Shown: in pieces, positions 1 to 64,000 of the stretch
Numbering within the stretch: position 1 is the first letter of the stretch
Layout of the letters: every line of letters begins with the position of its first letter
Assembly: GCA_001777575.1 (NCBI GenBank)
Contig: MFEL01000008.1
Span: 42,634 to 106,633 of the forward strand
Reading direction: 5' to 3'
Length of the DNA: 64,000 nucleotides
Source of the DNA: Candidatus Doudnabacteria bacterium RIFCSPHIGHO2_01_FULL_46_24
GTDB lineage: Bacteria; Patescibacteriota; Doudnabacteria; UBA920; O2-02-FULL-48-8
Position numbers and translations under genes: made by a program
Notes under the pieces: model-generated
The model's database searches: none
What the model was told of the DNA's origin: nothing
What the model saw: only the letters and a program-made list of their open reading frames with translations

Positions 1-105
1 CGACCGGCTAAAATTCACCCAAACCCACCCGTCAGCCAAACTAGTTAAGGAAGCAAAAAATCAATTCAGGCAGCTGATTATGCTGGTCTATCAGGAACCT
101 TAAAC

Positions 106-1539
106 ATGCAATTATTCGCAATTCTAATCCTGGGAGCTATTCTCCGCCTTTATCACAACATTTCCGTTGCACTCTGGCATGATGAGGCTTTTTCCGCGCT
201 CTACATCCGCTATCCATGGGGAGAGATGTTGGGCAGAATCATTGCCGACGTTCACCCTCCACTCTATTACTTCATTCTGCGGTTCTGGTCGTACATTTTC
301 GGCCAATCCCTCCTCTCCCTGCGCGGACTTTCAATTTTATTCGGCATCGCCACTATTTGGATGGGCTTTGTGCTGTTCAAGCAAATTTTTAGCAACAAAA
401 AATGGGCTTTGCTAGCCGCATTGCTAATAGCCATCAACCCATTTCAAATACAATATGCCTTGGAGGCCCGCATGTATACTTTGGGCACTTTCTTGTCGCT
501 TGTCACTTGTTACTTGTTACTCAAAGCCCTCGAGAACGACCAGCGAAAATATTGGGTCTGGTACGGCATCACCGCTGCGCTCACGCTCTACACGCACTAT
601 TTCCTGTTTTTCACTGTTGCCGCGCAAGTTATATACATCATTTATGTCTGGTTCAAAAAAAGAATCAGTCTAAAAAATCCCCTGCTGTCCGGCATCATTG
701 TGGCCGCAATGTATGCACCGTGGCTGCCTTCATTTCTAGTCCAGAACCGACGGGTGTCAGAAGCGTATTGGATTCCAGAAATGGATCGCTGGGCGATTCC
801 GGGCACCGTTTGGAAAATGATATTTGGTGGGCAAAATGTTTCCCGCCCCCTTTTAATTTTGACAACTCTGGCATGTATTGCCTTGCTTATCTACTTTTGG
901 CGTAAAACAAAATCCGAAACCAAATTCCTGATTCTATTCTCCTTGCTCGTCCCCTTTCTGGGTTCTATCTTAATCTCGCTCAAAACCTCCATCTACCTTG
1001 ACCGTTATTTCGTGTTTGCGGGTTTGTTCTTGATTGCCGCTATCGCCGCAGCGTTAATGCAAGTTCCAAATTACAGCGTGCGCAGAATCCTGGCCGCGGT
1101 TTTGGTAATTTTAAGCCTTGCGATGTTTTTCAAAAATTGGAAGGAACTGAACATCAAAAACAAGCCGGGTATGGCTGCGGCAAGCCGGATCATAAATGAA
1201 CAGGCGACGAAAGACGACAAAATTTATGTCGGCTCAAGCTTCATTTTTTTCACATTCAGATACTACAATGAAACCGGAATTAAGCCCTTGCTTTATTCCT
1301 CCGGCTCCCTCGAAACAATTCCGCACTTCTCTGGCACGGCGCTTCTTACAAACGACGATTTAATTTTGGATTTCAAGCAAGCGGAAAAAAACGACCGAGT
1401 TTGGCTGCTCTGGACCACCGGCTTTGGCGCCAGCAAGCCCAATGTCCCGGGAAATTGGAGCATTGTCTCCGAGCATGAATTCCAGGACACCCCTGACTTC
1501 AAAGGTAAAATCGTGGTCACCGAGTACCACGTCAATTAA
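106..1539 (+). CDS. GT-C fold glycosyltransferase, ArnT/PMT (GT39/GT83)-like polytopic membrane protein
   Basis: Multiple predicted TM helices. N-terminal LRLYHNISVALWHDEAF...PPLYYFILRFW motif is typical of ArnT/PMT-family transferases. ATG at 106. Confidence 0.65.
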   Translation: MQLFAILILGAILRLYHNISVALWHDEAFSALYIRYPWGEMLGRIIADVHPPLYYFILRFWSYIFGQSLLSLRGLSILFGIATIWMGFVLFKQIFSNKKWALLAALLIAINPFQIQYALEARMYTLGTFLSLVTCYLLLKALENDQRKYWVWYGITAALTLYTHYFLFFTVAAQVIYIIYVWFKKRISLKNPLLSGIIVAAMYAPWLPSFLVQNRRVSEAYWIPEMDRWAIPGTVWKMIFGGQNVSRPLLILTTLACIALLIYFWRKTKSETKFLILFSLLVPFLGSILISLKTSIYLDRYFVFAGLFLIAAIAAALMQVPNYSVRRILAAVLVILSLAMFFKNWKELNIKNKPGMAAASRIINEQATKDDKIYVGSSFIFFTFRYYNETGIKPLLYSSGSLETIPHFSGTALLTNDDLILDFKQAEKNDRVWLLWTTGFGASKPNVPGNWSIVSEHEFQDTPDFKGKIVVTEYHVN

Positions 1540-1586
1540 AGCACTTGTTCGAAATTTTGAAATACTGAACTGACTAATAATGTTTG

Positions 1587-1775
1587 TTAAACAAATCCTT
1601 CACTGCACCGTAGTAGTGAAGTATTTTTTTTATTCCCTACTAAACGATACCTACACCCTATTAACTTTTCGCACAATCCCCTTATTCGCATCCACGTGGT
1701 CCCGACGACGCAAGGAATATTCATTTCTCTGGCAATAATCGAAGCGTGAGATAAAGCTCCTGGGTAGTCAGTCAC
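1587..1775 (-). pseudogene. Remnant of a PEP-utilising enzyme mobile domain (PPDK/PEP synthase/PtsI-like), truncated and probably frameshifted
   Basis: The translation KRVRGIVTDYPGALSHASIIAREMNIPCVVGT matches the conserved GGRTSHAAIIARELGIPCVVG phospho-histidine motif. There is no N- or C-terminal catalytic domain. An alternative frame after VVGT (DHVDANKGIVRKV) resembles the domain end, which suggests a frameshift. Confidence 0.45.
1598..1632 (+). terminator. Rho-independent terminator-like hairpin downstream of the glycosyltransferase gene
   Basis: Stem cttcact / agtgaag with a 10-nt loop, followed by a run of 9 T, about 60 nt after the stop at 1539. Confidence 0.5.
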
Positions 1776-1878
1776 AATTCCCCTGACTCTCTTGAAGACG
1801 GCATAATTTTTGGCTTAGTCAAAGAATATCTGCCATACCGCATCGTTTTGCAACTCGCGGCGTTCAAAAATCGTTTCT

Positions 1879-2565
1879 CTATCCATGAATTATTGTCCCC
1901 TTAAACTTCCTCCCTGAAAGGAAGTTTTTTAGATTTGAAATCGGATTGCCGTTGAGCATGATTACGGTCAGCCCTAATTTTTGCGCCAGTTTCGAAGCAA
2001 TAGGATCAAACGGCAGATTGGCTCCCGGATGCCACTTGTTGCCTACTAATTTCCGAAATTCTGGCCAAGTTACAGTTTTAAGCGGCTTGGCGTTTCGGCG
2101 CTTAGATGGATCCTTATCGTAAACATAGTCAATATTGCTTAAATTCAAAATTGTTTTTACGCCATATTTGTGAGCCAAAACCACAGCGTCATGATCAGTA
2201 GAAAACCCCGGCCGGAACCCTGCCGCTATGACAATAGGCCTGCTGACTCTTTGCGGCTTGTAGGGATTGGTATTGATTTCAGGATGAGCTAAATTGCGAA
2301 AAATCGTGCGCAGGAGGTGCCCATTTAAGCGCGTCGAATGGATGCCCAACCAGTCCAAATCGTCACGATTGAGCATGCGTAATTCCCTAGCCGCCGCGGC
2401 ATAACGACGCGCGATTTTTCCGCCCCCAGTAATCAGGACAAATTTCCTGCCTCGGCGAACCTCAGCCTCAATAACCCTCTTAAATTCAGACAAAAACCTT
2501 ACATCAATCTGTTCCGGCACAATTAGCGAGCCGCCCAGAGAAATCACGAACCTTTCCGTCTTCAT
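1879..2565 (-). CDS. pyrH: UMP kinase (amino-acid kinase family)
   Basis: 228 aa. The N-terminal ISLGGSLI motif and GGG...ARRY motifs are typical of uridylate kinase. Confidence 0.6.
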   Translation of the reverse strand: MKTERFVISLGGSLIVPEQIDVRFLSEFKRVIEAEVRRGRKFVLITGGGKIARRYAAAARELRMLNRDDLDWLGIHSTRLNGHLLRTIFRNLAHPEINTNPYKPQRVSRPIVIAAGFRPGFSTDHDAVVLAHKYGVKTILNLSNIDYVYDKDPSKRRNAKPLKTVTWPEFRKLVGNKWHPGANLPFDPIASKLAQKLGLTVIMLNGNPISNLKNFLSGRKFKGTIIHG

Positions 2566-3482
2566 TTTTGTTCTCCTTCCGCTGCCGCGGGAATTTGCGC
2601 GCAGGGTGTTGACTTAAAACAATAATAAACCCATTTTTCGCTTCTCATGTCAACGTAAGCCAATCTGGCGCGGTCCTTGGCTGGAATTTGTTTTGACAAT
2701 AACATGCTTAACCCGGATAGTTGGGAATATACCGAGCGGTTGACGTCAAAAAAAGCCGACCACTCTTCCGCGGAAATAAATTGCACTTCATTGGCATATT
2801 TGCTGGTCAATTTGATCGAGTTGACCCTTGTCGCTATCTTGGATGGCCAAGATTTGTGCATGGATAAAATAAATGCAGTCAATTTGGTGTTCGATAAATA
2901 CTCTCCCACCACAACATCTTCTTCAGTTTGCAAAGCCACTTCGGGAAGCCCGTGATTTTCAACGGTTTCCCGGATTACAGTGCCGCTTTCGTCAACCAAG
3001 AATTTCCTATCCTTCACAGCCAGCACAAAACCCGGCACGCGCTCCTTGATTTCGATTTCGATCCGGCGAAACCCGATTCGGTCGGATTTAACCACTTCTT
3101 GTATTTCCGGCAGCGCATTGGTCAACATCTTGTTGACCCTGCCGCGGGTTAAGAGCAGGTAATGGTTCTTTTTGACAAGCAGCAAGCGATTGTTGCCGAT
3201 GGCTTCCAGAGCCTGCTGGATCTGTCCCTGTGTGACCTGACTATTGCCTGCCACCGCCACCTCCGTGATGACAAACCGACTGGAAACGACAAGATAGTAA
3301 ACTATGATGAGCGCCAAAACAATAAGCAACCATTTCAAAAATCTGAAGCGGAAAAGAAAATAGCGAACCGGCGCCAAACTCCGCTTGTAGTTTTGAGCCT
3401 GCCTCAGCCGCGATCGGAATTCCCGTCCCCCGAACCGACGGTGCGGCTCCAGTTTCCTTCTATGCTTCGAAAAAATTTTCAT
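2562..3482 (-). CDS. ftsQ: Cell division protein FtsQ/DivIB-like (single TM + POTRA-like domain)
   Basis: N-terminal basic region, one TM helix, then a periplasmic domain. It lies in the ddl/mur cluster. Overlaps pyrH by 4 nt. Confidence 0.5.
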   Translation of the reverse strand: MKIFSKHRRKLEPHRRFGGREFRSRLRQAQNYKRSLAPVRYFLFRFRFLKWLLIVLALIIVYYLVVSSRFVITEVAVAGNSQVTQGQIQQALEAIGNNRLLLVKKNHYLLLTRGRVNKMLTNALPEIQEVVKSDRIGFRRIEIEIKERVPGFVLAVKDRKFLVDESGTVIRETVENHGLPEVALQTEEDVVVGEYLSNTKLTAFILSMHKSWPSKIATRVNSIKLTSKYANEVQFISAEEWSAFFDVNRSVYSQLSGLSMLLSKQIPAKDRARLAYVDMRSEKWVYYCFKSTPCAQIPAAAEGEQK

Positions 3483-4534
3483 ATAATCATGCTTTTGAGG
3501 TCTTTGGGGATTTTGCTATGAATCTTGGGCTGTTTAGCCACGGTTATCATATCTTCTATTCTAACACCAAATTTGCCCGGCAGATAAATTCCAGGCTCAA
3601 CAGTCACCACGGAATTGACTTTCAGGACATCCTCAGAAGCGGGTGAAAAGTTGGGTTGTTCGTGAATTTCCAAACCTACGCCATGGCCGGTATTGTGGGT
3701 GAAATATTTGCCAAAACCGGCTTGGGTGATAACTTTGCGCGCGGTTTGATCAACCAACGAAGCTTTGTTGCCTATCTGGACTTTCGCGATGGCCTTAAGT
3801 TGGGAGTGTAAAACTGTTTCGTAAACTTTGGCTTGAAAACCTGTTGGCCGGCCAAGAAACAGGGTTCGTGTGAAGTCTGAGTGGTAATTTCCGACTTTGA
3901 AGCCGAAATCCAAAAGCAAAAAATTATTTCTGCCGACTCTGGTCTTGCTGGGAAAATGATGCGGGCTGGCTGCGTTGGAACCAAAAGCTACTATGGGATC
4001 GAAAGCCAAGCCTTCTGCGTCCAACTCTGTCCCATATTTCAAAATCAGTCCTGCAATTTTTGCTTCGGTTAACTCATATTTATTTATATATGCGCGTATA
4101 TACTTTTTTATTTGCTCAAAAGTCTTATCAATAATTGCACTGCCTCGCTCAATCGCCTTAAGCTGTGCTTTGGTCTTTACTGCTCGCACGTTCTCGATGA
4201 CATTAGCAGTTGATTTCCAACTAACCCCTTTCCCAATTTTCTTGAGGCTGGCAAACTCCCGCAAACTGATCCGATCCTCAATCGCGATTTTTTTATACTT
4301 AGCAAGAACCAAGTCTTTGCTAAGTCTTTCTAATTTTCTCACCGGCATGCCTGACTCTTTTTTTGCGCGCAAAAAATACCTCCCGTCAACATACAAAACC
4401 GCCTCGCGCTTGCTTATTACTAAATACCCGGCTGACCCCGTAAATCCCGAAAGATACTGCCGATTGATTTTGGTCAACACCAAAAAAGCATCCAGTTTTT
4501 TTTCAACCAGATAATCATGGATTTGGTTTGTCAT
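3479..4534 (-). CDS. Xaa-Pro aminopeptidase / M24B family metallopeptidase
   Basis: C-terminal HNTGHGVGLEIHE and GVRIEDM motifs of the M24 pita-bread fold. Has the N-terminal creatinase-like domain. Confidence 0.8.
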   Translation of the reverse strand: MTNQIHDYLVEKKLDAFLVLTKINRQYLSGFTGSAGYLVISKREAVLYVDGRYFLRAKKESGMPVRKLERLSKDLVLAKYKKIAIEDRISLREFASLKKIGKGVSWKSTANVIENVRAVKTKAQLKAIERGSAIIDKTFEQIKKYIRAYINKYELTEAKIAGLILKYGTELDAEGLAFDPIVAFGSNAASPHHFPSKTRVGRNNFLLLDFGFKVGNYHSDFTRTLFLGRPTGFQAKVYETVLHSQLKAIAKVQIGNKASLVDQTARKVITQAGFGKYFTHNTGHGVGLEIHEQPNFSPASEDVLKVNSVVTVEPGIYLPGKFGVRIEDMITVAKQPKIHSKIPKDLKSMII

Positions 4535-5681
4535 CCCTTATTTGTAATTTAATGGATTTGGTTGAATCGAGAAGGGAGGATTCGAACGTGGAAATGTAAG
4601 AATTTCGTTGCTGATGCTTTTCTTGGGCCAATTTAAGCAGGGCAGTCACGACTTCTTCCAATTCCATGCCCGAAGCTTTCCAGAGGTGGTGGTAAAGCGT
4701 TCCCGGCATAGTATTGATCTCATTGGCAAAATACTGCTCAGTTTGCTTATTATACAAAAAATCAACGCGGGCGATGCCGCTGCAGCCGAATTTTTTAAAA
4801 ATTTCCACGGCCAGATTCCGGATTTCTGAAGTTGTTTTGTCATCCAGCCTGGCAGGAATAATGATGTTCTGCTGGGCATTGCCCAACTGTGCGCCGCCGT
4901 CTTTGAGATATTTCTCGTCATAGGAGAATAATTCACTTTCAAACACCGATTCTTGCAGCAGCGATGGGCTGGCGTCGTCATTGCCAAGCACAGCGCAGGT
5001 GACATCCATCAAATTTTCTACGGTTTCTTCCACCAAAAAACGCTCGCCGTAGTGTGCGGCAACCTCAATCGCTTCCTCCAACTCCTTGGGATTTTTTGCT
5101 TTGGCAATTCCGATGGACGAGCCAAGCTTGGCTGGTTTGACAAACAACGGCCACCTAAACTTGCTTGCCTCGTTCATTATTGCACTCTTGTTTTTTTGCC
5201 ACTCTCGGGTGGAGTAAAACAAAAATTTGGCCGTTGGTATGCCAAGTTTCTCATAAAGCTGCTTGGTCAGAATCTTGTCCATGGTCACCGCCGAAGAAAC
5301 CACGTCACAGCCGACGTAAGGCAGGTTAAAAATTTCAAACAAGCCTTGGATTGTGCCGTCTTCGCCGTTCATGCCGTGAAAAGCCGGAAAAGCCAGCTCG
5401 ATTTCGTATCGTTTTTTTAGCAATCCTACCGACGCAAATACCATCTTGCCGTTGCTTGACTGCAAATCCAAAACAAACTTGCTGCGTTTCGGGAGAGGGA
5501 ATTGCTGAAAAAATTTCAGGCTCCCCAGTTCTTCGCCGACATTCCAATCTCCGTCTTTGTCCAAATAAACCGGAGTCACTTTGTGCCCCAGCTTCCTAAG
5601 CGTGGAAATTATGAGCTGCCCAGTAATGATTGAGATATCATGTTCCGGGCTGCGGCTCCCAAAAAATACCCCGATATTCAT
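4515..5681 (-). CDS. ddl: D-alanine--D-alanine ligase
   Basis: MNIGVFFGSRSPEHDISIITG N-terminus and ATP-grasp motifs. Adjacent to murF. Confidence 0.85.
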   Translation of the reverse strand: MNIGVFFGSRSPEHDISIITGQLIISTLRKLGHKVTPVYLDKDGDWNVGEELGSLKFFQQFPLPKRSKFVLDLQSSNGKMVFASVGLLKKRYEIELAFPAFHGMNGEDGTIQGLFEIFNLPYVGCDVVSSAVTMDKILTKQLYEKLGIPTAKFLFYSTREWQKNKSAIMNEASKFRWPLFVKPAKLGSSIGIAKAKNPKELEEAIEVAAHYGERFLVEETVENLMDVTCAVLGNDDASPSLLQESVFESELFSYDEKYLKDGGAQLGNAQQNIIIPARLDDKTTSEIRNLAVEIFKKFGCSGIARVDFLYNKQTEQYFANEINTMPGTLYHHLWKASGMELEEVVTALLKLAQEKHQQRNSYISTFESSLLDSTKSIKLQIRDDKPNP

Positions 5682-5787
5682 AAGTGTGATGCGAATTTAC
5701 GAATTTCATGCGAATGCTGCGAATATGCAAATCTTGGCGTTAGTCCATTCGCATATTTGTAGATTCGCATACATTCGCAGATTCGTA
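5682..5787 (-). repeat. Intergenic repeat family 1, copy A (gcgaat/ttgtagattcgcat words)
   Basis: Shares architecture and about 70% identity with 57898-58020 and 58393-58508. Fills the whole ddl-murF spacer. Confidence 0.7.
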
Positions 5788-7128
5788 TCATGTATAATTC
5801 TCCGGCCAATCGTTTTGAAACAAAATGACGTCTCCCGGCTTTACGATGCTCTTAATTGCATTGTGCGCTAGATGGGCTGATCCGAACCATTTGATGTTTT
5901 CGGATTTGAAGCCTTCCTGCAACAAACCCTGTTCAATAAATGGCGTAGCCGAATTTTTAATCAATATGACCACATCCGCCGCATGCGCCAATTGCTTGCC
6001 GATTTCTTTGTGCACCGCTTCGGTTCGGCTGCCCATCTCCACCAAACCAGGTGTGACATAAATTTTTCGCTTATCCTGAAAACCTGCCAAAACTTTTATT
6101 GCCTCTGCCGCCCCATCCGGATTACCATTGTAACTGTCATCAATTACCACCACCCCATTCGAGTTGGGCAGAATTTGAAGGCGATGCGGAATCTGCTTAA
6201 TTTTGCCAATACCGTCACGAATTTCCAACTCGCTTAAACCCAATTCTTTAGCAATTATAACACAGGCGTTGACAACACCCCAAGCGTAACTGCCCAGAAG
6301 CGGCATTTTCACATTTGGAAGCATCTGCAATTCTTTGGAATACCAGAAAACTGGACGCTCGCCAAGATATTTTTGATAGTTTTGCTTGATCAACTCACTG
6401 TCAGAATTCAAAACCACCAACGCCTGCGACTTGGAATTGACGACGATTTCAAACTTAGCCGCAATGGTGTTCTTAATCCCACCAAACAGCTCCAGGTGCG
6501 CTTCATTGATTCCGGTCAGCAACACAATGTCCGGCTGGGCAATAGCGCAAAGCTGAAAAATATCTCCCCTTTTATATGCCCCCATCTCAACGACAAAGAG
6601 CTCGATGTCACCATCAAGCTTATCTAAAATCAGTCGCGAGATTCCCAGCGGAGTATTGATATTTTCCGGCGTGGTTAGGACTTTGAAACGTTGGGATAAA
6701 ACGGCAGACAGGCTTTCCTTCATCGTGGTTTTGCCGAAACTGCCAGTAATGCCGATGATCTTAAGTTTTGGCAGTGTCCGCATTTTTGTCCTAGCCTGAG
6801 CAACTATATAATGCTTAATGGCAAAATCCAGGGGAAAGAGAATGAGCACGGATAAACTTAAAAATATGGGAGCCAACAGGTTTGCCCAAATCAGCCACAG
6901 GAACAGGAAAGCCACAACAAACCAGGGGCCGGTAAATAGGGCTTCAAAATAAGCAACAGTTGCCGCAAATAAAATTGATAATGTCAAAATCGCCAAGGCT
7001 TTGGGCGTCCAGACTATTTTTTTTCGAGGCGCTTGTTTGACCTTAAACACGCCCTTCCAGTAGCGGAGCAGGCTATAATTATTCAGTTGTAAAAAATACA
7101 ATTGGTGCAAGATTGGCCAGCGCGTCAT
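5788..7128 (-). CDS. murF: Mur ligase, MurF-like (UDP-MurNAc-tripeptide--D-Ala-D-Ala ligase), with an atypical N-terminal membrane region
   Basis: GITGSFGKTT P-loop at about residue 128. Central and C-terminal Mur ligase domains are present. The first ~100 aa are hydrophobic TM segments instead of the usual MurF N-domain. Sits next to ddl. Confidence 0.75.
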   Translation of the reverse strand: MTRWPILHQLYFLQLNNYSLLRYWKGVFKVKQAPRKKIVWTPKALAILTLSILFAATVAYFEALFTGPWFVVAFLFLWLIWANLLAPIFLSLSVLILFPLDFAIKHYIVAQARTKMRTLPKLKIIGITGSFGKTTMKESLSAVLSQRFKVLTTPENINTPLGISRLILDKLDGDIELFVVEMGAYKRGDIFQLCAIAQPDIVLLTGINEAHLELFGGIKNTIAAKFEIVVNSKSQALVVLNSDSELIKQNYQKYLGERPVFWYSKELQMLPNVKMPLLGSYAWGVVNACVIIAKELGLSELEIRDGIGKIKQIPHRLQILPNSNGVVVIDDSYNGNPDGAAEAIKVLAGFQDKRKIYVTPGLVEMGSRTEAVHKEIGKQLAHAADVVILIKNSATPFIEQGLLQEGFKSENIKWFGSAHLAHNAIKSIVKPGDVILFQNDWPENYT

Positions 7129-7901
7129 AAGACAAAACCTTCCAAGGCTTTAATAAAACCGGGAGAGTCATCCAGAAAGCTAAAATGCCCGGTAGACGGC
7201 AAAACCACCAGCCGCGACGCTGGGATCAAATCCTTCATTCGATTGCCGAATTCAAGGGGTGTTTCTCGATCCAGCTGGCCCCAAACTAACAGGGTAGGGG
7301 TTTTGATTTTGGGCAAATATGCAGTCACATCCTCATTTATGACCTTAATAAAGGTTTCTTTGAGCTTGCCGCTTGAAGTGTAATCAGAGGCGCCAATTAT
7401 CTTGTAACCGAACCTTCTAAGCCCGCTTAGGCCAGGCAGGAATAAAATTGGCTTAAACAGCTTCATAATTGCTAAAACTGAATATTTCTTGAGACTTGTG
7501 TCCTTAAATCCCGCGCAGTCAACCAAAACCAGCTTTGAAATCAGTTCCGGATACGCGCTGGCAAGCTTGATGGCAATTCTGCCGCCGAATGAGTGCCCGA
7601 TTATTGCAGCGCTTTGAATTTCAAGCTTGGCCATAAAACTTTTCACCACCTCGGCATAATCACCGACGCTGAAAGGCCGCTGTGGCAGCTGGGAGCGGCC
7701 AAACCCCGGCAAATCCAAAGCATAAAATTTAACACTCCTGGAATCAAACACTTCTAGAATGGGCTGCCACGAAAGAGCACTGCCCTGCCAGCCGTGTAAA
7801 AAAACAGCCGTGGCTGCGGCAGCAGGAGGCTCGTTGCAGTAATAAGTCACTGATAAGCCGCTAACGATTATTTGACGCGGAGAGATGGACATGCTTGCCA
7901 A
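7125..7901 (-). CDS. Alpha/beta-fold hydrolase
   Basis: HGWQGS oxyanion region, GHSFGG nucleophile elbow, and a C-terminal His. Confidence 0.7.
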   Translation of the reverse strand: MASMSISPRQIIVSGLSVTYYCNEPPAAAATAVFLHGWQGSALSWQPILEVFDSRSVKFYALDLPGFGRSQLPQRPFSVGDYAEVVKSFMAKLEIQSAAIIGHSFGGRIAIKLASAYPELISKLVLVDCAGFKDTSLKKYSVLAIMKLFKPILFLPGLSGLRRFGYKIIGASDYTSSGKLKETFIKVINEDVTAYLPKIKTPTLLVWGQLDRETPLEFGNRMKDLIPASRLVVLPSTGHFSFLDDSPGFIKALEGFVL

Positions 7902-8658
7902 ACCATTTTTTTGCCAATTTGGAATAACCCGGGTTTAATTTCGTCACTTCCAAGATTATTTTTCCGCTTTTGCCAAGCTGGCTTTGAATTTCCGGATGCC
8001 GTTTGAGGTAACTTTCAAGCTTTCCAGACAGCAAATCTTCCTGCGCGATTATCTTAACATTTTTGGGCAAACCAGCGCGAATTTGCTTTCGAATCAGCCC
8101 GTAATGGGTGCAGCCCAGAATCAGGGCCTGGATGCGATTGGCAATAAGCGGTCTGAGGTAAATTTTTAACGGCTCAACCGTGCGGTTGAGGCGTTGAGCT
8201 TCGATTAGGTCCACCAGCGCGGGAGTAGCAACGGCAAATAGTTTAACGTCGGGATCAATATTCTCTAATTCGCGGCGGTATGCGCCAGAGGCCACGGTCT
8301 GGCGCGTGCCTATGAGCCCCACCCTACGGATGTTTCCGATAGTTTCCACGGTCGGCCGGATGATTCCCAAAATTTTCCTGCCCTTAAATCGCGAATGAGG
8401 TAAATAATCTTGCTGTAACTTTCGCAGCGCTTCTGACGAGACGGTATTGCAAGCAATGACCACCAGCGCGCAATCCTGCTTGAACATGTGCTCAACGGTC
8501 CTCACCGCCAATTTATAAATCTGAGCTTGGGACTTATTGCCATACGGCAAATTTTTGGTATCACCCAGATATAGATAATCGTATTGGGGCAGTTGGCGGG
8601 CAAGCTTCCTCAAAATCATCAACCCGCCCAGACCCGAGTCAAAAATTCCAATCTTCAT
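7861..8658 (-). CDS. murI: Glutamate racemase
   Basis: MKIGIFDSGLGGL and ACNTVS motifs. Confidence 0.85.
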   Translation of the reverse strand: MKIGIFDSGLGGLMILRKLARQLPQYDYLYLGDTKNLPYGNKSQAQIYKLAVRTVEHMFKQDCALVVIACNTVSSEALRKLQQDYLPHSRFKGRKILGIIRPTVETIGNIRRVGLIGTRQTVASGAYRRELENIDPDVKLFAVATPALVDLIEAQRLNRTVEPLKIYLRPLIANRIQALILGCTHYGLIRKQIRAGLPKNVKIIAQEDLLSGKLESYLKRHPEIQSQLGKSGKIILEVTKLNPGYSKLAKKWFGKHVHLSASNNR

Positions 8659-9959
8659 TACTGAATCACGTCAAATCCGGTAAATTCCTGCAAAGCTTTG
8701 GGGACGAGGATGGAGCCGTCAGCCTGCTGGTAATTTTCCATTATGGCGATGGCGGCGCGCATGGTGATGGCTGTGGCGTCATTGGTATGGAGCAGTTCCG
8801 TGGCACCGTCAGGCTTGCGGATCTTGATATTCAACCGGCGCGCTTGATAATCCGTCATCATGTCAGCCGTATGGGTTTCGCGGTAAAGTGCTTGTCCGGG
8901 AAGCCAGCAATTCAAATCCACTCCCCGGGCATTGGGATTACCAATGTCAGCAGTGCATTTCAGCAGCTTTTGGTATGGAATTTCCAAAACCTGCAGCAGA
9001 TACTCCTCAATCGCTACGAAAAACTGGTGCTCCTTGAATGAATTCTCAGCGGTGACAAAAGACTCCATCTCTACTTTGTCGAATTGGTGCAAGCGGATCA
9101 TACCCTTGACGTCTTTGCCGTAACTGCCGGCCTCGCGCCTAAAGCAGGTGGAAATACCGACATAGCGCAGGGGCAAATTTTTCTGGTCCAAAGCTTCGTC
9201 CGCATGCATGGAAACCAGCGTGTGTTCGGCGCTGCCGATAAGATACAAATCATCGTCCGGCAGATAATAACGCTCATTTTTATCCGCATCAGACAAACGC
9301 GCGGTTTTGCGGTAAATGTCAGACTTGATCATCACTGGCGGAATGATGGGAATGAACGGCTTGGCCGGATAGCCCTTTTCAACCGTGTCCGCAATTTTTT
9401 TCAAGGTCTGCTCGCTGGTCAACGTTCTAAGAACAAACTGGATCAAGGCCAGTTCTAAAATCGCCATGCCTCCCTTCCAATATCCGAACCTGCTGCCAGC
9501 CACTTTGGAGCCGCGCTTCATATCGACGACATCCAGCGCCTCTCCCAGCTCAAGATGGTCTTTGGGCTTAAACTTGAATTTCTTCGGTTTGCCCCACTCC
9601 GCCACGATTTGATTCTCAGTCTCATCCGCTCCCACCGGCACGTCCTTCCAAGGAATGTTGGGAATTTCGTACATAGCCAAGAGCCACCGGTCCTCCACTT
9701 CCTTAAGCTCCAGTTCCAGCTTGGAAAGCTTGTCTTTGATTTTCCTGCTTTCGTCGACCAGGCTGTCGTCCTTGCCTTTCTTCAGGTTTTTGGTGATTTC
9801 GTTGCGGCGGCTTCGAAGCGCCTCAGTCTCGATGATCAACTTCCGCCGCGTGTCGTCCAGGCTTAAAACTTCATCCAGGGCTTCAAGATTGGTTCCCTTG
9901 TCCTTGATCGCCTTGCGAACAACCTCTTGATTTTCCCTAATAAATTTTATGTCCAGCAT
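8658..9959 (-). CDS. serS: Seryl-tRNA synthetase
   Basis: N-terminal coiled-coil arm (MLDIKFIRENQE...) and class II core motifs. Confidence 0.9.
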   Translation of the reverse strand: MLDIKFIRENQEVVRKAIKDKGTNLEALDEVLSLDDTRRKLIIETEALRSRRNEITKNLKKGKDDSLVDESRKIKDKLSKLELELKEVEDRWLLAMYEIPNIPWKDVPVGADETENQIVAEWGKPKKFKFKPKDHLELGEALDVVDMKRGSKVAGSRFGYWKGGMAILELALIQFVLRTLTSEQTLKKIADTVEKGYPAKPFIPIIPPVMIKSDIYRKTARLSDADKNERYYLPDDDLYLIGSAEHTLVSMHADEALDQKNLPLRYVGISTCFRREAGSYGKDVKGMIRLHQFDKVEMESFVTAENSFKEHQFFVAIEEYLLQVLEIPYQKLLKCTADIGNPNARGVDLNCWLPGQALYRETHTADMMTDYQARRLNIKIRKPDGATELLHTNDATAITMRAAIAIMENYQQADGSILVPKALQEFTGFDVIQ

Positions 9960-9983
9960 AATTTACTGTTTCCTGATTACTGT

Positions 9984-10586
9984 TTACTGTTTGCTAATTT
10001 CCTTAAAAATATCGGTTAGTTTTTCCAAGGCGTGCTTGCGGTGGTCCAAAATTTTCTCTTCTTCCTCGTCGATTTCGCACCAGTATTTTTTGTAATTGGG
10101 CAGAAATGTAACGGAGCGGTACGGGTAGCGCGGAATGATTTTCTCGGATGGCTTGTCAGCGATAACCCCGGCAATCTCGCCGTGGGAAGTAAAAATCCCA
10201 AACGGGGTGGCAAGCGCGATCACTATGCTGAATTTACAAGTCCTTCTTTCAGCGGGAACACCTTGCATCCGCCTCATAACTTCCGCAATGATTTCCTGAT
10301 CCTTCATTTCATGCCCCAGCCAACGACGGCTTCGCACTCCCGGTTCGCCGCCTAAGGCATCGATTTCCATGCCGCCATCGTCAACCAAAGTCGGCAGGTG
10401 GGATTTTTCAAAATAATATTTAGCCTTATTGATCGCCTCTTCCTCAAACGTCTCGCTTTTTTCTTCCGGTTCCGGGATCTTCAAATCACCCGCCGAAACG
10501 ATTTCGAGCTTAAAATCTTTGAGGAATTTCTTGTAACTGTTCACCTTTGCCTGATTTCCGGTGCCAATAAGCAACTTTTTGGACAT
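9984..10586 (-). CDS. rdgB: Non-canonical purine NTP pyrophosphatase (Ham1/RdgB family)
   Basis: LLIGTGNQAKV...EIVS matches the ATGNxGK Ham1 signature. Confidence 0.65.
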   Translation of the reverse strand: MSKKLLIGTGNQAKVNSYKKFLKDFKLEIVSAGDLKIPEPEEKSETFEEEAINKAKYYFEKSHLPTLVDDGGMEIDALGGEPGVRSRRWLGHEMKDQEIIAEVMRRMQGVPAERRTCKFSIVIALATPFGIFTSHGEIAGVIADKPSEKIIPRYPYRSVTFLPNYKKYWCEIDEEEEKILDHRKHALEKLTDIFKEISKQ

Positions 10587-10618
10587 TTTAGAAATTAGAT
10601 ATTAGAAATTAGAAATTT

Positions 10619-11173
10619 TTACAATCCTATTTCCTCTGCCCTTTCCTTCATGGCATTCAAGCTTATTTCCACCAGTTCCGGCAATTCCATATCGATATAT
10701 TCTTTGCAAAGCAAAATGATTTCCCGGTTCACGCCGGCGGCAAAGCTCTTTTGCCTGAATTTTCGCATCACCGAATCAGTGGTCACGCTGGCTAATTTCT
10801 TATCCGGCTGGATGAGTGCGGCGGCGGTAATCAAACCTGATAATTCTTCCACGCAATACAAGGTTTTCTCAAGCAGGGTTTCGGGCTTGATGTTGTGCGC
10901 CCAGTTGTGGACGTAAATCGCTTTGACAATTTCCGGCTTCAAATCCGTCTTTTGCAGAATCTCTCTGCTGACCTTGGTGTGGCTTTTGAAATCATCCTTG
11001 GTTTTTTCCCAATCCAGGTCATGCAGCGTGCCGGCCAGTTCCCAATCGTCTTCGTTTTGTCCGAACTTTTTCGCCAAGGCTTTCATGATAAATCCAACCA
11101 CCAAGTTGTGCCTGATTAAATTCTGGTTTTTTATGTGCTCATCCAAAAGAGCCAAGGCCTGGTCTCTAGTCAT
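10619..11173 (-). CDS. HD-domain phosphohydrolase
   Basis: H...HDLDW metal-binding motifs. 184 aa. Confidence 0.6.
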   Translation of the reverse strand: MTRDQALALLDEHIKNQNLIRHNLVVGFIMKALAKKFGQNEDDWELAGTLHDLDWEKTKDDFKSHTKVSREILQKTDLKPEIVKAIYVHNWAHNIKPETLLEKTLYCVEELSGLITAAALIQPDKKLASVTTDSVMRKFRQKSFAAGVNREIILLCKEYIDMELPELVEISLNAMKERAEEIGL

Positions 11174-12620
11174 CCTGCCTCATGGGTGGGAAAATTACGG
11201 TTTCGCGCATTGACTTGTTCATCAGCACCGCAAACACGCGCTCGCTCATGCCAAAGCCCACGGCCGGCGGCATGCCGTATTCCAGCGCTTCCACGTAATC
11301 CTCGTCCATCATTTGCGCTTCTTTGTCCCCCGCTTCGCGCAATTTCATCTGTTCCTCAAACCTCATTTTCTGGTACTGCGGGTCATTGACTTCTGACCAG
11401 GCATTGCCCAGCTCCGTGCCCGCGGCCAAAATCTGAAACCGCAGGACTTTTTTGGGATTTTTGGGATCGACTTTTGCCAGCGGTGAAATTTCCGCCGGGT
11501 GTCCGACCAGGAAACATGGCTGAATCAATTTCGGCCGAACGAGCTTTTTGTAAATTACGTCAATCAACCGGCCAACCGAACCTTCCACATCAGCACCCAA
11601 TTCTTTTGCCTTCTTACGAAGATCACCTTCGTTAGCCTTATTCAAATCCAGGCCTGTGGCATCCTTAAACGCCTTAAAGTAATCAACCTTGGGCCATTTG
11701 CTACCCCAATCAATCTTATGTCCTTCGTATTCGATTTCCATGCTGCCACAAACCTTTTTGACAATTTCTTTGAACAGTTTTTCCGAAAGCTTCATACCAT
11801 CTTTGTCATCGGCATAAGCCCAGTAAAATTCCATATCGTCGTATTCCTGCAAATGCTCGCGGTCAATGCCTTCGTTGCGGAACAGTCGGCCGATTTCAAA
11901 CACTTTTTCAAAACCGCCGACCAAAAGTCGCTTGAGTGGCAATTCTAAAGAAATCCGCAAATAAAAATCGCGGTCCAAAGCTTCGTGATGAGTAATAAAG
12001 GGCGTGGCATCAGCGCCGCCAGGAACATCTTCCAAAACCGGCGTCCAAACCTCCAGGAAGCCTTGCTTAATCATGAAATTGCGGATTACTTGCCAAAAGA
12101 CGGCCTTTTTGCGAAACAACTCTTTCGTTTCCGGGTTGGCGATAAGATCAAGATATCTTTTTCTGAGCCTAACTTCTGCGTCCTTAAGCCCAAAGTAATT
12201 CTGCGGAATAGGACGCAAGCTTTTAGCTAATAGCTGATAGCTATCAGCTTCCAAGGTTTTTTCCCCGGTTTTCGAAAGGGCCAAGGTTCCAGTAAACTCG
12301 GCAAAATCGCCGATGTCAAAAAGCTCTGAGAATTGCCGAAATTTCTCACCCAGTACGTCCTCGCGCAGCAAAAACTGGATTGAGCCCGATTCATCCTCAA
12401 GATTGCCGAAAGTCAGCTTGCCATGTGTGCGAATTGAGCGAATCCTGCCAGCCAGTGTTACGTGTTTCGTGTTACGTGTTACGTGATCAAAAAGCTGCAA
12501 AGCCTCACCCACAGTATGGTCCCGCTTCGACTCAACCGGATAAGGATTAATCCCGGCCTTTTTCAAAGCCTCAAGTTTTTGTATCCTAACTTTCCTTAAT
12601 TCTTCGATTTTTTCAGACAT
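11166..12620 (-). CDS. lysS: Lysyl-tRNA synthetase (class II)
   Basis: Aligns along the full length with bacterial LysS (anticodon-binding OB N-domain plus class II core; FRNEGI motif). Confidence 0.9.
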   Translation of the reverse strand: MSEKIEELRKVRIQKLEALKKAGINPYPVESKRDHTVGEALQLFDHVTRNTKHVTLAGRIRSIRTHGKLTFGNLEDESGSIQFLLREDVLGEKFRQFSELFDIGDFAEFTGTLALSKTGEKTLEADSYQLLAKSLRPIPQNYFGLKDAEVRLRKRYLDLIANPETKELFRKKAVFWQVIRNFMIKQGFLEVWTPVLEDVPGGADATPFITHHEALDRDFYLRISLELPLKRLLVGGFEKVFEIGRLFRNEGIDREHLQEYDDMEFYWAYADDKDGMKLSEKLFKEIVKKVCGSMEIEYEGHKIDWGSKWPKVDYFKAFKDATGLDLNKANEGDLRKKAKELGADVEGSVGRLIDVIYKKLVRPKLIQPCFLVGHPAEISPLAKVDPKNPKKVLRFQILAAGTELGNAWSEVNDPQYQKMRFEEQMKLREAGDKEAQMMDEDYVEALEYGMPPAVGFGMSERVFAVLMNKSMRETVIFPPMRQDD

Positions 12621-12721
12621 GTTACGTGTGACGTGATTCGTGTTACGTGGCCTTAATTATACCATAAATCAGTTAAACACCTCAACCGGGTTGAGGTGTT
12701 TAACGGGCTTATGTTAGTCAA

Positions 12722-13036
12722 CTATTTGAGGGTATATTTCACACTGCGTCCGGTGCGGCCGATCTGCACCAGGCGGCCCTGATGCTCCAAATCGTCCAGA
12801 TAGCGCTCGGCGGTGGCGTGCGATACGCCAAGCAAGTCAGCGGCCTCATCATTGGTTATGTCATCGTGATACGAAAGGTGGTGCAAAATTTTGTCCAGAT
12901 TCTCCTGCCGCTCCCGCATCTGCTCGGGGTTTAGGTACTTAAACGCCGCCCTCTTGCCCAATTTCCGCCCAATAAAATAGCTGGCTATGACAGCCAGAGC
13001 AATAATCGTGGCTATCCACATAACAACAACATACAC
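12722..13036 (-). CDS. Hypothetical membrane-anchored protein with a C-terminal winged-helix/HTH-like segment
   Basis: N-terminal TM helix followed by LLGVSHATAERYLDDLEHQGRL (HTH-like). Followed by a hairpin at 12690-12716. Confidence 0.4.
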   Translation of the reverse strand: MYVVVMWIATIIALAVIASYFIGRKLGKRAAFKYLNPEQMRERQENLDKILHHLSYHDDITNDEAADLLGVSHATAERYLDDLEHQGRLVQIGRTGRSVKYTLK

Positions 13037-13042
13037 CCTTAC

Positions 13043-13507
13043 CTATTCTATTGCAATGATTTCGTACTCGGTTTTTCCTGCTGGAGTTTCCACATAAACC
13101 TTGGATCCGTGCTTGGCGCCAAGCAAAGCCTTGCCCACCAGCGATTCGTTTGAAATCCTGCCCTGGGCCGGGTTGGCTTCGTTGGACCCGACAATGGTGT
13201 AGATAGCAGCCTCGGTCATGCCTGTTTTGACTGTGACTGTGGAGCCAACGCTGACGACATTGTGATCGCCGTTGTGCTTGATGATCTCGGCGTTCTTGAC
13301 CATTTCTTCCAGTTCCAAAATCCGGCCTTCGATAAATGCCTGCTCTTCCTTGGCCTGGGCGTAATCGGCATTTTCCGCAAGATCGCCATGACTAATGGCC
13401 TCCTGGATCCGCTCGATGACTTCTTTTCTCCGCTCGTTTTTGAGAACCCGCAGTTCATCCTGCAGTTTCTTAAGCCCGTCTTGAGTCAATAATACTTTCT
13501 TTCCCAT
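13043..13507 (-). CDS. greA: Transcription elongation factor GreA
   Basis: N-terminal coiled coil (LTQDGLKKLQDEL...) plus a C-terminal FKBP-like domain. Confidence 0.85.
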   Translation of the reverse strand: MGKKVLLTQDGLKKLQDELRVLKNERRKEVIERIQEAISHGDLAENADYAQAKEEQAFIEGRILELEEMVKNAEIIKHNGDHNVVSVGSTVTVKTGMTEAAIYTIVGSNEANPAQGRISNESLVGKALLGAKHGSKVYVETPAGKTEYEIIAIE

Positions 13508-13623
13508 TTTACAACCTATTAAAAGGCCTCTTTGGGCCTTAATTTATGAAGGAAGTCTAAATTATATTGCAAACGCTGTCAACCCCGTTGCTATCGAACA
13601 GACAACCCGCGAACGACGCCCGT

Positions 13624-15555
13624 TTACTTATTCATTCTATTGTCATACCACCACTCGTAGACCATCCGCGCCACCGGCACCGCCACCGAACTGCCTTCTC
13701 CCCCAGACTCGACCAGGATGGTCAAGGCAATCTGGGGATCTGCAAATGGCGCATAAGAAGTAAACCAGGCATGGGTCCGGCTTGGGTTTCTGGCGTCAAA
13801 CTGGGCCGTGCCGGTTTTACCCGCAATCTCAACCGGCAAGGAAGCCAAAGATCGCGCGCTGCCGGCAAGCACGGTCCGCCGCATGCCGTCGGCAGCGACT
13901 TTGACCCATTGCGGATCCAGAAAATTCTCCCGTAAAACCTCGGGCGCTTTTCGTTCAATCAGCTCGCCGGAAGGGGTTTGGATTTCACTCACAACTTGCG
14001 GCTGCATAATTTTGCCGCCATTGGCAATGGTGGCGGTCCAGTTGTTGACCTGCAAAGGAGTGACCAACAAATCACCCTGCCCGATTGCGACGTGATAAGT
14101 GTCGCCCAGATACCATTGTTCCTTTTTCACTTCTTGCTTCCAACCAGGCGAAGGAACCAAACCGGATTTTTCTCCTGGCAAGTCAATGCCCAATCTTTCA
14201 CCCAAATTGAATTTGCGATACCATTGTGCCAATTTCTCCGGCCCCAAGCCCTGTACCGGGCTTTTGGGGCTGCCTCCGCCGATAGTGTAAAAATAAATAT
14301 CAGAAGAACGCGCGATGGCGGAATAGATGTCCATCAGGCCCAAACCTTTCGGGTCATAGCCGTAAAAAGTGAAATTGCCGATGCGGATAACCCCGTCATC
14401 CAAAATCCTGGTCTGGGGCGTGATGACCCCTTCGCTGAGAGCCGCGATCGCGAGCATCGGCTTGACTGTGGATCCTGGCGGATAAGTGCCGGAAAGAACG
14501 CGGTTCAAGAGCGGAATGTTCGGATCATTCAGTAAGGCTTGATACTCCCTTAAAGTAATCCCGCGCGCGAACATATTGTTGTCAAATCCCGGCAGGGAAA
14601 CGAAAGCCAACACTGAGCCGGTTTCGGGGTCTTGGGCGATGGCCGCAGCTCTCTTACTGCCACCGCGCCGCATAATCTCCAAAAGCGAATCATAGATTTT
14701 TTTCTGCAGATCGTAGTCAATGTTGAGTTTGAGATTGTTGCCGACAGTTGCCGGCACTTCCGGCAGGTTTTTTTTGAATTTACCGGCAGCGTCAATCTCA
14801 ACCTGTTTTCTGCCGGCAATGCCTCGTAAATACTCTTCGTATTCGATCTCCAAGCCGGTTTTGCCGATATAATCATTGAGCAAATAATTCTGACCCTGGT
14901 ACTGTTTAAGCTCCTCTGCCGTGATTTTACCGGAATAGCCGACCAAATGGGAAAATACCGCGGAATCCTTATAGTCGCGGATAGAAGCATTTTCAACCCC
15001 AAACCCCTTGAGCGAATCCTGCTTGGCAATCAGGATCAGCGCTTGCTCTTTGGTGATATTTTGCGCCAGAGTTTGATTGCCAAACGCATCAGGAACAGCC
15101 TGGCTGATGCGATCCAAAATTTCAGCTTTGTCCTGGCCCAAGATCAATGCGATTTCTTCGATTTCCCTCAATCGCTGCGCATCATCCCGGGGCAGAAGGT
15201 TTATATTAACAGCCAATTCAAAGCTCGGCATGTTGGCCGCGATAACTTTTTCATATTTATCCAAAACCAGACCCCGCGGCGGGAGCACATACTCCACGCG
15301 GAGCTTGTTTCCTTCTGCTAAATCCCGATAAGCTTCGCCATGAACGATCTGAAGCTGGTAAATCCTGCCGGCCAGGACAAAAAATGAAATGAGAACCAGC
15401 CAAACCAGAGGTCGCAAATCAAATCGGTCTTTTTCATCATCCATGATTTGCGGGTCGTCATTTTGCACATCCAAAAAAGCTTCGTCAAAGCTCAGATTTT
15501 TCTGCTCTCTAAGCTTCTTGCCGCCAAAAAAATTGAGATTAAACGGGTCGGGCAT
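13624..15555 (-). CDS. mrdA: Penicillin-binding protein 2 (elongasome transpeptidase)
   Basis: PBP dimerisation domain plus transpeptidase domain. Sits downstream of mreBCD. The start is uncertain (ATG at 15555 or 15444); the ORF track extends further 5'. Confidence 0.8.
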   Translation of the reverse strand: MPDPFNLNFFGGKKLREQKNLSFDEAFLDVQNDDPQIMDDEKDRFDLRPLVWLVLISFFVLAGRIYQLQIVHGEAYRDLAEGNKLRVEYVLPPRGLVLDKYEKVIAANMPSFELAVNINLLPRDDAQRLREIEEIALILGQDKAEILDRISQAVPDAFGNQTLAQNITKEQALILIAKQDSLKGFGVENASIRDYKDSAVFSHLVGYSGKITAEELKQYQGQNYLLNDYIGKTGLEIEYEEYLRGIAGRKQVEIDAAGKFKKNLPEVPATVGNNLKLNIDYDLQKKIYDSLLEIMRRGGSKRAAAIAQDPETGSVLAFVSLPGFDNNMFARGITLREYQALLNDPNIPLLNRVLSGTYPPGSTVKPMLAIAALSEGVITPQTRILDDGVIRIGNFTFYGYDPKGLGLMDIYSAIARSSDIYFYTIGGGSPKSPVQGLGPEKLAQWYRKFNLGERLGIDLPGEKSGLVPSPGWKQEVKKEQWYLGDTYHVAIGQGDLLVTPLQVNNWTATIANGGKIMQPQVVSEIQTPSGELIERKAPEVLRENFLDPQWVKVAADGMRRTVLAGSARSLASLPVEIAGKTGTAQFDARNPSRTHAWFTSYAPFADPQIALTILVESGGEGSSVAVPVARMVYEWWYDNRMNK

Positions 15556-16039
15556 GACGCGACAATTTAAGAGTCCGGTTATGATACCAAACCACGGGAT
15601 AATAAAAGATGGCAGATAAGACCAAATCAAGCCAAAGCTTGTCAAATATCAATCTCTTCCAGTTAACATAGGCGCTTAGGTTCAGAAGGTTGAACAGTCC
15701 TATCATGGAAATTGAAATGAGATAAAAGGTCAGCACTGATGCCAAAACAAGTAAAAACTCGATGTATCTCTGGTCCCGTTTTGAAAAAAATCGATTCAAT
15801 GCCGACTTAAGCGAAAATATGGTAACTGGCGCGGCAACTAAAAAAATTCCGTCAGGTAAGCCTGAGGCAAGATCCATCATCAACCCCAATACCAACGATA
15901 TGGTGAGGGGGTTTTTTTTTGAATAAAAAATCGCGGACAAACCGAAAAGTAACACCGTGTTGCCAGTCAAACCAAACGCCTGAGACAAGCCGCCTTGAAT
16001 CATCAACAAAACCAATGCCGCAAGGATGAAAATAATCAT
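15539..16039 (-). CDS. mreD: Rod shape-determining protein MreD-like (polytopic membrane)
   Basis: 166 aa with 4-5 TM helices. Position is between mreC and PBP2. Confidence 0.55.
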   Translation of the reverse strand: MIIFILAALVLLMIQGGLSQAFGLTGNTVLLFGLSAIFYSKKNPLTISLVLGLMMDLASGLPDGIFLVAAPVTIFSLKSALNRFFSKRDQRYIEFLLVLASVLTFYLISISMIGLFNLLNLSAYVNWKRLIFDKLWLDLVLSAIFYYPVVWYHNRTLKLSRHARPV

Positions 16040-16920
16040 TGAGCCACGATAAATAAGAATTTCAAATTTCGAAGATCAGCGGCTGGCTGGACAAACGCTT
16101 TCTGGAACAATTCCGAAGGAGATGAGCTTAGGGAGCTAATTTCTCCGATTAAAATCCCTTTCGGGAAATCACCGGCTAAGCCAGAAGTTAAAATTTTGTC
16201 CCCTGGTTTAATAACCTCGTTATGCGTAATCAAGTCGAATCTCAGGCTTAAACCATGCTCGCCAGTCACCAACCCTGAAGCGCCCGAATCAACGACAATA
16301 CCGTTGATTTTGATAGACGGGTCGGTGATCAACGTCACTTCCACGGCGTTGTCGTAAATATTTGTGATCTTGCCCACCAATAGCCCCGGTTGCGACACCA
16401 CGGCTGCATTGAGTTTGAGTTCGGCATCGGTTGCGACGTCAAGCATCAAGGTTTGAGTGAAACCCGTGGGGTCCAGGAATTTGACCACTGCCGGGATGAG
16501 GCCAAGCTCCGTTTCTTCGGCAAAGTTCAAGGCTCGCCGCAGTGTTTGGTTTTCCTGCTTCGCAGCCTTGAGCCTCGCGTTTTCGAAAGCCAACTCATCC
16601 ACTTTTTGTTTCAAGAGGTCGTTTTCGTGCGACAAGCCCTTGATCAACAAAAATGTGGCAAAAAAATTTTTAGTTTTGGCTGCGGAATTGGAAATAAAGC
16701 TAGTGCCCGCGCCGTACACTTCAAAAAAAATGCCCTTGGCTTTCGATAAATATCCCTTGGCGTCCGAGACAATAATAAAAGCCACTAAAACCAAAACGAC
16801 AAACAGACGGCGAAATGTTTTGGTGTAGATAAAGCGCATAAATAGCACGCTAGCGGGGAATTTGCTCAAACTCGGTGATGACCAAGACGTCCTTGAGCGC
16901 GTCCAGGTCTTCCAGTACAA
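16036..16920 (-). CDS. mreC: Rod shape-determining protein MreC
   Basis: TM helix, coiled-coil (LKQKVDELAFENARLKA), then the beta-rich MreC domain. Confidence 0.7.
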   Translation of the reverse strand: MYWKTWTRSRTSWSSPSLSKFPASVLFMRFIYTKTFRRLFVVLVLVAFIIVSDAKGYLSKAKGIFFEVYGAGTSFISNSAAKTKNFFATFLLIKGLSHENDLLKQKVDELAFENARLKAAKQENQTLRRALNFAEETELGLIPAVVKFLDPTGFTQTLMLDVATDAELKLNAAVVSQPGLLVGKITNIYDNAVEVTLITDPSIKINGIVVDSGASGLVTGEHGLSLRFDLITHNEVIKPGDKILTSGLAGDFPKGILIGEISSLSSSPSELFQKAFVQPAADLRNLKFLFIVAQ

Positions 16921-17908
16921 TTCCCGTCCCGCGCACCACTGTGGTTAAGGGATCGTCCGCTACGGTCACCGGCATCAGCGTTTCTTCCGCAATCAATCGG
17001 TCAAGCCCCCGAAGCAGAGCCCCGCCGCCAGCCAAAGTTATGCCCTTCTCCATGATGTCAGCCACCAATTCCGGCGGGGTTTCCTCAACGGCAATTTTAA
17101 TGTTGTTGACTATGACCCGCACCGACCGCTGCAAAGCTTGTCGAATTTGGTCGTCCATAACCGTCACTTCTTTTGGCAATCCCGTGACCAGATCACGGCC
17201 GCGGATTTGGGCCTTCATCTTTTCTTTCAACGGATACGCTGAACCGATCTTGATCTTCACATCCTCGGCAGTGCGCTCGCCCAGAAGCAGGTTAAATTCT
17301 TCGCGCGCGAACTGGATGATATTTTCGTTCATCTCATCCCCCGCCACCCTGATGCTTTTGGAAATGACAATGCCGCCAAGGGAAATCACGGCAATCTCCG
17401 CAGTCCCGCCGCCGATATCAACAATCAGGGACCCAGTGGCGTCCTGGACCGGCAACCTCGCCCCAATCGCCGCAGCCATGGGTTCTTCGATCAAAAGCGC
17501 CATTCTGGCTCCGGCATTGAGAGTCGCGTCCTGCACCGCTCTTTTTTCAACTTCGGTCACACCGGACGGTATGCCCACAACCACCCGGGGCCGGTTCAAA
17601 AAACCCAAAGCTGTGGGACTAACCTTTTCGATGAAGTACCTTAGCATCTGTTCTGTGATTTCAAAATCCGAGATTACCCCGTCCGTCAACGGCCTGTTGG
17701 CCACGATGTGGGCCGGGGTGCGACCGACCATGCGCTTAGCCTCTTCGCCAATGGCCAATATCTGCTTGGTTTTCTGGTTGACGGCCACAACTGACGGTTC
17801 ATTAATAACAATACCCTTGCCTTTGACATACACAAGGGTATTGGCAGTGCCAAGATCAATTCCAATGTCTTTAGAAAATTTATTGTAGATTGCGTCTAAA
17901 ATCGGCAT
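16850..17908 (-). CDS. mreB: Rod shape-determining protein MreB (actin homolog)
   Basis: [14 protein letters not shown] phosphate-1 motif. Full-length actin fold. Confidence 0.9.
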   Translation of the reverse strand: MPILDAIYNKFSKDIGIDLGTANTLVYVKGKGIVINEPSVVAVNQKTKQILAIGEEAKRMVGRTPAHIVANRPLTDGVISDFEITEQMLRYFIEKVSPTALGFLNRPRVVVGIPSGVTEVEKRAVQDATLNAGARMALLIEEPMAAAIGARLPVQDATGSLIVDIGGGTAEIAVISLGGIVISKSIRVAGDEMNENIIQFAREEFNLLLGERTAEDVKIKIGSAYPLKEKMKAQIRGRDLVTGLPKEVTVMDDQIRQALQRSVRVIVNNIKIAVEETPPELVADIMEKGITLAGGGALLRGLDRLIAEETLMPVTVADDPLTTVVRGTGIVLEDLDALKDVLVITEFEQIPR

Positions 17909-19142
17909 GTCTGGTTAATCTCTCGGGCAACTCCTTAATCTCAATTATTTCGATTTTATCGCTGTTTCGCTTTTTCAATTCCACGCTTTCTTTTTCTAGC
18001 GTTTTATCCGAAACGACCACACGATGAACAATCCCAATCAGATCCGCATCAGCAAATTTCACTCCTGGCGTTGTGTCCCGCTGATCAAATAGTACCGAAA
18101 CACCGGCACCCTGTAAAGCATTGTAAATGTTTTCGGCTTTTTTCGAATCTTTGGTAATGCTAACCAAATGCACATCAAATGGGCTGACCGCTTGAGGCCA
18201 AATGATACCCCGCTCATCGTGGAATTTTTCCACAATCACGCCCATGAGGCGCGAAACCCCCAGGCCATAGCAGCCCATGACCGGATATTGCTTTTCGTCG
18301 CCGCGGCCTTTGAATCCGAGTTCAAAATCTTTGCCGTACTTTTGGGCCAAATCAAAGACATTGCCCACCTCCGAAGCCGTGGCTGCATTCAGTTTACCGT
18401 TCCTGCACTTAGGACAATTATCGTTTGCTTTCTGTTTGGCTATATCCACATTAACGCAAAACTCGCAAGCATCGCAATACAGGATGTTGTCCTCGCCGGC
18501 GTCGGTTAAAACCATGAATTCATAAGAAATCTTCTCGCTAAAACCGCCGCCCGAGGCTTCGGTCGCTTTGGCCACTAAGCCGATGCGTTTAAAAATTTTG
18601 AGATAAGCCTGCTTGACCACGTCATAAAAATTGTCAAAATCTGCCTGGTTCTCGTGAAAGCTGTACATGTCCTTCATGTAAAACTCGCGCCCGCGCAGCA
18701 AACCTGATTTGCTCCGCAGTTCATCGCGGTACTTCCAACCTATCTGGTAGACGGCCTTGGGCAAATCTTTGTGCGTTTCGATGTATTGCATCACCAAAGG
18801 GGTAACCACCTCTTCTTCGCTTTGGCCCAAGGCATAATCCTTACCCGTGCGGCTCTTGAGCTTAAACAGCACATCCACTTTCTCCCAAGCTCCGGTTTTC
18901 TTCCAGATTTCCGCCGGATGCAACGCCGGCATGAGGATCTCCTGCCCGCCAATTCTATCCATTTCTTCCCGGACGATTTGCTCGATGTTTTTCAAAACCC
19001 GCAAGCCAAGCGGCAGATACGAATACACGCCGGCCATGAGTTTTTTGACAAACCCCGCCCGCGTCAAAAGCTGGGCATTTACTGTTTCTTCGCCCGAAGG
19101 CGCCTGTCTAAGGGTTTTTGTAAATAATTGAGATTGGAGCAT
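17880..19142 (-). CDS. proS: Prolyl-tRNA synthetase (short form without an editing insertion)
   Basis: Class II motifs. 420 aa. A Cys cluster CDACEFC...CPKCRNG. Confidence 0.8.
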   Translation of the reverse strand: MLQSQLFTKTLRQAPSGEETVNAQLLTRAGFVKKLMAGVYSYLPLGLRVLKNIEQIVREEMDRIGGQEILMPALHPAEIWKKTGAWEKVDVLFKLKSRTGKDYALGQSEEEVVTPLVMQYIETHKDLPKAVYQIGWKYRDELRSKSGLLRGREFYMKDMYSFHENQADFDNFYDVVKQAYLKIFKRIGLVAKATEASGGGFSEKISYEFMVLTDAGEDNILYCDACEFCVNVDIAKQKANDNCPKCRNGKLNAATASEVGNVFDLAQKYGKDFELGFKGRGDEKQYPVMGCYGLGVSRLMGVIVEKFHDERGIIWPQAVSPFDVHLVSITKDSKKAENIYNALQGAGVSVLFDQRDTTPGVKFADADLIGIVHRVVVSDKTLEKESVELKKRNSDKIEIIEIKELPERLTRHADFRRNLQ

Positions 19143-19149
19143 AGTTTTT

Positions 19150-19197
19150 GGAGGGGTATCCTCCTGGCTAAACGCTTATCTGGGAGGATGCCCCTCC
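19150..19197. promoter_or_regulatory. Long GC-rich hairpin immediately 5' of proS (15-bp arms GGAGGGGTATCCTCC / GGAGGATGCCCCTCC, 18-nt loop)
   Basis: The arms are reverse complements with one mismatch. Located 8 nt upstream of the proS start codon. Confidence 0.5.
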
Positions 19198-19334
19198 CTG
19201 AAAGTGCCAAGCGCATAAATTCAAATGATGTCTAAATTATACCCTCTCTTGACAATTTGGGCAAAAAATCCTATTTTTAACTGCTCAGTGCTGTGCGTAC
19301 CGATTCATCATCGACTCAAGGCTCAGGAGGAACC

Positions 19335-19529
19335 ATGAAGGAACTCATCAAGGGGTTCTCTTTCGCCATCACGATCGCTCTGATCGCAGCGTCTCTGACC
19401 GCTTCTGGCCACCGCGATTGGGCCTTCGCCGTGTTGTATGGAGCCTTGGTGTGGGTTGGCGTAAGCGTGGGTGTCCATCACCGCCGCCGCTCCCGCCACA
19501 GGCGACAATACCGCCGCGACGTTCACTAA
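19335..19529 (+). CDS. Small GC-rich ORF: two-TM membrane peptide with an Arg-rich C-terminal tail. The frame continues after an in-frame TAA to 19667.
   Basis: AGGAGG 4 nt upstream of the ATG at 19335. GC3-rich codon usage, unlike the host genome. The same frame stays open for 45 more codons after the TAA at 19527. Confidence 0.35.
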   Translation: MKELIKGFSFAITIALIAASLTASGHRDWAFAVLYGALVWVGVSVGVHHRRRSRHRRQYRRDVH

Positions 19530-19977
19530 GTAGTTGTCATTCCCAGAGCCGACGACTTCGTCAAGACTCTGGTCGAGTGCCGACTCGAACGCGAGGCGCA
19601 AAAACTCATCGCCAGAGCAATCCACGACAGGGTCGCCGTTCTCGCACGGCAGGCGGGCATGATCTGATCTAGGTTTCATGCCCAGATCACCGCCTCAAAC
19701 GCGAGGAGAGGATGGCTAAGTAAGCTTCCCTCCTCGCCCCCCTTTTTCCCCTTACTCCATTTCTCTCCTTACTCCCTTTACACCCATTATTCCCCTTTCT
19801 GAGGTTTTTATTTTACCCTAAAGGACACCCCTAAAGGACACCAGGACAACCCAATCAATACTTCACTGCACTGAAGCAGTGAAGTATTGCGTTGTCCAGA
19901 TTGACAGGAAACTTTAATGCGCCAGGCGCCTGGCGCAATAAAATGTTGCTTTAATATTAAATAAACGAAATTTTAAA

Positions 19978-19998
19978 GGCTCAACCGGCGGTTGAGCC
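19978..19998 (-). terminator. Hairpin (ggctcaacc/ggttgagcc) downstream of the rseP stop
   Basis: A 9-10 bp GC-rich stem 8 nt after the rseP stop, followed on the minus strand by a U-rich stretch. Confidence 0.45.
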
Positions 19999-20005
19999 TT
20001 GGCCT

Positions 20006-21124
20006 CTAGAAAATTCTCTGGAACAAATTTTTGAAGTTTTCGCTATAGCGGCTGACGTCCTTGATAGTGACCAGAACCATCAAAAGCAACAGCAGGCCGA
20101 AGCCGATGGTGTTGGCTGCCTGTTCGGCTTTGGCCGGGAGTTTTTTACGGCGGATGGTTTCGATGGCTAAAAACAAGACCCGGCCGCCGTCCAGGGCAGG
20201 AAACGGAACGGCGTTGATTACCGCCAGGTTGATGGAAAGCAGGGCGGTGAATTGCAGAATATAAATAAAGCCAAGTTCAGCCACATCTCTGGTCAGCACC
20301 GCAATTCCCACCGGTCCTGACACAGCCACAGCCACAGACGCGCCCTGAAGCCAGGAGCCAATCACTTCAGCAAACGCCGATATCGTGACGCCGACCAGGC
20401 TGAAAGCGGAAACAAACCCGCGGGGCAATAATTGGTACCAAGGGTAAGAAACTCGCGCCACCATTGCCAGACCTATGCCCAAGGGACCCTGACCCTCCGG
20501 CGGATTTTCCCTGGGCACTAAGTTTTTTTCAAATGTCGAATCTCCGCGCCTGATTTCATACACTGTCTGTCTCCCAACATTCTGCCGCGTCAGCTCCTGC
20601 AGCTGTTCAATGCTGGCAATGATTTCGCCTCCGACTTTGATAATACTGTCCCCGGCCTTGATCCCTACTGACGATGCCGGAGAATCAGCAGCTAAATCTA
20701 TGATTGTAATCGACGGGTTTTTAACCCTGGCCGAGGCAGGCAAGCTTTCGCCTTCATGAATCACGGTCGGCAAACCCAAACCTAAGCCTATTGCGATTAA
20801 AATCCAGGCCAAAACCACGTTCATCGACACTCCGGCGACTAAGACAAAAAATCTCTGCCAAGCGGATTTGTTGGCAAAACTTTTGGAGTCTTGGGATTCA
20901 GCCCCATCTTCGCCGGTAATTTTGACGAAACCGCCCAGTGGAATCCAATTGATCGAATAAATGGTTTCGCCTCGTTTAATCCCGAAAAATCTGGGCGGAA
21001 AGCCAAACCCGAATTCTTCCACGCGCATGCCGGCCCGTTTGGCCATAATAAAATGCCCCAGTTCATGGACAAAAACCAGGAGGCCAAGGATTGCTATAAA
21101 AATGATAATCGTGAGTAGAATCAT
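20006..21124 (-). CDS. rseP: Site-2 protease RseP (M50 zinc metalloprotease with PDZ domain)
   Basis: HELGHFIMAKRAG HExxH motif and a PDZ segment. Polytopic membrane protein. Confidence 0.85.
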   Translation of the reverse strand: MILLTIIIFIAILGLLVFVHELGHFIMAKRAGMRVEEFGFGFPPRFFGIKRGETIYSINWIPLGGFVKITGEDGAESQDSKSFANKSAWQRFFVLVAGVSMNVVLAWILIAIGLGLGLPTVIHEGESLPASARVKNPSITIIDLAADSPASSVGIKAGDSIIKVGGEIIASIEQLQELTRQNVGRQTVYEIRRGDSTFEKNLVPRENPPEGQGPLGIGLAMVARVSYPWYQLLPRGFVSAFSLVGVTISAFAEVIGSWLQGASVAVAVSGPVGIAVLTRDVAELGFIYILQFTALLSINLAVINAVPFPALDGGRVLFLAIETIRRKKLPAKAEQAANTIGFGLLLLLMVLVTIKDVSRYSENFKNLFQRIF

Positions 21125-21236
21125 GCAGTAATGCGTTATTCGTCGGCGCCACGCGTATCGTCTTACGGCTTACGTTTTGCGGCCGCTTACCGTTTAACGC
21201 TTACCAATACGCGCCGCGCTGCCGTTAAACGTTTAA
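21125..21236 (-). repeat. Intergenic repeat family 3, copy 1 (acg/cgt-rich; contains gcgctgccgttaaacg)
   Basis: Shares a 16-mer and vocabulary with 27653-27752 and 35380-35479. Confidence 0.55.
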
Positions 21237-21791
21237 CTAAATGGTCAATACTTCCTTCTCTTTCGCTTCTGCTAATTTTTTAATCTCCTCGTTAAACTTG
21301 TCCACCATTTTCTGCAAATCCTGCTTTGAGGAAATTTTATCGTCTTCCGAAATTTTTCCGTCTTTTTCCTGCTTCTGGATGTCCTTCCAAATTTCCTCGC
21401 GGATGTTGCGGATAGAAACGCGAGTTTTTTCCGCCAATTGCGCCACGATTTTTACCATCTCCTTTCTTCGCTCCTCAGTCATCGGCGGGATGTTGAGCCT
21501 GATGTATGTTCCGTCATTGATGGGATTGATGCCAAGATTGGAAGTCTGGACTGCTTTTTCGATATCTTTCAGCGCGTTTTTGTCATATGGCTGGATGGCG
21601 ATTGAGCGAGCTTCCGGCACCGTAATTTGGGCGATCTGAATCAGCGGCGTTTTGGCGCCATAATACTCAACCTCGAGATGCTCCACAAGCTGCGTGGAGG
21701 CGCGCCCAGTGCGCAGGGTTTTAAGTTCAGACTTAAAATACTGAACGGCTTTGGCAAATTCTTGTTCTTTTTTTGTGAGGTCAATGGTCAT
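21237..21791 (-). CDS. frr: Ribosome recycling factor
   Basis: Full-length RRF similarity (LRTGRASTQLVEHLEVEYYG). Confidence 0.9.
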   Translation of the reverse strand: MTIDLTKKEQEFAKAVQYFKSELKTLRTGRASTQLVEHLEVEYYGAKTPLIQIAQITVPEARSIAIQPYDKNALKDIEKAVQTSNLGINPINDGTYIRLNIPPMTEERRKEMVKIVAQLAEKTRVSIRNIREEIWKDIQKQEKDGKISEDDKISSKQDLQKMVDKFNEEIKKLAEAKEKEVLTI

Positions 21792-22840
21792 TTCTTATCT
21801 CCGAGTCCTAAATATACTATATTTCGCTCCTTGGGATCAATGGTCACGACCCTGATCGCCTGCTCGGTGCGCAATTCATTGGTCTCCCAGGTAATCGCGC
21901 CGTTTAGGCTTTTGAAAATAGTCGAGCCGATACTGACGAAAATATTGTTGGAATTGCCGGGGTTGACTGCCACTGCCGAAACTTTGAGTGCTTGATCCCG
22001 AACCGGCAGAGTCAGCATATTCCAAGCAGCGCCGTCATTGACCGTCCGGAAAAGCCCCTCCTCGCCAGCGAGGTAAATAACCCCGGTCTGCCGCAAGTCC
22101 AAGGCAAAATCATGAAACAGGGAAACATGCGGCAATGATCCCTGCCCCGTTGATATGTTGTCTGTGGTCAAACTGGAAGAGATAAGAGTCCAACTGTTGC
22201 CGGAATCCGTGCTCTTATAAAAACCTGATGTTCTGGCAAGCGCATAAACGGTGTTGAGATTGTTGAACTTGATTTTGATGATACGATTTTGGAAATCGCG
22301 CGAAGCCTGCCAGGTGTTGCCGGAATCGAAGGAACGAATAATCTCCCCGCTCGCCAACCCCCCGATAACCACGGAATTCGACACAGCTAAGCTCGTGACT
22401 GACACCGCTTTGGAAGGTTCGGTATAAGAATCCGTCCAATTCACGCCGCCATCCACGCTTTTGATAATCTTGCCATTGTTACCCGAGAGCCCGGCGGCAT
22501 AAACGGTGGTGGGTTTGCTCAACTCGACCGCAATGTCAGCAACCGACATTCCCGACAGCAAATATCTCCAGTTTTGGCCGCCGTTTTCCGTTTTATAAAT
22601 GCCGGAAGCGGAACCGAGATAAATCACCTCGGGATTCTTGGGATCAAAAGTCAGGGAATTGACGGAAACATTGTTGATGTTTCCCTTTTTTTCCAGCGCG
22701 TTTGAAGCCCTGAAACTCTCGCCGCCGTCTTCGGACTTAAATACACCGCGGCTGCCGGTCGTTATTGAAAACGGGTCAGCCAAATTACAGCTGGCGGCGA
22801 TGAATATCGTTGATAGGAGTGCCAATATGAATTTATGCAT
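21788..22840 (-). CDS. Secreted BNR/Asp-box repeat beta-propeller lipoprotein
   Basis: Lipoprotein signal (…AASC). Repeated S-x-D-x-G-x-(T/N)-W Asp-box motifs (STDSGNSW, SFDSGNTW, SVDGGVNW, TENGGQNW). Confidence 0.6.
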   Translation of the reverse strand: MHKFILALLSTIFIAASCNLADPFSITTGSRGVFKSEDGGESFRASNALEKKGNINNVSVNSLTFDPKNPEVIYLGSASGIYKTENGGQNWRYLLSGMSVADIAVELSKPTTVYAAGLSGNNGKIIKSVDGGVNWTDSYTEPSKAVSVTSLAVSNSVVIGGLASGEIIRSFDSGNTWQASRDFQNRIIKIKFNNLNTVYALARTSGFYKSTDSGNSWTLISSSLTTDNISTGQGSLPHVSLFHDFALDLRQTGVIYLAGEEGLFRTVNDGAAWNMLTLPVRDQALKVSAVAVNPGNSNNIFVSIGSTIFKSLNGAITWETNELRTEQAIRVVTIDPKERNIVYLGLGDKK

Positions 22841-23801
22841 TCAATTCATTATTAAGCATTAAGTTCGTCAGCACGAGCTTACTGTTGAGGTTTTGGTCGA
22901 GCAATAATGTGGTCGCCAACAGATTTCTAAGTTTGGCTGCGGTCGATACCGAAGGTTTGGTTTTCAATTCCTCAGCTAGTTTAACTGTCCAAAAATGAAT
23001 CTTTGAGTGAACCGTATCGTTCTCCTCATCCTCAAGCGCGGAGACCAAAAGAAGCCGTTGCATCTCATCAGTAGAAATAAGATCATTATATTGTGAATCA
23101 ATCTCGCTCAAATGCGCCAAAAAATCTTCATCGCTAGAAATGCGCATCGCAATCCCCGGTTGAGTCGGGGCGTAGGCGGCAATCAGTCTTTTTTGCTCTG
23201 ATGAAAGTTTGGCGGGAAGTAAATTTTCGTAATCCTTGAATTCCGCGCCGCCGAAAGTTATTTTCTGCAATCTCGAGGAAATGGTTTTAAGCAGGCGCTG
23301 CGGGTTGGCGGTGACCAGAACAATAACCGTGTAAGACGTGGGCTCTTCCAGGCTTTTGAGCAAGGCGTTTTGAGCCTCAACCGTCATGTTCTCCGCCTGG
23401 TCTATGATCGCAACTTTATAAGTCGCGCTGTAAGGCTTTAGGGATAATTTGTAAATCAATTCCCGCACCTGACCAATCTTGATTCCGCCTGTGCCATCCA
23501 GCTCTATAAGATCTGGATGGAACCTGTTGCTCTTGTCATCTCTACTCCCCACACCCAACTCCAAAAGCCTCTCCGCAAACCTCCTCGCCGCAGTCCGCTT
23601 GCCCACGCCCTCTGGCCCGGCAAATAAATACCCATGCGCAAGCTTGCCTCGACTTATGGCATTTTCCAAAAATTCCAGTTGTCTTTTGTGTCCGCAAATG
23701 TCTCCCCACATATTATTAATTTTAGCATTTTCTATCAGGATTGACAAAAGCCCCGCCAACGCCGGAGCGTCGCAACAAAAAACCAGCAAGCGAGAGCGCA
23801 T
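22833..23801 (-). CDS. holB: DNA polymerase III delta-prime subunit
   Basis: AAA+ clamp-loader fold. GPEGVGK P-loop. Confidence 0.75.
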   Translation of the reverse strand: MRSRLLVFCCDAPALAGLLSILIENAKINNMWGDICGHKRQLEFLENAISRGKLAHGYLFAGPEGVGKRTAARRFAERLLELGVGSRDDKSNRFHPDLIELDGTGGIKIGQVRELIYKLSLKPYSATYKVAIIDQAENMTVEAQNALLKSLEEPTSYTVIVLVTANPQRLLKTISSRLQKITFGGAEFKDYENLLPAKLSSEQKRLIAAYAPTQPGIAMRISSDEDFLAHLSEIDSQYNDLISTDEMQRLLLVSALEDEENDTVHSKIHFWTVKLAEELKTKPSVSTAAKLRNLLATTLLLDQNLNSKLVLTNLMLNNELNA

Positions 23802-24036
23802 GCTGACTTTTGTTAGGCCCAGTATATCAACTTCGATAAATGGTTTTATCCGCTTTTGCGGTCTACTATAACCAAGCTCTCGGTTATAGTTGATGAAAGA
23901 TCAGGCATTGATCGATCCGACCATTTGAACGCAAAAGCGATCGAAGTTGTATTACTGGGTAGGCTTAACCTCAGCCATTTTCGCAAAAGCAAACTTAGGC
24001 GTCAATCAGGATAAGTGGAAAAAATGTTAGTAAAAA

Positions 24037-24053
24037 GCCACCTCATCGGTGGC
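24037..24053. terminator. Symmetric hairpin gccacc-tcatc-ggtggc flanked by A5 and GTTTTA (bidirectional terminator-like)
   Basis: Lies inside the 575-bp ORF-free region. Read on the minus strand it is followed by a T run. Confidence 0.4.
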
Positions 24054-24399
24054 GTTTTACATACAGATCGGTGTGGTACTGATTTGTCAGCTTCGCCCTT
24101 ACGAACTCCACTGACCGAAGGAAAAGGTCCAAGAGGTTTCCCTTACTTGTTTGACACCGAAGACATTTCTTCTTCAGCGTACCTTTACTAACCAGTATCT
24201 CTTGATCCATCGAACAGCCTTTTTAGAGCCGTCCTGCTTCGCAAGGGTTGCCCCTTACGAAGACCATGGTAGGAACATTCTAACTAGGGTAAAAAATCAC
24301 GTCAAATATTTTTTCAATTACAAAAAATAGCCACATTTGCAGGCTTTTTTGTCAGGCTGTGAATAAGCTGTGCCTATCAAGAGGATAATATCTTAATAT

Positions 24400-24445
24400 C
24401 TATAATATCCCAATATCGATATTAGGATACTAAGATATTGGGATA
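24400..24445 (-). terminator. Perfect 15-bp inverted repeat (taatatcccaatatc / gatattgggatatta) immediately after the mreB-paralog stop
   Basis: AT-rich perfect palindromic arms separated by 16 nt, directly 3' of the stop at 24446. Confidence 0.4.
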
Positions 24446-25453
24446 TTATTTGCTCGCCAATATGCTGCGCTTATAACTCTCCAAGTTTTCCAGTGCCACA
24501 CCCGTTCCTTTGGCTACGCATAAAATAGCATCATCAGCCACATAAGCAGGTACGCCGGTGGATTGGCCAATCAGACGCTCAATGTTCCGCAGGAGCGCCG
24601 TACCGCCAGTTAGAACCATGCCTTTATCAATGATATCCGCGGCCAGCTCCGGCGGCGTTTCCTGCAGGACGGTTCTTACGGCTTTGATGATTTCGCGCAG
24701 TTCTTCCTGGATGGACTCGACAACCTCATTGGTCGAAACCTGTACGGTTTTGGGCAGGCCCTGAATCAAATCCCGGCCGCGAATCTCGATCGTGGTTTCT
24801 TTATCCACGGGCAAAGCCGAGCCAATTTTGATTTTTATCTCCTCAGCCGTACGATCCCCGACCGCCAAGCCATATTTGCGGCGAATATATTCAGCAATAG
24901 CCTGGTCAAGCTTATTACCAGCCACGCGCACGGACGTCTGGGTCACAATTCCGCCCAAAGACAGCACCGCAACATCAGTCGTGCCCCCGCCAATATCGAT
25001 AATCATGTTACCGGAAGGCGTCGAAATATCTATTCCAGCACCTATGGCAGCAGCCACCGTCTCTTTAATGACATAGGCGGCCTTGGCGCCAGCTGCGGTA
25101 GCGGCGTCCACCACGGCGCGGCGCTCAGTCGATGTAATGCCGCCTGGCACAGAAATCATGACTTCCGGCCGGAAGAACCGGATATTGCCCGCCGCCTTGT
25201 TGATAAAATACCGCAACATGGCCTCGGTTACGCGGTAATCCGCAATCACCCCGTCCTTCATGGGCCGGTGCGCCACGATGGTGTCCGGGGTTCGGCCAAG
25301 CATCTCTTTGGCTTCCGCGCCCACAGCCAAAACTTTGTTGTCAACGGTTGAAATAGCCACCACTGTTGGCTCATTGATGATAATGCCTTTTTTCGGCACG
25401 AAGACTAAGGTATTAGCTGTGCCTAAATCTATGCCGATTCTCTTTAGAAACAT
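24446..25453 (-). CDS. mreB: MreB-family actin homolog (second paralog)
   Basis: [14 protein letters not shown] motif. 335 aa. About 50% identical to the copy at 16850-17908. Confidence 0.85.
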
Positions 25454-25521
25454 AGTTATAAATTATTTTATTACGAATTCCGGATTAACGAATTGTCAAT
25501 CCGCAATCCGTTAATTCGCAA
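25454..25521 (-). repeat. Intergenic repeat family 2, copy 1 (cggattaacgaattg / ccgttaattcg words)
   Basis: Related to 55728-55804 and 56960-57034. Contains nested inverted repeats. Confidence 0.65.
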
Positions 25522-26775
25522 TTAATCAATTCTCTTGATATCCGCGCCCAAGCTTTGCAGTCTTTCTTCTAATCGCTCATACCCCCGATCAATATGCTCC
25601 ACTCCGCCTATCTCGGATTGTCCAGTGGCCACCAGAGCCGCAATTATCATGGTCATACCCATCCGAATGTCAAGGCCTATTATTTTAGCACCATGCAGGG
25701 GAGTAACACCAGCGATCTTTACCTGATGGGAGTCTAACACTTCCGCGTTGGCACCCATTTTTTTAAGCTGTTGGACATAGCTGAGACGGTTCTCGTAAAG
25801 CCATTCGAAAATATAAGATTCACCTTCGGCCTGCGTGGCCAGCACGGCCATGGGCGGCATGTCGTCTGAAGCCAACTTAGGATACAACCCGCTTTGGATT
25901 TTAGAGCCAGTATAAGGCTTTTGGGACGGCGACACATGGATATAATCTTTTCCGGTTTCAAAATTTACATGCATCTGCCGCAGTTTCAGCAAAAAATCTT
26001 CCATAAATTCCGGATTCAATCGGGAAATGACCACGTCGCTTTTGGTAGCTGCGGCCAAGGTAATAAAACCGGCAGCCTCGTTGGAATCCGGAATAAGTTC
26101 GGCGGTGGCGCCATGAAGCTCAAGCGCGCCTTCCACGACCAAAGTCGGCGACCCGATGCCGGAAATCTTGGCCCCCATTCTGTTCAAAAATTCGCACAAA
26201 GCCTGGACATGCGGCTCCATGGCCGCCAGTTTGATTATGGTTGTCCCCGAGGCCAAAACCGCGGCCATTAACGCGTTTTCCGTGGCTGTGACCGATGATT
26301 CAATTAAAACGATTTTATTGCCTGTTAATTGCTCGCAGTTAAGCTCAATGCCGTTTCCCTGCCTCACCTCGGCTCCTAAATCCTCAAAAGCGCGCAAATG
26401 GGCATCCACGGGCCGTTTGCCGATCAAATCGCCGCCTGGCAAAATCATGGCGGCTTTTTTCTTCCGGGCCAACAAAGGCCCCAAAAGCAATATGGATCCG
26501 CGCAATTTGGCAGCCAAATCCGGATTAACTTCGGTCTTGGAAAGTTTTGCGGCCCTGATGCTGAGGCGGTGATCTCCCAAACTGACTTCTGCGCCCAAAT
26601 CCGAAAGCAATGACGCCATGGTTTCCACATCGCGGATTTTGGGCACATTGGTCAATATGCACTCGTCCGCCGTCAAAAGGCAGGCCGCCATCATGGGCAA
26701 AACCGCGTTCTTTGACCCCGCGACTGTTATTTCCCCGTTTAGCGGTTTATTGCCGTTTATAATAAATTTAGCCAT
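25522..26775 (-). CDS. murA: UDP-N-acetylglucosamine 1-carboxyvinyltransferase
   Basis: Start reassigned to MAKFIINGNKPLNGEITVAGSKNA (ATG at 26775). The 88-aa N-terminal extension in the ORF track has no similarity. Confidence 0.9.
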   Translation of the reverse strand: MAKFIINGNKPLNGEITVAGSKNAVLPMMAACLLTADECILTNVPKIRDVETMASLLSDLGAEVSLGDHRLSIRAAKLSKTEVNPDLAAKLRGSILLLGPLLARKKKAAMILPGGDLIGKRPVDAHLRAFEDLGAEVRQGNGIELNCEQLTGNKIVLIESSVTATENALMAAVLASGTTIIKLAAMEPHVQALCEFLNRMGAKISGIGSPTLVVEGALELHGATAELIPDSNEAAGFITLAAATKSDVVISRLNPEFMEDFLLKLRQMHVNFETGKDYIHVSPSQKPYTGSKIQSGLYPKLASDDMPPMAVLATQAEGESYIFEWLYENRLSYVQQLKKMGANAEVLDSHQVKIAGVTPLHGAKIIGLDIRMGMTMIIAALVATGQSEIGGVEHIDRGYERLEERLQSLGADIKRID

Positions 26776-26824
26776 ATATAAGCTTGGGTATTTTAACAAA
26801 AAATAGTAAAATAATGAATAGCTT

Positions 26825-27652
26825 ATGAAACTGCGAAATCGGCTATTACTTGTAGGTTTCGGGGTGGTGGTATTCCTAATTGTAACCCCGGCTCTAATCA
26901 TGTTTGCTCGGGGTTTTAAGTTTGACCTGCAAAGTTGGCAATTGATCAAGACCGGGACTCTGGTGGTGAGAACCGAGCCGGAACATGCCACGGTCTTTAT
27001 CGACGATAAGCCGCAAAAAAATTTGACTCCTTTGACCATCCGATTCCTCTTGCCTGGCGATTATGTCATCCGCATCGAAAAAGAGGGTTACAGTTCCTGG
27101 ACCAAGCGACTTTCAATCAAAAGCCAGCTGGCGACCTGGGCCAACGCCAACCGCGAATTTATTACCCTTTTTCTTAAGCAACCCCAGCCGGAAACACAAG
27201 CCGAAGTCCCAAAAAATGAAGCCTTCCCAATTTCGGAGGGTTTAATCCAGGCGGGCCAACTCAGCTTCACTCTCCAGGATTCAATCCTCTTTAGACAAAA
27301 CCCGGGCTTAGAAAAAATTTATGAACCGGTCAGGGAAGCCTATTGGGATGATGAATCTAAAAGGATTGTATTATCCAATAATAACGAAATTTTGCTTCTC
27401 GACCCCCTCAATGACAGCCCTGATCTTATCCTCCGCAGCGTTTCGGAAATCAGAAATGCCAGGCTCAACTGGCATACCGGCTACATGTTTTTCCAAAACG
27501 AAGGCCGGATCAAAGCCATTGAACTGGATGGCCGGGATCACCGGAATGTTTATACAATCACAGATGCCGGGGTAGATTTTACGATAGATGAAAAAGGCGA
27601 GAGGCTGTATGTGATGGGTCAGACAGAGGTTAAGGAATATCGGATACGGTAA
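26825..27652 (+). CDS. Membrane-anchored PEGA-domain protein
   Basis: N-terminal TM helix and the PEGA motif region (…LLPGDYVIRIEKEGYSSW). Confidence 0.55.
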   Translation: MKLRNRLLLVGFGVVVFLIVTPALIMFARGFKFDLQSWQLIKTGTLVVRTEPEHATVFIDDKPQKNLTPLTIRFLLPGDYVIRIEKEGYSSWTKRLSIKSQLATWANANREFITLFLKQPQPETQAEVPKNEAFPISEGLIQAGQLSFTLQDSILFRQNPGLEKIYEPVREAYWDDESKRIVLSNNNEILLLDPLNDSPDLILRSVSEIRNARLNWHTGYMFFQNEGRIKAIELDGRDHRNVYTITDAGVDFTIDEKGERLYVMGQTEVKEYRIR

Positions 27653-27752
27653 ATCGTTGTTCGTCTGCGCTTGCGCGTATCGGTGAACGTCAAACGTCAA
27701 GCGGCCACATAACGCCGCCGTCAGACGATACGCGCAGCGCTGCCGTTAAACG
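27653..27752 (-). repeat. Intergenic repeat family 3, copy 2
   Basis: Contains cgcgcagcgctgccgttaaacgctaag, related to 21125-21236. Confidence 0.55.
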
Positions 27753-28175
27753 CTAAGTGCTTTCATCCAAAGCCTCATTGACTAGCTTATCCGCCAGTTT
27801 ATTTTTTTCCCGCGGAACATGCTTATATTCCACGCTCAGAAACTTGTTCGAAAGCTTAAAAACCTCGGCAGCCAAAAGTTTCAGTTCTTGCTCTTTTACT
27901 TTGTACTTGCCGGTCAGCTGGCGCACCACCAACTCTGAATCCAAAAAACAGGTTAATTCTTTGGCTTCTAAACTTTCAGCTTCTTTGAGGCCTCGGATCA
28001 AAGCCTGATATTCAGCCTGGTTATTTGTGGCATTGCCAATATGCTCGCCTACTTGGCGCAAGGGCTTCTCGCCAACGCCATAAATCACCACCCCAATCGC
28101 CGCCGGCCCGGGATTCCCCCGCGCCCCGCCATCCGTGTAGATTGTAATCTTATTTGGCATAATTTTTAGTGTCAA
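27753..28175 (-). CDS. rnhA: Ribonuclease HI
   Basis: ITIYTDGGARGNPGPAAIG N-terminus and the DEDD catalytic residues. Confidence 0.8.
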   Translation of the reverse strand: MTLKIMPNKITIYTDGGARGNPGPAAIGVVIYGVGEKPLRQVGEHIGNATNNQAEYQALIRGLKEAESLEAKELTCFLDSELVVRQLTGKYKVKEQELKLLAAEVFKLSNKFLSVEYKHVPREKNKLADKLVNEALDEST

Positions 28176-28408
28176 AGATGCCCTTTGACACTAAATCTTG
28201 GTTCAACGAGCCGGAACGCCCGATTTTTTGCAATTTTCTGATTGAATTTACAGGTCTGGCCATAAATTACGTAACAAATTATATAATTATCTCTATAATT
28301 ATAGTTTAGCATATTTGTGCTATAATCTCTCTGCCCAAAGCCTTGCTGCCCCACAGGCCCATGTGTCTGCCGGCGCGTTTTTTTTATTCCACTAAAAACA
28401 GAGTCTTT

Positions 28409-28437
28409 TTGACAAAATTGTCAAGAGAGGATAGAAT
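28409..28437 (+). promoter_or_regulatory. Sigma70-like promoter for the TA operon (TTGACA-17-TAGAAT) overlapping a TTGACAA/TTGTCAA palindrome. Predicts a leaderless transcript.
   Basis: -35 at 28409-28414, a 17-nt spacer, and -10 at 28432-28437. The ATG at 28444 is 7 nt after the -10. Confidence 0.5.
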
Positions 28438-28443
28438 TTAAAT

Positions 28444-28671
28444 ATGACACAAGCAGTAATTACGAAGATCAAATCAAACAGCATTTTACTGCCCAAAACA
28501 TGGAAGGGCAGCAAGGTTCTTTTACGCATCACTGACAACACTGCGACTATTACCAAGGTACCCAAGACAAGCAATATTTTTTCACTTCAAGAAATTAAAG
28601 CTTGGCGACGATTGGGCAAAAAGGTCGCCAAATCAACCCTAAATAAAGCCTTGGCAAAAGCTCGTGAATGA
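28444..28671 (+). CDS. Putative antitoxin (AbrB/MazE-like swapped-hairpin DNA-binding protein)
   Basis: 75 aa. Its stop overlaps the start of the PIN gene by 4 nt. Confidence 0.5.
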   Translation: MTQAVITKIKSNSILLPKTWKGSKVLLRITDNTATITKVPKTSNIFSLQEIKAWRRLGKKVAKSTLNKALAKARE

Positions 28672-29090
28672 AAATCTTTGCCGATACTAATGTTATAGTT
28701 TCCATGCTGCTCTGGGGAAAGTCCTTAGAGCAGCTTTTTGTCCTAATCAACGCTCGCAAGATAACTTTAGGCTTTTCGCCGGCGACAATCGAGGAATTGT
28801 TCCGTGTTGTCAATTATCCGCAAATAGCCAAACAAGCCCTTAAGCAGAATGTTGATGCCGAAGTCCTTGCCGATAAATTAGTTGCCGCTTCTGAAATTTG
28901 TTATCCAAGCAAAACATTTGACATTGTCGCTGATGATCCAAGCGATAATAAAATACTCGAAACAGCTCTGGAAGCCAAAGCCGAGTATATAATTTCTGGG
29001 GACAGGCATTTGCTGCAATTGAAAACTTTCGAAAAAATCCCAATTGTTACACCAGCAAAATTTCTAAAGCTTAATATCAACAATTTTTAA
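28668..29090 (+). CDS. PIN-domain toxin (VapC-like)
   Basis: MKIFADTNVI…DPSDNKILETAL…ISGDRHLL carries the conserved acidic residues of a PIN nuclease. Confidence 0.75.
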   Translation: MKIFADTNVIVSMLLWGKSLEQLFVLINARKITLGFSPATIEELFRVVNYPQIAKQALKQNVDAEVLADKLVAASEICYPSKTFDIVADDPSDNKILETALEAKAEYIISGDRHLLQLKTFEKIPIVTPAKFLKLNINNF

Positions 29091-30821
29091 TTCCAAATTC
29101 GTATTGCCTTTCCAGGAGTTTTCTTCGAGTTCATAGACTGCGTCAATTTTGGTTCCAGAAACAAGTTTATCAGAAAGAAAACCTTGGCCAAAGGCAATGG
29201 CTCCGATAAATTTGCCGGCAAGTTTAAGCCGCATCTTCAAGTGCTTGCTGCCGTTGCCTACCGTCCGGCACTCCACGACTTCCATGCCACAGGAAACGAA
29301 TTTTGGTTTGGGGTTATCCACGCCGAACGGCGCCATTTTTTTTATGTAAGCGTAATTTTCCGCAGTAATGTCTTCTGCGGCTAGTTCGCAATCGACCTCT
29401 AACACCGGCGGCTCGAATTCGGCGCTGACAGTTTCCACGTATTCCAGAAGCTTCTGGTGAAAACTTGGGATGTGTTCGGAGGCCAAAGTGAACCCGGCGG
29501 CCTGGGTGTGCCCGCCGAACCGCACCAGCAAATCCTTGCTGGAATTAAGTGCCGCCACTAAATCAAAATTTCCAATTGAGCGGCCGGAGCCGGTAGCCAA
29601 TAATTCTTCCTTGCGCAAAATCAGCACCGGCCGGCCGTATTCTTCCACCAGTTTGCCAGCCACCAGACCCACTACTCCTTTGGGCCAATCGGCGCCATAA
29701 GCCAGCAGAATTTTCTTGTCCGGCATCAGCGAAAGCTGCTCGCGGGCTTCGCTTAACACCTGCTCTGTCAACGTCTGCCGTTGCTTGTTCAAATCGTTCA
29801 ACTCCAAGGCCAGCCGGCCGGCCTCGGCCTCATCTTCGCTAACCAAAAGCTTGAATGCCAAATCCGCATGCTTGATCCTTCCCGCGGCATTGATGCGGGG
29901 CGCCAAAATAAATCCCAATGTAAAAGTGTCAAAGGGAATCTTTGACACCTGGGAAACGTCCAAAAGCTTCCTAATTCCAAGCCAGCGGGTTTTGGCTAAA
30001 ACTTTGAGGCCAAATGAAACCAGAATGCGATTCTCTCCGGTTAGACTTTGACAATCCGCCACAGTCCCAATGGCTACGAGGTCGAGCAGCCATTTTTCCC
30101 AGCCAGGCGCTACTCCATTCCCGCTGAGAATTCGCTGAGTTGAGCGGGAATCTTGCTGAGATCCCCGATTACTTGCCTGACCCTCCTTTCGGGGATGGTT
30201 TGGGTCTGTGGAGAATAAAGCCTGCACAAGCTTATAAGCGACGCCTACGCCTGTTAAAAATCGAAACGGATAATTGTCCGTTGGATTCTTAGGATTGATC
30301 AAAGCGTAAGCCCCTGGCAATTCCCCTGTGACCTCGTGGTGGTCCGTGACGATCAAATCAATCCCCAGCTCCTGGCAAAGTTTGGCCTCGGCAACTGAAT
30401 TGGTCCCGCAATCAACCGTGATGATCAGCTTACTTCCGCTTTCCGCAATTTTTTTGACAGCATCGCTGTTGACGCCATAACCTTCCGCGAATCGGTCCGG
30501 AATATAACAATCAATGACGGCGCCAAGTTTTTTTAGCGCCAAAAAAACCACGCTGGCGGCGGTAATCGCATCCGCGTCATAGTCTGCGTAAATCGTGATT
30601 TTTTCCTGATTTGTTATTGCTAATTTGACACGCTCCACTGTCTTCTCCATCTCTCGAAACAAGAACGGGTCATGAAGTTTGTAATACTCGGGCTCCAAAA
30701 AACCCCGGATTTCCTCAGCCTCAAACAGGCTGCGCAAGTTGAGCAATTTTAAGACAAACGCCGGATATTCCGGCAGGTTTGGCTGTTGCTGAGGCAAATT
30801 TTTCAATTTCCACTTTTTCAT
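29064..30821 (-). CDS. recJ: Single-stranded-DNA-specific exonuclease RecJ
   Basis: DHH (ITIYADYDADAITAAS) and DHHA1 motifs. Start set at ATG 30821, directly after the receiver gene's stop. Confidence 0.85.
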   Translation of the reverse strand: MKKWKLKNLPQQQPNLPEYPAFVLKLLNLRSLFEAEEIRGFLEPEYYKLHDPFLFREMEKTVERVKLAITNQEKITIYADYDADAITAASVVFLALKKLGAVIDCYIPDRFAEGYGVNSDAVKKIAESGSKLIITVDCGTNSVAEAKLCQELGIDLIVTDHHEVTGELPGAYALINPKNPTDNYPFRFLTGVGVAYKLVQALFSTDPNHPRKEGQASNRGSQQDSRSTQRILSGNGVAPGWEKWLLDLVAIGTVADCQSLTGENRILVSFGLKVLAKTRWLGIRKLLDVSQVSKIPFDTFTLGFILAPRINAAGRIKHADLAFKLLVSEDEAEAGRLALELNDLNKQRQTLTEQVLSEAREQLSLMPDKKILLAYGADWPKGVVGLVAGKLVEEYGRPVLILRKEELLATGSGRSIGNFDLVAALNSSKDLLVRFGGHTQAAGFTLASEHIPSFHQKLLEYVETVSAEFEPPVLEVDCELAAEDITAENYAYIKKMAPFGVDNPKPKFVSCGMEVVECRTVGNGSKHLKMRLKLAGKFIGAIAFGQGFLSDKLVSGTKIDAVYELEENSWKGNTNLELKIVDIKL

Positions 30822-30822
30822 C

Positions 30823-31251
30823 TCAAATTGTCGTTCTCCCGACTTGCTCATCGTCTGAGGGAACAACTGGTTTGGGCTTGGCCGGATTCAAAAGTTCCTT
30901 GACTTTCTGCAAAATTTTAGAAGGATTATCATAGCCCTTGACCATAAAGTTGACGTTTATAAGCTTGGCAGCTTTCTGCTTGTCCTCTTCCCGCCCCAAA
31001 TGTGAGAACAAAATCACGGGAGTGACGGCTGTGGCGACATTGTTGCGCAAATTGTGAATAAGCTCAAATCCATCCATGCGCGGCATGATAATGCCAGTAA
31101 ACAGCAAGTCCGGGATATGTGCCAGCGCCATTTCCAATCCTTCCAATCCGTCATCCGCTTCATAAACCGTAAAACCATTCTGACGAAACAGTTCGGCGTA
31201 AAGCCCTCGTTGCTCTTGGTCGTCGTCAATGACAAGTATTTTCTTAGCCAT
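30823..31251 (-). CDS. Stand-alone CheY-like receiver domain lacking the phospho-acceptor aspartate
   Basis: VIDDD acidic pocket, and S and K at the conserved positions. The CheY D57 position is Gly (LLFTGIIMPRMDG). Confidence 0.7.
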   Translation of the reverse strand: MAKKILVIDDDQEQRGLYAELFRQNGFTVYEADDGLEGLEMALAHIPDLLFTGIIMPRMDGFELIHNLRNNVATAVTPVILFSHLGREEDKQKAAKLINVNFMVKGYDNPSKILQKVKELLNPAKPKPVVPSDDEQVGRTTI

Positions 31252-31260
31252 ATCAATAGT

Positions 31261-32862
31261 TTAAATTTGTTTTAGTAATTGTGGCAGTAAGCTAATCCCG
31301 GTCATTTCTGCAGGCTTAGCCATACCCATCAATTCCAGCACGGTCGGCGATACGTCGGAAAGCACGCCTACGGGAATGACCGAAGACAGAGAAACGATCC
31401 CACCGACCTTGGGTTTTTTTTCTTCAAACTGCCGCCCGACCAATATAAATGGCACAGGGTTGGTGGAGTGTTCCTTGTCCATGCCGCCGGAGCGAATGTC
31501 CAAGAGTTCCTCGATGTTGCCATGGTCGGCTGTGATGATCATGCAAATATCCTGTTCCAGGCAAGCATCCGCCAATTTTTTCAAACATTCATCGATGACT
31601 TTGATTGCCTGAATGGAGGCGCTGACATTGCCCGTGTGGCCCACCATGTCGGGGTTGGCGTAATTGACCAGGAAAAAACTGTAATTGCCGTTAAGCCGGG
31701 ACAATAGCGCGTCCGTGACTTTGTAGGCGGACATCTCCGGAATGTCTTGGTAATTTTGATAGTTCGACATGGGCGAGGTGACAATTTCGCGGTCCTCTCC
31801 CGGAAAAGGATTGATGATTCCGCCGTTAAAGAATACCGACACATGGGCGTATTTCTCCGATTCAGCGACGTGAAATTGCCGCAACCCTTGCTTGCTGACC
31901 ACTTCCGCCAGCCCATTTAGGATTTCCATTGGCGGGAAAGCGATTTTCACTTGCAAGTCTTTGGCATATTCGGTCATAGTCACGACCAATAAATTCTTAA
32001 ACTGCTTAACCGAAGGAAACTTATCAAACCCCGGCTCGACCAAAGCTCTGGTCATTTGCAGCGCTCGGTCGGGACGAAAGTTGAATTGAATGACCGCGTC
32101 GTTTTCCGAAATTACGGCCGGATTGCCGTCCTTTTGGATGATCACCGTCGGTGGAATCATTTCGTCAAAGATGTGTTTGGCGTAATTTTCTTCAATAGCC
32201 GCTTTGACTGAGGTTGCTTTTGGGCCATTCCCCATGACCATGACTTTGTAGGCAAGATCGGTTAAATTCCAATGTTCGGCGCGATCCATGGCATAAAACC
32301 TGCCGGAAATCGATGCAATATTTCCGGTCCCGAACGTGTTGATTTTATGCATGAGTTTCTCCAAAGATTCCAGTGCAATCTGCGGCGGGGTGTCCCGGCC
32401 ATCCGTAAACATGTGGATATAGACGTTTTTCACCTTCGATTCGGAAGCCAAACCCAAAAGCGCATAAAGATGTTCGTCGTAGCTGTGTACGCCGCCGGGG
32501 CTGACCAAACCCATCAAGTGTAAAGAGGAATTATGCTTTTTAACATGCTCCACTGCCGCCGAAAAAGCCTGGTTCTTAAAAAAACTCCGATCTTCGATGG
32601 AGAGCGTAATACGGGACAAATCCTGCCCCACAATTCTGCCCGCCCCCAAATTGAGGTGACCGACTTCGGAATTGCCCATCTCCCCCCACGGCAAGCCCAC
32701 AGCAGGACCAGAAGCCTGCAGGGTGGTATTGGGATAATGGTTGACGAAATGATCAATATTGGCAGGCTGGGCCAAGGTCACGGCATTGCCGTGAGACGCG
32801 GTGGCAATGCCAAAACCGTCAAGGACGACCAGGACGAGTTTTTTGAAAGGCTGGAAAGTCAT
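31261..32862 (-). CDS. gpmI: 2,3-bisphosphoglycerate-independent phosphoglycerate mutase
   Basis: Full-length iPGM similarity (VLDGFG…, metal-binding His/Asp). Confidence 0.9.
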   Translation of the reverse strand: MTFQPFKKLVLVVLDGFGIATASHGNAVTLAQPANIDHFVNHYPNTTLQASGPAVGLPWGEMGNSEVGHLNLGAGRIVGQDLSRITLSIEDRSFFKNQAFSAAVEHVKKHNSSLHLMGLVSPGGVHSYDEHLYALLGLASESKVKNVYIHMFTDGRDTPPQIALESLEKLMHKINTFGTGNIASISGRFYAMDRAEHWNLTDLAYKVMVMGNGPKATSVKAAIEENYAKHIFDEMIPPTVIIQKDGNPAVISENDAVIQFNFRPDRALQMTRALVEPGFDKFPSVKQFKNLLVVTMTEYAKDLQVKIAFPPMEILNGLAEVVSKQGLRQFHVAESEKYAHVSVFFNGGIINPFPGEDREIVTSPMSNYQNYQDIPEMSAYKVTDALLSRLNGNYSFFLVNYANPDMVGHTGNVSASIQAIKVIDECLKKLADACLEQDICMIITADHGNIEELLDIRSGGMDKEHSTNPVPFILVGRQFEEKKPKVGGIVSLSSVIPVGVLSDVSPTVLELMGMAKPAEMTGISLLPQLLKQI

Positions 32863-32903
32863 AAAATAGTTGAAAGTTTATAAAGTTTCGGAACTTTATA
32901 AAC

Positions 32904-34157
32904 TTAGAACTTAGAACTTAATTCTTCTTCTATCGCCATCAACCGGTTGTATTTTGCCACTCTTTCTCCTCTCGCCACCGATCCCGACATTATATAATCC
33001 GCGCCAATGCCGACAGCAAGATCAGCGATGAAATCATCGTTGGTTTCGCCACTTCTATGCTTTGCCACGACTTTGTATCCGTGTTTCTGAGCCAAAGCGA
33101 CAGTCTCAAGAGTTTCAGTAATCGTACCAACCTGGTTTGGTTTTATGATTATCGCGTTGGCAATGCCAAGATCAATTCCTTTTTGCAACCGCGATTTTTG
33201 GGTTGTGAACAAATCATCGCCGATCAAAAGCATTTTCTTGCCCAAGCGATCCTGCATCATCTGCCAGTCTTCAAAATCTTCTTCCATTAACCCGTCTTCA
33301 ATCGCCACAATCGGATATTGCTCGGCCCATTGGTTATACAGCGACACCAAGCGCTCAGCGGACAAGGAGGTATGATCCGCCTTCAATACATATTCCTTGT
33401 GGTTGACGTCATAAAATTCACTGGCCGCGGCATCAATGGCCAGGCCGACACTTTTGTATCCAGTTTCCTTAACCGCCTTCATAATCATATCGAACGCCTG
33501 GCCATTTCCCTCCCAGTTCGGCGCAAATCCGCCCTCAAACCCCAAATCCGTGTCCAACCGATGAAGTTTGAGGACTTTTCGAAGAGATTGGAAAATATCC
33601 GCGCCCATTTCAATTGCCTTGGCAACTGAATCCGCTTGCGGGATAACCATGAATTCCTGAATGTCAAGATTGGTGTCTCCATGCAAGCCGCCTTCAATGA
33701 GCAAAATCGAAGGTTGGGGTAATTTCCAGCCCTTTTTATGCTTATGCAAAAATGCTATGTATTTGTAAACTGGAACTTTTTTCGCAGCCGCAGCGGCTTT
33801 GCAAACCGCGCCGGAAACGCCCAAAATCGCATTGGCTCCCAGCCTGGCTTTATTAGGAGTGCCGTCCAGATCAATCAAAGCCTGGTCAATTTTGCCCTGG
33901 GCCAGCACGTCCATGCCGTGCAATTTCTTGGCAATGACATTGTTGACATGATCAACCGCCTGACTTACGCCCTTGCCGCTGAAAGCCGTACCGCCGTCGC
34001 GCAGCTCCAAAGCCTCGTTCTTGCCCGTGGAAATCCCGCCCGGCACGCCAAAAGTCCCGCTGCCCTTGGCGGTTTCCACCGTGGCCTCCACAGTCGGAAT
34101 CCCCCGCGAATCCAAGATCTGACGGGCAAATGTGTTTTTTATCGTAATTTTAGGCAT
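32904..34157 (-). CDS. eno: Enolase
   Basis: ILDSRGIPTVEA N-terminus and the enolase signature. Confidence 0.95.
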   Translation of the reverse strand: MPKITIKNTFARQILDSRGIPTVEATVETAKGSGTFGVPGGISTGKNEALELRDGGTAFSGKGVSQAVDHVNNVIAKKLHGMDVLAQGKIDQALIDLDGTPNKARLGANAILGVSGAVCKAAAAAKKVPVYKYIAFLHKHKKGWKLPQPSILLIEGGLHGDTNLDIQEFMVIPQADSVAKAIEMGADIFQSLRKVLKLHRLDTDLGFEGGFAPNWEGNGQAFDMIMKAVKETGYKSVGLAIDAAASEFYDVNHKEYVLKADHTSLSAERLVSLYNQWAEQYPIVAIEDGLMEEDFEDWQMMQDRLGKKMLLIGDDLFTTQKSRLQKGIDLGIANAIIIKPNQVGTITETLETVALAQKHGYKVVAKHRSGETNDDFIADLAVGIGADYIMSGSVARGERVAKYNRLMAIEEELSSKF

Positions 34158-35379
34158 GATTGGCCTCCAACACCTTAATTGCAGGAAGTTTTTTGCCGCT
34201 TAGGAATTCTAGCATGGCGCCGCCGCCGGTGGAAACATGATCCACGAACTGGGTGACTTTGGCCGAATTCAAAACTTCCAAAGTTTCCCCGCCGCCCGCG
34301 ACGCCATAAGCCGGTCCTTTGGAGCGACCGGCAAAAACCCGCGCCATTGATTCGCTGCCGAATGCATACCGCTTGATCTCGATCATGCCAAAGGGGCCGT
34401 TCCAGACCAATGTCACGGCATTTTTGACATATTCAGAAAACTTTCTAATCGTTTCCGGGCCGATATCCAGAATTATGTCCTCCGGCATGACCTTGCTTAC
34501 AGCCGCATTGTGAGGTGTATCCTCCAAAGAATGAGCAACCACCACATCCACTGGCAGAATTATTTTTTCTTTAAAATTTCGCGTCAGTTCCTTGGCCAAG
34601 GATTCATCGGCGAATTTGGATTTGCCAATTTCATACCCTTTCGCTTTTAGGAAAGTGTTGGCAATGGCTCCACCCAGAAGAATGTGAGAAGCCCCCTTGA
34701 GTAAATTTCTCATACTTTCGACTTTGTCGGAAATTTTTAACCCTCCAATCAAAATCACCATGGGTTTGGTCGGGTTTCTCAAAAGTCTATACAAGGCTTT
34801 GATCTCCCGTTCAAACGCGATCCCGCAATAGGATTTAAGTTTTACCGCCAATCCATAGGTAGAAGCGGACACTCTGTGGCTGACAGAAAACGCCTCGTTG
34901 ACGTAAAGTTCGCCAAACTTGGCCAGGGTTTGGATGAATTCCGGGTCATTTTCTTCTTCTCCGGCATAAAACCTCAGGTTTTCTAAAAACAATATACTCC
35001 CATTCGGTATCGGCAATTTCGAATAGTCGTGCTTAGTGATATCTTCTGTTAAAAAATAAATATGCGGGATGGGATAGTGCGGCAATTCGGAGGAAATTTT
35101 GACTACTTTCATGCCCAAAAATTCGCCCAGTCTCTTTGCTGCAGGCCACAGACTTTTATCAGCCTGCCGGCCTTCCGGCCTGCCCAAATGGGAAATCAGC
35201 GTGACCTTGGCTTGATTCTGAATCAGATATTCGATCGTTCTTAGAGCGTCCTTGATTCTGGTATCATCCGCCGCCTCCCATTCTTCGGTATGGATATTTT
35301 TTTTCAGAGGCACGTCAAACCCGACGCGAACTATCACGCGCCGGCCTTGCACTTTAACAGAAGTAATGCTCTTAATCAT
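34150..35379 (-). CDS. pgk: Phosphoglycerate kinase
   Basis: Full-length PGK similarity. Confidence 0.9.
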   Translation of the reverse strand: MIKSITSVKVQGRRVIVRVGFDVPLKKNIHTEEWEAADDTRIKDALRTIEYLIQNQAKVTLISHLGRPEGRQADKSLWPAAKRLGEFLGMKVVKISSELPHYPIPHIYFLTEDITKHDYSKLPIPNGSILFLENLRFYAGEEENDPEFIQTLAKFGELYVNEAFSVSHRVSASTYGLAVKLKSYCGIAFEREIKALYRLLRNPTKPMVILIGGLKISDKVESMRNLLKGASHILLGGAIANTFLKAKGYEIGKSKFADESLAKELTRNFKEKIILPVDVVVAHSLEDTPHNAAVSKVMPEDIILDIGPETIRKFSEYVKNAVTLVWNGPFGMIEIKRYAFGSESMARVFAGRSKGPAYGVAGGGETLEVLNSAKVTQFVDHVSTGGGAMLEFLSGKKLPAIKVLEANHA

Positions 35380-35479
35380 TTAGTAATAAGTTAAAGGGCT
35401 GCGATGCCCGTTTCGTCATACGGTGACGCTTTACGTCTAACTCTCAACGATACGGGCTTCGTTACCGTAAGACGCTAAA
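35380..35479 (-). repeat. Intergenic repeat family 3, copy 3
   Basis: acg/cgt-rich words (cgtttcgtcatacggtgacgctttacg…ccgtaagacgctaaac). Confidence 0.5.
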
Positions 35480-36541
35480 CTATAAGTTCTTGCCAATAAG
35501 TATTGCCTGCTCCACAAACCTGTTTGCATACCCAAACTCATTGTCGTACCACGCCACGACTTTGACCAGGTCGCCGTCCACGACTTGCGTTAGCGACAAA
35601 TCAACAATGGCCGAATGGGGATTGCCGACAATGTCCGACGACACGATCGGATCAGTCGTCACTTGCAAAACTTTTTCCCACATGGGATTTTTGGCCGCTT
35701 CCATAAAAACTTTATTAATTTCATCCACCGTGACCTTGCGCTGCAGAACCGCGGTAAAATCCGAAAGCGAACCGCAAGTGACTGGCACGCGATAAGCCGC
35801 TCCGCCAAACAAGCCTTTAAGCTCAGGGATGACTTCAGTAGCGGCAATGGTTGCTCCGGTTGTAGTCGGGATAATGTTGGCCGAGGCGGCGCGGGCGCGG
35901 CGCAAGTCATTTGATTTGCCGCCAGGCGGCGGACCGTCCACCAAATTCTGTTCCGCGGTATAGGCGTGGATGGTGGACATCATCATTTTTTTGATCCCGA
36001 ATTTGCTATGCAAAATGGCGGCCACCGGCGTGATGCAATTGGTGGTGCAGGAAGCGTTTGAGATAATCTGTTGGTTCTGGTAACCCCTATCATTAACGCC
36101 AATGATGAAAGTTAGCGTAATTCCTTCGTCCTTGGCCGGCGCTGAAATAATTACTTTCTTCGCCCCGGCTTTCAAATGCGCGCTGGCCAATTCCGTAGTC
36201 ACAAATCTGCCGGTGGACTCCAATACCACGTCCACGTCCAAATCTTTCCACGGCAAAAGGCCCGGGTCTTTTTCGGCAAACACCGGAACTTTAATTTCAT
36301 CTGCAATCAGACTTCCGACTGAATACGAAACCGAACTGGCTCGTTCGTGCCTGTCGTCAAAGCTGACCTTTTTTTCATAAACGCCATAAACCGAATCGTA
36401 GCGCAGGAGATGCGCCAAAACTTTCGGCTCCGTCAAATCATTGATAGCCGCGACCTTGAGTTCGGGTTTGGTTAAGGCGATTTTGAAGGCAGAACGCCCT
36501 ATCCGGCCAAAGCCGTTGATTGCAACACGTATCGGACTCAT
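35480..36541 (-). CDS. gap: Glyceraldehyde-3-phosphate dehydrogenase
   Basis: INGFGRIGR NAD motif. Catalytic SCTTNC. Confidence 0.9.
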   Translation of the reverse strand: MSPIRVAINGFGRIGRSAFKIALTKPELKVAAINDLTEPKVLAHLLRYDSVYGVYEKKVSFDDRHERASSVSYSVGSLIADEIKVPVFAEKDPGLLPWKDLDVDVVLESTGRFVTTELASAHLKAGAKKVIISAPAKDEGITLTFIIGVNDRGYQNQQIISNASCTTNCITPVAAILHSKFGIKKMMMSTIHAYTAEQNLVDGPPPGGKSNDLRRARAASANIIPTTTGATIAATEVIPELKGLFGGAAYRVPVTCGSLSDFTAVLQRKVTVDEINKVFMEAAKNPMWEKVLQVTTDPIVSSDIVGNPHSAIVDLSLTQVVDGDLVKVVAWYDNEFGYANRFVEQAILIGKNL

Positions 36542-36548
36542 TTTGGCT

Positions 36549-36698
36549 TTAGATGAAATTTGTCAAAAATACGGACACAAAAAGCGCCCAGATCAGAAAG
36601 ATGATGTATTCTTTTTCATCGTCGAAGTTGAAATGCTTGAGCAACCAACCTTCCAAATCATATTTCTTATAAAGCCAGTGGTTATTTTGTTTTGCCAT
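36549..36698 (-). CDS. Small ORF (49 aa) with a C-terminal TM helix, between fba and gap
   Basis: AAAGGA 7 nt upstream of the ATG at 36698. Below the ORF-track length threshold. Confidence 0.3.
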   Translation of the reverse strand: MAKQNNHWLYKKYDLEGWLLKHFNFDDEKEYIIFLIWALFVSVFLTNFI

Positions 36699-36771
36699 TT
36701 TTTATCCTTTCTTTGCTCCCGCCATCTTCGATGGGCGGGGTTCGCTCAACACGGCTGAGCGGCGTCCCGAT

Positions 36772-37665
36772 TTAATCGGGGCGGCGACCTTTATTGCTTG
36801 CTTTTAATATTTTAATTTTTTTCTCAGCTTCGTCCTGGAGCGCATCAGTTGCCGGGGCCAAAATTTTCCGAGGGTCATATATGGATAAGTGCTTCTTAAG
36901 ATTTTCGCGAAGTGCCCGATTGAATGCCACCCGCAAATCAGTGTCTATGTTGAATATCGCCACACCAGTTCTGACGGCGAAGCGAATTTGCTGATCCGGC
37001 ACTCCGGATGCGCCATGCAAAACCAACGGGATTTTGACTTTCCTGCGAATCGCTTGAAGGCGTTCAAGATCGATATGTTCCTTGAGCGTCGTTAATACTT
37101 TTTTGGTTTTCGGATTGACTGGAATGCCGTGCATCGAACCAACCGCCACCGCCAAAGTGTCAATCCGTGTTTCAGACACAAATCTTGCGGCTTCATCCGG
37201 ATCAGTCATCAAATCTTTTCCCGACTTGACCTTCTGCCAATCCTCGTTGCCCAAAATCCGACCAAGCTCGGCCTGGACCCAGACACCTCTTTTGTGGGCG
37301 TACGAAACCACGACTCGTGTCAGCTTCACGTTTTCTTTATAAGTCAAATGCGAGGCGTCAATCATCACGCTGCTGTATCCTAAGTTTATCAGTTTTTTAA
37401 TAAGGTTGAAATCATGGCAGTGATCCTGGTGCAGGGCAATCGGGACTCTGGCTTTTCTGGCCTCAATCTTGATTATCGAAACCAGCTCTTCCATGCCGGC
37501 ATATTCCAAAGCCCCAACCGAGGTTTGGATGATCACCGGCGCTTTCTGCTTTTCCGCCGCCCGCACAATCCCCTGTGTCATTTCCAAATCCTGGGTATTG
37601 AAAGCCGGGATGGCATATTTGCCAATTATTCTTTTGTTTACGATTTTTCCAATGTGTACGAGCAT
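36772..37665 (-). CDS. fba: Class II fructose-bisphosphate aldolase
   Basis: Class II ketose-bisphosphate aldolase metal-binding His residues (HLDH, HGASG). Confidence 0.85.
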   Translation of the reverse strand: MLVHIGKIVNKRIIGKYAIPAFNTQDLEMTQGIVRAAEKQKAPVIIQTSVGALEYAGMEELVSIIKIEARKARVPIALHQDHCHDFNLIKKLINLGYSSVMIDASHLTYKENVKLTRVVVSYAHKRGVWVQAELGRILGNEDWQKVKSGKDLMTDPDEAARFVSETRIDTLAVAVGSMHGIPVNPKTKKVLTTLKEHIDLERLQAIRRKVKIPLVLHGASGVPDQQIRFAVRTGVAIFNIDTDLRVAFNRALRENLKKHLSIYDPRKILAPATDALQDEAEKKIKILKASNKGRRPD

Positions 37666-37666
37666 A

Positions 37667-38089
37667 TCAGCGATTCGAAATTAACGAATGGACATCCGAA
37701 TGATCCGAAACTACAAAATCCGGATTAAGAACCCTCTTGGGTTTAATAAAAGAGCCTCTGAAATTTACTATCAAACCAAGTTCTAAATTTGCCGCTTTAA
37801 GGTACCTCTGCATTTGGATATAATCTTCTTTGGTTATAAAAGTCTTTGCTTTGAAATCTACGAAAATTTTGCGCTCGACAAAAAAATCTACTTTGTTGCC
37901 TCTCGGCGAATTTTTGTTCAGTTTACTAATTTCGAACTCTCGCTCATATTCCCACTTTTCTTCTTTAAGTAACTCTTCAAATCTATCGCCATACTGCTTT
38001 TCTCTACAGAAACGTCCGAGCTCTTTCGCTACTCTAAAGCATAAACCACTAATCTTATAAGATAATTTTGCTTCAACTATTTTTGGCAT
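37667..38089 (-). CDS. GxxExxY family protein
   Basis: LSYKISGLCFRVAKELG…YGDRFEELL…ELGLIVNFRG matches the GxxExxY signature. Confidence 0.8.
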   Translation of the reverse strand: MPKIVEAKLSYKISGLCFRVAKELGRFCREKQYGDRFEELLKEEKWEYEREFEISKLNKNSPRGNKVDFFVERKIFVDFKAKTFITKEDYIQMQRYLKAANLELGLIVNFRGSFIKPKRVLNPDFVVSDHSDVHSLISNR

Positions 38090-38171
38090 ATTCGGATGCG
38101 CGCTTTCGTAGTGCGCCTTTCGGATACTATTCGTGGCATTCGAATGTCCAATTCGTGGCTTCGTATCGCTG

Positions 38172-38381
38172 TCAAAACTTGGCTCCCGCCTTCAGCACAT
38201 CAAATATGCTCGGCAACTCCGTGGCCTTGCCTTTCTGCTTGCAGATGGCGTAAACCAGATGCCACTCGCATTCCAGATTTTTTTCGTTGGCAATGGCCTT
38301 GGTCCCGCGCCAATACAGAAATGCCAGGGCAAACAGGACTAACAGAATCAATTTTGATCTCATGCGTTTTTTGATATACAT
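38172..38381 (-). CDS. Small membrane protein (69 aa; one TM helix plus ~40-aa soluble tail), second gene of the AbrB-like operon
   Basis: ATG at 38381 is 2 nt after the stop of the upstream 59-aa ORF. AAAGGAG lies upstream. Confidence 0.4.
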   Translation of the reverse strand: MYIKKRMRSKLILLVLFALAFLYWRGTKAIANEKNLECEWHLVYAICKQKGKATELPSIFDVLKAGAKF

Positions 38382-38383
38382 AA

Positions 38384-38563
38384 TTATTTTCTCCTTTTTG
38401 TTTTTGCATCCCGGATGACAATCGCGCCCGGGATTTTTTTGACCAGCAGCCGCTGCCGCTCGCGCCACTTAAGCTGCCGCAGCATTTCCGCGGGCAGCAA
38501 CACTCCCAAAGAACTTCTGCCAATCTTAGTTAGCTTGCGAATATTATTTATCGGCCTGGCCAT
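38384..38563 (-). CDS. AbrB/MazE/SpoVT-family swapped-hairpin protein (59 aa; antitoxin-like or transcriptional regulator). Missing from the ORF track because it is under 60 aa.
   Basis: Manual translation gives MARPINNIRKLTKIGRSSLGVLLPAEMLRQLKWRERQRLLVKKIPGAIVIRDAKTKRRK. The TKIG-S-LGV-LP…G-I-I segment is the classic SpoVT/AbrB fold signature. Confidence 0.55.
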   Translation of the reverse strand: MARPINNIRKLTKIGRSSLGVLLPAEMLRQLKWRERQRLLVKKIPGAIVIRDAKTKRRK

Positions 38564-38586
38564 ACGTATACGTAAACCACGTGGTT
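38564..38586 (-). promoter_or_regulatory. Two perfect palindromes (acgtatacgt, aaccacgtggtt) abutting the start codon of the AbrB-like gene
   Basis: A 10-bp and a 12-bp perfect palindrome within 25 nt upstream of the ATG at 38563. Confidence 0.45.
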
Positions 38587-38592
38587 TAATAC

Positions 38593-39408
38593 TTACCTGA
38601 CGAACATAAAAGTGGAAATAATTTGGTCAAAAACTCTAGCATACTCATCCTGCTGCTCTTGCGTCAAATCGCCTCGGATAGTCATAGATATTAGCATAAC
38701 TCCGGTTGTTTTCTCAATAAATAAATATTCCATAGCCTTGTTTGCGGCGAATCCAGAAACCGCCTCGATCTCTCCGCGGCATCGCAGCGCCTTCGCTCCG
38801 CTGATTGTCAAGGACTTGGGATTGCTGCAATAAGACAGCGAGTATTGCGTCATATTTGTCCCCACGTCTACAGGTCCAAACGGAATCTTTAGCCAGGCGT
38901 AATAATCTTTCAATTCTCCGGCATACTTTAGTGTATCGAATCCGGATTCTTTTGTGCTTAGAACAAGATATTTATCTTTACTGCCGTATTCATCAGTCCT
39001 GTCCACCCAATCGCTGGGGTATTCGAATCTGAACCTGAAATCATAAAACGGGCTAAGATAGGTCTGCCAGTTCGCAGCTTCGCCTGCTCCGACCGAAGCG
39101 TCGGAGTCAAGCTGATTTGTGTCTTCAAACCAAGCGGCCGGGCTCCATCCTGGAGGCAAACAGGAATTATAAAACTTTTTAGTCTCGCCATCATTATTTA
39201 CTGCCAAAATTTCTTTTCTTGAACAATCGTTCCCAAACGTCCAACCATATTGCCAATAAAAGACGCCAGCGACAATGCCGGCAAAAACCAGCCCCAAAAA
39301 CACGTAGCCTAAAACCATGTGGCGGCTAAGCCAATTCTTATTTGGCGGCAAGGTCGGCACTGGTTGGTTGCTTATATTTTTCTGTGACACTCCCTGTTGA
39401 TTTTCCAT
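38593..39408 (-). CDS. Hypothetical secreted/membrane-anchored protein (271 aa)
   Basis: Single N-terminal TM helix. Promoter-operator copy 1 lies directly upstream. Confidence 0.5.
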   Translation of the reverse strand: MENQQGVSQKNISNQPVPTLPPNKNWLSRHMVLGYVFLGLVFAGIVAGVFYWQYGWTFGNDCSRKEILAVNNDGETKKFYNSCLPPGWSPAAWFEDTNQLDSDASVGAGEAANWQTYLSPFYDFRFRFEYPSDWVDRTDEYGSKDKYLVLSTKESGFDTLKYAGELKDYYAWLKIPFGPVDVGTNMTQYSLSYCSNPKSLTISGAKALRCRGEIEAVSGFAANKAMEYLFIEKTTGVMLISMTIRGDLTQEQQDEYARVFDQIISTFMFVR

Positions 39409-39420
39409 ACTTCCGTTCTA

Positions 39421-39444
39421 CATTCATACACGACTGTATGAATG
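39421..39444 (-). promoter_or_regulatory. Operator copy 1: palindrome cattcataca-cgac-tgtatgaatg just downstream of a TATAAT -10 box
   Basis: A 32-bp segment (39420-39451) is identical to 39956-39987. The minus strand reads TATAAT-ACATTCATACAGTCGTGTATGAATG. Confidence 0.6.
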
Positions 39445-39453
39445 TATTATAAA

Positions 39454-39945
39454 TTATAGCTGTAAATCTCTGCTTGCTGAACGCTGCTTAAGTTTCTTTG
39501 TGATAAGACGACTAACTTCCGGAATGCCCTCGGTGACCAAATCCGCCAAAAACGTTTCAGCCGGCATTTTTCTCCGAACTCGCCTTTCCAGGATCGTCTG
39601 TCTCTCCTCGCGTTTTCTCTGGAATTTATTTTCCAAATCAACCAATTTCTGATGAACCTTCTTTAATCCTTCGCCCCGGGTCATCAGCGTATTATTAACG
39701 GTTGTGATTGTTCTGGCGGTAACTTTCAGGGCATCCATGATCTCTTCGTATGTCTGACCATCGATGAGGCGCCTAGCGATTTCTAACCGCTTAGCAAACA
39801 TCTTATATTCTGTGTGTGTAAATAAATCCTTAAACAGCAAACGAACATCCTCCTTGGAATCCATTAAAGTAAAGGCTGACCATAAATTGTTCACATAATG
39901 GCCGAAGTGCTGCGGGTCTAAATGTAATCTTGATAGTTTTGTCAT
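39454..39945 (-). CDS. TrpR-like (YerC/YecD family) helix-turn-helix regulator
   Basis: ARRLIDGQTYEEIMDALKVTARTITTVNN matches the Trp-repressor-like YerC/YecD HTH. Confidence 0.6.
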   Translation of the reverse strand: MTKLSRLHLDPQHFGHYVNNLWSAFTLMDSKEDVRLLFKDLFTHTEYKMFAKRLEIARRLIDGQTYEEIMDALKVTARTITTVNNTLMTRGEGLKKVHQKLVDLENKFQRKREERQTILERRVRRKMPAETFLADLVTEGIPEVSRLITKKLKQRSASRDLQL

Positions 39946-39956
39946 TTTTTATTTCA

Positions 39957-39980
39957 CATTCATACACGACTGTATGAATG
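39957..39980 (-). promoter_or_regulatory. Operator copy 2 (identical palindrome) overlapping the promoter of the TrpR-like gene
   Basis: The minus strand reads gcgcTATAAT-acattcatacagtcgtgtatgaatg-tgaaataaaaaATG. Confidence 0.6.
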
Positions 39981-39990
39981 TATTATAGCG

Positions 39991-40965
39991 CTAACTATTG
40001 GCTTTTACAATATTGGGAGGAGTATTGCCTTTCAGTGCCGCAATGATATTTTCTGCGGCCACGCGGCTCATGTTGTCGCGGGCTTCGATGGTGGCGGAGG
40101 CGGTGTGCGGCGTGATGACAATATTCTCAAGTTCGGCTAATCCCGGCGTTAATTCCGGTTCATGCTCCCAGACATCTATGCCGGCGGCAAAGATGTCCCC
40201 TTTTTTCAGGGCATCGCGGAGGGCTGCCTCATTCACCACCGGGCCACGGCTGGTGTTGACGAAAATTGCGGTTTTTTTCATCAGCTCAAACTGCGCCGCG
40301 CCAAACATATGGCGCGTAGAATCCAGCAGCGGCACGTGGACCGAAACAAAATCCGAATTTTTCAAAAGTTCTTCCAGCGTGCAAAACTTGGCGCCCAAGT
40401 CTTTTTCAATCTGGTCATTGGGTTTTTGGTCATGATATAAAATTTTCATGCCAAAGCCTTTAGCCGCCCTTTCGGCCAAAGCCGCGCCGATCCGGCCGGT
40501 GCCGACAATTCCAAGAGTTTTACCAAACACATCCTGGCCCAGCAACAAAAACGGCTGCCAGCCGGTATATTTGCCGGCGCGGGAAAACCGGTCTGATTCC
40601 ACGATCCGCCGACCCGCAGCCAGCATCAGGCCAAAGGCATGGTCTGCCACTGAACCGGTCAAGATGTCTGGGGTATTTGTGACCAAAACGTGTCGCGCTG
40701 CCGCATCCTTGATGTTGATGTTGTCGTAGCCGACCGCGTAATTGGCCACGATTTTCAGCTGCGGTCCAATAGTGTCCAAAACAACACCGTCAATTTTATC
40801 CACCAGTTGGGAAAGCAAGGCGTCACAGCCAGCTGCTTCCAGCATCAATTCCTCGCGCGACAGGGGCCGGTCAAGCGGCGAAATTTTTACTTCGTGCCCG
40901 GCTTGCTTAAGCATATCAATCCCCACTTGAGGAATTTTTCGAGTAACAAATATTTTCATAAGCAT
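39991..40965 (-). CDS. D-isomer-specific 2-hydroxyacid dehydrogenase (glycerate/hydroxypyruvate reductase-like)
   Basis: NAD-binding GxGxxG (GIVGTGRIG) and the catalytic R/E/H triad region. Confidence 0.8.
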   Translation of the reverse strand: MLMKIFVTRKIPQVGIDMLKQAGHEVKISPLDRPLSREELMLEAAGCDALLSQLVDKIDGVVLDTIGPQLKIVANYAVGYDNINIKDAAARHVLVTNTPDILTGSVADHAFGLMLAAGRRIVESDRFSRAGKYTGWQPFLLLGQDVFGKTLGIVGTGRIGAALAERAAKGFGMKILYHDQKPNDQIEKDLGAKFCTLEELLKNSDFVSVHVPLLDSTRHMFGAAQFELMKKTAIFVNTSRGPVVNEAALRDALKKGDIFAAGIDVWEHEPELTPGLAELENIVITPHTASATIEARDNMSRVAAENIIAALKGNTPPNIVKANS

Positions 40966-41062
40966 TTGGTCTATCCCCGACTTGATCGGGGATCCACTAC
41001 AGCTATTAATACCATTTGGTTTTAATTATCGAAGTGGATCCCAAATTAAATTTGGGATAGGC

Positions 41063-42037
41063 TCATATCTCCCTCGCCCTAAACTTTGAGTGCTTTCTTA
41101 AATAATTTTCAATCTGCGCCTTGGTCTGCAAACCTTTATGCGGCCCGACGTGCATGACGACATTGCCGCCGTTTACAGTGCCCCAAGCCATGGCTTCGGC
41201 TACGCTGCGGCCGTAAAACATGGCGGCAGTGAAAGCCGAGCCATACGCGTCACCAGCTCCGGTAGCCTCCACTTTTGGCCCTACAAATTCCTCTAGATAC
41301 CAAACCTTACTCGATCCATTGGAAGCGTAGGAGCCATCCCTTCCATCTGTAATCACGGCGATTTTGGCGCCCAGCTTGTGCAAGCCCTTGAGCAGGGTTT
41401 TTACGTTTTTCGTGTTTTGCTTCAATACCAGCTGCGCTTCTTCGTGGTTGAGAAATAAAATTTCCGTGTGCTTATAAATTCCATTCAGCTTATGCCCCAT
41501 TCGGATTTGAAAAGTTCCTGGGTTAAACGCCAGCTTAACGCCCTTGTGCTTTTCCAAAAAATTCTCAAATTCTTTGTGAAATTTTTCCGTCCCTGCAGCC
41601 ATGGAGGAAAAATAAACCCATGGTGCGTCCAACCTGCTCGGCAATCGGTAGTTAAACTTGTTGTGCTTAATCAGGATTGTCCGCTCGCCGCGGAAAGCCA
41701 GGACAAAATGAAAATTGGTCTGTGCCTGCTTGTCCACATGGATAAATCCGGTATCCACGCCCTCCCGTTTTAGTTCGGTAATGATCAGCTTACCCTGGTT
41801 GTCGCTGCCGACCGAGGTGATAAAAGCATTTTTCATGCCAAGCCGCGCCGAGCCCACGGCATTGTTGGTGGAATTGCCCGCCGGCAGCATAGTCAACTTC
41901 TCATATGGAATCTTATCCGCGTAAGAAAGCTCCAGCTTGCAATCCGTATGATCCACCGCGCAATGCACGCTCGCCTCGTGCAATTCAATAAAAGCGTCAA
42001 TCGTGCAATCGCCGATGGAAACTATGTCGTATTTCAT
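41063..42037 (-). CDS. PfkB-family carbohydrate kinase (ribokinase-like)
   Basis: GAGDAYGSAF anion-hole motif. N-terminal GG motif. Confidence 0.8.
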   Translation of the reverse strand: MKYDIVSIGDCTIDAFIELHEASVHCAVDHTDCKLELSYADKIPYEKLTMLPAGNSTNNAVGSARLGMKNAFITSVGSDNQGKLIITELKREGVDTGFIHVDKQAQTNFHFVLAFRGERTILIKHNKFNYRLPSRLDAPWVYFSSMAAGTEKFHKEFENFLEKHKGVKLAFNPGTFQIRMGHKLNGIYKHTEILFLNHEEAQLVLKQNTKNVKTLLKGLHKLGAKIAVITDGRDGSYASNGSSKVWYLEEFVGPKVEATGAGDAYGSAFTAAMFYGRSVAEAMAWGTVNGGNVVMHVGPHKGLQTKAQIENYLRKHSKFRAREI

Positions 42038-42092
42038 GGATTTTGTTTCAGAAATTTGCCTTAAGACATCTAAATTATAAAGATTTTAATCA

Positions 42093-42124
42093 AATTTGTA
42101 AACCCCGTTAGAAGTGGATATACT
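42093..42124. promoter_or_regulatory. 13-bp inverted repeat (ccccgttagaagt / acttccaacgggg) in the divergent promoter region
   Basis: Stem with one mismatch and a 6-nt loop. Lies between the divergently transcribed kinase and DUF457 genes. Confidence 0.4.
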
Positions 42125-42166
42125 TCCAACGGGGTAAAGAAAGCGCAAAAGATATAAGATAACATT

Positions 42167-42709
42167 ATGATGCCTTATGACCACGCAGCGGCCGGGTTTG
42201 TCTTGACTTTTATTTTGCTGAAAATTATAAACCCGGCGTTGATGCCTGATCAGATTCAGTCGTTGCTTTATTGGAGCCTGTTTTGGGCCGTGATCGTGGA
42301 TTGGGACATGATTATTTCTTACGGCCTGATGCGCTCGTTAAAAATGGGCAAAGTCAGCCATCGCAGTTTCCCAAGCCACGCGCCTTTGCCTTGGATTATA
42401 TTTATTCTGCTGGTTTACTTTTTGGCCAATTCGCTGTATGGCAAATATTTCGCCGTGGCAATAGCCGGAGGAGCCGGGAGCCATCTTTTGGTGGACACGA
42501 TCGAACATGGCATCATGTGGCTGTGGCCATTCAGCAAGAAACAATACATGCTTTATGAAGGCCCGCCCAGCGGCCAATTTTCCGAAGAAAAAAATCTCTT
42601 GATCTATTACGCCAAAATGTTTCGATATGTTTATATGCGCATGCGGTCGTTCAAGGTGGGGCTAGCGGTCGTGGCCGCCGCGCTTGTTATCTTTTTCGGA
42701 AAATTGTAA
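42167..42709 (+). CDS. Membrane-bound metal-dependent hydrolase (DUF457/YdjM-like)
   Basis: TM helices with conserved His (HLLVDTIEHG). Confidence 0.55.
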   Translation: MMPYDHAAAGFVLTFILLKIINPALMPDQIQSLLYWSLFWAVIVDWDMIISYGLMRSLKMGKVSHRSFPSHAPLPWIIFILLVYFLANSLYGKYFAVAIAGGAGSHLLVDTIEHGIMWLWPFSKKQYMLYEGPPSGQFSEEKNLLIYYAKMFRYVYMRMRSFKVGLAVVAAALVIFFGKL

Positions 42710-42759
42710 AAAATACATTGTATTGTATAGAAATTGAAAAAAAATAAAATAAGCTCATC

Positions 42760-42789
42760 AACCTAAATGTGCCATGGCACATTTAGGTT
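42760..42789. promoter_or_regulatory. Perfect 30-bp palindrome aacctaaatgtgccatggcacatttaggtt
   Basis: Centred on CCATGG. Shares the 14-bp core tgtgccatggcaca with the palindrome at 43414-43433. Confidence 0.55.
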
Positions 42790-42811
42790 AACTGACTTTA
42801 TCTGCTTGGTT

Positions 42812-43387
42812 TCAAACTTTTAATCCGAATTTTTTGAGCAAATCGTTTTGGAAATCCAGTTCCTGGACAATGGCAATCCTGACATATCGGTCAATTTCAT
42901 AAATTTCTTTCAAAAAATCTACTTCGTCTTCGCAAGGGTATGGGCATGCCCAGACGCTTTTTTGCATAGGATAAAACCCTATTTCCTTAAGCTGGCGAGT
43001 AAAATAATAGCTGTTTCGCTTGAACTGTTTGGGAATATCAAACATCACCAGGCGCCATTTTTTGTCCCAGGTTTTTTGCGGCTTAATTTGCATCTTGTCC
43101 ATTTTGAACTTCAAAAGTTTCTGCTTGCCATTCTTGGTCATTTTAATGACTGTCTTATGCCTTTCCTCGGTTATCGAAATCAGGTTCTGGTCTTCCATGC
43201 TCTTAAGTGAGCGCCGGATCTGCCACGGTTGATAACGTTTTTGTGTTTTGCCCAAAAAAGGAGCCAAGGCCATGGGCAGGCCAGGCAAGACCGCAACGGC
43301 AACCACAAACCCGGCTGCCGCGATTACGGTTAAAATCATTTTTATTATTTCCGCCTTGCTCCGTTTCTCTTTTTCCACTATTTGCAT
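42812..43387 (-). CDS. PaaX-family transcriptional regulator-like protein with an N-terminal TM helix
   Basis: WDKKWRLVMFDIP…TRQLKEIGFYPMQKSVWACP aligns with the PaaX WDGKWLLLL…KKQLIWQGFGALAPSLMASP segment. A winged-helix-like segment precedes it. Confidence 0.55.
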   Translation of the reverse strand: MQIVEKEKRSKAEIIKMILTVIAAAGFVVAVAVLPGLPMALAPFLGKTQKRYQPWQIRRSLKSMEDQNLISITEERHKTVIKMTKNGKQKLLKFKMDKMQIKPQKTWDKKWRLVMFDIPKQFKRNSYYFTRQLKEIGFYPMQKSVWACPYPCEDEVDFLKEIYEIDRYVRIAIVQELDFQNDLLKKFGLKV

Positions 43388-43413
43388 ATTTTTTAAATTT
43401 ATTGAGCCTACCT

Positions 43414-43433
43414 ATTTGTGCCATGGCACAAAT
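43414..43433. promoter_or_regulatory. Perfect 20-bp palindrome atttgtgccatggcacaaat, 27 nt upstream of the PaaX-like gene start
   Basis: Same CCATGG-centred core as the 42760 palindrome. Putative autoregulatory operator. Confidence 0.55.
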
Positions 43434-43498
43434 GGGTCAACGAGCATGCTCAAATCTACCATTAAGCCTCAATTAACCTAAAAATTATTAATTTCTTG

Positions 43499-43837
43499 TT
43501 AATTTGTAAATTCAAATGTGGCGACGATTGCTTTCAGCTGAGCAAGAGTTTGGTCATATCTCGGATAATAAATAATCTCGTAGAAGTGCTCGTTGTAGCC
43601 GGCAAGGATCACGTAGTAACTTGGACTGCCCTGAACGGTTATGGCCGAGGTAGCCGATCCTGTGGTAAAGGCAGTTTTTTTCTGGTCCTTAAAATATTGG
43701 GGGTCATTGACATACTGTTCAAAGTATTCAACCGGCCGCGGAAGATTTGCAAGACTGCCATAATATTTAATAGTTATGCTGGCCAAATCGGCCCTGGGAC
43801 CGTAGAGACTAATTGCATTAGATAGCCCTGCCATCAC
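43499..43837 (-). CDS. Hypothetical protein (112 aa, Tyr-rich)
   Basis: ORF only; no recognisable motif. Confidence 0.3.
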   Translation of the reverse strand: MMAGLSNAISLYGPRADLASITIKYYGSLANLPRPVEYFEQYVNDPQYFKDQKKTAFTTGSATSAITVQGSPSYYVILAGYNEHFYEIIYYPRYDQTLAQLKAIVATFEFTN

Positions 43838-43921
43838 TGTCCAATCAGAAGGGTATTTTTACATCATAATTTTATCATTAATGCTTAAAAGGCAACAGGT
43901 CTAATATACAATTTTACCAAA

Positions 43922-44896
43922 TCATTTCCTCTTGAGAACTTTTTTAACCGCGTTGAAAATTGCCTTGCCGTCCATGCCCCATTTGGCAATAAGTTCGTTG
44001 GGCTCGCCGCTCTCGCCGAAACTGTCCGGCATGCCTACGAATTCCTGCGGCACCGGAAAATTCCTGCTCAAAACTTCCGCAATTGCCGAGCCAACACCGC
44101 CGGTGATTTGGTGCTCTTCGGCTGAAACTATTGCGCCGGTTTTTTTGACTGATTCGATCAAGGTCCTTTCGTCCATGGGTTTGACTGAAACCATGTTCAA
44201 AACCTCGCACTCAATCCCCTCTTTGGCCAGTTCATTGGCGGCTTGAAGAGCGTAATAAACTTGCGGACCGGCAGCAGCAACGGTGCAATCCTTGCCCTCG
44301 CGGTAAACAAATGCTTTGCCGATTTCAAACGGCGTTTCATCCGTGGTAAATTGCGGAGTTTTTTCCCGCGCCAATCGGATATAGACCGGGCCTTGAATTT
44401 TTGCCGCGGCCACCGTTGCCTTGCGCGCCTCAATCGCGTCGCAAGGCACCAAAACCGTCATGCGCGGCAAAACCCGGGTAATGGCAATATCCTCAAGAGC
44501 TTGGTGAGTCGCGCCATCCGGGCCCACGGAAATGCCGGCGTGAGAGCCAATAATCTTGACATTGTTGCCGGAATAGCAAATTGCCACGCGAATCTGGTCC
44601 CAGTTCCGGCCGGGCGAAAAAACCGCATAAGAGGTGATAAAAGGAATTTTGCCTTCATGCGCCATGCCCGCGCCCAAGCCTGCCAGATTTTGTTCAGCCA
44701 CGCCAACCTCCACAAACCGATCCGGGTAGGCCTTGGCAAAATCCAAAGACCGCGTGGATTCAGTTAAATCGCAGCACAAAACCACTACATTGGGATTTTC
44801 TTTGCCCAAAATCAAAAGGCCGTCGCCGTATCCGTTGCGGATTGGAGCTTGTTTGATATCAGAGGAAAATAAATTGTCGGCTAATTTAACGCTCAT
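43922..44896 (-). CDS. Transketolase, C-terminal subunit (pyrimidine-binding and C-terminal domains)
   Basis: Full-length similarity to split transketolase subunit B. Confidence 0.85.
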   Translation of the reverse strand: MSVKLADNLFSSDIKQAPIRNGYGDGLLILGKENPNVVVLCCDLTESTRSLDFAKAYPDRFVEVGVAEQNLAGLGAGMAHEGKIPFITSYAVFSPGRNWDQIRVAICYSGNNVKIIGSHAGISVGPDGATHQALEDIAITRVLPRMTVLVPCDAIEARKATVAAAKIQGPVYIRLAREKTPQFTTDETPFEIGKAFVYREGKDCTVAAAGPQVYYALQAANELAKEGIECEVLNMVSVKPMDERTLIESVKKTGAIVSAEEHQITGGVGSAIAEVLSRNFPVPQEFVGMPDSFGESGEPNELIAKWGMDGKAIFNAVKKVLKRK

Positions 44897-44949
44897 GGAA
44901 GATTAAAGAGTAAAGATAAAAACGAAAAACATCAACTTAAAATTAAAAA

Positions 44950-45321
44950 CTATCCTTTTTTCAAGGTTAAAATACTAGCCGCTAGTATATTGGATAATTC
45001 TGTTACTTCTTTTAATAAAACTTCAAGCTTATTCTTATCAGCTAGATTAGCATCTCGCATTAGACCCAGCCAGAACTTAGTCTCGTTGGCAGACTTTAAC
45101 GCATGAGTGAAAAAATTGGCAAAATCTTTCCGTGTTCTGCCCGCTTGCGCTTCAATAATATTTGCCCCAATGCTAGTTGCGCTTCTCAAAACTTGTTTGG
45201 ACAAAACTTGACAACTTAGATCACGCTGATCGAGTATTTTTATTAACTTAATAATCTCAAGCGCAAAATTATACGCTCTGGTTTTTGTATCTATCTTAGA
45301 TTTTACTTCGCTGTTTTGCAT
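44950..45321 (-). CDS. Four-helix-bundle protein (23S rRNA intervening-sequence protein family)
   Basis: ATSIGANIIEAQ…FFTHALKSANETKFWL matches the four-helix-bundle family signature. Confidence 0.8.
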   Translation of the reverse strand: MQNSEVKSKIDTKTRAYNFALEIIKLIKILDQRDLSCQVLSKQVLRSATSIGANIIEAQAGRTRKDFANFFTHALKSANETKFWLGLMRDANLADKNKLEVLLKEVTELSNILAASILTLKKG

Positions 45322-45365
45322 TTTGCCTTGAATGTTTTAATCTCTTCTCTTTACGTTTTAATTTT

Positions 45366-46211
45366 CTACTCATGCTCGCTCCTAATCTTCCCTCCCAGGG
45401 TTCTTAATTCTTTCAAGGCTTCGTGGCCTTGCTTGCCATCTGGCGGGATGCCATGCCATTTGTAATCGTATTCCATAAAATCCACGCCCTTGCCAGGGAT
45501 AGTATGACAAATAATCAACGTCGGGTTTTCGGCAATGGCCTTGGCTTTGTTGCAGGCGTCAATAATTTCGCGGATATTATGTCCATCGACTTCAAGAACC
45601 GTCCAGCCGAACGCTTCATACTTTGCCCGCAAAGGCTCAAGCGGCATGACTTCCTCGGTATAGCCGTCAATCTGGATATTGTTGCGGTCCATCAAGGCCG
45701 TAAGGTTGCGTAAATTATTTTTGCCGGCAAACATGGCGGCTTCCCAAATCTGGCCTTCCTCCTGCTCGCCGTCAGACATGACGCAATACACCCGCCAAGG
45801 TTTGTGATCCATTTTAAGCCCCACATAAGCCATGCCCGCGGCTTGCGACAATCCTTGGCCCAAAGGGCCGGAAGAATTTTCCGCGCCCGGCAGAACCTCG
45901 TTGTGCGGATGGCCATGGAGTCGGGTACCGAGCTTTCGCAAAGTCGCTAGTTCATGATGCGGGAAAAATCCGGCATGCGCCAAAGTCGCGTACCACACCG
46001 GGCAAATATGGCCGCAAGACAACACAAACCGGTCCCGCTGGGGCCAGGCCGGATTTTGCGGATCATATTGCATGACGCCAAAATAAAGGGCCGTAAACAC
46101 GTCGGTCATACCCAAAGGTCCGGCCGAGTGCCCGGATTTGGCCGTGACCAGCATCTTGACGATGTCCTGCCGTATTTCGTTAGCTTTTTGTTCCAGTTCT
46201 CTAATATCCAT
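45366..46211 (-). CDS. Transketolase, N-terminal (TPP-binding) subunit
   Basis: TPP-binding GDG…N motif region. Confidence 0.85.
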   Translation of the reverse strand: MDIRELEQKANEIRQDIVKMLVTAKSGHSAGPLGMTDVFTALYFGVMQYDPQNPAWPQRDRFVLSCGHICPVWYATLAHAGFFPHHELATLRKLGTRLHGHPHNEVLPGAENSSGPLGQGLSQAAGMAYVGLKMDHKPWRVYCVMSDGEQEEGQIWEAAMFAGKNNLRNLTALMDRNNIQIDGYTEEVMPLEPLRAKYEAFGWTVLEVDGHNIREIIDACNKAKAIAENPTLIICHTIPGKGVDFMEYDYKWHGIPPDGKQGHEALKELRTLGGKIRSEHE

Positions 46212-46213
46212 AT

Positions 46214-46513
46214 TCAGTATTTTCTAAATTTAATAAAAGCCATACTGGTAAATAATGCCGCGAGAAGCAAAAAATCTATCGGGATCAACCTATATAATGT
46301 AAAACAATCCGGCACTACCGCAGGAACACGAACGTTTACATCAAAAAAAATCGTCCTCAGATAATCCAGCAGTCCGCTGCCAAAGATAATTTTTTCATCC
46401 CTGTTTTGTAAGCATTCCTCCGAAGAATATACCGGGTCCAATTGTATATCAATCACAATTCCGGCGGAAAGAATAAACAAGGCGATTGCCAAAAAAATAA
46501 AAATAATTTTCAT
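46214..46513 (-). CDS. Small membrane protein (about 100 aa), downstream of rpe
   Basis: ATG at 46513 is 10 nt after the rpe stop. N-terminal TM helix. The ORF-track N-terminal extension overlaps rpe and is rejected. Confidence 0.35.
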   Translation of the reverse strand: MKIIFIFLAIALFILSAGIVIDIQLDPVYSSEECLQNRDEKIIFGSGLLDYLRTIFFDVNVRVPAVVPDCFTLYRLIPIDFLLLAALFTSMAFIKFRKY

Positions 46514-46523
46514 TAAGATCCGC

Positions 46524-47180
46524 TTATGTTTCAATATCGGCTTGCAGAGCTTCAATCGCCATCTCTTCATCTTCGGAACGAAAAATTGCCGAGCCGGCAA
46601 CCAATATGTCCGCTCCAGCCTTGGCGCACTGGCGGGCAATGCCAACTTTGATGCCGCCGTCTACGCAAATTATGACATTTTTGGTCAACGCCCGCAATTC
46701 TTTCACTTTTTCTATTGTCTCCGGGATAAATGGACGGCCCTGAGCGCCAGGATGGATGCCCATATGTTGAATCAGGTCAACTCTGGTCAAAAATTTTGCA
46801 GCCGTATAAAGCGGGGTTTCGGGATTGAGCGCTATACCAATTTTCAACCCTATTTTTTTAGCCAGTGCAATCGCTTCCGCAAGTTCTGATTCCTCTCTAT
46901 AGGCTTCGTGATGCACGATCACCCAAGAAAAACCCACAGCCTTGGCGTCCTCGAAATATTTCTGCGGCTCCAAAGCCATAAAATGCGCCATCAGAGTAAG
47001 CGGCGAAGATTTCAAAAAAACCAAATCCTTGGGCATGACGGTCTTGTTACGTATAAACTCGTCATCAATAAAATCCACATGCAGTTTGGAAAAAAGATGG
47101 TTCAGAGCAAAAAGCTCCGCATACTTCTTGCGGAAATCAGAAACGTCATTGCTTAATATCGCGGGCGCTATCTCCGCCAT
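46524..47180 (-). CDS. rpe: Ribulose-phosphate 3-epimerase
   Basis: TIM-barrel Rpe motifs (ILSNDVSDF…HVDFIDDEF). Confidence 0.85.
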   Translation of the reverse strand: MAEIAPAILSNDVSDFRKKYAELFALNHLFSKLHVDFIDDEFIRNKTVMPKDLVFLKSSPLTLMAHFMALEPQKYFEDAKAVGFSWVIVHHEAYREESELAEAIALAKKIGLKIGIALNPETPLYTAAKFLTRVDLIQHMGIHPGAQGRPFIPETIEKVKELRALTKNVIICVDGGIKVGIARQCAKAGADILVAGSAIFRSEDEEMAIEALQADIET

Positions 47181-47629
47181 TATAAATTGATGTCAATTTT
47201 GCGCACCTTGTCGACGCGGCGTTTGAAGCGTTCTTCGTTAGCAAAGGGTGTGGTCAGGAAGGTGTGGATGATTTTATTGGCTTCCGAAAGAGAAACATAA
47301 TCTGCGGGCAGGCAAAGAACATTAGCGTCGTCGTCATTGCGCGCGGCAAATGCAGATTTTTCATTCCAACAAAGCGCAGCGCGCACTCCTTTGGCTTTAT
47401 TGGCCACAATGCATTCACCCTGTCCTGAGCGGCAAGCTAAAATCCCAAACGAGCCGATCTGGCTGCCAACTTTCACCGCCACCGGCCAGGCAAAATCCGG
47501 ATAATCGTCTTTGGAATCGAACTTATGCGCACCCAAATCCTCAAACTCAAAATTCCATTCCGAAAGCCAGCGCTTAATCTCTCCCTTAAGCTTATATCCC
47601 CCGTGGTCAGCCCCGATGTATGCTTTCAC
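47180..47629 (-). CDS. rpiB: Ribose-5-phosphate isomerase B
   Basis: RpiB/LacAB family motifs (IGADHGGY, C-rich active site). Confidence 0.85.
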   Translation of the reverse strand: MKAYIGADHGGYKLKGEIKRWLSEWNFEFEDLGAHKFDSKDDYPDFAWPVAVKVGSQIGSFGILACRSGQGECIVANKAKGVRAALCWNEKSAFAARNDDDANVLCLPADYVSLSEANKIIHTFLTTPFANEERFKRRVDKVRKIDINL

Positions 47630-48380
47630 GTTCGAACTCCTTGATTATTTCCCAAAAATTATTTGGATCCAAAGACGCAGCTCCGACCAAGGCACCGTCA
47701 ATTTCCGAATACTGAGCATATTCCCTCGCATTGTGTTTATTTACTGTGCCGCCATAAAGCACTCGGCAATTTGGTCCCGCAAACTTATGAATATACATGA
47801 TAAGCTCACGCGCATGCTCGCCGTCTGCCGGCTTGGAATGAAGACTGGTGGATATGGCCCAGGTCGGTTCGTAAACAAACACAATTTTATGCAGTTCGTT
47901 CTTTTCAATCCCCTTCATTGTAGCGCGGAATTGCTTGGCTACAATTTTTTTCATGTCCGTTTTTTTGGCTTTGGCCACAGCACCCAGGCATACAATGGGT
48001 ATGATCTTGTGCCTCAACGCCGACCTGACCTTGACATTGACCATTTGGTCTGTCTCGCCCAAACCCAATCTCCGTTCCGAATGGCCCAAAATCGCAAAGT
48101 TTACATTGAACGGCTTGAGCATGGTCGGCGAAGATTCACCTGTAAAAGCTCCGGCTTCTTCCCAGTGCATATTCTGTGCTCCCAATTTTACGCTGTGCAC
48201 ATAATGCGAAAATGCCGGCAAGTACAGAGCCGGAGGGCAAATTACGGCTTCGCTTTTGTTCATCAATGGCGCGCGGTGCTCCAAGATCATCAAAATCCTG
48301 CGCGCTTCACTCAGCGTTTGGGGATTCATTTTCCAGTTTGCGACTATAAGCTTTTTTTTATACATAAATTTAATTATCAA
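47607..48380 (-). CDS. tpiA: Triosephosphate isomerase
   Basis: LIVANWKMN N-terminus. Catalytic His/Glu. Confidence 0.9.
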   Translation of the reverse strand: MIIKFMYKKKLIVANWKMNPQTLSEARRILMILEHRAPLMNKSEAVICPPALYLPAFSHYVHSVKLGAQNMHWEEAGAFTGESSPTMLKPFNVNFAILGHSERRLGLGETDQMVNVKVRSALRHKIIPIVCLGAVAKAKKTDMKKIVAKQFRATMKGIEKNELHKIVFVYEPTWAISTSLHSKPADGEHARELIMYIHKFAGPNCRVLYGGTVNKHNAREYAQYSEIDGALVGAASLDPNNFWEIIKEFERESIHRG

Positions 48381-48448
48381 TTTTCAGTTTTCAATTTACA
48401 ATTAATTTTCAAAATTCAATTTTCAAATCTTGATAATTGAAAATTATG
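48381..48448 (-). repeat. Tandem 'ttttcaa/caatttt' word spacer upstream of tpiA
   Basis: caattttcagttttcaatttacaattaattttcaaaattcaattttcaaatc. Confidence 0.5.
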
Positions 48449-49447
48449 CTAAGGTTGTCTTAAGACATCTGCGGCCACTTCCGGCAGCACGGTATTTACG
48501 TACACGTCCGATCCAAGTTCGAACCCACCCCACACGTTAATCCTGGGTAGAATTTCCAAATGCCAATGGTAACTACGGTCATCATAACGGGTTAAAATCG
48601 AATGCGAAACCGGCAAGGTGTGAATATAATAATTGTAAGACGGATTATGAAGCTTGTAATAAAGCTTTTGCAATGCAAATTTCAAAACCTTTGCCAAGGA
48701 ACGACGCTCTTCGTCCGACAAATCAATAAAGCTTGCACGATGCCGTTTGGCGATAATGCGCATTGCATACGGCACCCGGGACGCAAACGGCGTGAATACC
48801 AAGAAATCTTTATGGTCAAGGACAACCCGTTCACGGTCTGTCAGTTCCTTGAGGATCATTTCGCAATAAACGCATGCGCCGTTTTGCATAAAATACACGA
48901 AACTTCCTGTCACTTCGTCATGCAAATGCTCCGGCACAAAAGGGGTGGCGAATACTTGCGAGTGGGGATGGATCATGGAAGCCCCGCCGTCCCGCCCATG
49001 GTTCTGAAGCACGTGGACATATTGCACCTCGGGATGATTGCTTAAATCCCGCATCCGTTTCTGATACACCTTCAAATTCAAATCCATCAACTCATCCAAC
49101 AAAAAAGCGGTTAAGACGTTATGTGGGCGCGTCACGATGACTTCGTGGTCGCCGATCCCTTCCCTGACTATATAAAAATCGGACCGCTCTCGTCCGCCGC
49201 GGTGTCCCAGAGCCTCATACTTGTTCGGAATAATGCGGACCTGCCAATCCTTTCCTTTGGGATAAGAATCAATTTCCTGATTGAACGCCTCCTTACCTGG
49301 ACAGAACACGCAGTGTGCGTCTATCTCGTCTAATTTGGAAGGGTCAGCCGCAGCTTGAAACAACGTAAAATCCTCCGGGCGCGAGCCGCGGTTGGGCGCG
49401 AACAGCACCCAGTGTTTGGAAACGATATCCTGTCGAAATTCACTCAT
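48449..49447 (-). CDS. galT: Galactose-1-phosphate uridylyltransferase (HIT family)
   Basis: CVFCPGKE zinc motif and HPHSQ HIT motif. Confidence 0.8.
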   Translation of the reverse strand: MSEFRQDIVSKHWVLFAPNRGSRPEDFTLFQAAADPSKLDEIDAHCVFCPGKEAFNQEIDSYPKGKDWQVRIIPNKYEALGHRGGRERSDFYIVREGIGDHEVIVTRPHNVLTAFLLDELMDLNLKVYQKRMRDLSNHPEVQYVHVLQNHGRDGGASMIHPHSQVFATPFVPEHLHDEVTGSFVYFMQNGACVYCEMILKELTDRERVVLDHKDFLVFTPFASRVPYAMRIIAKRHRASFIDLSDEERRSLAKVLKFALQKLYYKLHNPSYNYYIHTLPVSHSILTRYDDRSYHWHLEILPRINVWGGFELGSDVYVNTVLPEVAADVLRQP

Positions 49448-49450
49448 TAA

Positions 49451-49852
49451 TTATTTCGCGTCTAAATATTTTTGCAATATAATCTGAGCCGCAACATTAT
49501 CGATTATTTGTCTTTGTTTTTTATCATGCAAACCTTGAGAATGCAAAAGTTTCCGGGCCTCTACTGAACTGAAGCGTTCATCTGCTAGACTCTGCGGAAT
49601 TCCTGTTTCTCTTGATAACTTATCAGCGAAATTTTTTGTAAGCATTGCCGAATGCCCTTCGTTCCCGCTTGTTGTTTTAGGTATGCCGATTAGAATCCAA
49701 GCGACTTTGTAACGAGCGATAATATATTTGATTTCATTAATTGCCTTTTTGGTTTCTATAACCTTATCCAATGGAAATGCGATTTTACCGTCTTCATCTG
49801 AGATTGCAGCGCCTATTCTCTTACTCCCCCAATCCAAAGCCAATATCCTCAT
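49451..49852 (-). CDS. ruvX: Holliday-junction resolvase-like RuvX/YqgF
   Basis: ILALDWGSKRIGAAISD RNase H-like motif. Confidence 0.85.
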   Translation of the reverse strand: MRILALDWGSKRIGAAISDEDGKIAFPLDKVIETKKAINEIKYIIARYKVAWILIGIPKTTSGNEGHSAMLTKNFADKLSRETGIPQSLADERFSSVEARKLLHSQGLHDKKQRQIIDNVAAQIILQKYLDAK

Positions 49853-51111
49853 TTGTTTTCGCCTAAAATTACCGCCGCTTCTTTTTCGCTCCCTTCCGAA
49901 AGCACTTTCAACTTGATCGTGTCTCCGGGACTATAATTCTTAAGCAACGCCGCCAAACTGTGCTCGCGGTCCACCTTCACGCCGTTGACTTCCAGGATAA
50001 TATCACCTTCCTTAAGTCCGGCTTTGTCCGCAGCCGAACCTTCCAACACCGCCGGATTGGACCTGCCTTCTCCGATAATCAACGCTCCGTAACCAACCGT
50101 CAATTTTCTTTCTTCTTTAATCGATTCGTTGACTAGCACATATCTCACTCCCAAGAACGGCTTGACTATGCGGCCGAATTTCTTAAAGCTTTCGAGGTCG
50201 ATTTTCAAATCCGAAACCGGAATGGCAAAACCAACCAATTGACCCTGTAAATCTATGGCAGTGTTGATCCCAATCACTGACCCGCCGATGTCCAGAAGCG
50301 GCCCGCCGGAATTGCCGGGATTGATGGCCGCATCAGTCTGAATCACTCCTTCCAGCTGCTCTGTGCGGATATTGCTACCCGAAGCCGTGATGGTCCGGCC
50401 GATGCCGGAGACCACCCCGGTTGTTACGGTATTGTGGTACTGGCCCAGGGAATTTCCGATCGCGATGACTTTTTGTCCGATTTCGAGCTTGGACGAATCG
50501 CCCAAAATCAAAGTCGGGAGGTTTTCGGCTTCAATCTTGACCAGGGCCAGGTCATTGACCGGGTCTCTGGATAAAACCTGAGCTTCATATTTCCTGCCGT
50601 CCTGCGTCAGTACTGTATAGGTGGCATCCGTGTCTGCCACCACATGCTTGTTGGTGGCGATCAAGCCGTCAGATGAAATGATAAAACCCGAGCCCTGGCC
50701 GATTTCCTGGACGTTGGGCCGGGCTTCTTGGTCACTGGGATTGCGAAACTGGAAAAATGGGTCAAAGAAAAACGGCCCGAAATCAAACGGAGAGGAAGAA
50801 TAACCGGGCAGTTTGTTTAAGTCTTTGGAAATGACGATGGAAACGACAGCCGGACTGGCTTTTTTTACCACTTCCACAACACCCGAATCTTCATTCACCG
50901 AGACGTTTTTGACCTCGCTGACAGGACTGCCCGCGCTTTTTTTGCTTATTGACGGGAAGAACCACAGACCCACTACCGACCCGGCAAGACCGAACAAAAA
51001 CGAAAGCAAAATCACAGTGGAAATCATTTTCGCTTCAGGGTTCGGCTCGCGCTTTGGAAGGTCTGAAGTCAAACTTGGCATGGCATTTTTTGTTCCTTTT
51101 ATTTCAGGCAT
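49849..51111 (-). CDS. htrA: HtrA/DegP-family serine protease with PDZ domain
   Basis: GNSGGPL catalytic Ser motif, the His/Asp triad, and a C-terminal PDZ domain. Confidence 0.85.
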   Translation of the reverse strand: MPEIKGTKNAMPSLTSDLPKREPNPEAKMISTVILLSFLFGLAGSVVGLWFFPSISKKSAGSPVSEVKNVSVNEDSGVVEVVKKASPAVVSIVISKDLNKLPGYSSSPFDFGPFFFDPFFQFRNPSDQEARPNVQEIGQGSGFIISSDGLIATNKHVVADTDATYTVLTQDGRKYEAQVLSRDPVNDLALVKIEAENLPTLILGDSSKLEIGQKVIAIGNSLGQYHNTVTTGVVSGIGRTITASGSNIRTEQLEGVIQTDAAINPGNSGGPLLDIGGSVIGINTAIDLQGQLVGFAIPVSDLKIDLESFKKFGRIVKPFLGVRYVLVNESIKEERKLTVGYGALIIGEGRSNPAVLEGSAADKAGLKEGDIILEVNGVKVDREHSLAALLKNYSPGDTIKLKVLSEGSEKEAAVILGENK

Positions 51112-51130
51112 AAGAAAAAATCCAGCTTAA

Positions 51131-51895
51131 TTATACCATGTTTGTTAGCGTTTCACAACCGTTTTCCGTTACTATTACCGTATGTTCAAAATGCGCTGAG
51201 CGGCTCCCGTCAGCGGTTTTGACAGTCCAGCCGTCATCGGTAAATATCACTTTCCATGCCCCGGCGTTAATCATCGGCTCTATAGCCAGAACCATTCCCG
51301 AAACAAGTTTAGTTCCTGTGCCGCTTTTTCCATAACAAGGAACCTCAGGGTCCTCATGCACAGATTTTCCAACCCCGTGGCCGACCAACTCTCGAACAAC
51401 GTTGAATTTATTTTGCCGAGCTACTTCTTCGATCGTTTGCCCGATGTCACCGGTAAAATCGCCGGCCCTCACTTTGAGCGCTGTTTTAAGAGCGATCCGG
51501 GCGGTTTCAATAAGCCTTAATGATTCAATATCGACTTTCCCCACGGCAACGGTGACCGCCGCATCGGTGTAGAATCCCTGGTACACAACCCCCAAATCCA
51601 AACCAACAATGTCGCCTTGCCGCAAAATTTTATCCTTGCTGGGAATCCCATGCACGACCTCGTCATTTACCGACACGCATAAGCTTGCGGGAAAGGGTTT
51701 TTGGCCTTTCATGGAACTGTAATTCTTAAAAGCGGAGCAAGCGCCACTGCTTCTGATTTCCTGTTCCGCGATCTGGTCCAGCTCAAGAGCGGAAACCCCA
51801 GGCCTGACGTGCGCTTGCGCAATCGCCAAAGTTTTTGCAAGTATCCGGCCGGATTGCCTAAGCAGGTCAAGCTCTTTTGGATCGCTGGTAATCAT
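51131..51895 (-). CDS. map: Methionine aminopeptidase type I
   Basis: Full-length M24A similarity. Confidence 0.9.
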   Translation of the reverse strand: MITSDPKELDLLRQSGRILAKTLAIAQAHVRPGVSALELDQIAEQEIRSSGACSAFKNYSSMKGQKPFPASLCVSVNDEVVHGIPSKDKILRQGDIVGLDLGVVYQGFYTDAAVTVAVGKVDIESLRLIETARIALKTALKVRAGDFTGDIGQTIEEVARQNKFNVVRELVGHGVGKSVHEDPEVPCYGKSGTGTKLVSGMVLAIEPMINAGAWKVIFTDDGWTVKTADGSRSAHFEHTVIVTENGCETLTNMV

Positions 51896-52469
51896 GGATG
51901 GCTTTCTGGATATCTTGAGCGACTTTTTTAATACGCTGGTCGCCTTTAATAAATCGCAGTTTATTGATTGACTGAAAATATTTAATGCCCTTGTTGGTAT
52001 CGGGATTCTGCCATTGCATCCGCTTCTTTATATATGCGAGATTTGAATCGTCTTCGCGCTCATGTTTGGATAAGCGTTTTTTGAGCCGTCTGTACACTTC
52101 TCTTTCCGGCAATTTGATGAACAAAACAAAAAAATCCCGACGCTTCTCACTCAAAAGTTTTTTCAGCAACCAAGCCTCCGGCTTGAGTCTGGGATTGCCG
52201 ACAAAAATCAAATCACGATTTGAACTTACTGTACTGATTTGATTCTTTAGGAACTTTTTCATCAGAGGCACTGGCGTATATTGACCTCTGTTCATGGTTC
52301 TTCTCAGCCACCGGCCCTCGGCATTATTTTTTTTTGCCATTGCGCGCCAATGCTTGCCGGATTCAACCGGTTTGAGCGAATAACGCTCTTGCAAAATTCG
52401 GGCTTGGGTGTCTTTCCCAGACCCCGGGCCTCCAAGCAGCACTAAATCAAATCCGAGCCGTTCTTTCAT
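51867..52469 (-). CDS. Divergent adenylate-kinase-like NMP kinase (second paralog)
   Basis: GGPGSGKDTQ P-loop. Basic C-terminal extension. Confidence 0.55.
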   Translation of the reverse strand: MKERLGFDLVLLGGPGSGKDTQARILQERYSLKPVESGKHWRAMAKKNNAEGRWLRRTMNRGQYTPVPLMKKFLKNQISTVSSNRDLIFVGNPRLKPEAWLLKKLLSEKRRDFFVLFIKLPEREVYRRLKKRLSKHEREDDSNLAYIKKRMQWQNPDTNKGIKYFQSINKLRFIKGDQRIKKVAQDIQKAIHDYQRSKRA

Positions 52470-52474
52470 TCTGT

Positions 52475-53053
52475 TTACTGATTACTGATTACTAGTTTTT
52501 GCATTATTTCCCGATGCACGTCTTCAATCGGCTGGTCGCCGTTAATTTCCACCAGTTCGCCTTTGCTTTTGTAATGCTCTTTGATCAGGATGTTGCGCTT
52601 CTCGTATTCCTCGTACCTGTGACGGGCAATTTGGGGATCATCATCAGAACGGCCCTGTCCCCGGATGGTTATCCTTTTGACAACCTCTTCCTCGGATACA
52701 TTGAGAAAAACGATTCTTAGATCCTTAATTTTTATATCTTCCACTATCCTGTCCAGATCTTCTGCCTGGCCCATGGATAAGGGATACGTATCAAAAACCA
52801 CGGTGCCAGAGTCGGCAAGAGCCTTCAGCTTCCTGTCAAGAAGCATGCTGGCAATCGCATCGGGTTGCGGGGTCCCCTGGTCATAACGCGCCTTGGCTTC
52901 ATGCGCTTCATCGGAATTTTCTTGGATAAACTCTCTGATCAAATCACCCAAAACAATCCTGGGTGCCCCTAAAAATTTAGCCAATAATTCCGATTGCGTC
53001 CCCTTGCCGCTCCCCGGCGGCCCCAAAACCACAAATATTTTCTGTAACTTCAT
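52475..53053 (-). CDS. adk: Adenylate kinase
   Basis: Start reassigned to MKLQKIFVVLGPPGSGKGTQ (ATG at 53053). The canonical secY-adk-map arrangement is present. Confidence 0.85.
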   Translation of the reverse strand: MKLQKIFVVLGPPGSGKGTQSELLAKFLGAPRIVLGDLIREFIQENSDEAHEAKARYDQGTPQPDAIASMLLDRKLKALADSGTVVFDTYPLSMGQAEDLDRIVEDIKIKDLRIVFLNVSEEEVVKRITIRGQGRSDDDPQIARHRYEEYEKRNILIKEHYKSKGELVEINGDQPIEDVHREIMQKLVISNQ

Positions 53054-53131
53054 GCAAACATTATAGCTAAAAATTACAAATAAAAAAAGGCTTAAATAAG
53101 CCATTTCTAACACCTCACATGGATTGAGGCG

Positions 53132-54430
53132 TTAGAAATTTTCGTAGTCCCGCATGATCATCTGGGACTTGACCTGATTGATAATCTCAATCACTACGGC
53201 CACGACGATCAAAATGCCAGTGCCTCCAAGAGTCAAAGTGGAAGTTTTGGTGAATGATTGGATGATATAAGGCAAAACAGCGATCAAGCCCAAAAACAGC
53301 GCTCCAACCAAGGTGATGCGGTTTAGGACCTTGTACAAAAACTCCGCGGTCTGTCGACCCGGCCGCAGTCCCGGCACAAAGCCGCCCTGTTTTTGGATAT
53401 TGTCGGCGATTTCATCGGGATTAAACACGATCGCCGTGTAGAAGTAGGTAAAAGCGACCACCAGCAAGAAATACATGATACCGTAATAAGTCTGGTTCTG
53501 GAAAAAATCGTTGATGCTTGCGGCAAACGAGGCAATCTGCGGCGTGCGAGACTGTGAAAAGAAATTGGCAATAAGTCCCGGAAACAACAAAATCGAAATG
53601 GCGAAGATGATGGGTATCACACCGGCCTGGTTGACCCTCAGCGGCAAATGAGTGCTGACTCCGCCGTAAAGCTTATTGCCCCGCACGCGCTTGGCGTAAG
53701 AAACGGGGATATTGCGCTGAGCCTCGGTAATACCGACGATTGCGGCGATGACGAGAAACGCCACAGCCAAAAAGCCGACAGCGGTGACGACACCGGTGGA
53801 AGACAGCTGGCCAGTCGAGGTCGTGAGATTAACATAACCCTGCTGGATCGCCGGAGGCAATTGAGAAACAATGCCGGCGAAGATAATCATGGACACGCCG
53901 TTGCCCAATTTATACTCGGTAATCAATTCACCCAGCCACAAAAGCAGCATACTGCCGGCAGTGATGGATAATAACGCCACAAACCACTGGAAAGCCGAAA
54001 ATTCGGTAATGAGGTCGCTGCCGCTCGTGCGCGTAAGCAAGATGATCGTGCCATAGCCTTGCAAAACGGTCAGCGGGACGGTCAGCCAGCGCGTATATTG
54101 GTTAATCTTCGCCCGACCGGCCTCGCCGCCCTCTTTGGCCAACTCTCCCAATTTCGGGACAATGATAGTCAGTAACTGCATGATGATGGATGCAGTAATG
54201 TATGGCCCCACCCCGAGCATGGCCACGGAAAAATTCTGCAGACCGCCGCCGGAGAAGATGTTGAACAACCCGAACAGCTGATTGGAATTAAGCAGATTTC
54301 TCAGATTGGCGAGTTCAACGCCGGGAATCGGAATGTTAGCCAGGATCCTGGTCCCAATCAAAAGCAGAGCGACGAACAAAATTCTGTTCCGCAAATCTTT
54401 CACTTTCCAAAGTTGTGATAGTCTGGACAT
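53132..54430 (-). CDS. secY: Preprotein translocase subunit SecY
   Basis: Start reassigned to MSRLSQLW… (ATG at 54430, 1 nt after the rplO stop). 10-TM SecY fold. Confidence 0.9.
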   Translation of the reverse strand: MSRLSQLWKVKDLRNRILFVALLLIGTRILANIPIPGVELANLRNLLNSNQLFGLFNIFSGGGLQNFSVAMLGVGPYITASIIMQLLTIIVPKLGELAKEGGEAGRAKINQYTRWLTVPLTVLQGYGTIILLTRTSGSDLITEFSAFQWFVALLSITAGSMLLLWLGELITEYKLGNGVSMIIFAGIVSQLPPAIQQGYVNLTTSTGQLSSTGVVTAVGFLAVAFLVIAAIVGITEAQRNIPVSYAKRVRGNKLYGGVSTHLPLRVNQAGVIPIIFAISILLFPGLIANFFSQSRTPQIASFAASINDFFQNQTYYGIMYFLLVVAFTYFYTAIVFNPDEIADNIQKQGGFVPGLRPGRQTAEFLYKVLNRITLVGALFLGLIAVLPYIIQSFTKTSTLTLGGTGILIVVAVVIEIINQVKSQMIMRDYENF

Positions 54431-54431
54431 A

Positions 54432-54872
54432 TTACGTGACCTTGCCGCCCGCTTTTTCAATTTTTGCCTTGGCGGCAGCAGAGAGCAAAACATTCTCGAA
54501 ATTCAAAGCCTTAGCAAGCTCTCCATCTCCCAAAATTTTCACGCTTGTGAGTTGGGACTTGATCAAACCCTTATTGACTAAATTTTTAGGATTAACGGTT
54601 TCTCCGCTTGAAAACTTAACCGCTAAATCAGCCAAACTCAGCGCTTGGGCTTTGGGCGACAAACTCTTAAATCCCCGTTTCTTGGGGATTTGCCGGTGCA
54701 ACGGCATCCGACCGCCCTCAAAGCCGACTGGAATGGAGCTGCCGCTGCGGGCTTTCTGGCCCTTGGCACCCCGGCCGGAAAACGTCCCGTGGCCGGAACC
54801 AACCCCGCGTCCGATGACTTTGCGGCGGCGAGTCGAGCCCTTATACGGTTTTAATTGGGATAGCTCAAGCAT
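54432..54872 (-). CDS. rplO: 50S ribosomal protein L15
   Basis: GRGVGSGHGTFSGRG motif. Confidence 0.9.
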   Translation of the reverse strand: MLELSQLKPYKGSTRRRKVIGRGVGSGHGTFSGRGAKGQKARSGSSIPVGFEGGRMPLHRQIPKKRGFKSLSPKAQALSLADLAVKFSSGETVNPKNLVNKGLIKSQLTSVKILGDGELAKALNFENVLLSAAAKAKIEKAGGKVT

Positions 54873-55353
54873 TGTGGTTCGTTTCCCTTATTTTCATTTT
54901 CGCCAAAGCATGATAAGTCGCCAAAACGTTGTTTATCTTATTGGACGAACCAAGCATCTTCGACAAAACGTTCTTAACCCCGACCAAATCCAAGACTGAG
55001 CGGATAGCCCCGCCGGCAATGATGCCTGTGCCAGGCCGTGCCGGTTTGAGGAAGACCACTGATGATTTGTATTTCAGCTTCATTTCATGCGGAATCGAGT
55101 CATTTACCAAATTGACCTTGATCATATTCTTTTTCGCCTGTGAGACGGCCTTGTTTACGGCTTCTGAGACGTCCGCGCCTTTTTTTACTCCCACTCCCAC
55201 TTTCCCTTTGCGATCGCCAACCACGACCAAAGCGCGAAACCTCATTCGCTTGCCGCCGGCCACGACGCGAGTGACGCGCTTGACCTCGACGACCTTCTGG
55301 TCGAATTCTCTTTTGATTGCTTCTTGTGATCTGCCTCTTGTAGGTCTAGCCAT
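54865..55353 (-). CDS. rpsE: 30S ribosomal protein S5
   Basis: Full-length S5 similarity. Confidence 0.9.
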   Translation of the reverse strand: MARPTRGRSQEAIKREFDQKVVEVKRVTRVVAGGKRMRFRALVVVGDRKGKVGVGVKKGADVSEAVNKAVSQAKKNMIKVNLVNDSIPHEMKLKYKSSVVFLKPARPGTGIIAGGAIRSVLDLVGVKNVLSKMLGSSNKINNVLATYHALAKMKIRETNHNA

Positions 55354-55385
55354 TTGATTAGTAATTAGTAAATAGAAATTAGAAA
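55354..55385 (-). repeat. Stop-codon-rich tandem word spacer (ttagtaa/ttagaaa) between rplR and rpsE
   Basis: ttgattagtaattagtaaatagaaattagaaa. Confidence 0.5.
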
Positions 55386-55727
55386 TTAGAACTTGAGACC
55401 GGCTGACCGCGCGGCGTCAGCCAATTCTTTTATCCGGCCGTGATATTTATAACCGCCGCGGTCGAAAGTGACCTCTGAAATGCCCGCTTTCAAGGCCTTT
55501 TCCGCGGCCAACTTCCCGACCAATGCAGCCAATTGGGTCTTGTTGCTCTTACCCGGCACTTCTCGGCTGGTCGCGCTAATAAGCGTCCTGCCGCTTTCAT
55601 CGTCAATCAACTGCACATAAATATGGCTTAATGATCGAAACACGCTTAAGCGGGGGCGGGCTGCGATGCCGCTTATTTTTGCCCGAACTCTTCGATGCCT
55701 TGATTGTCTTTGCTTATTTCTGGCCAT
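55386..55727 (-). CDS. rplR: 50S ribosomal protein L18
   Basis: Full-length L18 similarity. Confidence 0.9.
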
Positions 55728-55804
55728 ATTCTTATAATTATTTATTAACGAATTGCGGATTACGGATTATCAATTCACAATTCGTTAATCCGTTAATTCG
55801 CCAA
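55728..55804 (-). repeat. Intergenic repeat family 2, copy 2 (between rplF and rplR)
   Basis: ttaacgaattg…caattcgttaa 11-bp inverted repeat nested with a cggattacgg / ccgttaatccg pair. Confidence 0.65.
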
Positions 55805-56359
55805 TTACTTACCACCACCGACTGCCTTCACGACTTTGCCAGCCTTGCGCCTAATGATTTCATCCGAATATTTAATTCCTTTTCCTTTGTAGGGTTCCGG
55901 TTCTCTTTGGGAACGAACAACCGCGGCAAACTGCCCGACCTGTTGTTTGTCGCTGCCGCTGATTGTGATAAGATTTTTGTCGACCTTGGCTTCGAGGCCG
56001 GGAGGAATAGCCATTTCGATCGGATGGGAATAACCTAAATTCAACGTCAGCGACTTACCCGTAACCGCAGCCTTGTACCCAACACCGTTGACTTCCAAGA
56101 TTTTAGTGTACCCATTGGTCACACCGAGGACCATATTGTTGATCAGCGAGCGAAACAGCCCCCACAGCGCCTTTTCTTGTTTCGATGCTTTGTCAGCCAC
56201 TTCCACGACCAATTCCGAATCACGCTTCACCGCTTTGACTTTGGGATGAATCGTAAGCGACAGTTCTCCTTTCGGCCCTTTAACCTTAAGGATTTGGTCT
56301 ATGACTTCGGCGGTAACGCCTGAAGGGATGGTGATCGGTTTTTTTCCTATGCGTGACAT
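55805..56359 (-). CDS. rplF: 50S ribosomal protein L6
   Basis: Start reassigned to MSRIGKKPI (ATG at 56359). Confidence 0.9.
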   Translation of the reverse strand: MSRIGKKPITIPSGVTAEVIDQILKVKGPKGELSLTIHPKVKAVKRDSELVVEVADKASKQEKALWGLFRSLINNMVLGVTNGYTKILEVNGVGYKAAVTGKSLTLNLGYSHPIEMAIPPGLEAKVDKNLITISGSDKQQVGQFAAVVRSQREPEPYKGKGIKYSDEIIRRKAGKVVKAVGGGK

Positions 56360-56367
56360 AAAGTTTA

Positions 56368-56760
56368 TTACCAAATTTGACAAATAATTTCGCCGCCAAT
56401 TTTCTGCTTTCGCGCATTTTCAGCCGTGACCAGCCCCTTGGAGGTCGAAACGATAGTAGTGCCCAGCCCTCCCATCACTCTCGGAATGTCGGTGGTTTTT
56501 TTATAAATCCTCTGTCCGGGCTTGCTGATTCGCTGAATTCCGGAAATCACCGGTTGACCTTCGGCCGTATATTTCAGTTCAAGCTGCAAATTTTTGAATT
56601 TGCTGTCATTGCCGACTTCGAAATTCCTAATCCAACCCCCGTGCATAAGCACTTTGGCTAAATTGTGCTTAAAATTCGAATACGGCACCACTACCTCTGT
56701 CTTGCGAGAGGCATATGCGTTTCTTATTCGTGTTAGCATGTCTGAAATTGGGTCTGTCAT
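56368..56760 (-). CDS. rpsH: 30S ribosomal protein S8
   Basis: MTDPISDMLTRIRNA N-terminus. Confidence 0.9.
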   Translation of the reverse strand: MTDPISDMLTRIRNAYASRKTEVVVPYSNFKHNLAKVLMHGGWIRNFEVGNDSKFKNLQLELKYTAEGQPVISGIQRISKPGQRIYKKTTDIPRVMGGLGTTIVSTSKGLVTAENARKQKIGGEIICQIW

Positions 56761-56764
56761 ATGT

Positions 56765-56959
56765 TTACCATGAAGACTTTGTAACGCCGGGAATTTCGCC
56801 GTTGGAGGCCAGCTCCCGGAAACAAATGCGGCAAATATTGAAATTCCGCATGTAACCGTGCTTTCTGCCGCACCGCCAACAGCGTCTAACTACCCTGGTT
56901 GAATACTTGGGCTTGGTCCGGGATCTTAATGATTTGATTGTTTGAGCTTTAGTGGCCAT
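56765..56959 (-). CDS. rpsZ: 30S ribosomal protein S14 type Z (zinc-binding)
   Basis: 61-aa form with the CxxC…CxxC zinc motif. Confidence 0.85.
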
Positions 56960-57034
56960 AATGCTTAAAAATTATTTATTAACGGATTACGGGTTACGGA
57001 TTTGCAATTCGCAATTCGTTAATCCGTTAATTCT
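56960..57034 (-). repeat. Intergenic repeat family 2, copy 3 (between rplE and rpsZ)
   Basis: ttattaacggattacgggttacgg…caattcgttaatccgttaattc. Confidence 0.65.
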
Positions 57035-57577
57035 CTAATCATTCTTAAAGGGGAAGCCTAAAGATTTTAGCAGAGCGAGCGCCTTCTTGTCATTGTCGGT
57101 ATTGGTCTGAATGTTTATCTCCAGCCCAAATGCATGCTCAATGTGCTCGTCGCCGGTTTCCGGAAAAACATTCTGCTCTTTGATGCCGATGTTGTAATTC
57201 CCACACCCGTCAAATCCTTGCTTGGACAAACCACGGAAGTCGCGGACACGGGGCAACGCAGCTCTAATCAATTTTTCCAAAAAATCATACATGCGCCGGC
57301 CCCGCAGCGTAACCTTAAGTCCAACTACCTGATTCTGCCTGATCTTAAACCCAGCAATGGATTTACGAGCCAATGTTTTAACCGGCCGCTGCCCTGCTAT
57401 GCGTTGGATGTCTTCGATAATGATATCCAAAAATTTGGGATCTTTCAAAGTTTTACCGACTCCAACGTTAAGCACGACCTTCTCGATTTTGGGAACCGCG
57501 GAAGCGTTTTGCAAACCCAACTCTTGCTTCAGAGCTGGGACGATTTTTTCTTTATAAATCGTTCTTAAATCTGTCAT
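57035..57577 (-). CDS. rplE: 50S ribosomal protein L5
   Basis: Start reassigned to MTDLRTIYKEKIVPAL, which aligns with the E. coli L5 N-terminus and abuts the rplX stop. Confidence 0.9.
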   Translation of the reverse strand: MTDLRTIYKEKIVPALKQELGLQNASAVPKIEKVVLNVGVGKTLKDPKFLDIIIEDIQRIAGQRPVKTLARKSIAGFKIRQNQVVGLKVTLRGRRMYDFLEKLIRAALPRVRDFRGLSKQGFDGCGNYNIGIKEQNVFPETGDEHIEHAFGLEINIQTNTDNDKKALALLKSLGFPFKND

Positions 57578-57579
57578 AA

Positions 57580-57897
57580 TTAATTCAAAGTTTTGCCGCA
57601 TTTCTTACAGCGTCTAAAATTGCCCTCATCACTCACCTCGTGAGCCACCCGGGTCGGCTTGCCGCAGTGTGGACAAATCAACATCACTTTGGAAATATTT
57701 AAGGGCCCTGGCAGTTCCATCCGCTGGCCTTTTTCACCGGCTTTTTTCGGGCGTGAAAAACGAAAATGCACATTGAGTCCTTCCACAATGATTCGCGAGT
57801 ACTTGGGCAGGACGCGAATAATCTTGCCCCGTTTGTTCTTATCCTTGCCGGAAAGCAGTTTGACCTCATCGCCTTTTTTGATGCTCAGTTTGTTCAT
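57580..57897 (-). CDS. rplX: 50S ribosomal protein L24 with a C-terminal Cys4 zinc-ribbon extension
   Basis: KOW motif (KKGDEVKLLSGKDK) plus CPHCGK…CKKCGK. Confidence 0.85.
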   Translation of the reverse strand: MNKLSIKKGDEVKLLSGKDKNKRGKIIRVLPKYSRIIVEGLNVHFRFSRPKKAGEKGQRMELPGPLNISKVMLICPHCGKPTRVAHEVSDEGNFRRCKKCGKTLN

Positions 57898-58020
57898 AAG
57901 AATAATATGATGCTAATTTGCTAATTTATGCCAATTGGCGAATTGCTAATGGCCCAACGCTAAGTGTTTGGTTATTCGCAATTTGTAGATTGGCATGACA
58001 TTCGTAGATTCGCATCGTAT
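57898..58020 (-). repeat. Intergenic repeat family 1, copy B (between rplN and rplX)
   Basis: About 85-90% identical to 58393-58508. Confidence 0.75.
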
Positions 58021-58392
58021 TTATATTACTTCCGGGGCTAATGAAATAATTTTCGTAAAACCCAGATCGCGCAATTCCCTCGGAATCGGGCCAAATATGC
58101 GTGTCCCCCGGGGCTCTTGGCTGTCCTTATTCACCAGCACGGCAGCATTGTCATCAAATCGAATATACGAACCGTCGCTCCTCCGAGTCTCCTTCCGGGT
58201 TCTGACGATTACCGCATAAACCTTGTCGCCTTTTTTGACCTGCCCTTTTGGTGAAGCATCCTTAACCGAAGCCGCGACCACGTCGCCGAGCCTGACTACG
58301 CGCCTGCGGTTTTTCCCGGCTACGCCGAATACGGCCAATTCCTTGGCCCCCGTATTGTCTGCAACGTTTAATCTGGTCCTGAGCTGAATCAT
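58021..58392 (-). CDS. rplN: 50S ribosomal protein L14
   Basis: [18 protein letters not shown]-terminus. Confidence 0.9.
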
Positions 58393-58508
58393 GAATATGT
58401 GATGCTAATTTGCGAATCTTATGCCAATCTGGCGAATTGCTAATGGTCCAACGCTAAGGGTTGGGTTATTCGCAATTTGTAGATTGGCATTGCATTTGTA
58501 GATTCGCA
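58393..58508 (-). repeat. Intergenic repeat family 1, copy C (between rpsQ and rplN)
   Basis: Near-identical to copy B. Contains a tandem atttgtagatt(g/c)gcat unit. Confidence 0.75.
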
Positions 58509-58742
58509 TCATATCTTACTGATTACTCTCCAATGCACTGTCTTGGAAATTGGCCGACATTCTTCTATAACAACTCGGTCTCCGGCCTTAAATTCGCCCT
58601 CGCCAATCTGTGCTGGGTATCGTTTGTGCACCTTAAATCGTTTCAGGTATTTTGGGTGGGTTTTTGTAGACTCGACCTTGACCACCACGGTTTTATGCAT
58701 TTTTACGGAATCTATAATCCCAATCAAATGTCTCTTTGACAT
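58509..58742 (-). CDS. rpsQ: 30S ribosomal protein S17
   Basis: Full-length S17 similarity. Confidence 0.9.
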   Translation of the reverse strand: MSKRHLIGIIDSVKMHKTVVVKVESTKTHPKYLKRFKVHKRYPAQIGEGEFKAGDRVVIEECRPISKTVHWRVISKI

Positions 58743-58743
58743 A

Positions 58744-58926
58744 TTATTGCTGGTTTAATATCGTTAAAATTCTGGCGATGTCTTTCCTCAGAACCCTGAG
58801 TTGGTGATTATTCTTAACTTCCTTGGAATAAATCTTGAAACGCATCGTTCGCAGCTGCTCCCGAAGCGAGGCAATCAGCTTGTTCAATTCCACTTCGGAC
58901 ATTCGCTTTAATTCAGAGATTTTCAT
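58744..58926 (-). CDS. rpmC: 50S ribosomal protein L29
   Basis: 60-aa helical protein. Position is between S17 and L16. Confidence 0.85.
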   Translation of the reverse strand: MKISELKRMSEVELNKLIASLREQLRTMRFKIYSKEVKNNHQLRVLRKDIARILTILNQQ

Positions 58927-58928
58927 GA

Positions 58929-59342
58929 TTACTGCCTCTCTTTTGTTATAAATCGAGTTTTAATGGGGAGTTTATGCGAGGCTAATCTCATCGCTTCCGC
59001 CGCTGCTTCGACAGGCACGCCGTCCATTTCAAACAACACTCGTCCTTTCCGGACTACGGCCACGAAATGGTCCACTGCCCCCTTACCGCTGCCCATGGGC
59101 GATTCGTTGCCGTGAGAAGTGATTGGTTTGTCCGGAAAAATCCGGATCCAAATCTTGCCGCCGCGGGCCACATAACGGGTCATGGCGCGCCTAGCCGCCT
59201 CAATTTGGCGGGAGGTAACCCAGCTGTTCTCCACAGCCTTCAATCCGAAAGAACCGAAAGCCACCGTGTTTCCTGACATGGCCTTGCCGCTCGATCGTCC
59301 GCGGTGGTGCTTTCGATGTTTGACTCTCTTAGGTATAAGCAT
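58929..59342 (-). CDS. rplP: 50S ribosomal protein L16
   Basis: [16 protein letters not shown]-terminus. Confidence 0.9.
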
Positions 59343-59396
59343 ATTTATAGATTAAAGATTAAAGAGAAAAGATCAAAATATTTTGCGTTTTTCTCT

Positions 59397-60041
59397 TTAC
59401 GTTTTACTCTTGTCAAAGACTTCGCCCTTATTTATCCAAACCTTTACGCCGATCGTGCCGTAGGTCGTGTAGGCAGTGGCTTTGGCAAAATCAATATTTG
59501 CGCGCAGGGTGTGCAGGGGTAATTTTCCCTTCATCAACCGTTCCGACCGCGCAATGTCAGAACCGCCCAGCCTCCCGGCGACTTCCAGCTTGACGCCGAT
59601 GGCACCGGATTCCATAATCTGTTCAATTGAGCCTTTCATGGCTCTGCGGTAAGCAATCCGCTTCTCCAGCTGGTCGGCGATATTTTGGGCAATAACCTGG
59701 GCTTGCAAATTGATTTCTTTGACTTCCTCAATATTGATCTTAATGTCCAATTTCTTTCCCAGATGTCTGACGATCTTCTTCTTCAACTCGTCAACTCCAC
59801 CGCCGCCCTTACCGATAATCATGCCTGGTTTGACGGTTTTGATGGTCACGTTGACGGCTGCTCCAAAACGCTCGATATCAATGCGGACCACTCCGGCTTT
59901 TTTTAAAATGTTAAACAAAAACTGCCTAATCCTGGTGTCTTCTTCCAGATACTGAGAAAAATGAGTCTTTGTCAGCCAGCGCGATTTCCAAGTGTCGGTT
60001 ATTTTCAGCCTAAAGCTGTTGGCGTTAACCTTTTGTCCCAT
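59397..60041 (-). CDS. rpsC: 30S ribosomal protein S3
   Basis: Start reassigned to MGQKVNANSFRLKIT (ATG at 60041). KH domain. Confidence 0.9.
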   Translation of the reverse strand: MGQKVNANSFRLKITDTWKSRWLTKTHFSQYLEEDTRIRQFLFNILKKAGVVRIDIERFGAAVNVTIKTVKPGMIIGKGGGGVDELKKKIVRHLGKKLDIKINIEEVKEINLQAQVIAQNIADQLEKRIAYRRAMKGSIEQIMESGAIGVKLEVAGRLGGSDIARSERLMKGKLPLHTLRANIDFAKATAYTTYGTIGVKVWINKGEVFDKSKT

Positions 60042-60098
60042 AAAATTTGCTTGCAAATTTTACCCCGAGCGAGCGTTAGCGAGCCGAGGGGTTAATTT

Positions 60099-60665
60099 TT
60101 ATTGCCCGCTCTTCCTGTTAAATAATCTTCGCTTCAAATCCACCAAATGCTTCTTGACCTTCTCTCCCGACTTCGGCGGCGTCTTCGCCTTCTGTTTTTC
60201 CACTTCTATCTTACCGGACATTTTTTCCTCAGGTTGTTTTGGTTCAGCCGCAACCGGAGCAGGACGAATGCTGAAGATCGATCGCTTTGTCTTTTTGGCT
60301 GTTCGAATTCTGGGCTCCAACAGAACAGAAATATGGCTTAAGCGTTTGCGCTCGATAAATCCCCGACCCTGGGCCCGGGGGGAGAGTTTTTTGATAACCG
60401 GACCGGCGTCTACCGTGATGGATTTAATGTACAAATCGTCCCTGTTCAATTCAAAGTTATGTACAGCATTGGCAATTGCCGAATTAATGACTTTGCTGAT
60501 CGGCTGGGCCGCTTTCTTGGATGAAAAGCGCAGTTGTTCCAAGGCTGTGTCCACTGGCGTTCGGCGGATCAAATCAGCGACCAGACGAAGCTTGCGCGGC
60601 GAGACATGAATGTATCGCGCGTAAGCTTTGACTTCCTTGATTTGCTGCTTTTCCTGTGCGGCCAT
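60099..60665 (-). CDS. rplV: 50S ribosomal protein L22 with a ~70-aa Lys-rich C-terminal extension
   Basis: L22 core (ARYIHVSPRKLRLVADLIR) plus a basic tail. Confidence 0.85.
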   Translation of the reverse strand: MAAQEKQQIKEVKAYARYIHVSPRKLRLVADLIRRTPVDTALEQLRFSSKKAAQPISKVINSAIANAVHNFELNRDDLYIKSITVDAGPVIKKLSPRAQGRGFIERKRLSHISVLLEPRIRTAKKTKRSIFSIRPAPVAAEPKQPEEKMSGKIEVEKQKAKTPPKSGEKVKKHLVDLKRRLFNRKSGQ

Positions 60666-60689
60666 GGTTAGTAGTTAAATAATTAATAG

Positions 60690-61034
60690 TTACTTTTTAG
60701 CCTCAGGCTCGGGAGCTTTGGCCGCTTCCATTTGCCGTTTCTCCGCATCTACCGACGCGGCAGCCTCCTCTTTGGCCATGCGGCCGCCATGCCTGACAAA
60801 CTTTCGGGTGGGAGCGAACTCTCCCAATTTGTGTCCGACCATATTTTCATTCACGTTGACAGTGATAAAATTCTTGCCGTTGTGCACCAGAAAAGCCAAA
60901 CCAACCATCTCCGGAAAAATCGTAGAATCCCGGGACCAAGTCTTAATCTCGTTTTTTGAGCCAGGCCTAATTTTCTGGATTTTCGCCCAGAGTTTAGGAT
61001 CAATAAACGGACCTTTTTTAAGGGAACGTGACAT
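60690..61034 (-). CDS. rpsS: 30S ribosomal protein S19 (with a short acidic/Lys C-terminal extension)
   Basis: Start reassigned to [12 protein letters not shown] (ATG at 61034). Confidence 0.9.
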
Positions 61035-61042
61035 ATGGTTTG

Positions 61043-61876
61043 TTAATTCCTTCTCTTTACGATAAATTTCGAACTCGCCTTCTTGGGATTGCGGGTTTTG
61101 ACTCCCAAGGCATGCTTGCCCCAAGGCGTCTTCGGATATTTCAGGCCTATCGGGTTATGACCCTCGCCGCCCCCGTGGGGATGATCCACAGGGTTCATGG
61201 CCTTACCCCGCACGGTCGGCCGCCGGCCCATATGGCGCACTCTGCCGGCCTTGCCGATCCTAACATACATCCAATCGATATTGGAAACCTGGCCGACTGT
61301 CGCATAAGATTCAGACGAAACTTTCCGAATTTCTCCAGAAGGAAACTTCAATAACGTACTCTCACCTTCCGTGGCCACAATAATGGCATAACTGCCTGCT
61401 GATCGTGCAACGGAGCTTCCTTGTGTCCTGTCAATTTGGACATTGTGAACATAGGTGCCGACGGGGATATTTCTAAGCATCATTCGATTGCCCGCGCTAA
61501 CATCGGTGCGAGGAGCGGCAACAATTTCTGATCCGACTTTAAGTCCGTCAGGAGCCAAAATATAGCGCTTCTCTCCGTCTCGATAGGCCAATAGCGAGAT
61601 AAAGCCGCTGCGGGTTGGGTCATATTCCAAAGTTTGGACTTTGGCTGGGATATTCAGCTTGTCGGTGCGCAGAAAATCTACCACCCTTGCCTTCAATCTA
61701 TGCCCCCCACCTTGGTGGCGGACAGTAATTTTTCCCTGGTTATTGCGCCCTGCGTTTTTTTTGAAGGCCACGATCAAATTCTTGGGAGTCTTAACGCGTT
61801 TGTCCAAGACCGAATAATCGGTGACTGAATGAATCCTGCGTCCTGGGCTAGTTGGTTTATAAATCTTGATTGCCAT
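61043..61876 (-). CDS. rplB: 50S ribosomal protein L2
   Basis: Full-length L2 similarity (…[14 protein letters not shown]…). Confidence 0.95.
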
Positions 61877-61878
61877 GT

Positions 61879-62232
61879 TTAGACTCCTTCAATAAGGCCG
61901 GAAATTTTTTCTCCTGTTTTCAAGGTGACCACGGCTTTTTTCCAATCACCGGTTTGGCTCGTAGTCCGCCCTGTCCGCCGCGGCTTCCCCTTGCTATTGA
62001 TGATGTTTACCTTTACAACGTGGACATCATAAGTTTTTTCGACAGCCTGCCTGATTCCCAGCTTGTTTGCTGACTGGGAAACCTTAAACACGTATCTGCC
62101 ATTCTGGCCAAATGCAGTGGTTTTTTCCGATAAGTGGGCATTCTTCAAAATTCGAAAAGCACGGCCGGTGTCTTCTTTGGTTTTCTGTTCTGACCGCGTT
62201 TTGTCCACATCAGTCGGGGTCTCCTTGACCAT
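61879..62232 (-). CDS. rplW: 50S ribosomal protein L23 (start uncertain: ATG at 62232 or 62301; the ORF-track start at 62328 is TTG)
   Basis: Conserved L23 core (ILKNAHLSEKT…DWKKAVVTLKTGEKI). The upstream in-frame stretch is purine-rich and SD-like rather than protein-like. Confidence 0.65.
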   Translation of the reverse strand: MVKETPTDVDKTRSEQKTKEDTGRAFRILKNAHLSEKTTAFGQNGRYVFKVSQSANKLGIRQAVEKTYDVHVVKVNIINSKGKPRRTGRTTSQTGDWKKAVVTLKTGEKISGLIEGV

Positions 62233-62431
62233 ATCCAAAACATTTTCCCCCTGAACTACCTTGCTTCCCTTACCTCCCCTAATTTTACTTAACAGTCCCA
62301 TACCCAGTATATCAACTTTCAGATACAAACAGCTTCGCTGTTTGTATAAAATTAATTAACAATACTAATTTAGCAAACGCAACGACATTTAATCAATATT
62401 TATACGGATATTTCTAAAACTGAAAGTTGTA

Positions 62432-63067
62432 TTACTGGGCATAAGTCTTTTCTATTACTGTCAAAGCGTCTTTCAAAATAATCGGATCGTATTTCAATAA
62501 ATCAAAAATATTCAACTGGTTGGCTGCCAAAATTTTGGCATTGGGCAAATTCTTCCCCGCCCGCTCAAGTTCTCGATTGTGGGCTCCCAGGATCAAAATA
62601 TATTTTTTGCCCAAACCGGCCTTGTCGGCAATTGCAGAAAGTTTCCGCGAAAGATCTTTGGTTTTATTCGCGGCAATGCTATCCACCACTGCCAACTTAT
62701 TATCTTTGACTTTGTCGCTGAGAATCGTAAATAACGCTTTTCTAAAAATACTCTGGTTAAGCTTGATTGAAAAACTACGCCCCTTGGTTGGGCCAAAAGT
62801 GATACCCCCGCCCCGCCAAAGCGGCGAGCGAACAGAACCGGCCCGGGCTCGGCCGGTGCCTTTTTGCTTCCATGGTTTCTTGCCGCTGCCGGAAACTTCT
62901 CCGCGATTCTTAGTGTGGGCAATCGCCGACCGGGCATTGTTCCGCTGAGCCCTAAGTGCAAAATGCACCAAATTAACGTCAATTTTAGCCAAACCAAAAA
63001 CTGCCGGGTTCAAATCCGTTTCCGAGACTTTTTCACCTGTTTGGTTATAGACTGCCGTTTTTGCCAT
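62432..63067 (-). CDS. rplD: 50S ribosomal protein L4
   Basis: Start reassigned to MAKTAVYNQTG (ATG at 63067, 2 nt after the GDPD stop). Confidence 0.85.
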   Translation of the reverse strand: MAKTAVYNQTGEKVSETDLNPAVFGLAKIDVNLVHFALRAQRNNARSAIAHTKNRGEVSGSGKKPWKQKGTGRARAGSVRSPLWRGGGITFGPTKGRSFSIKLNQSIFRKALFTILSDKVKDNKLAVVDSIAANKTKDLSRKLSAIADKAGLGKKYILILGAHNRELERAGKNLPNAKILAANQLNIFDLLKYDPIILKDALTVIEKTYAQ

Positions 63068-63068
63068 A

Positions 63069-63737
63069 TCAATTATGGATAATATTGGGGTAATCGGTGC
63101 CAATCCCATCAACCCCCATCTCTTTCATGATTTCAAATTGATTAATATCGTTAATAACCCATGTCATAATTTTCATCTCAAGATTGTGGATAAATTTAAT
63201 ACGTTTGGAAGTAATCAAATCATGCCTGAGATTAATCGAATAGAATCTTAGAGAACGAAAAAATGGAAAGAGAAATATGTACAAATAATTTCTTTTTGGA
63301 CTAATAATCAAGGCTATTTTGATATTTCTATCCAAAGCTCTAATTTTTCTTAATACTCCTAACTTAAAAGAGGAAATTAAAACCTTAGATGGAAATCCCT
63401 TGATCTCTTCAAGTAATCGTTGTTCAAATCCCGTTTCCTTAACCTCCAAATTCAGAGGCATATGAATTTTATCAAGAACTTCCTTCAATAACGGTGTTGG
63501 GTAATTCACTTTCTGACTCAGAATCTGCAATTCTTCCCAGATAATCTCAGAGATTTTTCTTGGATCGTGATGGGTTCTTAGTAAATCTTCGTCGTGATGA
63601 ACGACGATGTACTTATCTTTAGTCGCTCTCAAATCCATTTCAATCACATCTACCCCTAATTCCTGTGCTTTTTTAAAAGAGCTGATTGTATTTTCTCGCT
63701 CCAATCCTCTAGCGCCCCGATGTCCGGTTATTTCCAT
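63069..63737 (-). CDS. Glycerophosphodiester phosphodiesterase (GDPD family)
   Basis: HRG…E…D GDPD N-terminal motif (ITGHRGARGLERENT, IEMDL, HHDEDL). Lower GC than the flanking r-protein genes. Confidence 0.8.
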   Translation of the reverse strand: MEITGHRGARGLERENTISSFKKAQELGVDVIEMDLRATKDKYIVVHHDEDLLRTHHDPRKISEIIWEELQILSQKVNYPTPLLKEVLDKIHMPLNLEVKETGFEQRLLEEIKGFPSKVLISSFKLGVLRKIRALDRNIKIALIISPKRNYLYIFLFPFFRSLRFYSINLRHDLITSKRIKFIHNLEMKIMTWVINDINQFEIMKEMGVDGIGTDYPNIIHN

Positions 63738-63740
63738 GCG

Positions 63741-64000
63741 CTAGACAGTTTGAATCTTAACGATGCCGCCTCTAGCCCCCGGTACCGCGCCTTTCACGGC
63801 AATCAAATTCCGCTCTGAGTCAACATCCACAACCTCTAAATTTCTGATGGTTCTGACCCCTCCCATCCTACTGGCCATTCTTAAACCCTTCCTGACGTGT
63901 TGTGGAAACCGGCCGCCAATGGCGCCCACAGCGCGCGGATGATCGTGTCCATGCGACGCTGGGGCCCCTTTAAAGCCGTATTTCTTAATAGGTCCGGCAA
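63741..64000 (-). CDS. rplC: 50S ribosomal protein L3 (C-terminal part; the N-terminus lies beyond the window end)
   Basis: C-terminal L3 similarity (…AVKGAVPGARGGIVKI). The reading frame stays open to the window edge. Confidence 0.8.
   Translation of the reverse strand, partial: AGPIKKYGFKGAPASHGHDHPRAVGAIGGRFPQHVRKGLRMASRMGGVRTIRNLEVVDVDSERNLIAVKGAVPGARGGIVKIQTV

Follow-up and report, generated by a model that had tools for sequence, protein, structure and literature searches.

A palindromic site on each flank of a PaaX_M-domain gene in Candidatus Doudnabacteria, a layout shared across a Patescibacteria family

Why should the gene of a small, putative DNA-binding protein carry a palindromic site on each of its flanks? 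The question was raised by a sequence-only reading of a 64,000-nucleotide stretch of DNA from Candidatus Doudnabacteria (hereafter the window), which described a membrane-anchored PaaX-like regulator bracketed by palindromes with a common core. Patescibacteria (CPR) have tiny genomes in which few regulators can be recognized and hardly any cis-elements are known from experiment, and here a large uncharacterized family arrives with a predicted DNA target attached. The account that we favor, and regard as reasonably probable, is that the gene encodes a PaaX-type binder, probably held at the membrane, that shuts down its own expression from the upstream site and occupies the downstream one as well.

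The gene and its two palindromes

The locus comprises the following features:

42812 to 43387, minus strand: protein gene, an ORF of 191 aa with an N-terminal hydrophobic segment, a winged helix-turn-helix (wHTH) and a Cas2-like (PaaX_M) domain
43410 to 43437, no strand assigned: upstream site, putative operator, a 28-bp near-palindrome with one mismatched pair, ACCTATTTGTGCCATGGCACAAATGGGT
42757 to 42792, no strand assigned: downstream site, second putative binding site and terminator-like hairpin, containing a perfect palindrome at 42760-42789

The gene lies where the sequence-only reading had placed it. The reported perfect 30-bp palindrome (AACCTAAATGTGCCATGGCACATTTAGGTT, 42760-42789) was recovered 22 nt past the stop, in the gap that separates the gene from a convergent plus-strand ORF at 42167-42709. 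The perfect 20-bp palindrome described upstream is likewise present (ATTTGTGCCATGGCACAAAT, 43414-43433, inside the upstream site), although its spacing to the A of the ATG (43387) measures 26 nt rather than the 27 nt first given. Both palindromes contain the same 14-bp core, TGTGCCATGGCACA, which in the upstream site is flanked by outer arms reading ACCTA/TGGGT on the plus strand and ACCCA...TAGGT on the gene strand. In symmetric form, the element consists of the arms ACCTA...TAGGT around a central GTGCCATGGCAC core, also given as GCCATGGC.

When dispersal was checked, TGTGCCATGGCACA occurred at these two places only, with no further copy in the 64-kb window even when three mismatches were allowed. 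No other palindrome in the window is as long as the downstream one, and palindromes of at least 30 bp arose in 0 of 200 block shuffles (maximum 24). A single 20-bp palindrome is unremarkable (at least 20 bp in 14 of 200 block shuffles), so its significance rests on the shared core and on position. Core uniqueness and the palindrome census together rule out a chance origin. The module sequence was identical on 8 of 8 contigs compared for strain variation in the sites, and neither a second paralog nor extra sites were found within the 64-kb window. Neighboring genes encode a transketolase, an orphan ORF, YdjM, PfkB and a 2-hydroxyacid dehydrogenase; the upstream 112-aa ORF, for which homologs were sought as a synteny anchor, is an orphan. 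Known RNA families gave no match at the locus or elsewhere in the window.

A predicted PaaX-type protein with a hydrophobic N-terminus

Within the coding sequence, the following segments were delimited:

43283 to 43339, minus strand: codons 17-35 (MILTVIAAAGFVVAVAVLP), the most hydrophobic 19 residues by Kyte-Doolittle, candidate TM helix
43097 to 43264, minus strand: wHTH and linker helix, codons 42-97, from AlphaFold secondary structure
42845 to 43075, minus strand: PaaX_M domain with Cas2-like ferredoxin fold, codons 105-181, from Pfam, fold match and pLDDT 92-97

A Candidatus Doudnabacteria hypothetical protein matches the gene product at 100% identity. The proposed similarity of the product to the PaaX family was borne out: Pfam PaaX_M (PF20803) matches residues 105-181 at 65.2 bits against a cutoff of 24 (E 5.8e-18). 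The AlphaFold model has an overall pLDDT of 80.8, and its top PDB fold match in Foldseek is PaaX 8a39 (E 2.1e-5, 182 of 191 columns); PaaX-like 3l09 comes next, and Cas2 dimers after it. The winged-helix-like segment is also evident in the model, which contains a helix at 42-50, a recognition helix at 54-66, strands forming a β-hairpin wing at 70-83, and a linker helix at 85-97. In Foldseek, codons 42-97 matched the winged helices of PaaX, MarR, PadR, RosR, and F93. By sequence, MarR and TubR matched this region weakly; the PaaX N-terminal Pfam domain did not match at E≤1, and the wHTH is assigned at the level of fold.

PaaX (PDB 8a39) is the repressor that responds to phenylacetyl-CoA in E. 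coli and Pseudomonas. It is composed of a wHTH, a dimerization domain, which is the Cas2-like domain, and a C-terminal domain; it recognizes inverted repeats set far apart (TGATTC-N27-GAATCA) and shuts off its own promoter through steric hindrance (PMC9493321). The 191-aa protein shares the order of N-terminal winged helix and Cas2-like domain, and its PaaX_M domain is presumed to mediate dimerization. Unlike PaaX, it has no C-terminal helical effector domain but ends directly after the Cas2-like domain, and PaaX_C gave no Pfam match. The PaaX model TIGR02277 scored 29.8 bits against a cutoff of 264.55, matching profile positions 37-152 of 279. Because this score is far below the cutoff and no paa genes lie near the gene, the protein is not a PaaX ortholog; it is best read as a truncated PaaX-type dimeric DNA binder, as predicted from its domains. 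In the literature searched, no paper tied PaaX to Cas2, Patescibacteria, or such palindromes.

The C-terminal half also invites comparison with Cas2/VapD-like nucleases. The ferredoxin-like fold of codons 105-181 matches Cas2 structures, including dimers, and the family conserves the β1 Asp (D117) and a Q-x-S motif; W107, D108, R112, D117, Q142, S144, P149, and C152 are invariant across 28 homologs. Cas2 profile models, however, score below threshold (PF09827, 19.6 vs 23.8; TIGR01573, 20.3 vs 24.5), and the protein differs from Cas2 in being fused to a winged helix. A CRISPR link was rejected, as the window contains no repeat array and neither cas1 nor any other cas gene was seen among Pfam-annotated neighbors in the 12.5-kb locus. 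A defense system was likewise set aside, PADLOC having returned just weak Cas2 matches.

The N-terminal TM helix that had been proposed stands as a hydrophobic stretch at residues 17-35, and membrane anchoring by it is plausible. The Kyte-Doolittle mean is 2.56, and values exceed 1.6 in most of 80 homologs. On the Hessa scale, the sum of -0.23 kcal/mol is marginal (family median +1.0), and the charge bias flanking the segment is ambiguous. AlphaFold models it with low pLDDT (55-66) at the position occupied by wHTH helices 1-2 in PaaX. In homologs L053 and L059, the same region is not hydrophobic, yet the site bracket is kept.

The sequence-only reading had gone further, suggesting that the protein couples an envelope signal to transcription. 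On that view, a membrane-tethered repressor controlling other genes would be freed or inactivated in response to an envelope cue. Membrane-integrated regulators such as ToxR and CadC provide a precedent, and the N-terminal hydrophobic helix is in keeping with the proposal. The resemblance to ToxR, CadC, and Noc, each combining a site-specific DNA-binding domain with a membrane-binding segment, is one of idea only. About 16 residues precede the helix and everything after it is wHTH and Cas2-like domain; with neither an outside domain nor the PaaX effector domain, the proposed coupling finds no support. The protein lacks the periplasmic sensor of ToxR and CadC, and its anchor would lie N-terminal to the DNA-binding domain, the opposite of their domain order. 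Unlike these regulators and Noc, it has two visible sites, both beside its own gene, and no target beyond those flanks was found in 64 kb. We consider an envelope-signal transducer very unlikely.

Site-gene-site layout across the family

Two operators had been regarded as an unusual trait of this gene; on comparison, the bracket is the rule for the whole family. Homologs form 6036 clusters (50% identity) at E≤1e-3 and 1131 at E≤1e-30, and among the loci seen the family is restricted to Patescibacteria. We sampled 80 homologous Patescibacteria loci and scored a segment as shared when its upstream/downstream score exceeded the 95th percentile of cross-locus pairs. On this basis, 84% of the 80 loci have a ~28-40-bp site common to both flanks. 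The core GCNWWNGC is present on both sides in 52 of 80 loci, whereas 11.7% of control windows have any copy. A long zero-spacer palindrome was found in 11% of the flanks upstream and 14% of those downstream, compared with 0.4% of control windows, and 14 of 79 loci carry an identical palindromic 10-mer on both flanks (0 of 1600 controls). Additional site copies were absent within about 5 kb on either side in 59 of 62 loci.

The sites are also locus specific. Paralogs within one genome (L001, L004, and L005; also L019 and L021) have different sites, with both arms and cores differing. Within the GCATATGC clade, the upstream and downstream arms of a locus match each other at 21 of 32 positions, compared with 16 of 32 for cross-locus pairs, and a locus's own partner arm ranks first in 9 of 29 loci. 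The site-gene-site layout is a hallmark of the whole family, with the site differing from paralog to paralog. Because homologous loci carry locus-specific, co-varying sites on both flanks, the view that the palindromes are cognate sites was upheld: judged from this comparative pattern, the two at our locus are very likely binding sites of the 191-aa protein. The family thereby offers dozens of ready protein-site pairs as a test bed for DNA reading by a PaaX/Cas2-fold dimer. A search for specificity residues by the mutual information of core types with protein columns was dominated by clade structure and so confounded by phylogeny.

Placement relative to promoters points to an operator. In the window, the upstream site lies between a -35-like TTGACC (43440-43435, minus strand) and a -10-like TAAATT (43401-43396, minus strand) that sits 8 nt before the ATG; both are weak matches read by eye, and a consensus scan found no promoter there. 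Among relatives, 28 of 29 GCATATGC loci have TAGAAT, TATAAT, or TAAAAT directly 3' of the core, usually 9-10 nt ahead of the ATG. These loci are predicted to have an extended -10 (TGC-TAnAAT) and to yield leaderless or near-leaderless mRNA, a source of promoter and transcript evidence for uncultured lineages. Judged by sequence, ~28-40-bp arm-core-arm sites overlapping promoters would follow the same logic as PaaX. The family departs from PaaX in its hydrophobic N-terminus, its conserved central core GCNWWNGC, and its obligatory second site downstream of the gene.

In the autorepression model, the winged helix joined to the Cas2-like domain would act as a dimer, probably kept at the membrane by the N-terminal hydrophobic helix, and would read a ~28-30-bp symmetric site of outer arms and core. 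Because the upstream copy overlaps the gene's own promoter, bound protein would occlude RNA polymerase and so repress its own transcription. The copy past the stop would serve both as a terminator-like RNA hairpin and as a second anchoring point, through which protein could bind cooperatively or loop the roughly 650 bp in between; alternatively, it could act as a roadblock, shielding the gene from transcription nearby. What an operator downstream would do for transcription is not obvious: the gene beyond it is convergent here and in 24 of 76 loci, and the orientation of the site pairs is independent of that of the neighbors. Operators beyond the promoter are known from looping repressors (lac O2 and DeoR), and pB171 par2 has centromere sites on both sides of its operon. 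The family shares with these systems cognate sites both upstream and downstream, hundreds of bp apart, but differs in that its bracket is fixed on single-gene modules without partner genes.

Some site pairs count against autorepression by agreeing over 33-39 nt, asymmetric spacer bases included (L009 and L023), a longer match than contact with a protein ought to demand; sites standing alone count against it as well. A metagenome scan for the site AWWTGTGCCATGGCACAWWT returned 39 loci, mostly in unrelated organisms, and neither tblastn nor the family HMM found a family gene in them. Three of these (L104, L087, and L109) carry the full window-type site with no family gene, those of L104 and L109 being placed just after genes.

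The latter placement would also suit palindromes that act as RNA hairpins alone, as terminators or stabilizers that insulate the gene and are not recognized by the protein. The downstream site is terminator-like on the minus strand, with a T-rich tail and a 16-pair stem (-28.3 kcal/mol, z -5.7), and the upstream site comes after the stop of the co-directional 112-aa ORF. The upstream element, however, folds no better than shuffles (z -1.9), and in most homologous loci the common element is an 8-bp core with interrupted arms that cannot form a stable hairpin. The GCNWWNGC core is kept across clades. Moreover, because the upstream core lies ahead of the -10 box, it is mostly left out of the gene's transcript, and unrelated terminators would not share a locus-specific sequence on both flanks. 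Hairpins as the whole explanation strike us as most improbable.

Mobility, tethering, and genomic context

A different purpose for the bracket would be mobility. The flanking sites could be recombination or cleavage sites of a cassette-like mobile or recombining module, with the protein directing or catalyzing excision and integration. The winged helix would give targeting, and the Cas2-like domain would keep the metal-binding Asp: invariant D117, at the end of β1, corresponds to the Cas2 Asp of 3exc. Several observations fit. The layout occurs without conserved neighbors, and a conserved target neighbor was rejected, the neighbors being unrelated housekeeping genes (rpoB, proS, trmD, ychF, tsaD, and others) with a largest cluster of 8 of 80 loci. 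Many site pairs are direct repeats (43 direct, 25 inverted), and some match in full over 33-39 nt (L009 and L023). The solo sites of L104 and L109 are in line with mobility as well, and some paralogs reside in T4SS-like clusters.

In related Doudnabacteria, three different family members occupy the syntenic tktC-pfkB gap, each with its own flanking sites: the window gene; L134, which shares 30% identity and points the other way; and L137, which shares 25%. In L135 and L136, the gap lacks a family member. This variety favors a cassette, but the empty gaps contain neither a solo site nor a scar, and the variable gap also houses other genes, so its junctions do not coincide with the sites.

Other evidence also speaks against a cassette. 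Near-identical multi-copy elements were not found, the same-genome paralogs being 46-53% identical to the window protein, and the exact window protein has a single context on 24 of 24 contigs read. Pfam and TIGR profile searches found no recombinase or transposase domain in the protein, and none is recorded among neighboring genes, of which several lack any recorded Pfam match. An IMG/VR search returned no family relatives, and a viral origin is not supported. In PaaX, moreover, the Cas2-like domain is a dimerization motif (PMC9493321). The orientation of the site pairs is mixed as well. An insertion sequence or transposon was rejected on the lack of a transposase match, the mixed site orientation, the absence of a second window copy, and the single context on 24 contigs. 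Formally, the 28-bp site can be divided 11+6+11 in the manner of dif, but a Xer/dif (pdif-like) module was rejected as well: modules of one genome differ in arms and cores, and with arms that differ, a single host Xer enzyme cannot serve them all. On balance, we rate a mobile or recombining cassette as quite unlikely.

Alternatively, the protein may clamp both sites and pin its own locus as a chromosome-to-membrane tether or local DNA organizer, autoregulation being secondary; orthogonal paralogs would then provide several attachment points. A precedent for such a tether is B. subtilis Noc, a binder of palindromic sites that attaches to the membrane by an amphipathic helix at its N-terminus. 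The conserved hydrophobic N-terminus, the restriction of sites to the gene's own flanks, the orthogonal sites of paralogs in one genome, and the lack of both an effector domain and a regulated neighbor all agree with it. Membrane insertion is, however, a prediction that fails for L053 and L059, which keep the bracket; two sites per protein would make a very small tether; and the fit of the upstream site to -10 boxes already accounts for an operator. We consider the tether decidedly unlikely.

The modules are located in variable genome gaps, and a cassette-like or tethering role for them is possible. Framed more broadly, they might be autonomous cassettes of the flexible genome of Patescibacteria, acting beyond self-repression through a Cas2-fold site-specific nuclease or recombinase or through membrane pinning, with the many orthogonal paralogs as independent elements, selfish or structural, and not as regulators; this we regard as unlikely. 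The conserved downstream site may reflect looping, insulation, cassette mobility, or membrane tethering; with autoregulation alone, the family would be a tidy yet ordinary regulator subfamily. One apparent domain swap (P0002/L120) was discarded in the course of the survey: its contig matches at 100% identity as far as the conserved WDKKWRL codons and is unrelated after them, most likely an assembly chimera.

Palindromes bracketing the PaaX-like gene

The window, part of a Candidatus Doudnabacteria (Patescibacteria/CPR) genome, contains a gene flanked by two perfect palindromes, as the sequence-only reading had proposed.

42167-42709: YdjM-family gene, convergent with the window gene
42760-42789: downstream site, perfect palindrome AACCTAAATGTGCCATGGCACATTTAGGTT, 22 nt past the stop codon
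42812-43387, minus strand: window gene, encoding a 191-aa PaaX-like protein
43414-43433: upstream site, perfect palindrome ATTTGTGCCATGGCACAAAT, 26 nt before the ATG
43499-43837, minus strand: orphan ORF of ~111-112 aa, with no match but itself among 5.8 billion proteins
43922-44896: C-terminal gene of a split transketolase
44950-45321: 23S rRNA intervening-sequence protein gene, between the two transketolase genes
45366-46211: N-terminal transketolase gene

The upstream palindrome extends to 28 bp (43410-43437) if one mismatched pair is allowed, and the downstream palindrome lies within the gap to the YdjM-family gene. Both contain the 14-mer TGTGCCATGGCACA, which has no further copy in the 64-kb window with up to three mismatches tolerated. 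The 30-bp palindrome is longer than any other in the window and than any produced by 200 block shuffles; judged in this way, the lone 20-bp palindrome is by itself unremarkable. Other perfect palindromes in the window, TGCGCCAGGCGCCTGGCGCA (20 bp, 19918-19937) and AGCTGATAGCTATCAGCT (18 bp, 12232-12249), are unrelated in sequence to the flanking sites. On other contigs, the full window-type 28-bp site (ACCTA-N-TGTGCCATGGCACA-N-TAGGT) stands solo at L104 (495-526), L087 (~449-488), and L109 (~2895-2934), directly past unrelated genes and with no family gene in the DNA examined (flanks of 2.9 and 7.7 kb in the case of L109). Perfect palindromes of 30-40 bp around the TGTGCCATGGCACA core also occur on unrelated metagenome contigs of 35-63% GC (L086, L100, L101, L102, L108, L114, L107, and L119), with two copies 88 bp apart for L107 and L119.

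Domains and fold of the encoded protein

A hypothetical protein from a Doudnabacteria bin has the same sequence (100% identity) as the window protein. Residues 105-181 match the Pfam model PaaX_M (E 5.8e-18), which represents the Cas2-like middle domain of PaaX. An AlphaFold model built from 28 homologs (mean pLDDT 80.8) contains the following elements.

Residues 11-25, 34-40, and 42-50: helices
Residues 54-66: recognition helix
Residues 70-83: beta-hairpin wing
Residues 85-97: linker helix
Residues 111-186: ferredoxin-like domain, very confident

Among solved structures, E. coli PaaX matches best (8a39, E 2.1e-5, 182 columns), ahead of PaaX-like 3l09 and Cas2 dimers. Because the window protein ends past the Cas2-like domain, it lacks the C-terminal helical domain that in PaaX binds phenylacetyl-CoA (PMC9493321). 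On the PaaX equivalog model it reaches 29.8 bits where 264.55 are required, and no paa genes lie near the window gene. It is a PaaX-fold protein and not a PaaX ortholog, departing from PaaX in effector domain, equivalog score, and gene context. A Cas2 identity was rejected because Cas2 models scored slightly under threshold, no CRISPR array was found in the window, and no cas genes were found among the neighbors with recorded Pfam hits.

Residues 17-35 form a hydrophobic segment with a Kyte-Doolittle mean of 2.56, where most homologs also pass the threshold of 1.6. Four points weaken its reading as an anchor: a simple Hessa sum is marginal (-0.23 kcal/mol; family median +1.0), the flanking charge bias is ambiguous, the equivalent stretch is not hydrophobic in the L053 and L059 homologs, and the segment takes the position of PaaX winged-helix helices 1-2. 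The membrane tethering proposed earlier is plausible, with the balance tilting modestly in its favor. The accompanying proposal that an envelope signal is coupled to transcription found no support, since just 16 residues precede the segment and leave no external sensor. A ToxR/CadC-type sensor was dismissed because the outside domain is absent and the domain order is reversed.

Flanking sites across the Patescibacteria family

At E<=1e-3 the family profile retrieved 6036 clusters (50% identity), and at the stricter E<=1e-30 it retrieved 1131; members are nearly all 180-240 aa in length, and no relatives were found in IMG/VR. Scanning a single genome for each species gave 404 relatives; the best 80 are all from Patescibacteria bins (some mislabelled), frequently several per genome, and their loci underlie the flank statistics. 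Among upstream flanks 11% contain a long zero-spacer palindrome, among downstream flanks 14%, and among control windows 0.4%; an identical palindromic 10-mer is found on both flanks at 14/79 loci versus 0/1600 pseudo-gene controls. At 84% of the 80 loci, the segment shared between flanks exceeds the 95th percentile of cross-locus pairs. Both flanks contain a GCNWWNGC core within 120 bp of the gene at 52/80 loci, compared with 11.7% of control windows carrying any such core. The most frequent forms are GCATATGC, GCCATGGC, GCGATCGC, and GCTATAGC, with hybrids such as GCGATAGC. Complete sites of ~28-40 bp comprise the core and outer inverted arms. Doudnabacteria have the arms ACCTA...TAGGT, whereas a Nomurabacteria-type clade has TGTTGATAA...TTATCAACA.

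These sites are specific to their locus, with no additional copies within ~5 kb on either side at 59/62 loci. Paralogs within a single genome carry differing sites, as in MFEQ01000006 (L001, TGCCCATATGGGCA; L004, AGCGATCGCT; L005, GTACGATCGGAC). Within the GCATATGC clade, arms match at 21/32 positions for same-locus pairs versus 16/32 for cross-locus pairs, and a site's own partner ranks first at 9/29 loci against an expectation of about one. Each pair of sites therefore evolves together with the gene it encloses, and no stronger evidence is available that the encoded protein reads them. The recurrence of this layout among the 80 loci strongly reinforces the palindromes as putative operators of the window protein. 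What is new is the obligatory bracketing of the gene by its own sites, with orthogonal specificities throughout a large family of Patescibacteria; no description was found in the searchable literature.

The arm-core-arm geometry recalls the PaaX operator, TGATTC-N27-GAATCA, and PaaX represses its own promoter by occlusion (PMC9493321). The window protein is predicted to work likewise, as a winged helix on a Cas2-like dimer that binds spaced inverted repeats and represses its own gene. In the GCATATGC clade, TAGAAT, TATAAT, or TAAAAT directly follows the upstream core at 28/29 loci, mostly 9-10 nt ahead of the ATG. The core contributes the TG that makes this an extended -10 element, and the mRNA is predicted to be leaderless or nearly so; protein bound there would keep RNA polymerase off the promoter. 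The window's upstream site lies between TTGACC (-35-like) and TAAATT (-10-like, 8 nt ahead of the ATG), both weak by-eye matches, and a consensus scan reported no promoter there.

The window's downstream site forms a hairpin of 16 pairs with a T-rich tail behind it and is therefore the gene's probable terminator. What the two sites share in most relatives is just an 8-bp core and interrupted arms, unable to form a stable hairpin; the conserved property is hence sequence, not fold. Neighbors are unrelated housekeeping genes, and the next gene is convergent in 24/76 loci; the two sites are oriented sometimes alike and sometimes oppositely, independent of the neighbors. Given these features, the downstream site is proposed as a second binding site that would serve cooperative binding or looping, or act as a roadblock. 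At 14/29 GCATATGC loci it carries a -10-like hexamer aimed back into the gene, a hint that an antisense promoter may be controlled in the same way.

Genomic context and variable gene content

The exact window protein occupies a single context on all 24 contigs examined (transketolase C subunit, orphan ~111-112-aa ORF, window gene, YdjM, PfkB), and the module is identical across the eight contigs compared. In relatives within Doudnabacteria, whose transketolase C subunits are 85-90% identical, the tktC-pfkB gap corresponding to window 42167-44896 is variable, being either empty or occupied by various PaaX_M family members, orphan ORFs, or an uncharacterized 580-aa protein. The L134 gap contains a different family member (30% identical) in opposite orientation with its own sites on both flanks, and that of L137 a third (25% identical) flanked on both sides by AGATTCTAC-N23-GTAGAATCT; L135 and L136 have no family member and no scar. 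Such occupancy keeps alive a cassette-like, recombining or tethering role for family modules, as do site pairs identical across 33-39 nt, the gene-less sites at L104 and L087/L109, and paralogs within T4SS-like clusters. However, no recombinase domain was found in the window protein or recorded for its neighbors, no identical multi-copy elements were found, and no junction falls at a site.

Two close paralogs of the window protein, P0010 and P0014 (L130/L131, L132/L133), lie among TrbL, PrgI, TraC-like, TraG-like, and T4SS-pilin genes. L120, the contig of homolog P0002, aligned to window 42616-43500, is 100% identical from the upstream ORF through codon ~112 (WDKKWRL) and unrelated beyond it, downstream flank included; an assembly chimera of the metagenome, fused at the conserved motif, is the likeliest explanation and a recombinant between paralogs a less likely one. 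In one Nomurabacteria-type clade (L021, L022, L028, L029, L071, L072, L074, and L075), the module lies 180-310 nt upstream of rpoB.

Follow-up and report, generated by a model that had tools for sequence, protein, structure and literature searches.

Two small genes in housekeeping operons of a Doudnabacteria genome as probable cargo of split-hairpin cassettes

Two small genes in a 64-kb stretch of a Doudnabacteria genome (64,000 nucleotides, here called the window), one encoding a four-helix-bundle (4HB) protein and the other a GxxExxY protein, are probably the cargo of split-hairpin cassettes that resemble intervening sequences (IVSs), lie in operon spacers of CPR bacteria, and have non-autonomous derivatives. 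Each cassette would be a small insertion element made up of a 5' half-stem, one open reading frame (ORF), and a 3' half-stem, with half-stems built of short degenerate repeats. An earlier note on this DNA had read both genes as mobile or insertion associated, and comparisons of synteny, flanking repeats, and phylogeny all favor insertion. The survey covered the window and fragments of other genomes; all window features below are on the minus strand.

The first cassette lies between the genes for the two halves of transketolase. Its upstream host, tktN (45366 to 46211; PF00456, 192 bits), encodes the N-terminal, thiamine-diphosphate-binding subunit, and its downstream host, tktC (43922 to 44896; PF02779 and PF02780), encodes the C-terminal subunit, with the pyrimidine-binding and C-terminal domains. 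Strand and coordinates were confirmed for these two genes, for both small genes, and for fba, and together with the domain matches they bear out the position of the 123-residue 4HB gene (44950 to 45321) between separate tktN and tktC genes. The transketolase is a split one, with PF00456 in one gene and PF02779 plus PF02780 in the neighboring gene. However, the claim that the insert split or interrupted it does not hold. Among the 80 related loci examined, tktN and tktC are separate in all 78 relatives in which both halves were found, tktN (92% down to 61% identical) is a separate gene in every relative, and the gap between the two is −5 to +30 nt in most relatives, making them adjacent or overlapping. 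From these comparisons the split is ancestral in CPR bacteria, and the insert is not its cause.

A 4HB gene at the tktN-tktC junction was found in none of the 80 species-representative relatives. In the closest species, whose tktN is 92% identical, the junction is occupied by an unrelated ORF of 99 aa, and in L023 the site is empty, with an ATGA overlap. Other lineages have membrane proteins or an IS200-like transposase at this position, including a real Y1 transposase (a PF01797 gene) with palindromes on its flanks, seen at this junction only in L056.

The 4HB protein is well above the cutoffs for the 23S_rRNA_IVP/S23p/Avd-like family, with 81.8 bits for PF05635 (cutoff, 33.8) and 93.2 bits for TIGR02436 (cutoff, 24), and it has 4950 homologs. 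A profile built from 28 homologs matches 2RLD (E = 1e-20) and 2GSC (E = 0.003), each of which was deposited with five chains, and by this similarity the protein is a relative of solved four-helix-bundle pentamers. The median dN/dS of the family is 0.13. Sequence comparison indicates that the cassette proteins are under purifying selection. To our knowledge, the 4HB protein has no catalytic activity, which counts against the cassette explanation. The Avd proteins of diversity-generating retroelements belong to the same four-helix-bundle superfamily (PMC10053308), and some 4HB copies in L182 also match PF22296 (bAvd). However, the window 4HB gene adjoins neither a reverse transcriptase nor a template/variable repeat pair; its immediate neighbors are tktN and tktC, and no reverse transcriptase-like ORF or paralog lies beside it.

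The whole 4HB cassette (469 nt; 44897 to 45365) occupies all of the space between the stop codon of tktN and the start codon of tktC. Its arms form a 35-nt inverted repeat with 74% complementarity: the 5' half-stem (45332 to 45366) is purine rich on the sense strand, and the 3' half-stem (44898 to 44932), which stops one base short of the tktC ATG, is pyrimidine rich on that strand. The arm duplex is predicted at −26.1 kcal/mol, versus −16.7 ± 3.1 kcal/mol in dinucleotide shuffles, of which 7 in 1000 were as good. Neither arm folds alone (the minimum free energy [MFE] of the 5' arm is 0), and in the minimum-energy fold of the transcript a terminal stem closes the ORF, with a z value of only −1.5 for the fold of the whole cassette. 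The arm vocabulary consists of A-rich RCGNAAA and AAAGAG units, and the arm ends are not sharply defined. GC content dips to 0.333 in the cassette, versus 0.522 in the tkt genes. The string CATGAG at both ends of the insert was considered as a target-site duplication and rejected, since it is conserved tktN coding sequence.

The second cassette lies upstream of fba (36772 to 37665; PF01116, 304 bits), which encodes class II fructose-bisphosphate aldolase and is its downstream host. The GxxExxY gene (37667 to 38089; 140 aa) abuts fba, as the earlier note had described, with one base between its stop codon and the fba start codon. Its product scores above the cutoffs for the PD-(D/E)XK-fold nuclease families PF13366 (69.7 bits; cutoff, 22) and TIGR04256 (67.9 bits; cutoff, 35). 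Among 28 homologs, D68 and K80 of the motif do not vary, and at least 90% keep D/E78. The AF2 model has a mean pLDDT of 84.8, with values below 50 for tail residues 128 to 140, and the top Foldseek matches to it are all PD-(D/E)XK nucleases, but weak ones (E of about 1e-3; TM of about 0.45). The protein is thus a predicted nuclease with a PD-(D/E)XK motif and fold.

This cassette (504 nt; 37668 to 38171) has the termini AGCGAT...ATCGCT and 42-nt arms. The 5' arm (38130 to 38171) is composed of CGAAT/CGGAT-type units, and the 3' arm (37668 to 37709) lies within the 3' end of the ORF, where it is read in frame as the last ~13 codons, giving the tail SDHSDVHSLISNR. Alone, neither arm folds (z = −0.18 and 0.09, respectively). 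Together they form a predicted duplex of −62.4 kcal/mol, versus −33.7 ± 4.6 kcal/mol in shuffles, none of 500 of which was as good, and the whole-transcript MFE structure closes the ORF. GC content again dips, to 0.381 versus 0.475 in fba.

The two window cassettes, of about 470 to 505 nt, are co-oriented with the operon and have arms that fill the intercistronic spacers exactly. The same layout of half-stem, ORF, and half-stem recurs at other loci of both protein families. Compared with 86 ordinary neighboring genes, 72 to 73 unique 4HB loci have more stable flank duplexes (mean, −34.1 versus −20.3 kcal/mol; P = 6e-16), and their arms pair at −28.7 kcal/mol, versus −17.5 when shuffled. Pairing between arms of different loci is nearly as stable as within one locus (−24.7 versus −28.7 kcal/mol) because the vocabulary is shared, and compensatory change is clear only where the arms are atypical. 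The 4HB gene has the same orientation as its upstream neighbor at 63 of 65 loci and as its downstream neighbor at 61 of 67; the median gaps are 35 nt upstream and 51 nt downstream, and the stem extends from about −40 to +15 relative to the ATG. The cassette is lower in GC content than its flanks at all 75 of the 75 loci compared. Significant arms are missing from several of the 4HB copies in secretion-gene clusters. Among eight GxxExxY copies examined, arm complementarity is clear in five (z of about −2 to −6) and weak in two (L095 and L185), and the remaining copy, in L029, came to light only through a pattern search for arm units.

It could be argued that A-rich and T-rich low-complexity spacers of an AT-rich genome simply look complementary, without biological meaning, and the low complexity and imperfect complementarity of the 4HB arms, along with the modest z value of that whole cassette, are what chance would give. 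This is scarcely credible, however, as it is already contradicted by the rarity of equally good shuffles for both cassettes, by the neighboring-gene null, and by the presence of one layout in more than 70 independent loci. It is also at odds with specific sequence matches that tie the arms to hairpins without an ORF.

Such ORF-less hairpins occur in several other spacers of the window. One of the 4HB-arm type, an inverted repeat in the rpsC-rplP spacer (59349 to 59410) whose 5' side overlaps the last rpsC codons, has TAAAACGTAAAGAGAA in common with the 4HB 5' arm and CTCTTTAATCTT in common with the 3' arm. Its alignment to the two arms keeps their order and gives scores of 38 and 40, versus shuffled means of 22.6 and 25.2 (standard deviation of about 4), and 15 or more 4HB cassettes at other loci also have arms that match it. 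Hairpins of the GxxExxY-arm type, with CGAAT/CGGAT units, are found in the murA-mreB spacer (25474 to 25518; −23 kcal/mol, z = −4.3), in the rplF-rplR spacer (55749 to 55800, repeat copy 55737 to 55799; z = −3.6), and downstream of rplE (56983 to 57026, repeat copy 56970 to 57033; z = −3.5), the last two being copies of a dispersed repeat with 90.5% identity. A hairpin repeat of ~100 nt with a GCGAAT/ATTCGC vocabulary is present in the rpsQ-rplN spacer (58393 to 58508; z = −6.5) and, as a second copy, in the spacer downstream of rplN (57898 to 58020). Over 109 nt, the former has 92% identity with the copy at 57908 to 58014, and it has 24 nt in common with the 5' end of a type-B GxxExxY cassette in L185. 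The murF-ddl spacer contains another hairpin with the GCGAAT vocabulary (5692 to 5785; z = −5.3), which matches the arms of type-B GxxExxY cassettes in L185 and L187. Overall, the ORF-less hairpins are dispersed repeats, 90 to 92% identical between spacers, and the orthologous gap-pgk spacer has different hairpins or none, depending on the species. GxxExxY-type hairpins and arms of the window match GxxExxY arms in L096, L179, L182, L185, and L187; among the loci surveyed, the arm repeat vocabulary is specific to each protein family. Other small genes of the window, TrpR-like and PaaX-like, are flanked by operator-like palindromes, which fold alone.

The ORF-less hairpins are probably non-autonomous derivatives of the cassettes, comparable to REPINs beside RAYT genes or MITEs beside transposons. 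As in REP/REPIN-RAYT systems, a single gene lies between inverted copies of a repeat, and the repeat recurs as dispersed ORF-less copies in other spacers of that genome. However, the RAYT protein is a Y1 (HUH) transposase, whereas the proteins here are a four-helix bundle and a predicted PD-(D/E)XK nuclease; the arms here are half-stems rather than complete REP hairpins, and the 64 kb contain a handful of hairpin copies. The Correia elements of Neisseria and the enterobacterial ERIC/IRU sequences are short inverted-repeat elements that lie within operons, are cotranscribed with flanking genes, and form hairpins. The ORF-less hairpins resemble these MITE-like repeats, but the latter have defined terminal repeats and target-site duplications and no ORF, whereas here no target-site duplication was found and a subset carries a conserved protein gene. 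The elements do not qualify as terminal-inverted-repeat transposons or MITEs, although the type-A GxxExxY copies in L095, L096, L179, and L182 have the common termini AGCGATCC and GGATCGCT.

Four states of the site upstream of fba occur among relatives: without an insert, with an ORF-less hairpin, with a type-A GxxExxY gene, or with a type-B GxxExxY gene. The two GxxExxY lineages at this same site are 53 to 54% identical, versus 80 to 83% for the fba proteins compared all against all. The phylogenetic comparison suggested by the earlier note thus comes out on the side of insertion, with a GxxExxY phylogeny that is, by these identities, incongruent with that of fba. The window 5' arm matches the GxxExxY arm of L182, and the 3' arm is 91% identical to the corresponding arm of L095. 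The GxxExxY-fba adjacency has been inherited in at least two species, and the insertion is old enough to be common to at least one other species (L095), in which the stem has partly decayed (z of about −1.5) although the gene has persisted from the common ancestor onward.

Inherited adjacency and purifying selection would also be expected of ordinary host accessory genes (regulators, defense genes, or toxin-antitoxin-like genes) whose repeats are operators and whose patchy distribution reflects differential loss, and the TrpR-like and PaaX-like genes show that the window does contain genes with operator-like flanking palindromes. We consider this account very improbable: such palindromes fold alone, unlike the half-stems that form the cassette arms, and it fits neither the uniformly lower GC content of the cassettes nor the incongruent phylogeny at the fba site. 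Related cassettes also occur in unrelated contexts, and at the tkt junction the 4HB gene has no counterpart among the relatives, the closest of which has an unrelated ORF there.

Split-hairpin cassettes that move or are replaced would account better for the pattern across loci. The tkt and fba junctions are each found in several states among relatives, 4HB proteins between unrelated neighbors are 82 to 89% identical, their host operons are diverse, and the secretion-gene clusters of L096, L179, and L182 have cassettes at different junctions. These comparisons indicate turnover at fixed junctions and the presence of related cassettes at unrelated junctions. Genes for GIY-YIG proteins are wedged into the same operons. 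The flanking direct repeats that the earlier note had proposed to look for are absent, as no direct repeat or target-site duplication beyond conserved coding sequence was found at either cassette; the flanking repeats that were found, around both genes, are the significant inverted arms. Neither cassette encodes a recombinase or transposase, and neither protein matches PF01797. There is also no RNA-strand asymmetry: the sense strand has 373 G·U pairs and the antisense strand 371, the energies are equal, and the comparison thus gives no sign of selection on the sense RNA. With no transposase, target-site duplication, or strand asymmetry found, the mechanism is one that we infer.

T4-type phages have small nuclease genes, seg and mob, that are inserted between conserved genes and occur in some relatives but not in others. 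The GxxExxY gene, in its position and its presence or absence, and the GIY-YIG wedge genes fit this pattern, and a GxxExxY nuclease acting as a free-standing homing endonuclease (like GIY-YIG enzymes elsewhere) would cleave the cassette-free junction of a related genome and be copied in by repair, with incidental arms and with 4HB genes as hitchhikers or accessories. The intact PD-(D/E)XK motif and fold agree with this, as do the presence or absence of cassettes at fixed junctions between conserved genes and the dominance of homing endonucleases among CPR rRNA insertions (10.1101/2024.02.27.582315). Nevertheless, it is quite unlikely as an explanation of the cassettes, since 4HB cassettes share the layout and outnumber the GxxExxY ones even though their protein lacks a nuclease domain. 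Under homing, each element lineage should have a single site, whereas related cassettes occupy many unrelated junctions, and the model leaves the family-specific flanking arms and the ORF-less derivatives unexplained.

Integron cassettes are promoterless single-ORF units with an imperfect inverted repeat, one orientation, and very short spacers. The cassettes described here share these features, but in integrons attC is at the 3' end only and the units are arrayed beside an integrase gene at one locus, whereas here the ORF has arms on both sides, no integrase is present, and the cassettes are spread over various housekeeping operons.

A close likeness is to rRNA IVSs with an S23p/23S_rRNA_IVP ORF, as in Coxiella, Leptospira, and CPR bacteria, and the link to IVSs drawn in the earlier note was verified for the 4HB family only, through the Pfam name and two published descriptions. 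The 23S IVS of Coxiella is 428 to 444 nt long, has a 28-bp terminal stem and one S23p ORF, and is lower in GC than the genome (PMC4990558), and 23S_rRNA_IVP ORFs are found in CPR rRNA insertions (10.1101/2024.02.27.582315). The 4HB cassette likewise encodes a PF05635 protein and is of similar size (469 nt), and both kinds of cassette share with IVSs a single ORF within complementary termini that form a long stem, a GC content below that of the host, and a sporadic distribution. However, IVSs lie in an rRNA helix, whereas the cassettes lie between protein-coding cistrons (tktN and tktC) or upstream of fba; the window has no rRNA gene, and none of 20 related 4HB loci tested is inside one. The Coxiella S23p ORF is reportedly decaying, whereas the ORFs here are under purifying selection, and IVSs are excised by RNase III, for which an indirect test in the cassettes, enrichment of G·U pairs on the sense strand, was negative.

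Neither window cassette has a promoter in its arms or a terminator on the coding strand, and with the host-operon orientation it would therefore be expressed by read-through. The cassette arms would replace the spacer; once paired, they would close off the insert and put the upstream stop codon beside the downstream start codon, and in most copies the ribosome-binding site and start codon of the cassette itself would lie within the paired arms as well. The arms may pair in vivo, either as RNA or as single-stranded DNA.

If pairing occurs in RNA, the cassettes could be passive, with arms that serve as an RNase III substrate in the polycistronic mRNA; the insert would be excised, leaving functional tkt and fba messages, and its spread would depend entirely on DNA uptake followed by homologous recombination in the conserved flanking genes, with no role for the proteins in mobility. 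This is rather unlikely. The protein family and layout are those of rRNA IVSs excised by RNase III (PMC4990558), the orientation is nearly always that of the operon, the arms fill the spacers exactly with the start region inside the stem, and the lack of a promoter, terminator, transposase, or target-site duplication is as expected. However, the sense strand shows no excess of G·U wobble pairs over the antisense strand, the L095 stem has decayed while the gene persists, and strong purifying selection implies that the proteins do something. Recombination through flanking genes also cannot account for closely related cassettes between unrelated genes, nor can a passive RNA-level role account for an arm vocabulary that tracks the protein family across phyla.

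Under the preferred reading of split-hairpin cassettes as insertion elements, the encoded protein would recognize its own arms, with GxxExxY acting as a PD-(D/E)XK nuclease and 4HB as an Avd-like nucleic-acid-binding oligomer, and this recognition may drive or stabilize insertion. A broader proposal, which we put forward only tentatively, is that S23p-type 4HB proteins and GxxExxY nucleases might be dedicated mobility or maintenance proteins of a previously unrecognized class of hairpin mobile elements, whose autonomous form is an ORF in a split hairpin and whose non-autonomous form is a bare hairpin. Such elements could colonize any transcribed conserved spacer or loop, whether rRNA helices (the classical IVSs) or intercistronic gaps, without known transposase chemistry.

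Both protein families are very large, and S23p/4HB proteins have been known for decades; in CPR bacteria, both occupy the same split-hairpin layout outside rRNA genes. This shared layout, together with arms that track the protein family and gene-less hairpins nearby, leads to the testable idea that each protein recognizes its own flanking hairpin. If they are indeed dedicated hairpin-element proteins, this would at last give a function to the IVS proteins, for which none has been known since the 1990s. The cassettes also raise the question of how minimal genomes tolerate, or use, such inserts. The cassettes may account for a recurrent oddity of CPR genomes, in which small conserved hypothetical genes and structured spacers are wedged into housekeeping and secretion operons, and in annotation such genes would be better treated as insertion cassettes than as operon members.

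The junction between the transketolase subunit genes tktN (N-terminal half; 45366-46211; PF00456) and tktC (C-terminal half; 43922-44896; PF02779 and PF02780) is occupied by a gene encoding a 123-aa four-helix-bundle (4HB) protein (44950-45321; PF05635, 81.8 bits; TIGR02436, 93 bits). A second small gene, encoding a 140-aa GxxExxY protein (37667-38089; PF13366, 69.7 bits; TIGR04256, 67.9 bits), precedes the class II fructose-bisphosphate aldolase gene fba (36772-37665; PF01116), with a 1-base spacing between its stop codon and the fba start. All five genes are on the minus strand and scored above curated cut-offs in HMM scans, and both placements are as described in an earlier note. Each insert coincides with a dip in GC content (0.333 for the 4HB cassette versus 0.522 for the tkt genes; 0.381 for the GxxExxY cassette versus 0.475 for fba). 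No paralog of either small gene was found elsewhere within the window.

The same note regarded the transketolase as interrupted by the 4HB gene, which proved not to be the case. A tktN scan of species-representative genomes yielded 80 loci (L-numbers denote loci from other genomes), and in all 78 in which both halves were detected each half has a gene of its own, most with a gap of -5 to +30 nt and one (L023; 81% identity) with an ATGA stop/start overlap. The enzyme was therefore not split by the insert, and the split arrangement is, judging from these relatives, ancestral. The proposed synteny comparison does favor insertion: the 4HB gene is absent from this junction in all 80 relatives, most of which have adjoining or overlapping halves, and in the window species a 469-nt cassette occupies the entire gap. 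The nearest Doudnabacteria, including L015 (92% tktN identity), have at this junction an unrelated, charged “MNR...” open reading frame (ORF) of 68 to 112 aa without a Pfam match; its start overlaps the tktN stop codon in L015 (4842-5141), and its end adjoins the tktC start in several relatives. Fast-evolving “MNR...” ORFs are also seen in the equivalent gaps of L016 to L025. Other lineages have membrane proteins (DUF2339 or DUF5671) or a pilin-like protein here. In L056, another candidate phyla radiation (CPR) genome, the occupant (4841-5500) is a gene for a Y1/IS200-like transposase (PF01797, E = 3e-10); the palindrome CAGAAGGTGCCCTTCTGTAATA caps each of its ends and recurs a third time, inverted, within the gene. 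By this comparison of occupants, the tktN|tktC junction is an insertion hotspot. In a same-species scaffold (L013, 888-1032), the sequence between tktN and the 4HB gene is longer and different, but it includes a run of Ns; we rejected a strain difference, as this is a scaffolding gap.

Inverted repeats flank both small genes. The 35-nt arms of the 4HB cassette (45332-45366 and 44898-44932, minus strand) begin at the tktN stop codon and end one base short of the tktC ATG, and those of the GxxExxY cassette are 42 nt long (38130-38171 and 37668-37709, minus strand). In minimum-energy folds of the sense transcript, each ORF is closed off by its arms. The 4HB arm duplex has an energy of -26.1 kcal/mol versus -16.7±3.1 for dinucleotide-shuffled partners (7/1000 as good), and the GxxExxY duplex has one of -62.4 versus -33.7±4.6 kcal/mol (0/500 as good). 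Single arms of either cassette show no self-folding (z about 0); each is thus half of a stem rather than a hairpin in itself. We found no promoter-like site in the arms, no terminator on the coding strand of the cassettes, and no Rfam match at gathering thresholds in the whole window; at E ≤ 1, the region from 36.5 to 46.5 kb returned nothing meaningful. The flanking direct repeats that had been suggested as a sign of insertion did not materialize: neither a transposase nor a target-site duplication was found in either cassette, and the candidate duplication, “CATGAG” on both sides of the 4HB insert, was discarded, as its tktN-end copy encodes the E-H-E-stop conserved in all Doudnabacteria.

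A database search found 4950 homologs of the 4HB protein, the best of which (60 to 71% identity) are spread over many CPR phyla. Almost all of the 80 loci from a metagenome scan pair a purine-rich 5' arm of RCGNAAA-type units, such as gcgtaaagcgaaaagcgtaaaac, with a complementary 3' arm; some copies lack significant arms. The mean flank duplex of 73 cassettes is -34.1 kcal/mol versus -20.3 for 86 ordinary neighboring genes (Mann-Whitney p = 6e-16), and the mean arm duplex is -28.7 kcal/mol versus -17.5 for shuffled arms. The best duplex comprises ~48 pairs and joins the region from about -40 to +15 around the ATG with a region that starts at the stop codon and ends at about +55; in most copies the translation start region therefore lies within the stem. 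Pairing of own arms (-28.7 kcal/mol) exceeds cross-locus pairing (-24.7) only modestly, with the own partner ranking top in 3/72 loci, because arms of different loci have a common vocabulary of short repeat units, and this covariation test has value only where a copy has atypical arms. The register of the arm alignment is ambiguous because the arms are repetitive. Selection on the arms as sense-strand RNA was considered and set aside, as G·U pairs and A·C mismatches are equally balanced (373 versus 371) and duplex energies on the sense and antisense strands show no asymmetry (-34.2 versus -34.5 kcal/mol). Were the arms to pair as RNA, the insert would be neutralized much as an rRNA intervening sequence (IVS) is, with its start codon sequestered; it is equally possible that they work as hairpins in single-stranded DNA or as inverted repeats bound by a protein.

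The 4HB gene has the same orientation as its upstream neighbor in 63/65 loci and its downstream neighbor in 61/67, with median gaps of 35 and 51 nt, respectively, and cassette GC is below flanking GC in 75/75 loci (0.319 versus 0.412). The hosts are housekeeping genes of many kinds, with 102 neighbors representing 159 Pfam families. Pairs of 4HB proteins that are 82 to 89% identical lie between unrelated genes (L146/L171, L101/L110, and L103/L106), and those that are 96 to 100% identical have orthologous flanks. Several 4HB cassettes are immediately followed by an extra ORF-less hairpin of like vocabulary or by added arm repeats (L113, 2873-2964; L129, 2744-2838; L142, 2433-2540; L115, 2880-3010), which suggests nested or tandem insertions.

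The fba junction, compared among Doudnabacteria with fba proteins 76 to 83% identical, is found in four states: empty, with a TAAATG overlap (L188); a 114-nt gap with an ORF-less hairpin (L190); GxxExxY type A (shared, at 79% identity, by the window and L095); and GxxExxY type B (L185 and L187, 69% identical). Types A and B have different arm vocabularies and are only 53 to 54% identical, lower than the 61 to 65% between type A and GxxExxY copies from secretion gene clusters at other loci. The GxxExxY pattern at this junction is thus, by these identities, incongruent with the fba tree, as the insertion reading in the earlier note had anticipated. Eight GxxExxY copies were examined (the window, L029, L095, L096, L179, L182, L185, and L187), and in five of them the arms are clearly complementary (z about -2 to -6). 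Complementarity is weak in L095, where the stem is partly decayed, and in L185; the L029 arms were found by an arm-unit pattern search only. Type A copies have the common termini AGCGATCC...GGATCGCT. The odd C-terminal tails of the type A proteins, consisting of Ser-Asp/Asn/His repeats, are in-frame readings of the 3' arm; the tail is predicted to be disordered (pLDDT below 50). No GxxExxY relatives were found in a scan of viral contigs.

Sequence constraint indicates that both encoded proteins are functional. The 4HB ORFs have a median dN/dS of 0.13 (98 pairs), and their profile matches two uncharacterized pentamers (2RLD and 2GSC). In the GxxExxY protein, residues D68, D/E78, and K80 are kept. 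A sequence search of the PDB gave no significant match, and a search with its predicted model (mean pLDDT, 84.8) returned exclusively PD-(D/E)XK nucleases, as weak matches to Cas4, lambda-type exonucleases, an archaeal RNA-splicing endonuclease, and Hjc. No functional literature on either family was found beyond rRNA IVSs and DGR Avd.

A survey of 64 kb of this genome revealed that other intercistronic spacers of the window contain short hairpins built from cassette-arm units. Three are of the GxxExxY type (z, -3.5 to -4.3): 25474-25518 in the murA|mreB spacer, 55749-55800 in the rplF|rplR spacer, and 56983-57026 downstream of rplE. A related hairpin repeat of ~100 nt lies on both sides of rplN (57898-58020 and 58393-58508), with a further one of this kind in the murF|ddl spacer (5692-5785). 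A 4HB-type hairpin in the rpsC|rplP spacer (59349-59410) aligns with both 4HB arms in the correct order (scores, 38 and 40 versus means of 22.6 and 25.2 when shuffled; standard deviation, about 4). Searches with blastn-short show that these hairpins are dispersed repeats, 90 to 92% identical between spacers, and that the vocabulary of hairpins and arms tracks the protein family. The 4HB-type hairpin has matches in the arms of 15 or more foreign 4HB cassettes. Matches to the ~100-nt and 5692 hairpins lie in the type B arms of L185 and L187, and matches to the window GxxExxY arms lie in the corresponding arms of L096, L179, and L182. At the orthologous gap|pgk spacer, L095 and L185 have homologous 4HB-type hairpins, the window has a different hairpin, and L187 has none; hairpins turn over at this site.

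The last codons of rpsC (K-S-K-T-stop; ribosomal protein S3) come from the 5' side of the 4HB-type hairpin (59397-59410), and a core gene therefore obtains coding sequence from a repeat element, in parallel with the arm-encoded GxxExxY tail. Hairpins of other vocabularies occur after mreB (AATATC/GATATT; 24385-24449) and between galT and tpiA (TTTTCAA/TTGAAAA; 48379-48446), along with a 90-nt palindrome between pfkB and a 2-hydroxyacid dehydrogenase gene (40971-41060) and a GC-richer hairpin in the gap|pgk spacer (35380-35479). In this genome, spacers with structure appear to be the norm.

Not every bracketed or wedged small gene is a cassette, as rplN and the TrpR-like and PaaX-like genes are flanked instead by complete self-folding hairpins or palindromes. 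The TrpR-like gene (39454-39945), found at a different operon position in L095, lies between copies of a 35-nt unit (39419-39453 and 39948-39982), so placed that one is directly upstream of this gene and one of the next (a 271-aa ORF, 38593-39408). In each unit, a TATAAT-like box precedes a perfect 12-bp hairpin, ACATTCATACAC-GACT-GTGTATGAATGT; the unit looks like a promoter and operator common to both genes. The PaaX_M/Cas2-like gene (42812-43387, 191 aa) is flanked by the self-folding palindrome AACCTAAATGTGCCATGGCACATTTAGGTT (42753-42790 and 43410-43445), a pair also present ~600 nt apart in another Doudnabacteria species (L016, 6345-6372 and 6946-6977); this pair could serve as operators for autoregulation or mark a further class of bracketed cassette. 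Arms are absent from the PIN_3 wedge gene and from one GIY-YIG wedge gene. Another GIY-YIG gene, in L095 (2541-2801, 86 aa; between a MamF/MmsF-like gene and pfkB), has a perfect 13-bp inverted repeat on its two sides, ATCCCGTTAGAGA / TCTCTAACGGGAT (z = -5.7). In type-IV-secretion-like clusters (TrbL, PrgI, TraC-like, and VirB4-like genes) of three CPR genomes (L182, 1-6423; L179, 1-6438; L096, 2400-8000), 4HB, GxxExxY, PIN, and GIY-YIG wedge genes occupy differing junctions; the order in L182 is 4HB, PIN_3, 4HB, PrgI, 4HB, TraC-like, GxxExxY, VirB4-like, and GIY-YIG.

By analogy, the cassettes are both IVS-like and REP/RAYT-like. Their layout matches that of ORF-bearing rRNA IVSs, such as the Coxiella IVS, an element of 428 to 444 nt that RNase III excises and that has a 28-bp terminal stem, one S23p ORF, and GC below the genome value (PMC4990558); rRNA insertions in CPR bacteria also carry 23S_rRNA_IVP ORFs (10.1101/2024.02.27.582315). 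However, the window element lies in an mRNA spacer, and none of 20 related 4HB loci is inside an rRNA gene. In having an ORF cassette alongside scattered ORF-less hairpins that use its vocabulary, the system recalls RAYT genes and REP/REPIN sequences, or transposons and MITEs. This operon split-hairpin layout appears to be undescribed in the literature searched. The two forms could be related through insertion of an ORF into a hairpin loop or through deletion of the ORF from a cassette. Overall, the suggestion that the small genes are mobile or insertion-associated is supported and made more specific. We lean toward the view that they are insertion cassettes with arms that are part of the element and are recognized by its protein, the bare hairpins being non-autonomous derivatives.

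Follow-up and report, generated by a model that had tools for sequence, protein, structure and literature searches.

A dispersed, word-built palindromic repeat in intercistronic spacers of Candidatus Doudnabacteria

Introduction

In the spc operon of Candidatus Doudnabacteria bacterium RIFCSPHIGHO2_01_FULL_46_24, the genes for L6 and L18, and those for L5 and S14, are separated by spacers with hairpin potential, and a related sequence recurs in front of an mreB gene. Such a distribution raises the question of whether these spacers hold a control site of ribosomal-protein synthesis or a repeated sequence that is indifferent to the genes around it. The first-pass annotation of the 64-kb stretch of DNA analysed here (hereafter the window) regarded them as copies of a conserved structured element that could bind an autoregulatory ribosomal protein or act as a transcription or processing signal. 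In our analysis they represent a dispersed intergenic repeat of Candidatus Doudnabacteria, found also in a few other contigs of CPR bacteria, and a dispersed spacer repeat rather than a ribosomal-protein control site is the most likely interpretation.

The distinction has some bearing on how CPR genomes are read, as hairpins within their ribosomal-protein operons need not be regulators, and the operons of Doudnabacteria carry lineage-specific spacer repeats that are gained and lost between species. The family was previously undescribed and is unusual in its build, combining tandem words with a tail directed at the start codon, in a group of hosts whose tiny genomes supposedly contain little mobile DNA. 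Two questions follow, namely how elements of this type can spread when no transposase is obvious, and whether word arrays placed before start codons aid translation in bacteria that seemingly use little Shine-Dalgarno (SD) sequence.

Results

One repeat family in three spacers

The repeat search across the window assigned the three spacers listed in Table 1, 68 to 77 nt in length, to a single family, in agreement with the first-pass annotation. The 22-mer GAATTAACGGATTAACGAATTG has exactly two exact occurrences in the window, at 55778-55799 and 57012-57033 on the minus strand, where shuffled sequence is expected to give 0.00, and a density scan with the six constituent 6-nt words detected only three dense clusters in 64 kb, corresponding to the three spacers, with no further family member in the window. 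The gene names proposed for the surroundings hold as well: copy A follows an EPSP_synthase/MurA-family protein and precedes MreB (PF06723), copy B is flanked by L6 and then L18, and copy C by L5 and then S14. All these flanking genes, like nearly all genes in the window, lie on the minus strand, so that the letters as first read have to be reverse-complemented to give the mRNA. Repeat copies are identical across five strain-level assemblies and are therefore not hypervariable slippage loci. No match was found in the literature for the word strings, and a tRNA scan of the window and four fetched loci revealed no tRNA.

On the sense strand, the element of each window copy constitutes the full spacer, from the upstream stop codon through to the downstream ATG, and has two parts, a roughly 40- to 60-nt imperfect palindrome and, behind it, an A/T-rich tail that is polar and 17-20 nt long. 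In the window, the hairpins measure 39, 54 and 60 nt, with 6-7 words each, and the hairpin onset is located 0-3 nt 3′ of the upstream stop codon. The 5′ arm is built of 3-4 direct words (N)NCGRATT with a period of mostly 8 nt, the loop between the word arrays measures 5-11 nt, and the 3′ arm has the inverted word AATYCG(N) three times, at intervals of 7 nt, and stops 17-20 nt short of the ATG. The tail is conserved and reads CGT(T)AATAAATAATT plus 4-10 nt, up to the next ATG.

Table 1. Positions of the three repeat copies and their parts in the window; words and tails are given on the sense strand.
Feature	Position	Strand	Energy
Copy A, entire spacer between MurA-family gene (25522-27039) and mreB (24446-25453), 68 nt	25454..25521	-	
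Copy A, single unpaired word 5′ of hairpin	25512-25521	-	
Copy A, hairpin	25473..25511	-	-21.7 kcal/mol
Copy A, A/U-rich tail UAAUAAAAUAAUUUAUAACU, abutting mreB AUG	25454..25472	-	
Copy B, entire rplF(L6)/rplR(L18) spacer, TAA stop to ATG, 77 nt	55728..55804	-	
Copy B, imperfect hairpin	55745..55804	-	MFE of the 77-nt spacer -21.2 kcal/mol
Copy B, 5′ arm: CGAATT, CGGATT, CGAATT, TGAATT	55777-55804	-	
Copy B, loop	55771-55776	-	
Copy B, 3′ arm: AATCCG, AATCCG, AATTCG	55745-55770	-	
Copy B, A/U-rich, G-poor tail UAAAUAAUUAUAAGAAU, abutting rplR AUG, without SD-like sequence	55728..55744	-	
Copy C, entire rplE(L5)/rpsZ(S14) spacer, 75 nt	56960..57034	-	
Copy C, imperfect hairpin	56978..57031	-	MFE sense -19.2, antisense -23.0 kcal/mol
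Copy C, A/U-rich tail AAAUAAUUUUUAAGCAUU, abutting rpsZ AUG	56960..56977	-	

Many other spacers of the window likewise consist of a hairpin or of 7-8-nt words in tandem, and G-poor heptamer arrays directly precede other start codons (10587-10618, 55354-55385 and 12621-12649). SD-like motifs are present in 15 of the 64 window genes, and the intergenic leaders at positions -15 to -1 contain 39% A and 11% G, compared with 25.7% G on the sense strand overall.

Filled and empty junctions among relatives

In its L6 protein, the window shows 100% identity to Candidatus Doudnabacteria bacterium RIFCSPLOWO2_02_FULL_48_8 (GCA_001779995.1) and at most 80% to the next relatives. Every spacer was read in the ribosomal-protein operons of four other Doudnabacteria. 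Where the window has 77 nt between L6 and L18 and 75 nt between L5 and S14, the relative with 80% L6 identity (L090) has 1 nt and overlapping genes, respectively, a second one with 76% identity (L091) has 1 and 4 nt, and the one with 74% identity (L093) has 20 and 5 nt. In the fourth (L092, also 76% L6 identity), both junctions are occupied by other sequences, namely 38 nt with TTTCTAA words between L6 and L18 and 52 nt with AAGGATT words between L5 and S14. Thus, an element conserved at these two junctions, as supposed in the first-pass annotation, does not exist in relatives where the junctions are reduced to 1 nt, 4-5 nt or an overlap.

Conversely, family copies are present at junctions that lack them in the window. 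The Doudnabacteria MAG nzgw380 (L065), from another continent and found by a pattern scan of GTDB, holds three copies with the same tail, at S14/S8, S3/L16 and S19/L22, all of which are without the family in the window. One further copy precedes rplS (L19) in L086, and another stands ahead of the gene for a predicted membrane protein in L023, a contig that bears the label Saccharibacteria. Since copies reside at differing junctions and the corresponding junctions can be empty in relatives, the element is not tied to any gene. The ribosomal-protein operons of the relatives hold different hairpin repeat families at different junctions, which makes spacer repeats a general trait of the lineage, and the repeat described here is one family within this general spacer habit. 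A metagenome scan with a pattern of the 3′ arm plus tail gave 6 loci, 3-4 of which resemble family members. A viral scan gave 5 matches, which all fell in one phage coding sequence and were dismissed as chance matches.

Copies of the window and of L065 that lie at non-orthologous sites match at 78-84% of positions counting gaps, and their alignment score of 52.5 compares with a best score of 12 among 300 shuffles; the flanking ribosomal-protein genes of the same two genomes share only 73-80% nucleotide identity. This is consistent with either constraint or a recent spread. Low complexity inflates the raw between-species figure of 97%, which counts aligned columns only, as shuffles already give 74%. 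The polarity of the element relative to the downstream gene, which the first-pass annotation named, beside compensatory changes, in its test of an RNA-structure role, is indeed fixed, as the tail adjoins the ATG in 8 of the 11 family members, namely all three in the window, all three in L065, and those in L023 and L086. An orientation of this kind might be due to function and not to survivorship.

Two features expected of MITE-like elements are thus found in this family: orthologous sites that are filled in one genome and empty in another (L6/L18 and L5/S14), and inverted repeat ends, here a direct (N)NCGRATT array followed by an inverted AATYCG(N) array. A possible AAT duplication flanks the L6/L18 copy, and no consistent duplication accompanies the other copies. 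We consider it somewhat better than even, with a probability of roughly 0.55, that the family is a REP/MITE-like dispersed intergenic palindrome, which comes and goes at the junctions between cistrons and is transcribed together with the surrounding genes, and whose tail serves the following gene as a leader without SD sequence. According to this proposal, the element would behave as a non-autonomous unit that appears and disappears between cistrons and would be transcribed within the operon mRNA, where the palindrome could form a modest stem-loop. The stem-loop would exert at most generic effects, such as protection of transcript segments from exonucleases or insulation of neighbouring cistrons, while the G-poor tail would provide an unstructured ribosome landing region devoid of SD sequence, as is the case before most genes here.

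Folding of the repeat and the question of selected structure

Folded in isolation, each window copy gives an imperfect hairpin of -19 to -22 kcal/mol with z-scores of -4 to -5, and z-scores range from -3.3 to -5.6 when either strand is considered. The palindrome as such is a modest stem-loop of about -15 to -22 kcal/mol, and the hairpin is still predicted when the flanking coding sequence is included. Over the last 20 nt before the AUG, the unpaired probability is 0.54-0.61, which leaves this stretch mostly open. Of the nested inverted repeats described at first, the potential to form a hairpin was retained and their exactness was not, as cggattacgg and ccgttaatccg do not complement each other exactly.

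The idea of a structured element implied compensatory changes among copies, and these did not emerge. RNAalifold found 0 consensus pairs in the alignment of 11 copies. In two hand-drawn structure registers 86.5% and 85.0% of the cells were paired over the 11 copies; column shuffles equalled or exceeded the observed pairing in 483 and 482 of 500 trials, which places neither register above chance. Pairs with changes on both sides numbered 1 and 0 in the two structures, no better than in shuffles. The pairing is a by-product of fixed letters, with CG.ATT lying opposite AAT.CG, because the variable base within the words pairs no more often than by chance (4 G-C and 5 non-pairs in one instance, 2 and 9 in another). 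The antisense hairpin is more stable than the sense one in 8 of the 11 family copies, and among 46 spacer hairpins, taken both from the window and from its relatives, neither strand was preferred (26 versus 20, Wilcoxon p = 0.69). Asymmetry of G.U pairs was considered as a mark of RNA-level selection and rejected, as the sense strand is not favoured. Altogether, we obtained no evidence for RNA structure under selection, and the hairpin may have a generic processing or stability role.

These results also bear on the idea that a ribosomal protein binds at L6/L18 and L5/S14 and thereby autoregulates translation of the spc operon. Operators of this kind include the S8 site of the E. coli spc operon and the ribosomal-protein leader families of Rfam, and the repeat resembles them in being a potential hairpin inside a ribosomal-protein operon, near a start codon. 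In contrast to such operators, it lacks positional conservation and covariation, and its copies also stand before unrelated genes (mreB, rplS and the gene for a predicted membrane protein) and at other ribosomal-protein junctions in L065. Rfam gave no match at the gathering threshold in the full 64-kb window, and at an E-value threshold the regions 55300-58600 and 23700-24500 yielded only sub-threshold matches to plant microRNA hairpins. The operator proposed in the first-pass annotation is contradicted by the unconserved position, the absent covariation and the absent Rfam match, and we retain practically no belief in it.

Signals of transcription in the spacers

Stable stem-loops placed directly after stop codons could alternatively be intrinsic terminators or attenuators that stop or pause a part of the transcripts and so tune the stoichiometry of operon products, and similar word hairpins do occur between convergent genes in Bacteroidota loci (9 of 57 clusters). 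However, the stems are A/U-rich with one mismatch per word, they are followed by an A-rich tail (UAAUAAAUAAUU...) and not by a U-tract, and the copies lie mid-operon among essential genes, where the downstream genes must be expressed. A terminator scan of 54000-60000 placed no site in either ribosomal-protein spacer and found 7 sites in total, against 7.7 expected from shuffles. We regard this explanation as highly improbable.

An even slimmer chance is given to an internal promoter, with a -35 element in the loop and TAATAA of the tail as -10, or to a double-stranded DNA operator at the inverted word arrays. The loops do contain -35-like hexamers (TTGACA, TTGATA, TTGCAA) in front of an A/T-rich tail, and inverted repeats are typical of operators. 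Yet, the hexamers are about 20 nt apart, where 16-18 nt would be required, and no minus-strand site was detected by the promoter scan in either ribosomal-protein spacer. Canonical TATAAT, in places in the extended form TGnTATAAT (e.g., 12656-12664 and 51130-51138), is present in other spacers of the window and absent from the element. As for an operator, words with a period of 8 bp (or 7 bp) do not all face the same side of the double helix, and both variants are at odds with relatives that have no spacer at all.

Discussion

Relation to known bacterial repeats

REPs are defined by a palindrome of 20-40 bp that bears an unpaired GTAG or CGTC tag at one of its ends (Di Nocera et al. 2013, PMC3733652). 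The repeat of Doudnabacteria shares with REP/BIME sequences its small imperfect palindromes, its dispersal between unidirectional ORFs, its lineage specificity and the presence of several families per genome (PMC3733652), and it would plausibly be co-transcribed as an RNA hairpin in the same manner. In terms of copy number, 3 copies were found in the 64 kb of the window and 3 in 7 kb of L065, and a scan of the GTDB representative genomes returned no match for the source genome. On the other hand, the REP tags GTAG, CTAC and CGTC are absent from all 11 copies, with an internal GACG in one of them only (L088), and the palindrome is longer than that of REPs, at about 40-60 nt, and made of tandem 7-8-nt words. 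Also, its polar A/T tail adjoins the downstream start codon, whereas REPs are mostly located downstream of genes, and a RAYT is known for REPs and none for the Doudnabacteria element.

Correia/NEMIS of Neisseria, ERIC, and RUP/BOX are MITE-like repeats of bacteria that are co-transcribed with their surroundings. The Doudnabacteria family resembles them as a non-autonomous, intergenic sequence with inverted ends that is present or absent at orthologous sites. It differs in being shorter, in lacking a clear target-site duplication, and in having arms composed of word arrays of variable number instead of fixed terminal repeats. Nor was a parental insertion sequence, or a transposase with matching ends, noticed in the fetched loci. 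TIGR arrays were another candidate and were dropped, since the sequences in question are single hairpins between housekeeping genes and not long arrays beside a Tas gene.

Heptamer repeats are also known from Cyanobacteria, in the form of the STRR. TAACTGA heptamer repeats are distributed patchily across phyla, in Beggiatoaceae, Cyanobacteria and some Bacteroidetes, and their function is unknown (MacGregor 2015, PMC4679880). In Cand. Maribeggiatoa, most TAACTGA sets lie no more than several nt from a start codon, in fixed orientation (PMC4679880). The family described here is comparable in that tandem 7-nt words with stop codons are placed in fixed orientation upstream of a start codon. This likeness is one of layout and not of sequence, as the word is different; moreover, the start-proximal array has an inverted partner here, giving a hairpin, and the host is a CPR bacterium.

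Words as possible binding sites of a host factor

The main rival to a REP/MITE-like origin, which we hold to be unlikely, is that the words are multivalent sites for a host protein binding single-stranded RNA or DNA, with an OB-fold protein of the S1 or cold-shock type as a candidate. In such a scenario, the 3′ word array together with the tail would be a signal for SD-independent initiation or coupling, and the 5′ array an anti-leader that is unwound by the ribosome terminating at the adjacent stop codon. Fixed word letters without covariation, as well as the high identity between species, would also fit a host factor reading the words: the letters CG.ATT and AAT.CG are kept, while the middle and spacer bases vary. 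Consistent with it are also the polarity of the element towards the ATG, the beginning of the hairpin 0-3 nt past the stop codon, the G-poor leaders with G-poor heptamer arrays adjoining other start codons, and a sense hairpin that is not optimised for stability. Additional support comes from the analogous TAACTGA arrays before start codons, for which S1, Csp and Csr proteins were proposed as binders (PMC4679880). What this explanation does not account for are the empty junctions, that is, the close relatives without any spacer at L6/L18 and L5/S14. Besides, the tail is already largely unpaired (0.54-0.61), and coupling by unwinding would be unneeded.

The same idea can be extended into a word-array grammar common to several phyla in seemingly SD-poor lineages (CPR, Bacteroidota, Ignavibacteria), in which arrays of 7-8-nt words would occupy spacers as far as the start codon, inverted pairs would place the array with G before its complement with C, a conserved single-strand-binding factor would read the words, and the arrays would be signals of SD-independent translation, coupling or anti-Rho activity and not junk. 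We regard this broader version as improbable.

Word arrays in other phyla

The GTDB representative genomes were scanned with a 19-base version of the 5′ words, which gave 77 loci, against an estimated chance expectation of about 17-60. About 20 of them were chance matches in coding sequence and about 50 were intergenic arrays of the same words. Intergenic NNCGRATT/AATYCGNN words were observed in roughly two dozen other genomes of several phyla, including Chitinophagaceae, Sphingobacteriales, Ignavibacteria and several CPR phyla, as well as single MAGs of Acidobacteriota, Desulfobacterales and Chloroflexaceae. The nearest published parallel to these arrays are the TAACTGA heptamer arrays (PMC4679880).

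Word clusters were intergenic in 54 of 57 cases and were located between co-directional, convergent and divergent genes, where they often filled the spacer almost completely, with only a few nt left over next to the stop codon and the start codon. A CGRATT array preceded an AATYCG array 21 times, and the opposite order was encountered 0 times. Tandem Repeats Finder (TRF) revealed many further vocabularies of 7-8-nt words in the same loci, and when inverted array pairs of all vocabularies were considered in the CPR and Bacteroidota loci retrieved, the G-first order prevailed by 28 to 1. Thermodynamics does not appear to explain this rule, because both orders of the arms have identical stacking energies.

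Word arrays and their orientation

Intergenic arrays and hairpins built from NNCGRATT and AATYCGNN words were found in Bacteroidota, in Ignavibacteria, in other CPR phyla and in a few further phyla, in the loci retrieved from GTDB genomes by a scan for the 5′ words of the main spacer family (L007-L083). Within these loci the CGRATT array takes the leading position in 21 cases and the opposite order in 0, and when all word vocabularies are considered together, inverted arrays are G-first (named for the word array that leads) in 28 instances versus C-first in 1. The sole C-first word palindrome seen lies downstream of mreB, at window 24385-24448 (TAATATCT / GATATTAG).

The palindrome belongs to a stretch of 644 nt (window 23802-24445) that separates mreB from the minus-strand gene that follows. 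This stretch lacks a long ORF, searches of it for Rfam families and tRNAs gave no match, and it may contain an unrecognised RNA gene.

Other spacer repeats

The window holds a second family of hairpin repeats, defined by the words GCGAAT...ATTCGC and about 105-125 nt in length, of which a copy is also present in L092, the ribosomal-protein operon locus of another Doudnabacteria genome, at a junction that differs from the ribosomal-protein junctions occupied in the window (Table). In this family the antisense (plus) strand folds much more strongly than the mRNA strand (−55.9 vs −25.7, −50.5 vs −34.7 and −40.0 vs −23.1 kcal/mol); the antisense folds include 8-10 G.U pairs. Other, larger spacer repeats occur within the same operons of the relatives L092 and L093, the latter likewise a Doudnabacteria ribosomal-protein locus.

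Table. Repeat copies in the window and in the relatives' operons
Feature	Locus	Positions	Junction or site
GCGAAT...ATTCGC	window	57898-58020	rplN/rplX
GCGAAT...ATTCGC	window	58393-58508	rpsQ/rplN
GCGAAT...ATTCGC	window	5682-5787	ahead of gene with start at 5681
GCGAAT...ATTCGC	L092	10936-11055	L18/S5
Multi-hairpin element, 183-190 nt	L093	9237-9424	S14/S8
Multi-hairpin element, 183-190 nt	L093	9818-10000	S8/L6
Multi-hairpin element, 183-190 nt	L093	10918-11107	L18/S5
CCCGTTAGAAAT...ATTTCTAACGGG	L093	6943-7048; 8395-8499; 13354-13541	
GCGCTCGGG...CCCTCGC	L092	1662-1927; 2920-3061; 16258-16595	
G-poor heptamers	window	10587-10618; 55354-55385; 12621-12649; 52470-52493; 9960-9992; 59345-59377	
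G-poor heptamers, TTTCTAA	L092	10556-10593	L6/L18

Heptamer arrays and translation starts

In the window and in L092, G-poor heptamer direct repeats reach start codons without a hairpin partner, their sense-strand words being TTTCTAA, CACGTAA, CAGTAAT and TTAATCT. The TTTCTAA array of the window is found again in L092, and these arrays are similar to the published TAACTGA repeats located upstream of start codons (PMC4679880). Shine-Dalgarno-like motifs precede only 15 of the 64 window genes, a raw count taken with no shuffle control and with the 3′ end of the host 16S rRNA not seen, and the leaders, rich in A, contain little G (11% at positions −15 to −1). Taken together, motif count and leader composition suggest, short of proof, that initiation at these genes would be mostly independent of Shine-Dalgarno pairing.

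Gene content of the operons

In the S10 operon, a glycerophosphodiester phosphodiesterase gene (GDPD, PF03009; window 63069-63737, minus strand) is situated between rplC (L3) and rplD (L4), and is kept there in every Doudnabacteria locus that spans the region. The S14 gene, coding for 64 aa (window 56765-56959, minus strand; PF00253, E = 5.5e-24), is absent from the public gene calls on all contigs of the source species, where a gap is shown from L5 to S8. Two tandem genes of the adenylate kinase family follow secY (window 51867-52469 and 52475-53113, minus strand), an arrangement common to the relatives' loci.
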